From a virus, in IMG/VR virus record IMGVR_UViG_3300020185_000006: a stretch of DNA of 31,873 nt, one strand, 5' to 3'. Shown piece after piece: positions 1-31,873 of the stretch. The position numbers and the translations under genes are program-made. The notes below the pieces were generated by a model, which searched no databases, was not told where the DNA came from, and saw nothing but the letters and a program-made list of their open reading frames with translations. Each line of letters opens with the position of its first letter. Positions within the stretch are counted from its first letter, which is position 1.

Positions 1-127
1 CGTAATAAAGCCTAAATCCATTCCCGAACCTAAACTTCCAATTAACGCTATGTCATTAGTAGTGTCAACATAAACATAGGCTTGTTTTGGAGAACTACCC
101 CAAAAGGTTTCACCCCCCGATGAGATG
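1..127. repeat. 127-bp terminal direct repeat, identical to 31747..31873 (assembly overlap of a circular or circularly permuted genome)
   Basis: Read directly: bases 1-127 (cgtaataaagcctaaatcc...caccccccgatgagatg) recur base for base at 31747-31873. Confidence 0.95.
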
Positions 128-1788
128 CGCATTCGTTCTACTAAACCCGAACCATCTGATGGTTGAGTAAGAATACGAAATGCTCCCGCTGCATTTACCG
201 ATGTACCATTTTCCTTATACCCATCTATTGCTGCAAAAAATTCTTGTGCAGTAGCACTTTTATATCCTCCAAGTGTTATTCCTCCACCTACACCTTGCGC
301 AAAAGAGGTTGAATCATTTATTGAAACATTAAATGAACCCGTAAGAGATTTGGCACTAGCACTTTGAAAAGTAGCATCACCCCCCGATGAGATGGTGAGT
401 GAATCTGATAATGTACCCGATGAATTTGATGTTCTTAAAACAAGTCCCGCTCCATCTCCCGATGTTGCTCTCTTAAATGCTACCTCTGCTTTAGGCGTAC
501 CCGTACTCGTAGAGCCTCTTAATACTGCTTCTGCACTAAAATTACCCGATGTATTATTTATATGAAGAATCTGTTGAGGCGAAGTAGTTCCAATACCCAC
601 GTTGCCGTTTCCGTCAAGCACAAATTTATTAGTAGCATTTATTCCAATGCCAAATTTTTGATCAGCAACAGAGTTTCCTCCCGTGTGAGTAATAAATGTG
701 TCAGAGGTTGTTCCATCACCCAAAACAAATTTTGCAATATTAGCCGCACCTACATTTTTCAAGGTTAATAACGAGCCTACACTACCAATAACAGATGTAT
801 CAATAATCTTTACCTCTACTTTTGATGTAGTGGTTGGAGTAACACCAATTCCCACATTACCCCCACTATTAACTTGTATTCTATTATTCCCACTACCATC
901 TGAAATGATAATATTGTTGGATGTTGCAGATATTGTATTTCCTGTGTTTGATCCTAATATTACATTGTTATTTCCCGATGCAACTGAACTGCCCGAACCT
1001 TCACCAATATAAATGTTATTACTTCCTACATCTACTAGCCCTGCACTTTTTCCTATATAAGTATTACCCGATCCTGTTGAAACATTTACTCCTGCATTAT
1101 ACCCAACTGCCGTATTATTCTCTCCTGTTAACACATCACCTAAAGCACCCGAACCAACTGCAGTGTTAAAATCACCATCAGTTGAGTTACCCAACGCATC
1201 AGAACCAAAGCCTGTATTGCTATTTCCACTTGTTACTTTTTCAAGTGAACCGTTTCCCATTGCAGTATTGTCTGAACCTGCTAGAACTGCATTTAGATTT
1301 TGTTTACCAAATCCTACATTACGTGATCCTGTTACATTGGCTATATTTCCTCCACCTATATTATAAGAATTTAGATCATCATCATTAGAATTAGTTTGCA
1401 ATAATGAAATATTGTGACTTGCATTAATTGACATTGTTGTGTCACTCCTTAACTGATCTGCATTATCATTCCATACTGCAATAGTGTTTAAAGCAATCGT
1501 TCCTGTTTTTGTAACATCTCCACTTGCATCAGCCACCCAACCTAAAGTTCCGTTTGCATCTGCTAGTTTTAAAATCTGTCCACTTGTTCCTCTTGTAGTA
1601 GGAAATTTAAAAGTATTAGAACCTGCATTAAATTGAATCTGAGTAGTACTCATTGACAAAGGTGATCCATTGCCTAATCCATCGGTTAATTGTTGGATAC
1701 TTGATGTTAAAGCACTTTCAGTAGTTGCACCAATTGAAAGAACACTTTTATAGGTTGATGCAATTGATTTATTCGTTAATACTGCCAT
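1..1788 (-). CDS. Tail fibre protein, N-terminal 596 codons. It continues across the contig junction into 31746..30946, giving about 862 aa in total.
   Basis: Minus-strand ATG at 1788 (cat at 1786-1788). Hand translation starts MAVLTNKSIASTYKSVLSIGATTESALTSSIQQLTDGLGNGSPL... and stays open to base 1. It is absent from the ORF track because it has no stop in the window. 1788 and 31746 are both 0 mod 3, so it joins in frame to the 30946..31767 ORF. It is Gly/Asn/Ser-rich with repeated GNVGIG and (T/R)ISSGG modules. Confidence 0.85.
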   Translation of the reverse strand, partial: MAVLTNKSIASTYKSVLSIGATTESALTSSIQQLTDGLGNGSPLSMSTTQIQFNAGSNTFKFPTTRGTSGQILKLADANGTLGWVADASGDVTKTGTIALNTIAVWNDNADQLRSDTTMSINASHNISLLQTNSNDDDLNSYNIGGGNIANVTGSRNVGFGKQNLNAVLAGSDNTAMGNGSLEKVTSGNSNTGFGSDALGNSTDGDFNTAVGSGALGDVLTGENNTAVGYNAGVNVSTGSGNTYIGKSAGLVDVGSNNIYIGEGSGSSVASGNNNVILGSNTGNTISATSNNIIISDGSGNNRIQVNSGGNVGIGVTPTTTSKVEVKIIDTSVIGSVGSLLTLKNVGAANIAKFVLGDGTTSDTFITHTGGNSVADQKFGIGINATNKFVLDGNGNVGIGTTSPQQILHINNTSGNFSAEAVLRGSTSTGTPKAEVAFKRATSGDGAGLVLRTSNSSGTLSDSLTISSGGDATFQSASAKSLTGSFNVSINDSTSFAQGVGGGITLGGYKSATAQEFFAAIDGYKENGTSVNAAGAFRILTQPSDGSGLVERMRISSGGETFWGSSPKQAYVYVDTTNDIALIGSLGSGMDLGFIT

Positions 1789-1851
1789 TCTTTTTAAGTT
1801 TTAATAAAAACTGTTTTAATTTTTTAATGTTGTCTTGTTTTGGTTTGTAAC

Positions 1852-2364
1852 TCAAAGCACCCATCCATTAAAAGTTGCATCGTAACTTGGATAAATATCA
1901 TCATTTGTGTTAGTAGTGTATTCGGGGAATTTAGATTGGTTAAAAGTCATATGATCTATAAACCTTCTAGAGTACCACTCAGCGTATGTTCTTGCTTTTT
2001 CTACTAAGTAATCAACCTCTCCTTTATTAACTGTTTCAGCAGTCTCAGAAGTGTGTTTAAAAACCCCTCCGTTTTTTATTTGATACGCAGCGAACGGAAT
2101 ATAATCTACTTGAGCAAACCAAATCAACATCGGTTGAATGTACTCATTTAATAGTTCTTTGTAATCAGAAAAAGGAGCATTATCTATATCTCCATTACCT
2201 ATTATTAAAGTGTACTTATCGTATAATTTAGATCCTAGATAATTCTGAATGTTTATTTGCTGACTAATCTTTATAAATTGTATAAATTTGTCAGTATCTA
2301 CAGATCCATCCAAAATGCTATTTCTGACTAAATCTGTGCGGTTAATGAATAAAACTGTTGCCAT
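1852..2364 (-). CDS. Hypothetical virion protein, possible head-tail adaptor
   Basis: 170-aa ORF with a 1-nt TAATG overlap with the portal gene. It sits between the portal and the tail fibre. The assignment rests on position and a weak resemblance to gp6-type connectors. Confidence 0.35.
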   Translation of the reverse strand: MATVLFINRTDLVRNSILDGSVDTDKFIQFIKISQQINIQNYLGSKLYDKYTLIIGNGDIDNAPFSDYKELLNEYIQPMLIWFAQVDYIPFAAYQIKNGGVFKHTSETAETVNKGEVDYLVEKARTYAEWYSRRFIDHMTFNQSKFPEYTTNTNDDIYPSYDATFNGWVL

Positions 2365-4391
2365 TAGTATTTATATTTTAATGATCCGTGATTAGGTAAA
2401 TCAAAAGTTGCTCTTTTAGCATCTTTACTTCCGAAAGGATTTCTTATATAACTTTTAGGAATGCTTCCTGTCCTTCTATAATTTTTAAGATCCTCACTTA
2501 CATCAGCACCTTTTTTTCTTCTATATAAAACTTGTTTCCAAGCGTGACGACAATAACAACCTCCCTTATATTTAAATAAGTCGTAAGAAGTTTTCCCCGA
2601 AGGAGCGAATTTTCCATTCACTTTAGATCTACTAGCTTTATCAATATCTTCAATAGTATATACAGTTCCTTTTTTAGAAAGACCCATCATTTTTTTGCAG
2701 AAGTCTCTAGTTTTATAAGATTTTTTTCTTTTCCCTTCCGCATCCTTTTGTATAGATTTAGCCATTGATTTCTTATAATATTGGTATCTTATCTTATAAT
2801 TATCAGTATCTAAATCACTATAAGAACTCCCCTTCTTTTTAGACTCAATAGGGTTAGCTAATCCAACTAATCTTCTTATTTTATTTAGAGTAGTTTCTTT
2901 ATTTACAATACTTGCTTTAACCCACTCTTCATCCGATACATTTTCATCAGAAACATCTCTAACATCTGTAATAATCCAATCATCATTTATAGTTTCACCA
3001 CTTAAATTTTCTAAAATTAAATTCCCTTCTTCTTCGCTTAGTTTAGGAATATACTTATCATTAAATTCTTCGTGAGTTTTACAGGGCATATAATAGGTAA
3101 CCCCATCAACTTCGTGTTCGTGATATCCTTCGCACCCTATTGATTTAGAAATTTTTTCAGCTTCCTCTATTGTTTCGTAAGCAGTTTTACCATCTATCTG
3201 CTTACTCATCTCAATCCCTGTCTCTTCCTCTATATCCTCTTTATCCTGTAAGGTCTTATCAACCTCCGTAAATTCTAACGGTTGTAAGGTTATAAAGTAT
3301 AGATTTAAGCTGATATCATTGTAAGCAAGTAGTTTATCAAAGCAATCAATTAAAAGTTCTTGAAAAGGTCTAATAACAGTATTATCCATTAACAAGGATG
3401 CGGTCTTAATCTCATCTGCGTTATTTCCTAAACCAACACCGTCTTTTATTCCTAAAAGCATTGGTGAAACTACTCGGTGAGCAACTAAGATCTTCTGTGT
3501 AGACTCCGAAGATAAGAATTGGTATTGGTTGTGCGCATCTGATATTTGAATCGGAGTAACATCTGCTGCAGTTTCCTTATCTGAGTTAAAACTTAAAATA
3601 AATTTACCCGCATTAGAACTCCCCGAAAATTTCATTGCTATTTTACTTTCTAGTAATTCCCTTTCTTCTTGATTAGGAACACCGTTATTAAAGTTAATTA
3701 GCATATTAGGAGACAACCCATTCATTATATTATTAATGTGGAAGTTGCTTATTTCCTCTTCAAGCTGTGCGTATTGAATCCCTCCTTGATAGTCTACAGG
3801 ACTATAATAATAAAAACCCGCTCTATAAGGTTTAATATAATAAATCTCAATACTTTCTTTAGATTTTCCGTAAGCGGGAATCCTTAAAGGTTTCTCACTA
3901 GGTTTAATATTTGCCCAATCCTTAAAATAATAATAAGCGGGAATATCACCTTCACTATCAGCTTTCTCTGCCCTTAAGGTTTCGATAGGCATATGCGATA
4001 GTTCAACAATTCTTGATCTATTTTTAGAATAGATTACTTGTATTGCAGCTTGACCCATTAACTTAAGATCGTAACAAACCTTCATTACGCAATCCTTGTG
4101 AAATAATGAAATCATTTCGGCATACTGATCGGGTTTTCTATTAGCATTAGTTGCTCCTAATCCTTTACCGTAGATAGCTTGACTTATTCCATTGATAGCT
4201 GCATTATTTGTAGGACTTCCGTTATATCTATCAATTAGATATTGGAAATAATTATTATCCTCTCCGTAAGCAACCCAATCCTTATTAGCAACTTCAACTA
4301 TTTCGGGGGATGTGTAAGTGTTAAGATTTACAATACCGAAGGAAGATTTATTTACACTAACTCCTTTAGGCAAGTTCTTGTTCTTTTTCAT
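2364..4391 (-). CDS. Portal protein with a C-terminal MuF/SPP1 gp7-like minor head protein domain
   Basis: 675 aa. The N-terminal half has a portal-like pattern (KDWVAYGEDNNYFQYLIDRYNGSPTNNAAINGISQAIYGKGL). The C-terminal third has TRDFCKKMMGLSKKGTVYTIEDI...YKGGCYCRHAWKQV, resembling the conserved Cys/His-containing C-terminal end of MuF-type proteins. It is the largest head-module ORF. Confidence 0.6.
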   Translation of the reverse strand: MKKNKNLPKGVSVNKSSFGIVNLNTYTSPEIVEVANKDWVAYGEDNNYFQYLIDRYNGSPTNNAAINGISQAIYGKGLGATNANRKPDQYAEMISLFHKDCVMKVCYDLKLMGQAAIQVIYSKNRSRIVELSHMPIETLRAEKADSEGDIPAYYYFKDWANIKPSEKPLRIPAYGKSKESIEIYYIKPYRAGFYYYSPVDYQGGIQYAQLEEEISNFHINNIMNGLSPNMLINFNNGVPNQEERELLESKIAMKFSGSSNAGKFILSFNSDKETAADVTPIQISDAHNQYQFLSSESTQKILVAHRVVSPMLLGIKDGVGLGNNADEIKTASLLMDNTVIRPFQELLIDCFDKLLAYNDISLNLYFITLQPLEFTEVDKTLQDKEDIEEETGIEMSKQIDGKTAYETIEEAEKISKSIGCEGYHEHEVDGVTYYMPCKTHEEFNDKYIPKLSEEEGNLILENLSGETINDDWIITDVRDVSDENVSDEEWVKASIVNKETTLNKIRRLVGLANPIESKKKGSSYSDLDTDNYKIRYQYYKKSMAKSIQKDAEGKRKKSYKTRDFCKKMMGLSKKGTVYTIEDIDKASRSKVNGKFAPSGKTSYDLFKYKGGCYCRHAWKQVLYRRKKGADVSEDLKNYRRTGSIPKSYIRNPFGSKDAKRATFDLPNHGSLKYKY

Positions 4392-4747
4392 ATAACTATA
4401 TATTCATTGTTAAAGGAATCATCAGTTGTAAATTCTCCCTCATTTAGTTTGTAGTAATCATTATTTATTTGATTAATTGTTTGATTAGTACAAAACATTC
4501 TGTCTTTAAATATTATATTCGTTCCAGATACTAATTTAAAATCGTAAAAATGATTCTCTACTAAAACAGGAGAAAAAGTATTTTGAAAAGTAATATAATT
4601 CCCCGAAACACTTGCTCCTGTTATCGTGTAATTAACACTGATATTTGTTGAGTCATCTCTTATAGTCATTGTAAATGTGTTTAAAGAGTAATCCCTCGGG
4701 ATTAAATTAAATGTCTGAGCGGTTGCCGATGTTGTTACTATCACCAT
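4388..4747 (-). CDS. Hypothetical structural protein (beta-rich, 119 aa)
   Basis: ORF track. 4-nt ATGA overlap with the portal start. No family recognised. Confidence 0.5.
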   Translation of the reverse strand: MVIVTTSATAQTFNLIPRDYSLNTFTMTIRDDSTNISVNYTITGASVSGNYITFQNTFSPVLVENHFYDFKLVSGTNIIFKDRMFCTNQTINQINNDYYKLNEGEFTTDDSFNNEYIVI

Positions 4748-4780
4748 AACTAAGTAACGATCTTTTTCCTATATTTTGTT

Positions 4781-4942
4781 TTAAGAACCACACCCAACAC
4801 AATCAATTTCGGAAGAACTAGGTTTAGAACCATTTATTTTCATTTTAAGGTTGTGAATTTTGTCTCTTATTTTCATATCGTTAAAAAGGTTTCCTGTTAA
4901 TTGAGTTTCTAAAGTTTGTATTTGATTGTGTAGTTCTTGCAT
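4781..4942 (-). CDS. Small ORF, 53 aa (below the track cut-off): MQELHNQIQTLETQLTGNLFNDMKIRDKIHNLKMKINGSKPSSSEIDCVGCGS
   Basis: Hand translation. ATG at 4942, TAA at 4781-4783. It fills an otherwise empty gap on the coding strand just after a terminator. Confidence 0.3.
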   Translation of the reverse strand: MQELHNQIQTLETQLTGNLFNDMKIRDKIHNLKMKINGSKPSSSEIDCVGCGS

Positions 4943-5004
4943 TTTTATAATAGAATTTGAAGTTAAAAAAATAGATATTCTTTTACTCTAAAGTAAAATA
5001 AAGC

Positions 5005-5036
5005 AAAAAAAAAGCACCCCCTATAAAGGGATGCTT
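5005..5036 (-). terminator. Rho-independent terminator after the tube-like gene
   Basis: The minus strand reads AGCATCCC-TTTATAG-GGGGTGCT followed by nine T, about 20 nt past the stop of 5057..5611. Confidence 0.75.
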
Positions 5037-5056
5037 CTTTAATAAAATAATAATTA

Positions 5057-5611
5057 TTAAGGAAGAGAGGGAATTCCTACAGGTGTAGGGTCAATAGGAC
5101 TAGCTGCTGCTGCTACTCCCGCTCCCGATTGTACGAAATAAGGAGCTTGCTCCTCCATTCCTTCCATTACGAGAGTAAAACCGCTTAAATCACCCGCTGC
5201 ACTTCCCGTTACTATTGAACCCGAACTAGCATCCATTCCATTTTCGTATCCACAAAGGAATAAATGCCCGTAATAATCCTCAACTATTACTACGGGTCTA
5301 CCCGCTACAATTAGTTGAATTTGGTTCTTAGTTAAATTGTCTAAGAAAGTTAATGTAAGATTCAATGTCTGAGTATAGAAAGTTGTTCCATTTTCTCTGC
5401 TACTTGTTATCGTAGTTTCTAAGCTAGAATTTCCTTTACACTCGTATTGATAAAAATCGGGAGATCCCGTAAATCCCGTTACTTCATCCAAAGTTGCGGG
5501 AGTTGTATCAAATTGTGCAACAACTGGAAAGTTAGCAAAATATACTGATTTTACTCCTCCAAATGCACTTTTACAGGGTAATAATCTCCCTGCGGTTACG
5601 TTACAAGCCAT
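5057..5611 (-). CDS. Putative major tail (tube) protein
   Basis: 184 aa, directly downstream of the capsid gene and bracketed by two terminators, suggesting high expression. Its pattern (C..K.AFGGVK.VYFA..., ...RPVVIVEDYYGHLFLCGYENGMD) is reminiscent of siphophage tube proteins. Family not verified. Confidence 0.4.
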   Translation of the reverse strand: MACNVTAGRLLPCKSAFGGVKSVYFANFPVVAQFDTTPATLDEVTGFTGSPDFYQYECKGNSSLETTITSSRENGTTFYTQTLNLTLTFLDNLTKNQIQLIVAGRPVVIVEDYYGHLFLCGYENGMDASSGSIVTGSAAGDLSGFTLVMEGMEEQAPYFVQSGAGVAAAASPIDPTPVGIPSLP

Positions 5612-5631
5612 AGTTTTTTTTAGTTTAAAAT

Positions 5632-5667
5632 AAAAAAAGGTAGATAGATTTTACCACCTACCTTTTT
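5632..5667 (-). terminator. Hairpin terminator or attenuator after the major capsid gene
   Basis: The minus strand reads AAAAAGGTAG-(14-nt loop)-CTACCTTTTTTT, between the MCP stop (5687) and the next start (5611). Confidence 0.65.
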
Positions 5668-5686
5668 CTATATAGTTTATAATTTA

Positions 5687-6640
5687 TTAAGCGTAGAATA
5701 CAATGTCTTGTCCAATTCCTATTTGGGCACCAGCTGAATACCTCATTATAAATCTGACATTTTGGCTGCCATCGATATCTTGCATATCAATAATTTTAAC
5801 CTCATTCATATTGTTAAGTAATCCTGTTCCAAAGAATAGGTTACTTCTCTGCGCTGCAATCATCTTATCATTAGAAAGACCGGGAGAAACAAAAATCTTA
5901 ACTCCATTTACGGTTAAAGATCCGTTATTCCACCATTGCGTTCCCATATTATTTACACCGTTAGCACCTAAACCCGCTGCTGCGAATCCACCTAATGCTT
6001 GAACGTAAAATTTAGCAATACTTGAAGGAACATAAATAAATAAATCTTCCTTGCCGTACAATGCAGCGGGAATCGCATCAACTACCTTAGAAAGTTCTGC
6101 AACTACGTTTGCGCTATCTACACCACCTCCTACTGCGGCAACATCTACAACTGTATTATCAGCTGCTAATAAAACTTCGTATCCATCAAACTCTCCTACG
6201 TTTGCAGTGACTCCTTTAAACAAAGTATTCTCTGTTTTCTGAGCAACCTCTGCAGCAACGTGCGCTATCATAAAATCACTAAACTTAGGAGGTAATGTTT
6301 GTGACATTCCGTATCCCATTGACTGCGCTTCCCAATCACTCACAAAATCTTTTTTGCAAAGTTGCAAATTGACTTGAAATTCATCGGGTTGAAGGATAGT
6401 TTCCGTTAACGTAACCGAACTATTTGCATTAAAGTCACAAGTGGCATCAGATACTAAAGCACCTGTGTCTAATTTCTTAATAACTTCTTTAAAAGCAATA
6501 TTTGGTTTTACGGTTACACCTCCATCATTGATAGTACTCGCAGACAATAATGCTGCTGCAATGTACTCTCCCGCAAACTCACCCGCATAGGTGGTTGTAA
6601 TGTTAGTTGTTGTTCCTAATTCTACTCTTTTTAAACTCAT
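5687..6640 (-). CDS. Major capsid protein (HK97-fold type)
   Basis: 317 aa, placed after the scaffold and decoration-like genes and followed by a terminator. Length and pattern are typical (LQPDEFQVNLQLCKKDFVSDWEAQ..., C-terminal ...RFIMRYSAGAQIG). Confidence 0.75.
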   Translation of the reverse strand: MSLKRVELGTTTNITTTYAGEFAGEYIAAALLSASTINDGGVTVKPNIAFKEVIKKLDTGALVSDATCDFNANSSVTLTETILQPDEFQVNLQLCKKDFVSDWEAQSMGYGMSQTLPPKFSDFMIAHVAAEVAQKTENTLFKGVTANVGEFDGYEVLLAADNTVVDVAAVGGGVDSANVVAELSKVVDAIPAALYGKEDLFIYVPSSIAKFYVQALGGFAAAGLGANGVNNMGTQWWNNGSLTVNGVKIFVSPGLSNDKMIAAQRSNLFFGTGLLNNMNEVKIIDMQDIDGSQNVRFIMRYSAGAQIGIGQDIVFYA

Positions 6641-6665
6641 TCTTTTTATATTTTATAATTTATAA

Positions 6666-7085
6666 TTATGCCTCAGATGCCCAAATACCTACACCGCCAA
6701 TGATGTACCATTGAGTCAAAGCTACTGCTCTAAGGATAACATAGTCACCTTTATTTGCGGTTGCTTTTGTATTTACAAAATCTTTATCGACTACTCCACT
6801 AGCTACTGAATCAGCTGCAGCGTTTGCGATTGTTCCGTTTATTCCATCTACTGCGTTTGGAGATAAAGTGATTGTATTATTTCCATCTGCTCCTGTATTT
6901 CTAAAAAGAAATGTTGCGCCTAAATTACCCGCTTCTATTTTAGGAAGGGTAATAGTTAATGCATCTGTTGCTACGTTCTGATCTGCGTCTGCTGATCCCG
7001 CATCGATAGATGCTGATGCACTAATTGTAGACTGCAATGCTTGAACATAAACAATATCATTCGATGTTGTGCTTGTTGTACTCAT
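6666..7085 (-). CDS. Hypothetical capsid-associated protein (possible decoration protein)
   Basis: 139 aa, Ala/Gly/Thr/Asn-rich, between the scaffold and MCP genes, with an ATGA overlap with the scaffold gene. Confidence 0.3.
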   Translation of the reverse strand: MSTTSTTSNDIVYVQALQSTISASASIDAGSADADQNVATDALTITLPKIEAGNLGATFLFRNTGADGNNTITLSPNAVDGINGTIANAAADSVASGVVDKDFVNTKATANKGDYVILRAVALTQWYIIGGVGIWASEA

Positions 7086-7750
7086 TTTATATTAGTTATT
7101 TTGTTTAAAATTGTATCTAGTGTTGTATTAATTCTATTTTGAGAATAGACAAACTTCATTGCGTTTGTGCTTTCTCCTTCGGGATTGTGTTTAATAGCTT
7201 TAGCTGCGGGTTCAGTCGAAAGTTTTTCCTCAACTTCTTTTTCAATATCCTCCTTTACTTCTTCTTTAAACTCCTCTTTTACCGTTCTAGATTTTAAAGT
7301 GTTTGCATCATCAGATGCCTCTACTTTATCTTTCTTTAGATCAGCAATAGCATCCTCAAGGTTTTGAATCCTTTTTTCCATTCCTTCCCAATCTCCAACT
7401 TCAGCCATTTTTTTATCGTATCCCATCTCATCTTCTTCAGCTAGATCTTCATTACCTTCTTCTAAATCTTCAGTAGTTTCTTCATCCTCTTTTTCGGGGA
7501 CTTCATCACTTACTTCTCTAACATCGGAAATAATTCCTTCCTCTTCAGAGACTAATAACCTACCATCTTCAAGTAAATACTCTCCAACAGGCAAGGCTAC
7601 TTTTTCATCGTCAGTAATAATAAAGATTTCTTTACCTTTTTCAAATGATTCTGCTTCAACAACAGTTCCATTTTCTAACTTCATCTCCTCGAGTTTTACC
7701 TCAATATTCAAAAGCGTTTTAATTTGATTAACTATCTCATTTGACTTCAT
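7082..7750 (-). CDS. Scaffolding protein candidate
   Basis: 222 aa, very acidic with Glu/Lys-rich predicted helices (EEDEETTEDLEEGNEDLAEEDE, KEEFKEEVKEDIEKEVEEK). It sits between the protease and the capsid gene. Confidence 0.55.
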   Translation of the reverse strand: MKSNEIVNQIKTLLNIEVKLEEMKLENGTVVEAESFEKGKEIFIITDDEKVALPVGEYLLEDGRLLVSEEEGIISDVREVSDEVPEKEDEETTEDLEEGNEDLAEEDEMGYDKKMAEVGDWEGMEKRIQNLEDAIADLKKDKVEASDDANTLKSRTVKEEFKEEVKEDIEKEVEEKLSTEPAAKAIKHNPEGESTNAMKFVYSQNRINTTLDTILNKITNIK

Positions 7751-7800
7751 ACTTAACTTACGTTTAATTGAAATTATTTTGCATTTTCGTTTTTTATTTT

Positions 7801-7962
7801 CTACGAACCACTCCCTGTTACATTTCCAATACCTTGATTTATCATTGCTCCTTTACAACACTTTTTAGAATACGTGTTTTTGTTTTGACATAGACACGCT
7901 CTAGTGTTTGACTTAGGTGAGGATCTACTAGGTAAGACTGATCTTCTGTTGATTCCTTGCAT
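7801..7962 (-). CDS. Small basic Cys-rich ORF, 53 aa: MQGINRRSVLPSRSSPKSNTRACLCQNKNTYSKKCCKGAMINQGIGNVTGSGS
   Basis: Hand translation. Its ATG shares one base with the TAA of the protease gene (TAATG at 7960-7964). TAG at 7801-7803. It fills the protease-scaffold gap. Confidence 0.35.
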   Translation of the reverse strand: MQGINRRSVLPSRSSPKSNTRACLCQNKNTYSKKCCKGAMINQGIGNVTGSGS

Positions 7963-8873
7963 TATTTTTTTTCTAATTGTTTAATTTTTCTTAATGACCA
8001 AGACTTAGCTGATTTACCTCCCCAAAGGAGAAAAGATATAGTTCCACAAGCCTTTGTGTCAGATGGATCATAATAGGCTTCTGCTCTGCTTAAATAAGAA
8101 TACATTCTTTTAATTGTTTGTAAAGAAATGGGTTTTCCTTGTGCTAATTGTTGCGCTCTTATTTTTCCGACATCTGTTGCGCATTTATTATTTACTTTTT
8201 TATTTAACTCAATGCCCCTTTTAGCGTTATTCTTTACTGCTGATGGGTAATCTGAATAAGATTCCATTTCTATTTTGTCATCAGTAATAATGCCCTTAAT
8301 CATCGATAGCATTTCTAAGGATTCCTCTTCATCAATTTCTTCTAATGTTTTTAATTTAGATGCTTCTATTTTATCCGCAAAGAATCCTTCAATACTAAAC
8401 CCTTTTACTTTGCCTGTTTTGACGTAGTCATTCCAAATCTCATCATTGTTAACCTTAACAGTCCCCATCCAAGTACCAACAGGAACATTTAAGTCATACT
8501 TCCTAGATTTATCATACTTCTCATCTTCAACTATCCAAGACTCTACTAATGTTAACCCTTGTAGGTTATCAGAATGTTCTAATGTTGAATTACTTTGATA
8601 GCCATTCGTGAGGTATCTTTGCGAGGCTTTTAAGACAGTATCTTTAGAGAAATATATATAATACTCATCTCCTTCGTTCTTTCGGTATATAGGCTTATTT
8701 GGTATTAATAAAGCACCCATTAAAATTTTCTTCTCACTATCAACTTGAGCAAGTTTTATTTCATCTGATTTTAAAGCTATAAAGTCAGACTCTATTGCGG
8801 GAGACTCAACAATGCTAATTGCTTCAATGCCACTCTCCTCATCTTCATCTAAAACTAATTCTACTATCTTCAT
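7962..8873 (-). CDS. XkdF-like prohead serine protease family protein with a C-terminal conserved phage domain
   Basis: 303 aa. It has the XkdF-type pattern (ALLIPNKPIYRKNEGDEYYIYFSKDTV...STLEHSD...LVESWIVED...GTWMGTVKV...IWNDYVKTGKVKGFSIEG). It lies upstream of the scaffold and MCP genes. Confidence 0.6.
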   Translation of the reverse strand: MKIVELVLDEDEESGIEAISIVESPAIESDFIALKSDEIKLAQVDSEKKILMGALLIPNKPIYRKNEGDEYYIYFSKDTVLKASQRYLTNGYQSNSTLEHSDNLQGLTLVESWIVEDEKYDKSRKYDLNVPVGTWMGTVKVNNDEIWNDYVKTGKVKGFSIEGFFADKIEASKLKTLEEIDEEESLEMLSMIKGIITDDKIEMESYSDYPSAVKNNAKRGIELNKKVNNKCATDVGKIRAQQLAQGKPISLQTIKRMYSYLSRAEAYYDPSDTKACGTISFLLWGGKSAKSWSLRKIKQLEKK

Positions 8874-8907
8874 AATTATTAAACGATTAAAATTTTATTT
8901 TTTGTCT

Positions 8908-11298
8908 TTACAATGTTGCTGATTCTATTATATTTCTATCTAAACTTTGAGCCGTTGTTACATCACTAGAAACTACAAAAGCCTTTACGGGTGGTTGTGA
9001 TCCCATTAAATCCGCAATTTGACTTGCCCCACTTGTACCTACAACATTAAATGCGGGAGTTTGTGACTGAGCGGATTCGGTTATTGTTGGTGTGCTTCCC
9101 ATCGAAGGGGGTGACGGTGTTGTTCCTCCTCCACCTCCTCCGACTCCACTAATAATTGATTTAGCTTTCGATGCCATTCCTATTACCGCTGCTATTTGAG
9201 TTGCAGCAAAGATAGGATAAGAAAGAGGTGCTAGTGGTCCCGTACCCACTGCTCCCTGTTGTGCGATTCTTAAACCGTTCATAAAACCTACTCCTGTATT
9301 AAGAGCAATTTCCGCAATCGCTGCGGTTTTTTGTCCCGCAGTACCTTTTTTAAGACTATTACTTAAAGCACCTAAAGCATTTTGAGCAGATCTTAAATTT
9401 TGTTGTCTTATTAATTGTTCTGCCCTTGCTAAATCTTCTGTTTCTTTTAGCTTCTTCTGACCTAAATCAAAAATCTCTTTATTGTAACCCTCTTCTGCAG
9501 CTACTGCTTCTTCTCTAATCTTATCTTGAATTTCTTTTCTTTTAAGTAAATAAGTTGCTTCGTAAGCTAATTTTAATGCATTCTCTTGGTCTAATTCTAA
9601 ACCTAATGCTTCAATTGCTTTTATATTTCTCTCTTTATCGAGATCTAATTTTTTAAGATCATCATCAGCTAATAAATCCTCTTCTTTCTTTTTAAACTTA
9701 GCAAGGAGTTTTAATCTTTCAGCTTCTGCTTTTGCTAATGCTTTTAATCTTGCTTTTTCCGCTGCCTCTAATGCCTCAATGTCTTTTAATTCTTTCTCTT
9801 CTGCTTTCTCTTTTCTATTAGCCTCCTCTAGTTTATCCTCTTTGTCTTTAAGTGATCTTAAATATCTAGATTCTCTTGTAGCATTTCTTACGGTTAACTC
9901 AGTACTTTTTAATGCTCCTTGCTCAATCCTTCTCTGACTAGCTTCGATTTGCGCTTCCGCTTCTAGTAAATTAGATTCAATCATTTTCGAATCTATTGCC
10001 TTACCTATTATTGGAATTTTTGAAATTGCTAGAATAGCCTCAAGAGAGAATTTTTTTATTACTCCTGTAAAATATCCAAAGCCTCCTCCAACAATATCTT
10101 TAGTCATAGATATTCCAATCTTTAAAGATTCAAATAAATCCGTAACGACAAAAGATGTTCTACTCATTACACCCCTAAGAGTTTCAATTCCTATTATTAA
10201 AAGGCGAACCGCACCTCGTTGTATTTTATTTATTAATCCATCTCCATCTTCAATACCTAATAAAAATCCTTCCCAAGCAGATCCTAATTCTTTAACATCT
10301 CCCGCTAAATTATCAAGTTTAATCTCTGCCATTTTTCGTGCAGCACCTTCAGCATCTTCAAACTTAGTAGTTAGTTCTGCTATTTGAGGAGTTTCATTTG
10401 CTAATGTTACTAATGCTTTTCCTCCTGTCTTTCCCGCTAAATCCATTGCAGTACCTAGCTTATTAGAACTTGACGCAATTTTCTCTAAGGCTTCATCTAA
10501 GGTTAATCCTTTTGCATTTAATTCAATAAAAGCAGTACTTAATTGAGTTCCTCCTCTACTTCCTTTAACTCCCGCATTTGCTAGAACTCCTAATAAAGCT
10601 GCGGTTTGTTCTACGCTAACTCCGACAGATCTTGCAGCGGGTGCGACATTCTTAAAAGACTCTTTTAGACTTTCGAAATCTAAAGCAACTGATGATGCGC
10701 TTAAAGAAAGAACATCAACTACTCTTTGAGTGTCTTCAGTCTCTAAACCAAATGCTCTTACCGTACTACCCGCTAATGCTGCAGCGTTTGAAAGATCTAC
10801 ATCTAATGCCGATGCTAAGTCTAAAATTGCGGGAGTAGAATCTTGAATGCCTTTAGCGGTAAAACCTAACTTTGCTAATTCGGTTTGTAATTCTAAAACT
10901 TGAATTGCGGTATAGGCAGTTGATGCTCCTAAACCTTTCGCTTGTTTACTTAAGACATCTAATTCGTGCGCACTTGCTCCCGATATTGCTTCTAAACCCG
11001 ATAACGCTTGTTGAAAATCCGCTCCCGCTATCGCTGCTGATCTAATTAATGTGACTAAAGAACCAAATGCAACTACTAACGCACCTACTCCCGTACTTAT
11101 CATTGCGGTTTTTAATCTACCTAGCATTGGAATTGCTCCCGCTAAAGCATCACTAAAACCCGCAAATGCTCCTTTTAATCCTTGCCCTGTAGTTTTAGCT
11201 TTTGTTCCCGTCTCAGTAACTTCTTTATTAAGTTTTTTTACATTCTTAACCGCACCCGAAGTATCTGCTTTTAAAGTTATTTGTTTTACAACCGCCAT
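8908..11298 (-). CDS. Tail tape measure protein
   Basis: 796 aa. It has a TP901-type tape-measure core pattern (AKGLGASTAYTAIQVLELQTELAKLGFTAKGIQDSTPAILDLASAL...), a long Lys/Glu coiled-coil segment and a Gly run (GVGGGGGGTTPSPP). Confidence 0.8.
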   Translation of the reverse strand: MAVVKQITLKADTSGAVKNVKKLNKEVTETGTKAKTTGQGLKGAFAGFSDALAGAIPMLGRLKTAMISTGVGALVVAFGSLVTLIRSAAIAGADFQQALSGLEAISGASAHELDVLSKQAKGLGASTAYTAIQVLELQTELAKLGFTAKGIQDSTPAILDLASALDVDLSNAAALAGSTVRAFGLETEDTQRVVDVLSLSASSVALDFESLKESFKNVAPAARSVGVSVEQTAALLGVLANAGVKGSRGGTQLSTAFIELNAKGLTLDEALEKIASSSNKLGTAMDLAGKTGGKALVTLANETPQIAELTTKFEDAEGAARKMAEIKLDNLAGDVKELGSAWEGFLLGIEDGDGLINKIQRGAVRLLIIGIETLRGVMSRTSFVVTDLFESLKIGISMTKDIVGGGFGYFTGVIKKFSLEAILAISKIPIIGKAIDSKMIESNLLEAEAQIEASQRRIEQGALKSTELTVRNATRESRYLRSLKDKEDKLEEANRKEKAEEKELKDIEALEAAEKARLKALAKAEAERLKLLAKFKKKEEDLLADDDLKKLDLDKERNIKAIEALGLELDQENALKLAYEATYLLKRKEIQDKIREEAVAAEEGYNKEIFDLGQKKLKETEDLARAEQLIRQQNLRSAQNALGALSNSLKKGTAGQKTAAIAEIALNTGVGFMNGLRIAQQGAVGTGPLAPLSYPIFAATQIAAVIGMASKAKSIISGVGGGGGGTTPSPPSMGSTPTITESAQSQTPAFNVVGTSGASQIADLMGSQPPVKAFVVSSDVTTAQSLDRNIIESATL

Positions 11299-11429
11299 TT
11301 TATTTCTCTTTTTAAAACCTTATATGCCTCTTTTAAATTTGTAGGCATCTTATACTTACCTTTGGCAAATTTTATTATTTCCGTTTCCCCTTTTGATTCC
11401 TTTAATAATTCTAAAATTAATTTTATCAT
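11286..11429 (-). CDS. Small ORF, 47 aa: MIKLILELLKESKGETEIIKFAKGKYKMPTNLKEAYKVLKREIKWRL
   Basis: Hand translation. ATGA overlap with the stop of the 720-aa gene. Its end overlaps the tape-measure start by 13 nt. Confidence 0.35.
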   Translation of the reverse strand: MIKLILELLKESKGETEIIKFAKGKYKMPTNLKEAYKVLKREIKWRL

Positions 11430-13588
11430 AGTATATTGATTAATTCAAAATCTGTTTCTCCTGTTTGAAAGTTTGTAGTCATAGAATTTATTTTATACCT
11501 TTCGTTGTTTGCTTCTATTAAGTTATTCAACTTTAAATTGTACAAAATATTTAAAGGCAAGTATGCCTTAACCTTAATAAATCTTCTTTTAACGTTAAAT
11601 GATTCAGAAATAAAAGTTTCGTAATAGCCTTCAAATAAACTATTGGAAAAGTCACTATTTAATGTCCATTCATTTATTTCGTTTTGAAAGTTTATATTTT
11701 CAACACTAACATTTGGATTAAGTGAAACACTATTTGAGGGAACTATTACATTAGTTTTTGATTGGTTTGTGTTTAATGTTGGTCTTACAGAAACGTATGT
11801 TGCTGATCCAAATGCTTGAGATTGTCTTATTGGGTAAAACAGTAAAGGTTTACCTATATAGGGTTGAACATTTTCATTTACAGAAATGCCATACATTATA
11901 TTGGTTTGAGAATTAGATACACTAACATTTAAATCATTTAACCTTTCCATCTGCATATGCTCAAAAGGTATTTTAACATTATAAACATCTGATGGAGCAT
12001 CGTAGATTTGTCCATCTAAAGTATAACGGATTTCACCCCATCCAATATTGTTTAACTGATTATATTTTTTAGCCAATAAAGTTCCTGTTCCTTCGTACAA
12101 AAAATTGATTTGCTTATAAGGTAAAGCAACATCTACCTTACTAGAACGAGTATCTAAAAACTCATCAATAGAATATTCATTTGATGTTGAGCCTCCTATC
12201 TCATTCCAATCTCTTAATTCATCTTGCCATTCTGATGTTTGTAAATTCCATAATCCTGTGTCTAAACTTGTAAAATAATCATCGTAGGTTTTAACAACTA
12301 TTTTAGAATCCTCGTAGTAAGCAACCAAATTGAACATCTTAAATATCCCTGTAAGGAAATCAATGATTTTCATTTCGGGGATTTGCTCATTTATAATAAA
12401 AGGAACTGTAAAAGGGATTGTAATGTTTCCACTTGCCGTAGCACTAAAGTCATCTGTCCAATACACTTGGTTATTACCATCAAAATAATTACCTCCCATT
12501 TCTAAGGTTGCAGTTGAGAATACAACTTGTTCTGTTGAACTTAAAACAAAAGTGTAACCTAAAGGAGCAAGGAAATTAAAATCAGTAATCGTAAGCGATA
12601 AAGAGCCTGTAACAACTCCCGATGAGTAAAACTGAGAACCCGATCTATTTATTGTTAATGTCCATTCTTTGTTTGAGTCAGTTGGCACAATGTAAACATC
12701 AAACTTTGTTATTACGTTATTAGGAGGAGATGAATATTGACTAAGAATTTGAATCGTTGTTCCGTTGTTGCTTATTGTTGTTCCGCTTGTAGGTGTCCAA
12801 GTTGATATCGGTAAAGACAAATTATTTACTCCTTCTGTTCCTATTCCTACGCTTCCACTTTTCCTATGCAACCAAAGAAACAAACCGTAATATGCTTTGT
12901 TATCTGAATTAAAAAAGTCATCAGAAAAACTTAACCCTTTAGGAACTAAGTAGTCTGTTGATATTGCATCTATAATTTTAGCTACTCTTAAAGCATATTT
13001 TAAATCTGAATAAAAAACACCTGCTCCCGAACCTGATAGAAAAAACATATTATTAGTTCCCGAAACAACAGGAGAAGTACTATCATAAAAAATAGGATTT
13101 GTATGACTAATTAAAGGAACAACTAAATCTTCAGTCTCGGGATCAACAGACATTGCTGCTAGTACTGTAGTTGGTTCGTACGTTGTATTGTAGGTATCTA
13201 AATCTAATGAATCAATTTGATTAGTTCCTAGTAAATCCTTAAGGTTTACGGTCTCACCAAAAAATGTAATTCTATAAGCATAGGCTTTGTTATCTTTTAA
13301 ATCAACACCATCTAAACGCATTAACCCCGTTTTAAAGGGAATGTAATTTAACTCAATTGATGAAGGTTGTTTTCTCCTAGCATCAAAGCCTTCTACTATA
13401 TTAAAATTATAGTAATGCTCAAATAAAATATTATTAGTTGAGGATGCGGGGACTGAAAAGGTTTGAGTAAATTCTGTAAAAATCTTATCAACCTTATTTA
13501 TATTTTTTAAGGATTGAGTGAGTTTAATCGTTTCATCTTTGAATAAATCAAGCCTAGTAGAACCAACGTAAATCTGAACCTTCTGCAT
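11426..13588 (-). CDS. Large virion structural protein (tail tip or baseplate candidate)
   Basis: 720 aa, in the structural block and coupled (TAATG) to the preceding 329-aa gene. No family recognised by eye. Confidence 0.4.
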   Translation of the reverse strand: MQKVQIYVGSTRLDLFKDETIKLTQSLKNINKVDKIFTEFTQTFSVPASSTNNILFEHYYNFNIVEGFDARRKQPSSIELNYIPFKTGLMRLDGVDLKDNKAYAYRITFFGETVNLKDLLGTNQIDSLDLDTYNTTYEPTTVLAAMSVDPETEDLVVPLISHTNPIFYDSTSPVVSGTNNMFFLSGSGAGVFYSDLKYALRVAKIIDAISTDYLVPKGLSFSDDFFNSDNKAYYGLFLWLHRKSGSVGIGTEGVNNLSLPISTWTPTSGTTISNNGTTIQILSQYSSPPNNVITKFDVYIVPTDSNKEWTLTINRSGSQFYSSGVVTGSLSLTITDFNFLAPLGYTFVLSSTEQVVFSTATLEMGGNYFDGNNQVYWTDDFSATASGNITIPFTVPFIINEQIPEMKIIDFLTGIFKMFNLVAYYEDSKIVVKTYDDYFTSLDTGLWNLQTSEWQDELRDWNEIGGSTSNEYSIDEFLDTRSSKVDVALPYKQINFLYEGTGTLLAKKYNQLNNIGWGEIRYTLDGQIYDAPSDVYNVKIPFEHMQMERLNDLNVSVSNSQTNIMYGISVNENVQPYIGKPLLFYPIRQSQAFGSATYVSVRPTLNTNQSKTNVIVPSNSVSLNPNVSVENINFQNEINEWTLNSDFSNSLFEGYYETFISESFNVKRRFIKVKAYLPLNILYNLKLNNLIEANNERYKINSMTTNFQTGETDFELINIL

Positions 13589-14577
13589 TACCGAACATTA
13601 TTTATATAATCAAAAGCCATATCAAACTCCATTGTATAATCAATCAACTTATCATTCAAGCTAGTCTTATAAGTGAATGAACTTGTATTGATAATTACGG
13701 GAACTATTTGTTCTGTTGATAAATTGTAGGGATCGGGTTGTGTTAGCCAAATTTGTTTACTTAACATTAAGTCTTCAAAGAAAGGATTAGCACCTTCGGG
13801 ATAATACCCACTACTTAAAATTATTTTTTGATTTGCTGATTTATTAAAGACTGCTTTAGTTGGTGAGTTTACAGAGTAGGTAGCAGAACTTCCATTTAAG
13901 GTTATTGTATTAGCATTATAAGTTTCCTTTGTGGAGGTTGTTGTTTTTACACTTTTCAAAAAGAACCACAAGTCTTGCAATGCTCCATATTTATTTACAA
14001 AGGTTATTTTGTTTCCGTTTCCATACTTACTGCAATTAACTCTAATAATGTTAACTAAAACATTACCTGTTGGTGTTGCTAAAGTAATTGTTTGAGGATT
14101 AGTTGCATCAAACCCTGTGTAAGATAAAACGCTATCTGTTGAAACAGGAACAACACCCGATACTCCAATAGGAGCATAAAAGTAATAACCATCTTTAATA
14201 ACATCTTTTTCTATTAACCATTCATAAGTGCTTACAGTTGGATTTACTCCTTCCATAAAAGTGCCGTATCCATCAAACCCTTTGTGAGTTGTTGCACTTG
14301 ATGCGGAACTGCTCCCCGTTCCATTTTGACCACTATAAGATCTATATAAAAAACTTATATCTACTGTTTGTGCAGTATGCGTTCCATTAAAAGCAATGCT
14401 TAAATAGTCCCTTACTAGTTCAGATATTTCATAGGTCAATACAGTTCCAACAGTTCCATTTTTTATAATGTTGTATCTAAGTGTTCCGTTAATACTTAAT
14501 TCTAACCCAACACTATTTATTCCACTTGCAACCGTAACGGTTTCTAATCTTGGTGATCTCAATAAAATGTTTGCCAT
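13588..14577 (-). CDS. Virion structural protein (tail candidate)
   Basis: 329 aa, beta-rich with Thr/Ser/Asn/Gly bias, in the structural block. Confidence 0.4.
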   Translation of the reverse strand: MANILLRSPRLETVTVASGINSVGLELSINGTLRYNIIKNGTVGTVLTYEISELVRDYLSIAFNGTHTAQTVDISFLYRSYSGQNGTGSSSASSATTHKGFDGYGTFMEGVNPTVSTYEWLIEKDVIKDGYYFYAPIGVSGVVPVSTDSVLSYTGFDATNPQTITLATPTGNVLVNIIRVNCSKYGNGNKITFVNKYGALQDLWFFLKSVKTTTSTKETYNANTITLNGSSATYSVNSPTKAVFNKSANQKIILSSGYYPEGANPFFEDLMLSKQIWLTQPDPYNLSTEQIVPVIINTSSFTYKTSLNDKLIDYTMEFDMAFDYINNVR

Positions 14578-14579
14578 AA

Positions 14580-15134
14580 TTATTTTTTTACTCCTAATAC
14601 AATAGAATTTTCTACATCTATCGCAAAGGCATTTATTACTTCGTTAGGTAAATTTTTAAAGGCTTTCTCAAATGGTTTAGTAAAGAACATACTTGGAGTT
14701 ATTCCCGCTAAATATATACTTCTTGTAATTAAGAATTGAGTTGTTTTTCTAGGTAAAAATCTGCCTGTCTTTTTATCTCTTATTCCTTTAATGTTTTTTT
14801 TAACCGTCCATTTATTAATAGCTTTCCTTAATCCTCTGCTCTTCATAGATCCGAATTTATAAGGACTATTCTTTCCTTTCTGAATCCCTTTCCATTTAGC
14901 GTTTTTAGGTAATGCGTTTGGGTTCTTTCCTCTAACTCCCTTATCAACAAATTCTCCGTAACTCTCCATCATAAAGTCTAATAAGAAAGCATTCTGCTCC
15001 TCATCTAGATCATCCTTAATAGAATTGTATAAAGATCCTCCTCCCTTCTTTTGTCTAGTTAGATTACTCTTGCTCTGCTGAACAACGTATTTACCAAACC
15101 TCTCTAAAGCCTCACTTGTTTTAATTAAATCCAT
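14580..15134 (-). CDS. Hypothetical neck or tail-completion protein (HK97 gp10-like pattern)
   Basis: 184 aa. It starts ...FGKYVVQQSKSNLTRQKKGGGSLYNSI... followed by YGEFVDKGV, resembling gp10-family proteins. Weak call by eye. Confidence 0.35.
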   Translation of the reverse strand: MDLIKTSEALERFGKYVVQQSKSNLTRQKKGGGSLYNSIKDDLDEEQNAFLLDFMMESYGEFVDKGVRGKNPNALPKNAKWKGIQKGKNSPYKFGSMKSRGLRKAINKWTVKKNIKGIRDKKTGRFLPRKTTQFLITRSIYLAGITPSMFFTKPFEKAFKNLPNEVINAFAIDVENSIVLGVKK

Positions 15135-15604
15135 TAGCAGTATCTAATATCGTTATAAATAAGAACATCAAAAGTTGATGTCCATCCCGCTAATTCATTT
15201 TCGAATCTATCGTAAAAAGGTTCAAGTGTAGCATTTCCATCAAGCTGATATTTGTCTTGATGTAAGTCTCCTCCCCTAAGAACTTGAATTAACTTATTAG
15301 AAACCGAAAGCTGAGTGTTTAATATATCTTGAAGATTATTATTTCCCCGAAATAGATCAGTTGTCTCCTCCTTGCTTTGGTCAACAATATCCATATTTAG
15401 TATGCTTATACTAAAACGTAAAACACCATCTTCTTGACTTACTTGATTTACCATTAAGTGCGCTAAAGGAAAAATGTCTTGCTTCTCCAAATTAATATCA
15501 TCTAAGTTACCTTGAGTAACTGTTTTAGTATTAACATCAGAAAGTAAATTATCTTTTATAGTTTCTGTTAACTGATAGTATCCTCTTATTCCTTGGTTGC
15601 TCAT
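15134..15604 (-). CDS. Hypothetical neck or tail protein
   Basis: 156 aa. Its ATG forms an ATGA overlap with the stop of the -1-frame extension of the upstream gene. Confidence 0.4.
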   Translation of the reverse strand: MSNQGIRGYYQLTETIKDNLLSDVNTKTVTQGNLDDINLEKQDIFPLAHLMVNQVSQEDGVLRFSISILNMDIVDQSKEETTDLFRGNNNLQDILNTQLSVSNKLIQVLRGGDLHQDKYQLDGNATLEPFYDRFENELAGWTSTFDVLIYNDIRYC

Positions 15605-15865
15605 TTCTTTTTATTTCTTATTTGTTGAGTTTCTACTTCGCTTTTTTCTTTAATAAAGGATAGCATTGTTAAGCATTCGTGTAAATTTAGTTTTGTGATA
15701 TCTTCAAATCTTGTAATATTTCCTTCAGCGAGTGTATAGACTGAGCCATACCACCCCCACTTTTGGGAGAATCCCGATGCGATTGATGTGGTTTCCGATG
15801 ATCCTTCGAAGAGGGACTCGTAACGTGAAGTGATAGATCCTTCCCTAAAAGAAACAAAAAAAAAA
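15601..15865 (-). CDS. -1-frame continuation after the T10 run (85 codons): FVSFREGSITSRYESLFEGSSETTSIASGFSQKWGWYGSVYTLAEGNITRFEDITKLNLHECLTMLSFIKEKSEVETQQIRNKKK. The fused product would be about 245 aa.
   Basis: Hand translation. Composition is ordinary for a protein. Its TGA (15601-15603) overlaps the ATG of the next gene (ATGA), matching the coupling seen throughout the genome. Confidence 0.55.
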
Positions 15866-16337
15866 TAGAACTGATGACCGCATCTAAGGGCATATAAGCC
15901 ATCGAATCCTTATTAAGAGGATTATACTCCTCTATTAAGTATTTATTAGCTGATCGTTGCTTAACGGGTCTATAAAGGACGTTCATTGCAAGACTCATAT
16001 TATCCCAATTACCGATGTAGGTATCTAAGTCAATATATTCTCCTAGTGTTAATTCTTCTAGGTTCGGATGAAACCCGTAGTTAACTCCGTTCATTTTAAA
16101 GAAACGAACTAAATCGGGTTCTTGAGCAAACATCTCTCTTAGTATTTCACTAATATTATCCGCATCTGATATTTGAATCTTTAGAACATCTTTATACTCT
16201 ACGTTGCAAAAGATCTCAATCATCTTGCATTGTAGGGAATACTCATCTTTAGTTTCTGACTCTACTTTTAAGAACCTTTGATATTGGTCTAAGGTTATTT
16301 CTGATAGGTGAGTAGGTATCTTGATACTTGCTTTCAT
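15687..16337 (-). CDS. Tail-assembly-chaperone-like protein, frame-0 product (216 aa)
   Basis: ORF track. The protein reads normally up to ...LDAVISSIFF. It then crosses a T10 run, and the tail turns His/Ser/Pro/Lys-rich and atypical. Confidence 0.5.
   Translation of the reverse strand: MKASIKIPTHLSEITLDQYQRFLKVESETKDEYSLQCKMIEIFCNVEYKDVLKIQISDADNISEILREMFAQEPDLVRFFKMNGVNYGFHPNLEELTLGEYIDLDTYIGNWDNMSLAMNVLYRPVKQRSANKYLIEEYNPLNKDSMAYMPLDAVISSIFFLFLLGKDLSLHVTSPSSKDHRKPHQSHRDSPKSGGGMAQSIHSLKEILQDLKISQN
15856..15865 (-). other. T10 homopolymer (A10 on the plus strand) containing a canonical -1 slippery heptamer T_TTT_TTT
   Basis: Frame 0 reads ATT TTT TTT TTG. A -1 slip gives TTT GTT TCT..., which opens the 85-codon extension. 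Confidence 0.6.
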
Positions 16338-16376
16338 AATAGCATAACGAAATTTTTAATATAATTTATAAGGCAT

Positions 16377-16404
16377 AAAAAAAGGGAGACATTTCTGTCT
16401 ACCC
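16377..16404 (-). terminator. Rho-independent terminator
   Basis: The minus strand reads GGGTAGACA-GAAA-TGTCTCCC followed by TTTTTTT, between 16427..16714 and the 16337 start. Confidence 0.7.
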
Positions 16405-16426
16405 TTTAACCAAACAAAAAAAAATA

Positions 16427-16714
16427 TTATAATAATGCCATCTTTAAATCTCTTTCTAAGTGTGAACACTTTTGCATCCATTCAAGCCTTTGGTTTTGAA
16501 CCTTTGTAATATACTTGTCCCTTTTGTTTACATCATCCCTTAGCCTTGCGGTATAAAAATGCATCTCTCCTAATGCTTTGAGCATAGCCAAAGTTTGTTC
16601 GTTCTTTGGCTTTATTTTTTTCCATTCATTTAGAATATCGGAACAAAGCGTTGCATTACTCCAATACTCTAAATCTCTTATTTCGGTTATCTGTTCCATT
16701 GTTACTGAGTCCAT
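16427..16714 (-). CDS. Hypothetical protein (95 aa)
   Basis: ORF track, on the coding strand, followed by a terminator. Confidence 0.55.
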   Translation of the reverse strand: MDSVTMEQITEIRDLEYWSNATLCSDILNEWKKIKPKNEQTLAMLKALGEMHFYTARLRDDVNKRDKYITKVQNQRLEWMQKCSHLERDLKMALL

Positions 16715-16722
16715 AGGTAAAC

Positions 16723-17085
16723 TTAATAAATACTAATTAAATTATTTAGAATAGGGATAATAACATTATCTCTTTGCCTATAAGTTGAACACTCTTCGTC
16801 ATCGCAATAGATAGCCATCTCATCTATTTCAAATAAATATTCGTAAGTGCCATCATCGGTTCGCATATAACCGTACTCCTCGTAAGTTTCGGCATCGTGA
16901 ATAGTTTTTCTTACGCAGATAACATCCGCAAAAATTTCTATACAACCAATGCTCCAATATAACTCTTCTCGGTGAATCTCATCATCCCCCATTGGGATCT
17001 CCTTTACTTTTAAATCGTGAAGGATATCTTTTAATTCTAAATCTGTAAATAAATCTTTCATCTTTTTTGTGGTTAAGTTAATCAA
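16723..17085 (-). CDS. Hypothetical protein (120 aa, acidic)
   Basis: ORF track. ATGA overlap with the upstream gene. Confidence 0.55.
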   Translation of the reverse strand: MINLTTKKMKDLFTDLELKDILHDLKVKEIPMGDDEIHREELYWSIGCIEIFADVICVRKTIHDAETYEEYGYMRTDDGTYEYLFEIDEMAIYCDDEECSTYRQRDNVIIPILNNLISIY

Positions 17086-17270
17086 TATTTTTTTATTAAT
17101 TCTAGATCGTAATAATCTGCTACATAATTAATGTGCTTCTGAGTAGTGACTGACCAATATCCTAACTGAACTAATTTACCTCCTTGTATTAAGGCAACCT
17201 TTGTAGAATAACTCCACACCTCGTTATTGTGGATTCTTAAGTTTTGCTTGTATTTTTTTAGTGTAATCAT
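17082..17270 (-). CDS. Hypothetical protein (62 aa)
   Basis: ORF track. It is preceded by copy 1 of the conserved hairpin plus an AAACAAAC leader. Confidence 0.5.
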   Translation of the reverse strand: MITLKKYKQNLRIHNNEVWSYSTKVALIQGGKLVQLGYWSVTTQKHINYVADYYDLELIKKY

Positions 17271-17284
17271 TCTTTTTTGTTTGT

Positions 17285-17320
17285 TTAAGTTAAGGGGGTT
17301 TTACCCCCCATTTAATTTAA
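17285..17320 (-). repeat. Conserved intergenic GC-rich hairpin element, copy 1
   Basis: Plus strand TAAGTTAAGGGGGTTTTACCCCCCATTTAATTTAATTG. The stem is GGGGG/CCCCC. Confidence 0.7.
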
Positions 17321-17568
17321 TTGTTAAATGTAAAAATAAAGTCTTTAGGTATTCTTTTTTTACATTCTGATCCTACCCAATGAAATCCTTGATCATCAAT
17401 ACCTTGATCTTCATCAGTATTTATAATATTACCATTTGTTAAAAGATGTACAAAATACTTCTCGTTTTTAACTTCTTTGTTGCAACAAATGCACTCCATA
17501 TCATAACCTCCTTCATCTTGAATTTTACTATAAAAATTCTCTATATCAATTTCTTTAAAATTATTCAT
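17317..17568 (-). CDS. Hypothetical Cys-containing protein (83 aa from the preferred start; the track start 17607 would give 96 aa)
   Basis: The track ATG at 17607 lies inside hairpin copy 2 (ATGGGGGTTAACCACCC). The ATG at 17568 follows the same hairpin plus leader layout as the other two copies. Motifs: CICCNKEV and VGSECKK. Confidence 0.5.
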   Translation of the reverse strand: MNNFKEIDIENFYSKIQDEGGYDMECICCNKEVKNEKYFVHLLTNGNIINTDEDQGIDDQGFHWVGSECKKRIPKDFIFTFNN

Positions 17569-17578
17569 ATCTGTTTTG

Positions 17579-17616
17579 TTTAAGTTAAGAGGGTGGTTAA
17601 CCCCCATTTAATTTAT
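17579..17616 (-). repeat. Conserved intergenic GC-rich hairpin element, copy 2
   Basis: Plus strand TTTAAGTTAAGAGGGTGGTTAACCCCCATTTAATTTATTTA. Confidence 0.7.
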
Positions 17617-17619
17617 TTA

Positions 17620-17847
17620 TCAAGAATATTGTCCTTCGGTAAACATATATTCTTCCCAAAGGTTTTCAATTTTTTTGTTAGTGTCTAAATAGTCAATTAT
17701 TTTGCCATCTTGAATAACACAATAATTGATGGTGTTAATAAGAGAATAGTCTTTAGATATACCAACAACACCCTCATATTTAAGAGATTCTACCTCACAA
17801 GCGTTTAAAAAGTTTATTCTTTCTTGATTTGTTTTTGAAATTTTCAT
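17620..17847 (-). CDS. Hypothetical protein (75 aa), first gene after the terL-proximal intergenic region
   Basis: ORF track, preceded by the conserved leader AAACAAACAAAAACAAGATG. Confidence 0.5.
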   Translation of the reverse strand: MKISKTNQERINFLNACEVESLKYEGVVGISKDYSLINTINYCVIQDGKIIDYLDTNKKIENLWEEYMFTEGQYS

Positions 17848-17905
17848 CTTGTTTTTGTTTGTTTAATTATTAATCTTGATGTGAAGGTAATTGAATAAAG
17901 TTATA
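17848..17905 (-). promoter_or_regulatory. Conserved promoter/leader region, copy B (homologous to 28422..28470)
   Basis: Minus strand AACTTTATTCAATTACCTTCACATCAAGATTAATAATTAAACAAACAAAAACAAG-ATG. It shares the AACTTTAT, CTTCAC and ATTAATAAT.AAACAAACAAAAACAA blocks with the other copy. Confidence 0.35.
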
Positions 17906-17980
17906 AAAAAAAAGTTTTATAAGTTTATTTGCAATTTATTTTGTATTTTGGAAATTATCGGGCTTTGCCAAAAATGACTA

Positions 17981-18024
17981 AGGGTCTAAATAGGATCTAT
18001 TGAGGGTCTAACTAGGGTCTAACT
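17981..18024. repeat. Four direct repeats phased at exactly 11 bp (AGGGTCTAA / AGGATCTAT / AGGGTCTAA / AGGGTCTAA)
   Basis: Units start at 17981, 17992, 18003 and 18014. The last unit contains the terL stop codon (18019-18021). Confidence 0.8.
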
Positions 18025-19185
18025 AATTGTGTATTTCCCGAAATTAGGCTTTGAAAGAAGTGAATAGGTAGCGTATCTGCAAGGGTCTATTAGGTGATTG
18101 TTTTTATCAATAGGAGTATTGATTAACTTTCCTGTTCTATCCTCTTGCCATTTATAGTTGCGGAATTCTTGAATTGCATTAGTAGATGAACTTAATACAT
18201 TAATCTTATATCTCTTTAGTAAGTCTATTCCCGCATTAACGGAGTCCTTACCTTTTACGGAAGGGAAGATCTTGTGACCCATTCTTCTTAACTCATCAAT
18301 AAGTCTAGGTTCTGCTGAGTCGGCATAGATAGGTTTATTATCTAAGTGTTGATCTAGTAAGAACTTGTGTATATCATTAGTAGTCATCTGAGTCCTATAT
18401 AAATGCTCTCTAACGTACAAATTAAAATCTTCTATATAAACACTTATCAATGTGGTTGGATCGTTAGAATAGCCAAAATCCATTCCATAAGATATTAGTT
18501 CTGCCTCTTTAGGAATCTGATCTACTTCGTAATATCTAAAGACAGTAGATCTACTTGAAGACCTCTCCCCTAATCCGTAGATTTGCCAATACTGCTCATC
18601 AGTTTCTTTAAGTCTTTCAATCTCCTTTCGAATACTATCTTCAAGAAAAGGATTATTAAGATAAGTAGTTTTAAAGAAATCACAATCATCACGAGTAATA
18701 ACTTTATCATAAAGCCAATGATATTCTTCACTAGGGTTAAAATCAATTATTATTCTTTCTTGTGTTCTAAAAATTAGTTGTTGCCAATCCTCCCAATACA
18801 ATTCGTTTGCCTCATTTATAAAAAGCAAATCTCTTTTTCTACCTCTTATTTTTTGACTTTGATCTAAGCTAGTAAATTCAACTAAGTTACCAAAAAGATT
18901 ATATTCAGAATTAGACTTGTTGTGATAGTCTTCATTGTAAATCTTATTCGTTCTAAGGATATCTAGAAAATCCCTTAAAACAGTTGCTCTTAAGCTAGGG
19001 AATGTTTTTCTACAGATCGTTATAATCTTACCTTTATTATTAGAACAGTATTCAAATATAATCCAAAGTAAAATGTTGTAAGTTTTACCGCTCCTAGTTC
19101 CACCTTGCTCAACTACTATTTTCTTTTTACTATTTATTAAATGTCTAAAGACAATATTAGTTTTCAGAGTCCTCGATACTATCAA
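18019..19185 (-). CDS. terL: Terminase large subunit (PBSX/Terminase_3-like)
   Basis: 388 aa. Walker A VVEQGGTRSGKTY, LLFINEA Walker B-like segment, nuclease-half pattern (GMDFGYSNDPTTL). It follows terS. Confidence 0.85.
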   Translation of the reverse strand: MIVSRTLKTNIVFRHLINSKKKIVVEQGGTRSGKTYNILLWIIFEYCSNNKGKIITICRKTFPSLRATVLRDFLDILRTNKIYNEDYHNKSNSEYNLFGNLVEFTSLDQSQKIRGRKRDLLFINEANELYWEDWQQLIFRTQERIIIDFNPSEEYHWLYDKVITRDDCDFFKTTYLNNPFLEDSIRKEIERLKETDEQYWQIYGLGERSSSRSTVFRYYEVDQIPKEAELISYGMDFGYSNDPTTLISVYIEDFNLYVREHLYRTQMTTNDIHKFLLDQHLDNKPIYADSAEPRLIDELRRMGHKIFPSVKGKDSVNAGIDLLKRYKINVLSSSTNAIQEFRNYKWQEDRTGKLINTPIDKNNHLIDPCRYATYSLLSKPNFGKYTIS

Positions 19186-19516
19186 TTATTTCTACTTTAA
19201 AATTACTAGGCATTCCATCCGCTCCTGTTATCTCTTGCCTCTCAACGTATCCTCTTTTCTTTCCTCTAGTCTTAAGAAAGAATATTATTTCTGCAGTCCT
19301 ATTACTATCGATATTTTCAAACAATTTACTTTCAACAAAGTCTAAAGCGATATCATCTACACTTACTACTTGCTCAGCAAATTCCTCATCTGTCTTAACC
19401 CATTGATAAAAAGTTGAAGTTCCAACTCCCGCTTTTTTACAAGCAGTTGTTACAACTCCTAATGATTTTCTTAAGGCTTCAAGTACAGCCTTTTTATTGT
19501 GTCCCGTTTTGTCCAT
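19157..19516 (-). CDS. terS: Terminase small subunit
   Basis: 119 aa. N-terminal HTH (VVTTACKKAGVGTSTFYQWVKTDEEF) and a C-terminal FFLKTRGKKRGY pattern. It lies immediately upstream of terL and overlaps it. Confidence 0.7.
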   Translation of the reverse strand: MDKTGHNKKAVLEALRKSLGVVTTACKKAGVGTSTFYQWVKTDEEFAEQVVSVDDIALDFVESKLFENIDSNRTAEIIFFLKTRGKKRGYVERQEITGADGMPSNFKVEIIDSIEDSEN

Positions 19517-20537
19517 TTTTTAACCATTGATTATATATTTGATTACTTATATTTGCCATCATTAAAGGTAGTACAGATCTGCCCATCGTTGTTACGGGAT
19601 TAGTATCTAAGAAATTATAATCCTTCGGGAATGTTGATAATAGCCTAACCTCTTCTTTGTTTAGTTTTCTTTTATAGATAGGATGAACTACACTATAAGC
19701 ACCCGCATTTCCTGTTGTAGCGGTAATAGTCGGACAAGGCTTATTTAAAGAAGGCTTTACTAAATTAAAATGTTTCTTGTGACTAGAACCTATTTCAACT
19801 TCACCCCAAAGTTTATCTAAAGAATATTTAGAAATATCATTTTCAAATATACTCCAATACTTTTTAGTAACATCAAAATTAACTTTAGGTACATCGAAAT
19901 TTAGATTCAGTTTCTTATTCTTAAGATCTTTTCGTGACCCTATTATAAAGACTCTATTCCTTAACTGAGGTAAACCCATCGATGCTGCAAATAAAGAAAA
20001 GACTTGTATATCATAGTCATCAGATAGTCTATTAATAACATTAAGAACGTAAATCTTTGCATTACCTTTTATTATACCGCTTACATTTTCAAGTAGAAAA
20101 ACTTTTGGGTTTAGTTTTTTTATTGTATCCGAATAGATGTAAACCAAATCATCCTTTACTTGTTTAATCCCTTCGTATAAAGATTTCTTTCCCCAAATGT
20201 CTTCTCTAGATCCCGATGTAGAAAATGCTGCGCAAGGAGGAGATCCATCTAATATATCTAAATTGTATAGTTCTTTTGGTAAGTCAGTTCTTTTATTAAA
20301 ATCTCTAATGTCCTCTAAATAAAAATGTTTCGGGTTTAGATTCTTTTTATAGATCTTACTAAAATGCTCAGTAAATTCAACACCACCTAAGTGATCGAAT
20401 CCCGCTAACTTATAACCCATTGTAGAACCTCCCCCGCAAACGAAAGTTCCAAAGACTTTTTTATTATGCTTCTTTACCTTAAGGTCATCTGTTAAATTCC
20501 ATTCTAAAGGAAAAATATTTTCAGTTACTTTCTGCAT
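19494..20537 (-). CDS. C5-cytosine DNA methyltransferase-fold enzyme with an altered cofactor pocket; predicted DNA cytosine-5 carboxymethyltransferase
   Basis: 347 aa. Motifs: I FVCGGGSTMGY, IV GSPPCAAFS (C102; Ala replaces the usual Gln), VI FLLENVSG, VIII LPQLRNRVF, IX EEVRLLSTFPKDY, X TTMGRSVLPLM (R320 replaces the usual Asn of GN). Codons checked by hand: TGC at 20232-20234, AGA at 19578-19580. Confidence 0.85.
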   Translation of the reverse strand: MQKVTENIFPLEWNLTDDLKVKKHNKKVFGTFVCGGGSTMGYKLAGFDHLGGVEFTEHFSKIYKKNLNPKHFYLEDIRDFNKRTDLPKELYNLDILDGSPPCAAFSTSGSREDIWGKKSLYEGIKQVKDDLVYIYSDTIKKLNPKVFLLENVSGIIKGNAKIYVLNVINRLSDDYDIQVFSLFAASMGLPQLRNRVFIIGSRKDLKNKKLNLNFDVPKVNFDVTKKYWSIFENDISKYSLDKLWGEVEIGSSHKKHFNLVKPSLNKPCPTITATTGNAGAYSVVHPIYKRKLNKEEVRLLSTFPKDYNFLDTNPVTTMGRSVLPLMMANISNQIYNQWLKNGQNGTQ

Positions 20538-21166
20538 ATATATCCTTTAAAATTTAGGGATTGAAAGAAGGGTTCTATTTTATTAAATCCCGCTTCTTTA
20601 AGTAGAAGAATATTCTCAGAAGAATTTAATGAGTTCATTATATTTCTTAAGGAAAACTCCTTATCTAAAATTTCCTTTGCGCTAAAGGTTTCTTGCTTAT
20701 TAGTATAATTAGCAAAAGTAAACACTTCTTGAATTACCCCATCTTCACAGATCTCTTTCTCGCAAAAGATAAAAGCACCGTTAGTATTTAAAGATTTATA
20801 AGCCTTAGTTAAAAGATCTAGTCTTTTATTAATATCAATAAACTGAAGAGTAAACACCGAGATGATTAAGTTTGTTTTAATTATCTCGAATTCATCTTTG
20901 GTTATATCCTCTTTAATTAGATTGCAATTCGTTTCTATAAAATTAGAATCAACTATATCATAGCCAATACAATCTATATTATAGGCTTTATTTATCTTAT
21001 CTAATAACCTTCCCGAAGTGCAACCAAGATCAATTACTGTTGTATTCTCTTTAATAAAAAAAGAACACATATTTAGAATTAAATAATCTAGTAAATCGTA
21101 ACCCTTAATAGAATTATTAATGTGATTATCAAAATTCTTAATACTATCAAAACTAAACTTTTCCAT
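20525..21166 (-). CDS. CmoA-like class I SAM-fold protein (predicted carboxy-S-adenosylmethionine synthase)
   Basis: 213 aa. Blocks FSFDSIKNFDNHINNSIKGY, VIDLGCTSG, ISVFTLQFI, LNTNGAFIFCEK and EAGFNKIEPFFQSLNF align along the whole length with E. coli CmoA as I recall it. It overlaps both neighbours (13-14 nt). Confidence 0.65.
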   Translation of the reverse strand: MEKFSFDSIKNFDNHINNSIKGYDLLDYLILNMCSFFIKENTTVIDLGCTSGRLLDKINKAYNIDCIGYDIVDSNFIETNCNLIKEDITKDEFEIIKTNLIISVFTLQFIDINKRLDLLTKAYKSLNTNGAFIFCEKEICEDGVIQEVFTFANYTNKQETFSAKEILDKEFSLRNIMNSLNSSENILLLKEAGFNKIEPFFQSLNFKGYICRK

Positions 21167-21689
21167 AATTCAATAACTTTAAAAGTGCTAACTCTAGATT
21201 AGCATCTAACTTACTTAACGATTCTTTTACAAAAAGATACTCCTCTTGATTGAAGTTTAATTTTAAAACTTGCTCATCCTTAAAGTCATCTAGGTCTACC
21301 TCTTGATCATTATAATCCTTATCACTAAACTCAAAGCTATCAACTCCCCAATCACTTAGTTCGTTAGTCTCCCATTCATTAGCTAAAAGATCCCAATCCC
21401 ATTCTCCGAATCCTACATTGTCTTTGATTATAAACTCTTTTTTTTGTTTATCAGTCCAACCTTCAGCGACATCAACCCAAACTTTTTTTAATCCCGCTTC
21501 TTTACAAGCCTTTAATCTCATATTGCCTCCTAAAACCATCATCGACTCATCTACAACAATAGATCTCTTTTCTAGCATTTCGGGAAACTCCTTAATACTA
21601 TTAACTAGCTTAATGAATTTACCATCTTTTATTACTCTAGGGTTCTTAGGATTACTTAAGACCTCACCTATACTAACTTGCTTTTTCAT
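21153..21689 (-). CDS. ParB-like nuclease (ParB/Srx) domain protein
   Basis: 178 aa. Pattern NPKNPRVI...IKEFPEMLEKRSIVVDESMMVLGGNMRLKACKEAG, then a Trp/acidic-rich linker region of the kind seen N-terminal to phage DNA methylases. Confidence 0.7.
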   Translation of the reverse strand: MKKQVSIGEVLSNPKNPRVIKDGKFIKLVNSIKEFPEMLEKRSIVVDESMMVLGGNMRLKACKEAGLKKVWVDVAEGWTDKQKKEFIIKDNVGFGEWDWDLLANEWETNELSDWGVDSFEFSDKDYNDQEVDLDDFKDEQVLKLNFNQEEYLFVKESLSKLDANLELALLKLLNYGKV

Positions 21690-21856
21690 TTTATCTCTGT
21701 TTGTTCTATAATAAAAGTCTTAGTTTGTCTTATCATTAAATTCTGATCTTTCTTACTTTTAAACGTTTTAGGAATTTTAATATAAATAGCATTAGGATCT
21801 TCCTCTGTAAAATATTCTTTAAACCCATCTATAATTGAATTAAGTAACTTTTTCAT
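21686..21856 (-). CDS. Small ORF, 56 aa: MKKLLNSIIDGFKEYFTEEDPNAIYIKIPKTFKSKKDQNLMIRQTKTFIIEQTEIK
   Basis: Hand translation. It fills the 150-bp gap, and its TGA overlaps the ParB-like ATG (ATGA). Confidence 0.45.
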   Translation of the reverse strand: MKKLLNSIIDGFKEYFTEEDPNAIYIKIPKTFKSKKDQNLMIRQTKTFIIEQTEIK

Positions 21857-22232
21857 ATTTCTCAATTTTCTTTTTTAAATTTTTAACCTTCGTTTCTAAC
21901 ATATGTATTTTATCAAGAGTATCAAGATCTATTGGTTCAAAGCTAAATTGTTTTTCTAACTCTTCTAGCTTTCCATTTTCCTCTTTATAAACCTTATAGT
22001 AATGATGAGAATGAATAATAGTTGCGTGAGTTATTGTTCTACTATTTGCCTTAAAAAATAAACAAATATTAGTCCATCTCAAATTCATCCTCTCTCTAAG
22101 GATGTAAATCAATAATGACCTATAATGAATAACCTCTTTTCTCCTTGTATTTTCAAATACATCAACTCCTGTTTTTTTTATTATCTTATCGCTTACTTCC
22201 TGTGCTGTCATTTTATATTTTTTTAGCTTCAT
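21840..22232 (-). CDS. DnaA domain IV-like DNA-binding protein
   Basis: 130 aa. RRKEVIHYRSLLIYILRERMNLRWTNICLFFKANSRTITHATIIHS matches the DnaA C-terminal HTH signature (R..i..aR.iamYL.re....s...Ig..f.r.HsTv.ha). Confidence 0.55.
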   Translation of the reverse strand: MKLKKYKMTAQEVSDKIIKKTGVDVFENTRRKEVIHYRSLLIYILRERMNLRWTNICLFFKANSRTITHATIIHSHHYYKVYKEENGKLEELEKQFSFEPIDLDTLDKIHMLETKVKNLKKKIEKYEKVT

Positions 22233-22404
22233 TTAATACTTGATTCCAAAACCTATTCTGATGTTTATATCCGCAAACGTAATCAATCATCTTCTCCGAA
22301 AAGATAACAACGCATTTCTTTGCTGACTCTCTATTGATAGATGCCTCATTCATAAACTTAGATATTAATATTTCAGTATAAATAATATAATGTTTTTCTA
22401 TCAC
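22213..22404 (-). CDS. Hypothetical protein (63 aa), paralogue of 22401..22592
   Basis: The two share LIS(R/K)(Y/F)..E......(D/E)SAKK.V.I......Y..Q..FW..V. Confidence 0.55.
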   Translation of the reverse strand: MIEKHYIIYTEILISKFMNEASINRESAKKCVVIFSEKMIDYVCGYKHQNRFWNQVLNEAKKI

Positions 22405-22592
22405 TTTAAATACCTCTTAACTTCTGTCCAAAATTCTATCTGATATCTATAAGGTAAACCCCATTTAAATATCTCATCTATTAAAATCAAAACTCCTTTT
22501 TTTGCAGAATCCTCATCAACACCACATTCGCTAATATATCTGCTGATTAATTTCTGCGCTTGGTCACTTGCATTCTTTTCTCTATCTGTCAT
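22401..22592 (-). CDS. Hypothetical protein (63 aa), paralogue of 22213..22404
   Basis: ORF track. ATGA overlaps on both sides. Confidence 0.55.
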   Translation of the reverse strand: MTDREKNASDQAQKLISRYISECGVDEDSAKKGVLILIDEIFKWGLPYRYQIEFWTEVKRYLK

Positions 22593-22771
22593 AACTCTTT
22601 TTTTAATTTTTCAATATATAACGTTGCATCCATTAGTTCTTCTTGAAGATGAATAAGCCATTCTAAGCTACTCAAATCATTCCTGTCTAATGTCACCCCG
22701 TATTTTTTAATTCCTGTCTCTGATCGTTCTTTAAACCTAGTTAAAACTCTTTCTAATATATTATCTCTCAT
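22589..22771 (-). CDS. Hypothetical protein (60 aa), weak all-alpha NTP-PPase (MazG-like) pattern
   Basis: GIKKYGVTL...WLIHLQEELMDATLYIEKL resembles the EExxD helix of small phage MazG-like proteins. Weak call. Confidence 0.3.
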   Translation of the reverse strand: MRDNILERVLTRFKERSETGIKKYGVTLDRNDLSSLEWLIHLQEELMDATLYIEKLKKEL

Positions 22772-22854
22772 TCGGTTTGTGTAGGTCTATAAAATTTCCA
22801 ATAATTAATATCAATACGCTTAGTGATAGAATCACCAATGCTTTTAAAATCCTT

Positions 22855-23028
22855 TTACATTTCACTATCATAAATTCTCTGTTTTAAGTTTTCAATTTCC
22901 TTATCTAATCTTCTTAACCCTCTAGTTAATCCAACTATTCTTAATTGATCTATACTAGGATCTTGAATCTCTTTTCTTCTTTCTTCCCTAATTCTTAACT
23001 TAGCATTCAACTCTGCATTTAAATTCAT
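22855..23028 (-). CDS. Small coiled-coil ORF, 57 aa: MNLNAELNAKLRIREERRKEIQDPSIDQLRIVGLTRGLRRLDKEIENLKQRIYDSEM
   Basis: Hand translation. ATGA overlap with the FEN gene stop (23025-23028). Confidence 0.4.
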   Translation of the reverse strand: MNLNAELNAKLRIREERRKEIQDPSIDQLRIVGLTRGLRRLDKEIENLKQRIYDSEM

Positions 23029-23726
23029 TCGATTCTTAGTTTTAATAAGTTATAACATTCACTATACTTTTCTTTTGCCTTCCCTCTATACCTCTCTTTA
23101 AAAAGTAAAAATAATTTTTTTCTATACTGATAATCAGTAACGCAATTTTTAAAATATTTTTCAGCAAATTTTTTTCCCTTGCCAAAAAAGTAGTTGACAT
23201 TATCTGATTGATCTCCGACAATCATCTGTTCGTAAAAATTATACATTGCCTCTTCTTTCGTTAAGTCACATAACTCCTTCGTGTGATATCTATAAACTAA
23301 TGCGGGGAATTGAAGATAGTCTTTATCTATACTGACTATCATTACTTGATCTCTTCCCCAAACTTCAATCAGCTTATTCCAATAGATAGCAACTAAATCA
23401 TCTGTCTCCATTCCTACTGCACAATGCGAATCGTAAGTGTCTCTAACGTAATTGTGAATTTCCTGTAAGAGAGGAGGCTTTTTTTGAGTAACTCTATTTG
23501 CCTTATATTTTTTAGTTATAAGTTTCCTAAAGTTTGCCCTTCCATCATTAAAGACTAGGACTTGAGTTACATTATATTGATCGGTTAAGTCATTAATAAT
23601 ACTTTGAAAAACCTCATCAAACTTATAAGTAACATCTTCAATCTTCTCAAAAAACATTCCTTCCTCTCCCTTCGGAGAATAACAACTTGCAAAAATTAAA
23701 CTATCTGCATCTACTAATAAAATCAC
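23025..23726 (-). CDS. 5'-3' exonuclease / flap endonuclease (PIN-like, T4 RNase H / T5 D15 type)
   Basis: 233 aa. Motifs: MILLVDADSLIF, KANR, VGMETDDLVAIY, SIDKDYLQ, GDQSDNV...GKGKKFAEKY. Confidence 0.8.
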   Translation of the reverse strand: MILLVDADSLIFASCYSPKGEEGMFFEKIEDVTYKFDEVFQSIINDLTDQYNVTQVLVFNDGRANFRKLITKKYKANRVTQKKPPLLQEIHNYVRDTYDSHCAVGMETDDLVAIYWNKLIEVWGRDQVMIVSIDKDYLQFPALVYRYHTKELCDLTKEEAMYNFYEQMIVGDQSDNVNYFFGKGKKFAEKYFKNCVTDYQYRKKLFLLFKERYRGKAKEKYSECYNLLKLRIE

Positions 23727-24019
23727 TTTATAGGGATTTGTAAAAAAGGTCCATTAAAATTCATTTGATATTCTTCATCAATATCAAAGCACTCACTTTT
23801 TTTCGCACTAAAAAAAGTTAACCTTTCTTTAATCAAATCTAAAAAGAACATATGCTGATAAGGAGTTGTATTAACATAGAAGTCAACTACATCTTGGTAT
23901 TCTTTTTTAAGAGTAGATTCCTTTTCGGGATTTACTTTTCCGTCTACTATTGTTGGTTCAAATTTTTTGTTTTTCATTATATCTGTTTTTAAGTTGTAAA
24001 TAATCAAGCCAATAGTCAA
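23723..24019 (-). CDS. Hypothetical protein (98 aa; the true start may be the internal ATG at 23977)
   Basis: ORF track. The internal MKNKKFEP start is preceded by a typical CTTAAAAACAGATAT leader. Confidence 0.5.
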   Translation of the reverse strand: MTIGLIIYNLKTDIMKNKKFEPTIVDGKVNPEKESTLKKEYQDVVDFYVNTTPYQHMFFLDLIKERLTFFSAKKSECFDIDEEYQMNFNGPFLQIPIK

Positions 24020-24060
24020 ACCAATTAAATTCTGATGACTTCCTAGCTTTTATATATTTT

Positions 24061-24285
24061 TTATAGGCTGCTTTTAATTCCCATTCTTGAATATCTTTTT
24101 CGATAATCCATTCGTATGACATCATTTAAAAGTTTAGTGGGATAACATTCTTGACAAACTACAAAATCGGGCAATGACTCTAGATCCTCCGAAGAAGATG
24201 CGTGATTCCCGCATTTAGGACACTCGATAACATATAACCCGCTATCGATCTTTTTTCTCTCTCTAAGTAATTTAGATCCGCTCAT
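24061..24285 (-). CDS. Hypothetical zinc-ribbon protein (74 aa)
   Basis: CPKCG ... CQEC pairs. ATGA overlap with the upstream gene. Confidence 0.5.
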   Translation of the reverse strand: MSGSKLLRERKKIDSGLYVIECPKCGNHASSSEDLESLPDFVVCQECYPTKLLNDVIRMDYRKRYSRMGIKSSL

Positions 24286-24494
24286 ATAAATAAACTATAT
24301 TTATCTAAACTCTCTGAAAACTCTCTGACCTCCTTATCGTGCTTTGCAACTAAGCCTGTACAAAACTCCTTAACCTCATCTACATTTTGAATACTTAAAT
24401 TGTTATTAGATGAAAATTCAGCGGAAACTCCCGAATTAAATGAGTAACGAATAATAGTATTTAATACTTCTTCTGTAATGGTGTAACTTTTCAT
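24282..24494 (-). CDS. Hypothetical protein (70 aa)
   Basis: ORF track, coding strand. Confidence 0.5.
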   Translation of the reverse strand: MKSYTITEEVLNTIIRYSFNSGVSAEFSSNNNLSIQNVDEVKEFCTGLVAKHDKEVREFSESLDKYSLFI

Positions 24495-24506
24495 ATCTGC
24501 TTTTTT

Positions 24507-24659
24507 TTAAATTTCTGTTAAATCTGATTCGTGGAAAGACTCTGTATATCTTCCTATTCTTACGATAACGAAAGAACCTACAATTTCTTCAACTGTTCCT
24601 TTTTTCCCTCCGTAACTATTAGAGATTTTAACTCTAGATCCTATGCTTAACTTTTCCAT
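24507..24659 (-). CDS. Small ORF, 50 aa: MEKLSIGSRVKISNSYGGKKGTVEEIVGSFVIVRIGRYTESFHESDLTEI (KOW/SH3-like pattern)
   Basis: Hand translation. ATG at 24659, TAA at 24507-24509. It fills the gap. Confidence 0.45.
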   Translation of the reverse strand: MEKLSIGSRVKISNSYGGKKGTVEEIVGSFVIVRIGRYTESFHESDLTEI

Positions 24660-24718
24660 ATCTGCTTTATTTAAGTTTATTTGATGTTGTAAATATAAAC
24701 AAAAAACTTTATAAAAAG

Positions 24719-25153
24719 CTATTTATGCAAAATTATTTTGATTGCGTGTGATTCTTGTAGCAAATATACATCCTTAAGGATTTTCTTTTTATTCCACATA
24801 GTAGTAGATGGACAATACCTTTGAACGATAGGAGGCATTTTTAGGTTGTCTAGTCTATACAAATACTGACCTTTAAGATCACTAACGTAATAGAACTTTT
24901 TTCCGACTAAAGTCATTAAAGCATCGTATTTCTTTTTCTCTAATAGCTTAGTTGTCCAATAGTCTTTTCTGAATTTCATCTCCATCCAACATCTATATCC
25001 TTTAGGAGTACTACCAAAAGCATCGTAGATATCATTGTGATTCGGTGAAGGTTTTAAACTCCACCCTTTTAGATTAAGACACAAGATCTTATTTATCTCT
25101 AGTTGTTTTAACCCGTTAAGTTGACTTAACATATAGCCTGTTAAGATCCTCAA
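24719..25153 (-). CDS. Hypothetical protein, possible PD-(D/E)XK nuclease
   Basis: 144 aa. IYDAFG ... CWMEMKFRK could be a D...E.K motif. Weak call. Confidence 0.25.
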   Translation of the reverse strand: MRILTGYMLSQLNGLKQLEINKILCLNLKGWSLKPSPNHNDIYDAFGSTPKGYRCWMEMKFRKDYWTTKLLEKKKYDALMTLVGKKFYYVSDLKGQYLYRLDNLKMPPIVQRYCPSTTMWNKKKILKDVYLLQESHAIKIILHK

Positions 25154-25316
25154 TCATAATATTAATCCTTTTAGGAGAACACTTACAAGGAAGTTCTAGC
25201 TTGTGTTTAAAGCATTTAGCGTGAAGGTCGCAAACAAGTAGATACTCTTCGTGAGTAATAGTGTTCCCGTTGCCTTCTCTAAACTTCTTCCATTCTTTTA
25301 GATCTTTTTTTACCAT
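25116..25316 (-). CDS. Hypothetical protein (66 aa, Cys/His-containing)
   Basis: ORF track. Confidence 0.5.
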   Translation of the reverse strand: MVKKDLKEWKKFREGNGNTITHEEYLLVCDLHAKCFKHKLELPCKCSPKRINIMIEDLNRLYVKST

Positions 25317-25459
25317 CTCCTTATACCGCTTATATTGTTTAGTTTCTTTCTCCTTTCATCACAACCGCAATCTACTCCTGTCTTTCTACTTAAGAAATCA
25401 ACAACCGCTTTAATGCCTGTGTACTTAGTGATGTAAAAAATTAAATCTCCTAGTTTCAT
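25310..25459 (-). CDS. Small ORF, 49 aa: MKLGDLIFYITKYTGIKAVVDFLSRKTGVDCGCDERRKKLNNISGIRRW
   Basis: Hand translation. ATGA overlap with the sigma-factor stop, and its stop overlaps the next ATG. Confidence 0.45.
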   Translation of the reverse strand: MKLGDLIFYITKYTGIKAVVDFLSRKTGVDCGCDERRKKLNNISGIRRW

Positions 25460-25956
25460 AGTATTTTTTTTAGTTTTTCTTTAACTCTTTTAAAGGTATT
25501 GTAAAGAGAGTAATAAGGTATCTTAGTCTTTCTTGCTAAGTCGGCAATACTACTCCCATCATCAATGATTTCGTAAACCTTCTTATCGTACCAAAATAGT
25601 TGGTCTATCTCTACGTTAACCTTTTCTAAGGCTTTATAGTAATCAGTATCATCATCGATATTTACTTCCTCTTTAACGGTTTCTATATTGACAATATAAA
25701 CCTTATTCTCTTTGCGTTTTAGATCCAAAAATAAATTTCGAAGAACTCTAAAAACATAGGAGTAATTAAAATCATTATCACCATATTTGATGTCTAATCC
25801 TTCACTTAGTTTTCTTTGGATCTTGATATACATTTCCTGTACTATATCTTCAGCGGTTTCCTTATTGCAACCAAAAGATTTAACGATGTTAACCCAAGTC
25901 TTGTGATCATCCGCTATCTGATTTAAAATTTTTAAGTAGGTCATATTCTTCTCCAA
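25456..25956 (-). CDS. Sigma-70 family (ECF-like) RNA polymerase sigma factor
   Basis: 166 aa. Region 2 pattern ETAEDIVQEMYIKIQRKL...YVFRVLRNLFLDLKRK. Region 4 HTH SIADLARKTKIPYYSLYNTFKRVKEKLKK. Confidence 0.65.
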   Translation of the reverse strand: MEKNMTYLKILNQIADDHKTWVNIVKSFGCNKETAEDIVQEMYIKIQRKLSEGLDIKYGDNDFNYSYVFRVLRNLFLDLKRKENKVYIVNIETVKEEVNIDDDTDYYKALEKVNVEIDQLFWYDKKVYEIIDDGSSIADLARKTKIPYYSLYNTFKRVKEKLKKIL

Positions 25957-26740
25957 TTACTTCGGGAAGTCCTATCTTGTTTATCTTGAATGAAAACTTT
26001 TCAAAAGGAAACCCTCTGCTCCTCTTACAAGATACATTAACCCGCTCTTTGTGAACTGTGTTTAATTCTAGTTCAATTTGAGTTTCGCATTTCTTTTCTA
26101 AGAAAGAACCGAGATGCCCTGTAGGTTTAGAAGATCCGAAGTTAGAATGAATAACCGTTACAATGTGACACTTATACTTAGCAGTCCATTTCATTAAGTA
26201 CTGCACGCATTGATTGCTTTGCTCCAAATCATTAACATCAGAAACAAGATCAGCTATTCCATCAATAATCACTAAACCAACATCTTTAATCTGATCTAAC
26301 GATTGCTCAATAACTTGTATCTTCTCAAAATAACTTAACTCCCTTAAAGCAAATGTATAATATTTTTCGGTAACTGATGACATATCTACCGCTCTTCGGA
26401 AAACCCTAGAGGAATGGAAGTCACTTTGTTCTGTATCAAAGTGGATTAAACTTCGATCTTGCCTATTGCCTCTTATCTCTCCGCTAAAATGATTATCTCC
26501 TAAGTAGGCTGCTGATAAAAGGCTAATAAAAAAGGTCTTTTTAGATTTTGGAGGTGCTTGTACGAAACTAAAATTGCCATAAGTTCCTATTGGAATTTTA
26601 ACAACCTCATTACCTCTCTTAGTCTTTAATACCGTATTACCTAAAGAGATTGCAATTGGCGGATACTTGACAATATCTAGCGGGTTTATTTGGCATTTCT
26701 TGAGCAATGCCTTTCTCTGTTCTATTGAAAGTTTCTTCAT
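25907..26740 (-). CDS. P-loop NTPase (RecA/DnaB-like, AAA_25-type), replication helicase or loader candidate
   Basis: 277 aa. Degenerate Walker A APPKSKKT, Walker B GLVIIDGIADL, later TVIHSN. Confidence 0.5.
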   Translation of the reverse strand: MKKLSIEQRKALLKKCQINPLDIVKYPPIAISLGNTVLKTKRGNEVVKIPIGTYGNFSFVQAPPKSKKTFFISLLSAAYLGDNHFSGEIRGNRQDRSLIHFDTEQSDFHSSRVFRRAVDMSSVTEKYYTFALRELSYFEKIQVIEQSLDQIKDVGLVIIDGIADLVSDVNDLEQSNQCVQYLMKWTAKYKCHIVTVIHSNFGSSKPTGHLGSFLEKKCETQIELELNTVHKERVNVSCKRSRGFPFEKFSFKINKIGLPEVIGEEYDLLKNFKSDSG

Positions 26741-26752
26741 ATAACTGTGGTT

Positions 26753-26779
26753 AAAAAAAAAGGGGGAACTTAATCCCCC
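26753..26779 (-). terminator. Rho-independent terminator
   Basis: The minus strand reads GGGGGA-TTAAGT-TCCCCC followed by nine T. Confidence 0.75.
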
Positions 26780-26797
26780 TGTAAGATAATCAATTGT

Positions 26798-27085
26798 TTA
26801 AAATGGCAAATCGTTTGCTTCTGAGGGCATAGACTCCTCTTTAACTGCCGTTTTAATACTGCCATCTGTCCAATAGATCTTTCCGTTACCAATATACTCC
26901 TTGGCTTTCTTTGCGGATCTCTCTTCTTCTGATTGCGGGATTATTGCAGCAACGTTATTGCCAAATTTTGACTCATCATTTATTGAAATATTGATTAAAC
27001 AATAAACCGCTCCATCCTTTCCTTTATAGAAATTTTCTTGGGGTAGTTTATCTACTCTTAAGTTTATACTTCCTAAACTGCTCAT
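26798..27085 (-). CDS. Small SSB-like protein with an acidic DLPF C-terminal tip
   Basis: 95 aa, ending ...EESMPSEANDLPF, like the D-D-(I/L)-P-F tip of bacterial SSBs. It is coupled (ATGA) to the ERF gene. The OB fold is not verified. Confidence 0.45.
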   Translation of the reverse strand: MSSLGSINLRVDKLPQENFYKGKDGAVYCLINISINDESKFGNNVAAIIPQSEEERSAKKAKEYIGNGKIYWTDGSIKTAVKEESMPSEANDLPF

Positions 27086-27684
27086 ACTAATTGCTCTTTT
27101 AAAGTTTGTTCGATGTCATCTGTTAAGATGAATTTCTCCTTGACATCATTAAGAGAATATCCATTTTTAATTGCTTTTACAACCTTATCGTATCTAGGTG
27201 TATTTTTTAGAAGTTGTACCTTCTTACCTTCGTGATCATTTGTTGCATCAGCATCTTGTGTATCATCAATTAAGAAGAGATTGCCAAGAGCATATTTCTT
27301 TCCGTAAGATGATGCACTACCGAACCTTTGAGGCATTTGCATACCTTTTTGATCCGTGTCTACTCCTACTATTGCAGTTGCTTTTATCCTTTGAACTCCA
27401 TCAGATATAATAGCGGTAGCTTTAATAATGTAGTTATTAAGATACTTTTCTTTTATCTTAACACTTACATCGTATTCTAGTAGAAATGGTTTTACTGCTT
27501 CAAGTATATCCTCCGCTGAGCGAAAGTAATACTTACCAAACGAGTTAAATCTACTCTTCTTCGATTTAAACTTAGTTTGGATTTGTGCTAATTTGTGGTT
27601 AAGTGATATTTCCAATTTTTGATTTTTAAAATTTAACCGTTTCGGGATTTTCCCTAGACTGCAATAACGCTTGTAGCATTGCAA
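27082..27684 (-). CDS. erf: ERF-family single-strand annealing protein (start uncertain)
   Basis: Motifs: FGKYYFRSAEDILEAVKPFLLEYDV and FGSASSYGKKYALGNLFLIDDTQDADA. The N-terminal 20 codons overlap another plausible small ORF. Confidence 0.75.
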   Translation of the reverse strand: MQCYKRYCSLGKIPKRLNFKNQKLEISLNHKLAQIQTKFKSKKSRFNSFGKYYFRSAEDILEAVKPFLLEYDVSVKIKEKYLNNYIIKATAIISDGVQRIKATAIVGVDTDQKGMQMPQRFGSASSYGKKYALGNLFLIDDTQDADATNDHEGKKVQLLKNTPRYDKVVKAIKNGYSLNDVKEKFILTDDIEQTLKEQLV

Positions 27685-27781
27685 TCCTATTTTCCAACTT
27701 GTGTATTACTAGTTGAAATTCTTGCAGTTCCAACTTATGCTGAAACTTGATTTCTTCAATTGATAAGATAGACTGTTCCAT
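27626..27781 (-). CDS. Small coiled-coil ORF, 51 aa: MEQSILSIEEIKFQHKLELQEFQLVIHKLENRIAMLQALLQSRENPETVKF
   Basis: Hand translation. It overlaps the annotated ERF start by 59 nt, so either this ORF or the ERF start is mis-set. Confidence 0.3.
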   Translation of the reverse strand: MEQSILSIEEIKFQHKLELQEFQLVIHKLENRIAMLQALLQSRENPETVKF

Positions 27782-27828
27782 CGTTTTTTTTACAAATGTA
27801 AACAAAAAACTTCAGAATTAAAACAACT

Positions 27829-28062
27829 CTAATCCCAACCCATTAATGCTCTCTTTTCTTCTTCGGGCATTTCTTCTATATCTCTCCTCGTTAGGTTAGG
27901 ATAATTAGCAAGTAAAGTCTCTTCAACTTGATCTTGTACATTAGTATAAATGTCTTCAAGATCTTTTTTTACATCTCCGAAAATAAAATCTAGTGAATTT
28001 TCCATTTTTATTTGATTAATACCATTCTTTATAAAACCCATTATAAATCTTTCTTTGACCAA
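27829..28062 (-). CDS. Hypothetical protein (77 aa)
   Basis: ORF track. 47-nt overlap with the upstream ORF, so the start is uncertain. Confidence 0.45.
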   Translation of the reverse strand: MVKERFIMGFIKNGINQIKMENSLDFIFGDVKKDLEDIYTNVQDQVEETLLANYPNLTRRDIEEMPEEEKRALMGWD

Positions 28063-28201
28063 TTATCTTGTATAAGATTCCTGTTCCTCCGCTTGTAATT
28101 ACATAACAACCGCCTTTATAAACACCCTCCTTAAAAGAGATGTATTTAAATCCTTTCTTCATCCCTATCATTGGGATTCTTATTTTTTGCCGTACTTTCA
28201 T
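28016..28201 (-). CDS. Hypothetical protein (61 aa)
   Basis: ORF track, preceded by hairpin copy 3. Confidence 0.45.
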   Translation of the reverse strand: MKVRQKIRIPMIGMKKGFKYISFKEGVYKGGCYVITSGGTGILYKIIGQRKIYNGFYKEWY

Positions 28202-28210
28202 TTCTGTTCT

Positions 28211-28250
28211 ATTAAGTAAAGGGGGTGGTTAACCCCCATTAAATTTATTT
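28211..28250 (-). repeat. Conserved intergenic GC-rich hairpin element, copy 3
   Basis: Plus strand ATTAAGTAAAGGGGGTGGTTAACCCCCATTAAATTTATTT. Confidence 0.7.
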
Positions 28251-28421
28251 GTTAAAGATAGTTACCATCTTGGTTCTACCATTACCGAGTGAATATATCC
28301 TTTTCGGTAAGAAATATTGATACTTAAGAGAAGATGAAAATATTACATTTTTATCCTTATACTTAATTAAATCCTCATTGGTTGGGTTAATAATTTCTAG
28401 TAGTTTTTTTGAATTTTCCAT
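28245..28421 (-). CDS. Small ORF, 58 aa: MENSKKLLEIINPTNEDLIKYKDKNVIFSSSLKYQYFLPKRIYSLGNGRTKMVTIFNK
   Basis: Hand translation. It is preceded by the conserved leader and followed by hairpin copy 3, the same layout as 17620..17847. Confidence 0.45.
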   Translation of the reverse strand: MENSKKLLEIINPTNEDLIKYKDKNVIFSSSLKYQYFLPKRIYSLGNGRTKMVTIFNK

Positions 28422-28470
28422 TTTGTTTTTGTTTGTTTGATTAATAATAGAGTGAAGATATAAAGTTTTT
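28422..28470 (-). promoter_or_regulatory. Conserved promoter/leader region, copy A (homologous to 17848..17905)
   Basis: Minus strand AACTTTATATCTTCACTCTATTATTAATCAAACAAACAAAAACAAA-ATG. Confidence 0.35.
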
Positions 28471-28503
28471 ATTTAATAAAAAAGTGTTTAGACAAAAAAA
28501 CAC

Positions 28504-28534
28504 AAAAAAAAAGGAGAAAAAATTAATTTTCCCC
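28504..28534 (-). terminator. Rho-independent terminator after the NinG-like gene
   Basis: The minus strand reads GGGGAAAA-TTAATT-TTTTCTCC (one mismatch) followed by nine T. A second 8-bp hairpin (TTGAGTAG...CTACTCAA) lies at 28548-28572. Confidence 0.6.
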
Positions 28535-28615
28535 TTCAGAACAGATATTGAGTAGCAGCTCTAACTACTCAAAGAAATATACCACCACAGTTTATTTACG
28601 AAACAAAGATAGCAA

Positions 28616-28996
28616 TTATAATTCATTTACCAAATCCTTATAAGTAGTAATAAGATCCTCAAGTTCATTTGTGGACAACTTGACTAAGAAATTACCTTTT
28701 AAAGCTAACTCATTTGCAGTACCCTCTCCGTAAGTTTCATCAAGTTTTTTCCCAAAGATGTATTGTTCTCCTTGACTAAATATATTACACTTAGCGCATT
28801 GAACTTGACAATTAAGTTTGTCCCATCTTGTTGAGTATTTTCTTCGACTTTGAAAATGACCGCATTGAAGGTTCTTCCAATGATCTAATTTACCACAAGT
28901 AAAGCACTTGGAAACATCATCTTTAGCGTATCTTTTTCTGATATATATAGAAAAGATATTATCTAATTTCTTTACTATTTTACTTCTTTTTATCAT
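28616..28996 (-). CDS. ninG: NinG/Rap-like recombination endonuclease family protein
   Basis: 126 aa. Pattern LDNIFSIYIRKRYA...CFTCGK...QCGHFQSRRKYSTRWDKLNCQVQCAKCNIFSQGEQYIFGKKL matches the lambda NinG family signature. Confidence 0.65.
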   Translation of the reverse strand: MIKRSKIVKKLDNIFSIYIRKRYAKDDVSKCFTCGKLDHWKNLQCGHFQSRRKYSTRWDKLNCQVQCAKCNIFSQGEQYIFGKKLDETYGEGTANELALKGNFLVKLSTNELEDLITTYKDLVNEL

Positions 28997-29022
28997 TTAG
29001 CTTAATTAGCTATATAATATAT

Positions 29023-29040
29023 ACCCCCCTTGAGGGGGGT
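29023..29040 (-). terminator. Perfect GC hairpin (CCCCCC-TTGA-GGGGGG) between the lysis block and the NinG-like gene
   Basis: Read directly. It is flanked by 12-bp direct repeats TTAATTAGCTAT at 29002-29013 and 29043-29054. No clean T run follows. Confidence 0.5.
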
Positions 29041-29168
29041 TATTAATTAGCTATTATATAGTGGAAATATTTTTTTTGTTCAAAGAACATTTATCTGATC
29101 CAAGCAACTTCCATCTTTTATAGGTTTTGCAAGTTTGGTCTTTACGACAAAGCAAAGGTAATTAAATT

Positions 29169-29381
29169 TTACTTAATCACCTCTTGAACTTCTTCAAGTC
29201 CTATTTTTCCTGTTACAAAAGCGTAAACCGCACCCGCTGCAACTAGCAACCTAACCATCTGCTTAATAAATCTAGGAGCGAAGAATCTTCCAACTCCACC
29301 TTCTTTTGACTTAATGTTCTCAACTAATTCACCCCCTATTGGGACTACTGTCTCTACTACTTTTAAAAATACTTTTAACAT
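29169..29381 (-). CDS. Small membrane protein, holin candidate
   Basis: 70 aa with hydrophobic segments (VVETVVPIGG; MVRLLVAAGAVYAFVTG). It is the last gene of the lysis block. Confidence 0.4.
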   Translation of the reverse strand: MLKVFLKVVETVVPIGGELVENIKSKEGGVGRFFAPRFIKQMVRLLVAAGAVYAFVTGKIGLEEVQEVIK

Positions 29382-29386
29382 AATTT

Positions 29387-29662
29387 CTATTTTTTATATA
29401 CTCGGTTTTCTAAATCTTTAATTCTTTCCTCATTCTTTTCCATTTCTTTAATGAGGTATTCTAATTTTTGGTTAACTACCCTTGTATCATCTTGTCTTAT
29501 TATTTGTTTAGGCAAAGTCTTAGCGATTTCTATTTCACCTTGCAACATAAAATAAGAGGATGCAACTGAAAAAATCATTCCACCCGCTAATAATAAGGTT
29601 TTAAAATCAACTTGGAAATCGGGTTTCTGATCTCCATCTACATCTACATTCAACTTAGTCAT
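29387..29662 (-). CDS. Membrane protein with one TM helix and a C-terminal coiled coil (holin or spanin-like candidate)
   Basis: 91 aa. TM segment LLLAGGMIFSVASSYFML, then KLEYLIKEMEKNEERIKDLENRV. Confidence 0.4.
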   Translation of the reverse strand: MTKLNVDVDGDQKPDFQVDFKTLLLAGGMIFSVASSYFMLQGEIEIAKTLPKQIIRQDDTRVVNQKLEYLIKEMEKNEERIKDLENRVYKK

Positions 29663-29844
29663 TTTTTATCTTTAAAACTTTTGTAACAAATTGCAATTGC
29701 TTGTTCCTTCTTTGCTTCCTTCATCATTTCGGGAATACATCGCAACATAAAATCTTTCTGCTTCTCTTTGGGTTTAGGTTTTGGTATTGGCATAATTAAT
29801 ATAAACTTTATTAGTAAAACAATTAAAATGATTCTATAAGGCAT
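29659..29844 (-). CDS. Hypothetical protein (61 aa; may start at the internal Met)
   Basis: Hydrophobic N-terminus, then PKPKPKEKQKDFMLRCIPEMMKEAKKEQAIAICYKSF, a motif I recall from small proteins in many marine phages. Confidence 0.45.
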   Translation of the reverse strand: MPYRIILIVLLIKFILIMPIPKPKPKEKQKDFMLRCIPEMMKEAKKEQAIAICYKSFKDKK

Positions 29845-29911
29845 TTTAAGGGGTCTCTAAGGCATTATCTTTTAAATACAGTATAATCGCATTACTTTTA
29901 AAAAAAGTGTC

Positions 29912-30424
29912 TTAAAAAGTGTAATATCGCTTCGATGTTCCTCTCCTTATCATTTTTAATCTTTGCTTTCTGTTTTTTTCCTCATTAACGTAAGAAACGT
30001 GAATCCAATCGGGATTCTTATCGTCACCCGCTTCCCAAATTAATTGATCGTAAGAAAGATTTTCTGAGATATAATTAAATAAATCAGCGTTTGTCTTTTC
30101 TCCTAAAGAATCAAGATCTAACGCTTGTCCTTTAGAGTGCTGACTAGACTGCGCTCCTCTAATAGCTTTATTTAGATCGTAACTTCTATACATTGAGTTA
30201 ATCCTAATTGGATGCTCACACCATTCTCTTAAAGGCTGAAAAACCTTATCAGCAATAAGCATCATATTAACTAAATGATCTTCGGTTGGATCATTCTTAA
30301 TTCCTAACTTTTTAGCAGTATCAGAATGAGTAGCCTCTTTATAACTTAGATTTTCACTAATCTTTGTTATCTTCTTTGATTTCTTCGTACTCTCCTGTTT
30401 TGAGGTCGATGTTAATTTTGCCAT
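29912..30424 (-). CDS. Peptidase M15 family cell-wall hydrolase (endolysin)
   Basis: 170 aa. Motifs: LSYKEATHSDTAKKLGIKNDPT, SMYRS, SQHSKGQALDL (H..G.A.D) and DWIHVSY, the zinc-ligand pattern of M15 (VanY / L-Ala-D-Glu peptidase type). Confidence 0.75.
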   Translation of the reverse strand: MAKLTSTSKQESTKKSKKITKISENLSYKEATHSDTAKKLGIKNDPTEDHLVNMMLIADKVFQPLREWCEHPIRINSMYRSYDLNKAIRGAQSSQHSKGQALDLDSLGEKTNADLFNYISENLSYDQLIWEAGDDKNPDWIHVSYVNEEKNRKQRLKMIRRGTSKRYYTF

Positions 30425-30608
30425 AATTTTCTTCTATTGATTCAAACGTAATTTCTTGATGATCTAAAACATCATCTAATAAATGTAGTAACTTGTGCTT
30501 CCTAGATTCTAAAACTCCTAAATCGTGAGCAATAGAATTCTTTTGATTTTCTTGCTTAGTTAACGTCTCTAGTTCTTCGTCTGTAATTTTCATAGTTTTT
30601 TTCTTCAA
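30357..30608 (-). CDS. Hypothetical coiled-coil protein (83 aa)
   Basis: ORF track. 68-nt overlap with the endolysin ORF. Confidence 0.45.
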   Translation of the reverse strand: MKKKTMKITDEELETLTKQENQKNSIAHDLGVLESRKHKLLHLLDDVLDHQEITFESIEENYGKINIDLKTGEYEEIKEDNKD

Positions 30609-30614
30609 AGATAA

Positions 30615-30914
30615 TTAATCTTCAGAAACTTCACTAGATTCTTCTACTTCCTCAGATGGTTCTACAATAACAAGGCTTAAATCAGTTGCTACATATTCAT
30701 AAATATAATCATCGTTTGAACCCCAATTTGTATAATCGGGATCACCACTAATTCCTAGGTTACCATTTGCTACTTGATGCCCTTCTTCTGTCAGCAATTG
30801 CCAATAAAAAGATGCACTACTTCCTAAAGTTACACTTGTACCTTGTACTTGTAATTTTACGGCAGTTTTGGTTGTACCATTCTGCCATATTGAAATTGGT
30901 TCTATTTGTTTCAT
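30615..30914 (-). CDS. Hypothetical protein (99 aa, acidic C-terminus), immediately downstream of the tail fibre
   Basis: ORF track. Confidence 0.5.
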   Translation of the reverse strand: MKQIEPISIWQNGTTKTAVKLQVQGTSVTLGSSASFYWQLLTEEGHQVANGNLGISGDPDYTNWGSNDDYIYEYVATDLSLVIVEPSEEVEESSEVSED

Positions 30915-30945
30915 ATTTACTCTTGTTTAATAATGTGGGTAACCC

Positions 30946-31873
30946 TTACCCTTCTAGTGTTTCAATTCTTGATTTTAAATCTTCTATGATGGTTTGTTGT
31001 TCTTGGATTGCTTTTGTAAAAACGGCAAAGTCTAATCCTACTTTTAATCCTTTTTCATCTTCATAACCACTTATTACATTTCCTTTTGTATCGTATTTTC
31101 TAGAGTCTGCGTTAGTTACAAGTGATGGAAAAACCTTCTCAAATTCTTGTGCAATAAAACCTAGTTGTTTTCCGTTTTTATCTTCATTTTTATACTCAAA
31201 ATTAACAACCCTCAAAGATAAAATATCATCAAGTTTACTTGTTGCATCTGTTACGTTTTTCTTTAACCTTAAGTCACTTGAAATAGTGCCTAATGATCCC
31301 GTAGTCGTAGACAATGCGCCCCCCGAACTAAGAATCATTCTATATCCACCCCTATAAAAATAAAGGCTTTCCGCAGCCGTTCCCGTAGTCGTACCGTTCG
31401 ATGCTATTTCATAATTTTTTGTTGTCCCGTTGGCTTTAAAAAAATCAATAGATGCAAATTCAAGGGAGGATTTTAATTGAATTATAGACTGAACCGATGA
31501 ATTAAAAGTAGCAGCACCCGTCGATGAGATGGTGAGTTTTGGACTTGATCCGTAAGCAATATTAAATACTTCACCCGCATTAAATATTTCAAAAGCGTTA
31601 CTCCCTCTAGTATCATTTAATATAATTCCTACATTGTAATTATCCGTAATGCTAAGGTATTTTTGTAGCGAATTTGCTGATGTTGAAAGCGTTCCAATAC
31701 CCACATTACCCCCCGATGTGATGGTGAGTTTATTTGTTCCCGTTCCCGTAATAAAGCCTAAATCCATTCCCGAACCTAAACTTCCAATTAACGCTATGTC
31801 ATTAGTAGTGTCAACATAAACATAGGCTTGTTTTGGAGAACTACCCCAAAAGGTTTCACCCCCCGATGAGATG
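30946..31873 (-). CDS. Tail fibre protein, C-terminal part, including the S74-type intramolecular chaperone (self-cleaving) domain
   Basis: The frame is open from the window end down to the TAA at 30946-30948. The track start MDLGF (31767) is an internal Met. The C-terminus GTISSDLRLKKNVTDATSKLDDILSLRVVNFEYK...GFIAQEFEKVFPSLV...LDFAVFTKAIQEQQTIIEDLKSRIETLEG has the S-D-x-R-x-K signature. Confidence 0.85.
   Translation of the reverse strand, partial: ISSGGETFWGSSPKQAYVYVDTTNDIALIGSLGSGMDLGFITGTGTNKLTITSGGNVGIGTLSTSANSLQKYLSITDNYNVGIILNDTRGSNAFEIFNAGEVFNIAYGSSPKLTISSTGAATFNSSVQSIIQLKSSLEFASIDFFKANGTTKNYEIASNGTTTGTAAESLYFYRGGYRMILSSGGALSTTTGSLGTISSDLRLKKNVTDATSKLDDILSLRVVNFEYKNEDKNGKQLGFIAQEFEKVFPSLVTNADSRKYDTKGNVISGYEDEKGLKVGLDFAVFTKAIQEQQTIIEDLKSRIETLEG
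31747..31873. repeat. Second copy of the 127-bp terminal repeat
   Basis: Identical to 1..127. Confidence 0.95.

Follow-up and report, generated by a model that had tools for sequence, protein, structure and literature searches.

A predicted ligase-less CmoA-CmoX module for 5-carboxymethylcytosine in the DNA of a small phage

Three overlapping genes of an uncultured phage can be read, with a probability of about 85%, as a DNA carboxymethylation module of the CmoA-CmoX kind known from Synechococcus phage S-B43, which lacks a ligase and would write 5-carboxymethylcytosine (5cxmC). The genes were found in the window, i.e., the whole stretch of 31,873 nucleotides analysed here (IMG/VR record IMGVR_UViG_3300020185_000006). 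Two of the encoded proteins are full-length homologs of the validated S-B43 enzymes SpCmoA and SpCmoX, the residues contacting the cofactor carboxy-SAM (Cx-SAM) are conserved, an arginine in motif X of the transferase co-occurs with a neighbouring cmoA gene among its relatives, and a ligase is absent from the searches of the complete genome. Identity to SpCmoX and SpCmoA is just 32–33%; what the enzymes catalyse, their product and target motif, and an anti-restriction role of the module are proposed by analogy with S-B43. For S-B43, the 5cxmC system was shown biochemically, structurally and in virion DNA in December 2025 (Yang et al., Nat Commun 2025; PMC12783734). That paper already describes 5cxmC as a natural base, together with the pair of CmoA and CmoX, Arg as the determinant and the neighbouring ParBc gene, and since its publication the original prediction for this DNA, which had proposed the same modification, is no longer a new one. 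Its inference from the letters alone proved right, which indicates that the approach works. What is new here is modest: a complete ligase-less genome, an apparently repeated origin of the Arg state and a conserved R199/E203 swap in phage CmoA proteins.

Gene organisation, packaging context and the ParB-like partner

The genome is complete at ~31.7 kb, closed by a 127-bp terminal repeat, and represents a small, siphovirus-like phage with 32% GC whose host is probably a member of the Bacteroidota; S-B43, in contrast, is a cyanomyovirus of 214 kb. After circularisation, the open reading frame (ORF) spanning the junction encodes a tail fibre. On the minus strand, the module leads directly into terS and terL. 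It starts with the gene of a ParB/Srx-like (ParBc) accessory protein of 178 aa (21153..21689; assigned by PHROG families), followed by that of a phage-type CmoA of 213 aa, a predicted Cx-SAM synthase (20525..21166; TIGR00740, SpCmoA homology and fold), and of a CmoX-type predicted DNA cytosine C5-carboxymethyltransferase of 347 aa (19494..20537; PF00145, SpCmoX homology and 8yf3 fold). Neighbouring genes overlap by 14 nt (ParB/CmoA), 13 nt (CmoA/MTase) and 23 nt (MTase/terS), and terS (19157..19516, minus strand; Pfam Sf6_terminase) also overlaps terL (18019..19185, minus strand; Pfam Terminase_3/3C/6N), both belonging to the packaging context and lying outside the modification chemistry. The ORFs of the three genes, originally described as overlapping and upstream of terS/terL, were thus recovered at exactly the positions first given for them, and every motif quoted at that time was located at definite residues, as given below.

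No terminator-like sites were found on the minus strand between 17500 and 24500, and a scan for promoters and terminators yielded nothing above the shuffled background. Because of the gene overlaps and the absence of terminators, the module would form one transcription unit with terS and terL and would be translationally coupled to them. The five-gene arrangement of module, terS and terL recurs on over 20 metagenomic contigs that are independent of one another, and it differs from S-B43 in gene order and in the fusion of the module with terS/terL. Analysis by PADLOC returned generic MTase families only, and a defence-system context was not found.

The ParB box of the 178-aa protein reads 'LGGNMRLKA', and the C-terminal half after it is acidic. 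The PHROG matches of the protein (17622/498/620; E=7e-26 to 7e-24) are ParB/MTase-N-terminal families, phrog_498 being the N-terminal region of ParB-MTase fusions; the Pfam ParB_N match (PF02195) is weak with E=0.0038 and 17.7 bits vs a cutoff of 26.3, as is the PDB match to ParB 4umk. The ParB-like gene is not specific to a carboxymethyl system. In IMG/VR, ParB homologs adjoin 15/19 loci of relatives with a motif-X Arg (Arg-type) and 38/78 of those with a motif-X Met (Met-type), and in GTDB genomes they are found at 29/76 Met-type loci. As it accompanies both types alike, ParB was rejected as a marker of carboxymethylation. A ParBc gene is also among the contexts reported for the S-B43 kind of system, in which it adjoins 1660 CmoX genes and was not assigned a function (PMC12783734). 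The protein, which partners this MTase clade in general, would probably aid DNA engagement, and it may load the transferase onto DNA or target it there.

These features also bear on the question of what the module is for. A mark serving mainly the phage's own processes, such as packaging discrimination or transcription timing, with the ParB-like protein as reader or loader and anti-restriction as a secondary effect, would fit with the joining to terS and terL in a single overlapping gene string, with the commonness of ParB-like partners in the clade and with the fact that several restriction sites are already wholly avoided by the genome. We regard this as very improbable, given that 5cxmC blocks HhaI in vitro (PMC12783734) and that Met-type relatives are also located near terminase genes, as in Bacillus phage BMBtp14 and Rhodobacteraceae phage MD05. 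Blocking of host restriction would be the most likely role of the module.

A phage-type CmoA with a conserved charge swap

CmoA converts SAM and prephenate to Cx-SAM and phenylpyruvate. The 213-aa protein was noted to resemble CmoA along its whole length, and this is borne out by profile, sequence and fold comparisons. Its motifs are FDSIKNFDNHINNSIKGY (residues 6-23), VIDLGCTSG (44-52; motif I), SVFTLQF (103-109), NGAFIFCEK (129-137), DKE (168-170), LRN (173-175), EAGF (191-194) and FFQSLNF (200-206). The CmoA profile TIGR00740 aligns residues 4-213 to its positions 15-239 of 239 (E=1.2e-24), and CmoA equivalog HMMs are the top NCBIfam matches over the full length (E=1e-24, 1e-18). The profile search suggested earlier for separating CmoA from generic methyltransferases hence places CmoA HMMs on top, though under their equivalog cutoffs (TIGR00740 87.3 vs 193.3 bits; NF011995 67.4 vs 285), and the protein is therefore a member of a divergent subfamily rather than a bacterial ortholog. 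It matches the PDB entries of CmoA 1im8/4gek/4iwn (E=7e-18 to 4e-16) and shares 33% identity with SpCmoA over residues 4-213 (E=7e-38). A structure search, likewise part of the original proposal, gave CmoA structures as all top six fold matches of the AF2 model (pLDDT 85.5; TM 0.81-0.85), and it sets CmoA apart from other class-I MTases weakly, with a TM of 0.82 for both. SpCmoA is a proven Cx-SAM synthase with a kcat of 2.33 s-1 (PMC12783734). Taken together, a phage-type CmoA that is a predicted Cx-SAM synthase is supported by these comparisons.

In E. coli CmoA, Arg-199 is the only residue contacting the carboxylate of Cx-SAM (PMC4482062). The phage protein carries Glu (E170) at this position and Arg (R174) a helical turn further on, where E. 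coli has Glu-203, within the helix segment E170-F-S-L-R174 (20645..20659, minus strand; placed by alignments, codons checked). Both residues are invariant in a 40-sequence alignment, and E at the R199 position together with R at the E203 position is found in 121/123 aligned sequences, including active SpCmoA. The E. coli sequence served as a positional guide, and its numbering agrees with Phe-133/Arg-199 as cited in PMC4482062. The caveat raised at the outset, that Arg-199 appeared to be replaced, is resolved by the same DKE…LR arrangement in active SpCmoA, whereas Arg-199 itself is not conserved. Since SpCmoA is active with the E/R arrangement, an Arg at the R199 position is, as judged from the alignment, not what defines activity within the phage CmoA subfamily. 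The swap might have evolved to relieve product inhibition, so that Cx-SAM can be supplied at genome scale, and it may explain the higher turnover of the phage enzymes. Compared with the CmoA/CmoB pathway of E. coli for tRNA cmo5U34 (4GEK; PMC4482062), the phage protein has the fold of the Cx-SAM synthase in common and, over the full length, most of its sequence; it differs in the swapped Arg-199/Glu-203 and in the score under the NCBIfam equivalog cutoff. The phage module moreover comes without CmoB, and DNA is the predicted acceptor.

The CmoX-type transferase and its motif-X arginine

The 347-aa protein matches PF00145 with E=4e-40 and contains the motifs FVCGGGS (32-38), SPPCAAFS (99-106), LLENV (148-152), QLRNR (191-195), LSTFP (300-304) and MGRSVLP (318-324), among them the ENV and QxRxR motifs. 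The cysteine of motif IV is the nucleophile that attacks C6 of cytosine in C5-MTases. In the window enzyme this is Cys102 (codon 20232..20234, minus strand), aligned to SpCmoX C98 and HhaI C81, with SPPC residues 99-102 falling on SpCmoX S95-C98. The protein is 32% identical to SpCmoX over its full length (BLASTP, E=1e-38), its best PDB sequence match is 8yf3_A (phmmer, E=2.8e-30), and 8yf3 is also the top fold match of its AF2 model (pLDDT 90.3; E=1.3e-21). 8YF3 is the Cx-SAM-bound structure of SpCmoX, the DNA C5-carboxymethyltransferase of S-B43 (PMC12783734). In the alignment, all named Cx-SAM contacts of SpCmoX are kept, F25, E47, F48, D69, C98 and R350 corresponding to F32, E54, F55, D76, C102 and R320 of the window enzyme. 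CmoX sequences were surveyed (5,615 in total) as C5-MTases with a catalytic SPPC and an Arg at the R350 position (PMC12783734), and the 347-aa protein has both.

Arg320 in the motif X 'GR' (codon 19578..19580, minus strand) was aligned with SpCmoX R350 by BLASTP, by phmmer to 8yf3 and by MAFFT. Together with A103 (codon 20229..20231, minus strand) it occupies the positions of M.HhaI N304 and Q82, as the original prediction had it; for R320, this follows independently from the published equation of HhaI N304 with SpCmoX R350 (PMC12783734). The M.HhaI sequence, too, was used as a positional guide, its numbering agreeing with C81/Q82/N304 and a length of 327. R320 is invariant across 40 aligned homologs and is the sole column common to all three Arg lineages yet missing from 160 Met-type enzymes. 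In the crystal structure, SpCmoX R350 touches the carboxymethyl group, the R350N variant is inactive, and the wild-type enzyme takes Cx-SAM only (PMC12783734). R320 is accordingly predicted to bind the Cx-SAM carboxylate and to determine cofactor choice. The original prediction rightly named a precedent, N374K in M.MpeI, a variant that carboxymethylates DNA (Wang and Kohli 2021, cited by PMC12783734). In both cases the Asn position of motif X holds a basic residue that lets, or in the phage would let, a C5-MTase scaffold use Cx-SAM; they differ in that M.MpeI N374K is engineered, carries Lys, has CpG as its target and draws on the CmoA of its E. coli host, whereas the window enzyme is natural, carries Arg and has its own dedicated synthase.

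The change of PCQ to PCA, put forward as a second sign of carboxymethyl transfer, did not stand. At the A103 position a small residue is found throughout the surrounding clade, including the 160 Met-type enzymes that are never accompanied by cmoA (S in 152, T in 8). SpCmoX has S there, and L082 has K. A103 is characteristic of the window clade and was rejected as a determinant.

Co-occurrence of the arginine with cmoA

The window cmoA adjoins the transferase gene with its 13-nt overlap, and a survey of motif-X GR enzymes and cmoA, another of the checks proposed beforehand, generalises this arrangement. Among 181 pooled relatives, cmoA adjoins all 19 of the 19 intact Arg-type loci and 0/160 Met-type loci (Fisher p=5e-26, a value that overstates independence, there being only ~three Arg lineages). 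In IMG/VR the figures are 17/17 intact Arg-type vs 0/78 Met-type loci, the two Arg-type loci without cmoA being cut by the contig edge upstream of the gene; in GTDB genomes they are 1/1 vs 0/76, and none of 6 cultured Met-type phages is among the cmoA matches. Within the clade this provides a quantitative rule by which the cofactor can be read from the sequence, motif-X Arg going with cmoA and Met never.

The nearest sequence relatives of the window enzyme are the 'SPPCS ... GMSVPP' C5-MTases of phages and prophages (39-52% identity), for example those of Cellulophaga phage phi18:3, Flavobacterium phages FpV and tooticki, Bacteroides LoVEphage and Bacillus phage BMBtp14; presumably they make 5mC in the ordinary way from SAM. 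Like the window enzyme, they have a small residue next to the catalytic Cys, and often a ParB-like gene ahead and terminase genes nearby. They differ in that motif X has Met in place of Arg, that the residue aligned to Phe55 of the window enzyme is Ile and that cmoA is a neighbour in 0/160. With up to ~49-52% identity, such Met-type enzymes are nearer to the window enzyme than SpCmoX is, and strict Cx-SAM selectivity thus rests on one residue and on genomic context. It can hence be asked whether the 347-aa enzyme is itself an ordinary SAM-dependent 5mC MTase or a dual-cofactor enzyme, with the CmoA-like protein draining SAM against defences or modifying tRNA. The enzyme is nested among the presumed motif-X Met methyltransferases in the tree, the engineered M.MpeI N374K is still a methyltransferase scaffold, and SAM depletion was raised as a possible side effect (PMC12783734). 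The strict association of cmoA with Arg and never with Met over three Arg lineages, the exclusive use of Cx-SAM by SpCmoX with its dead R350N variant (PMC12783734) and the lack of a gene for a CmoB-like tRNA transferase in the window by Pfam, NCBIfam and PHROG annotation make this most unlikely, and we favour a carboxymethyltransferase.

Proposed mechanism, end product and target

According to the proposed mechanism, the CmoA homolog would form Cx-SAM from host SAM and prephenate, and the CmoX homolog would flip the target cytosine out of the DNA, so that Cys102 can attack C6. The resulting C5 carbanion would take the carboxymethyl group from Cx-SAM, the carboxylate of which would be held by Arg320, and beta-elimination would release 5cxmC. 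This base would be left bare, without the glycine amide step.

Because the genome is complete and does not contain a CmoY ligase, bare 5cxmC is probably the final DNA mark of the phage, unlike the 5-glycylcarboxymethylcytosine of S-B43, which possesses CmoY. By tblastn, no SpCmoY match was found in the complete genome, and no CmoY/asparagine-synthetase-like ligase was detected by PHROG (20 ORFs), by Pfam on the neighbouring genes or in the junction ORF. As a positive control, the same search finds a CmoY homolog in L082 (E=1.8e-45). Alternatively, the 5cxmC of the module could be an intermediate that a host enzyme or a non-homologous phage enzyme turns into a further hypermodification such as an amide, in the way of CmoY in S-B43. 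S-B43 virions contain the glycine amide only and no 5cxmC, and several ligase families with differing predicted amines were reported (PMC12783734); moreover, the genome carries many small ORFs without assigned function that could hide such a follow-up enzyme. Against this speak the complete genome without an SpCmoY-like or asparagine-synthetase-like match and the unassigned ORFs of at least 200 aa, each of which either belongs to the structural module or has an AAA_25 or exonuclease domain. Furthermore, no ligase was found within 6 kb of the loci of window-clade relatives by the search that detects the one in L082. Further elaboration is for these reasons judged unlikely, and bare 5cxmC is the preferred end product. 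The small, complete, ligase-less genome is thus a good candidate for bare 5cxmC as the final virion mark and for a second CmoX specificity.

SpCmoX targets the GC dinucleotide (PMC12783734). The target-recognition region of the window enzyme is shorter and divergent and aligns to that of SpCmoX only with gaps, and GC specificity is not to be assumed. GGCC and CGCG are wholly avoided in the genome, which would be needless if every GC dinucleotide were protected; the target may therefore be another one, or protection incomplete. Palindrome statistics of the window and its relatives speak only weakly against a protection of all GC sites.

Evolution of the window clade

The window clade groups with Met-type enzymes in the tree, apart from SpCmoX, and the residue after the catalytic Cys is Ala in the window enzyme as opposed to Ser in SpCmoX. 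More than one origin of the Arg state seems likely from the sequences. A convergent, independent origin of the window clade by a single Met to Arg change in motif X with simultaneous gain of cmoA, combined with negatively charged 5cxmC as the terminal mark at a non-GC target, is a tentative scenario to which we give somewhat less than even odds. Repeated switching between methyl and carboxymethyl transfer would provide pairs of natural Met- and Arg-type enzymes, 45-52% identical, that could be used for engineering.

Relation to the published CmoA-CmoX system

A natural system for 5-carboxymethylcytosine (5cxmC) in DNA is already published, namely that of Synechococcus phage S-B43 (Yang et al., Nat Commun, December 2025; PMC12783734), and the window phage is an uncharacterised, ligase-less member of this CmoA-CmoX family. 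In S-B43, CmoA (SpCmoA) makes carboxy-SAM (Cx-SAM) with a kcat ten times that of E. coli CmoA, and the C5-MTase homolog CmoX (SpCmoX) uses Cx-SAM but not SAM to generate 5cxmC at GC sites (PMC12783734). In a 1.9 Å structure the carboxymethyl group is contacted by R350, the counterpart of M.HhaI N304, and the R350N variant is inactive; in virions 5cxmC is found as its glycine amide, formed by the asparagine-synthetase-like ligase CmoY (SpCmoY) (PMC12783734). Mining of IMG/VR, UniProt and MGnify with SPPC plus R350 as criteria yielded 5,615 CmoX candidates, next to which 4,257 CmoA, 2,251 ligase and 1,660 ParBc genes were counted, and the parallel with engineered M.MpeI N374K was drawn there as well (PMC12783734). 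No primary literature on natural phage CmoX besides this study was found. The window phage resembles S-B43 in its core CmoA and CmoX homologs, while S-B43 additionally has CmoY.

The original prediction, that a CmoA and an Arg-type C5-MTase together produce 5cxmC, is supported by homology to the S-B43 enzymes, by the contact residues and by the co-occurrence of the Arg with cmoA. Three points of it must be amended, as A103 has no diagnostic value, the ParB-like gene is not peculiar to this system, and the finding has already appeared in print. To this known discovery the window adds useful increments, namely a complete genome, the Arg/Met rule, a switch that apparently occurred repeatedly, and the charge swap in CmoA.

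Gene layout and the ParB-like partner

The three predicted ORFs are real, lie on the minus strand exactly at the coordinates claimed and contain all quoted motifs, each at a definite position. They encode the ParB-like protein (21153..21689, 178 aa), the CmoA-like protein (20525..21166, 213 aa) and the C5-MTase homolog (19494..20537, 347 aa), and are accompanied on the same strand by terS (19157..19516) and terL (18019..19185), both assigned by Pfam. The reading frames overlap by 14 nt (ParB-like/CmoA-like), 13 nt (CmoA-like/MTase) and 23 nt (MTase/terS), and terL overlaps terS. A terminator scan of 17500..24500 found no minus-strand terminator-like site, and promoter-like matches did not exceed the shuffled background in a promoter scan. 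The five-gene string together with an identical 347-aa protein is also present on more than 20 metagenomic contigs (20-35 kb) and on two IMG/VR contigs.

In the PHROG collection, the 178-aa protein has strong matches to ParB-like families, among them the N-terminal part of ParB-MTase fusions; its Pfam ParB_N match is below threshold. The PHROG matches favour the predicted ParB-like identity, but a specific connection to carboxymethylation is rejected, as ParB homologs adjoin Arg-type and Met-type enzymes (named after the residue at motif X, position 320 of the 347-aa protein) alike at the IMG/VR and GTDB loci.

The CmoX-type and CmoA-type enzymes

By profile, the 347-aa protein belongs to the C5-cytosine MTase homologs (PF00145, E=4e-40), and among solved structures its sequence is closest to 8yf3_A (E=2.8e-30). 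Its AlphaFold model is confident (pLDDT 90.3) and likewise finds 8YF3 as best fold match (E=1.3e-21), an entry titled 'DNA cytosine C5-carboxymethyltransferase in complex with Cx-SAM'. Alignment with SpCmoX (32% identity, residues 28-339, E=1e-38) sets GRSVLPLMM of the window enzyme opposite GRMVPPLMM, by which R320 (codon 19578-19580) corresponds to R350 and C102 to C98. The predicted placement of R320 is borne out, R350 itself being equivalent to M.HhaI N304. The Cx-SAM contacts named for SpCmoX, F25, E47, F48, D69 and R350, align to F32, E54, F55, D76 and R320, and the protein, which is present in IMG/VR, contains both features used for the CmoX survey of Yang et al., SPPC and the R350 equivalent.

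The CmoA resemblance, which had been predicted over the full length of the 213-aa protein, is supported by profiles, PDB matches, fold search and alignment to SpCmoA. The two CmoA equivalog models are the top NCBIfam matches, full length with E=1.2e-24 and 1.3e-18 and well under the curated cutoffs; generic Pfam methyltransferase families match weakly. CmoA/YecO structures are the only PDB sequence matches, and for the structural model (pLDDT 85.5) the top six fold matches are all CmoA, with other class-I MTases at similar TM scores. Identity to SpCmoA is 33% over the full length (E=7e-38).

In E. coli CmoA, Arg-199 is the sole residue contacting the Cx-SAM carboxylate (PMC4482062). Glu170 of the window enzyme aligns to this Arg, with an Arg following four residues later (R174; the segment from E170 to R174 is encoded at 20645-20659). 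This had been a caveat of the original prediction, and it is resolved because active SpCmoA has the same Glu/Arg arrangement (IMDKEKELRDML). Glu at the R199 position together with Arg at the E203 position occurs in 121 of 123 aligned sequences, SpCmoA among them, and E170 and R174 are both invariant in a 40-sequence alignment. In phage-type CmoAs, the E...R pattern resembles a conserved swap of charges between positions i and i+4 of a single helix; speculatively, it might alter product affinity or relate to the higher turnover of the phage CmoA.

Arginine at motif X and linkage to cmoA

Among cultured phages, the nearest relatives of the 347-aa protein, which include those of Rhodobacteraceae phage MD05, Bacillus phage BMBtp14, Cellulophaga phi18:3, Bacteroides LoVEphage and the Flavobacterium phages tooticki and FPSV, share 39-42% identity with it. 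All of them have Met at motif X ('GMSVPP') together with SPPCS, and they are absent from the cmoA match list. The proposed survey of cmoA genes beside motif-X GR enzymes was run by scoring the motif-X residue and the neighbors at 97 IMG/VR loci and 80 GTDB-genome loci. In IMG/VR, cmoA accompanies 17 of 19 Arg-type enzymes, the other two loci ending just upstream of the gene, and none of the 78 Met-type enzymes; in GTDB genomes it is found at 0/76 Met-type loci, and the one Arg-type locus has both cmoA and ParB. Pooled, cmoA occurs strictly with Arg (19/19 intact loci versus 0/160 Met-type; Fisher p=5e-26, a value that overstates independence because independent Arg lineages are few).

In a column-by-column comparison, position 320 is the only one where all three Arg lineages (the window clade, SpCmoX and the relative at locus L082) share a residue absent from all Met-type enzymes. 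The 'PCA' motif (A103), which had been taken as further evidence for carboxymethyl transfer, is rejected as a cofactor determinant: Ala follows the catalytic Cys only in the window clade, while Met-type enzymes have a small Ser or Thr, SpCmoX has Ser and L082 has Lys. Ala at this position is therefore a trait of the window clade.

The 160 close relatives with Met ('GMSVPP') at motif X instead of the canonical C5-MTase Asn (L002-L007, L026-L104, L112-L190) also have SPPC[S/T]; this clade presumably transfers methyl and occurs very often in prophages of Bacteroidota and Bacillus. Other signatures of the window clade are F55 (Ile in Met-type enzymes), common to SpCmoX, whose F48 stacks on adenine, T56 in place of a near-invariant Asp, QLRNR (residue 194) versus QxRER in motif VIII, and GRSVLP (residue 323) versus SVPP in motif X. 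Bacterial genomes appear to carry Arg-type enzymes rarely compared with Met-type ones. The 80 GTDB genome matches include a single Arg-type locus (JAZKZG010000116.1, Eubacteriales MAG bin; L111), which has ParB, cmoA and an enzyme 58% identical to that of the window. It lies on a 44-kb contig, which may be phage DNA placed in the wrong bin instead of a Firmicutes prophage.

A neighbor-joining (NJ) tree of a small sample (334 columns, 100 bootstrap replicates, HhaI as outgroup) places SpCmoX outside a 100%-supported clade holding all other sequences. Within it, the window's Arg-type clade comes out as monophyletic (100%) amid Met-type sequences, and L082 (IMGVR_UViG_2077657008_000038, match 6001-7050) falls inside a different Met-type subclade (95%). 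L082 is Arg-type with Lys after the catalytic Cys, and its neighbors are cmoA (E=1.5e-37) and an SpCmoY-like ligase (E=1.8e-45). Its position apart from the window clade suggests that the Arg state arose there independently. The tree suggests at least two or three changes of the Met/Arg state, and of the cmoA linkage with it, although an NJ analysis of a small sample is not decisive.

Complete genome, predicted end product and palindrome avoidance

Positions 1-127 of the window are identical to 31747-31873, so that the assembly closes into a circle and the genome, ~31,746 bp long, is complete; a single ORF crosses the junction and encodes an 862-aa tail fibre (30946 to 1788, minus strand). The search that detects the CmoY homolog in L082 found neither a CmoY-like nor any other amide-ligase family anywhere in this genome, and bare 5cxmC is therefore the predicted end product in the window phage.

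The phage is small and tailed; its genome (~32% GC) encodes a tape measure, a portal, Erf, an exonuclease and NinG. At the nucleotide level it is similar only to MTase genes from phages of Flavobacterium, Cellulophaga and Bacteroides, suggesting a host among the Bacteroidota. The gene order is unusual: the portal gene (2364-4391) lies at the far end, ~14 kb from terL, and tail genes including the tape measure (8908-11298) are located downstream of terS/terL, followed by a protease-like gene (7962-8873) and a probable capsid gene. A 166-aa ORF (25456-25956) weakly matches sigma-70 region 2 and a phage RNA polymerase sigma factor PHROG; it sits in the early/replication region beside an AAA_25 ATPase (25907-26740), Erf (27082-27684) and NinG (28616-28996).

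Four palindromes are extremely depleted across the whole window: CATG is absent (70±7 in shuffles), CCGG occurs once, at 5880-5883 (21±4 in shuffles), and CGCG and GGCC are absent (about 16 and about 10 expected, respectively), while GCGC, GATC and TTAA are at expected levels. GGCC is absent or nearly so in six of seven Arg-type relatives; the avoidance patterns otherwise differ among those phages. As GGCC and CGCG both contain GC, their avoidance would be unnecessary under blanket GC protection of the SpCmoX kind, a weak hint that the window enzyme may have a target different from, or narrower than, GC. Palindrome avoidance probably mirrors host restriction systems which the modification leaves uncovered.
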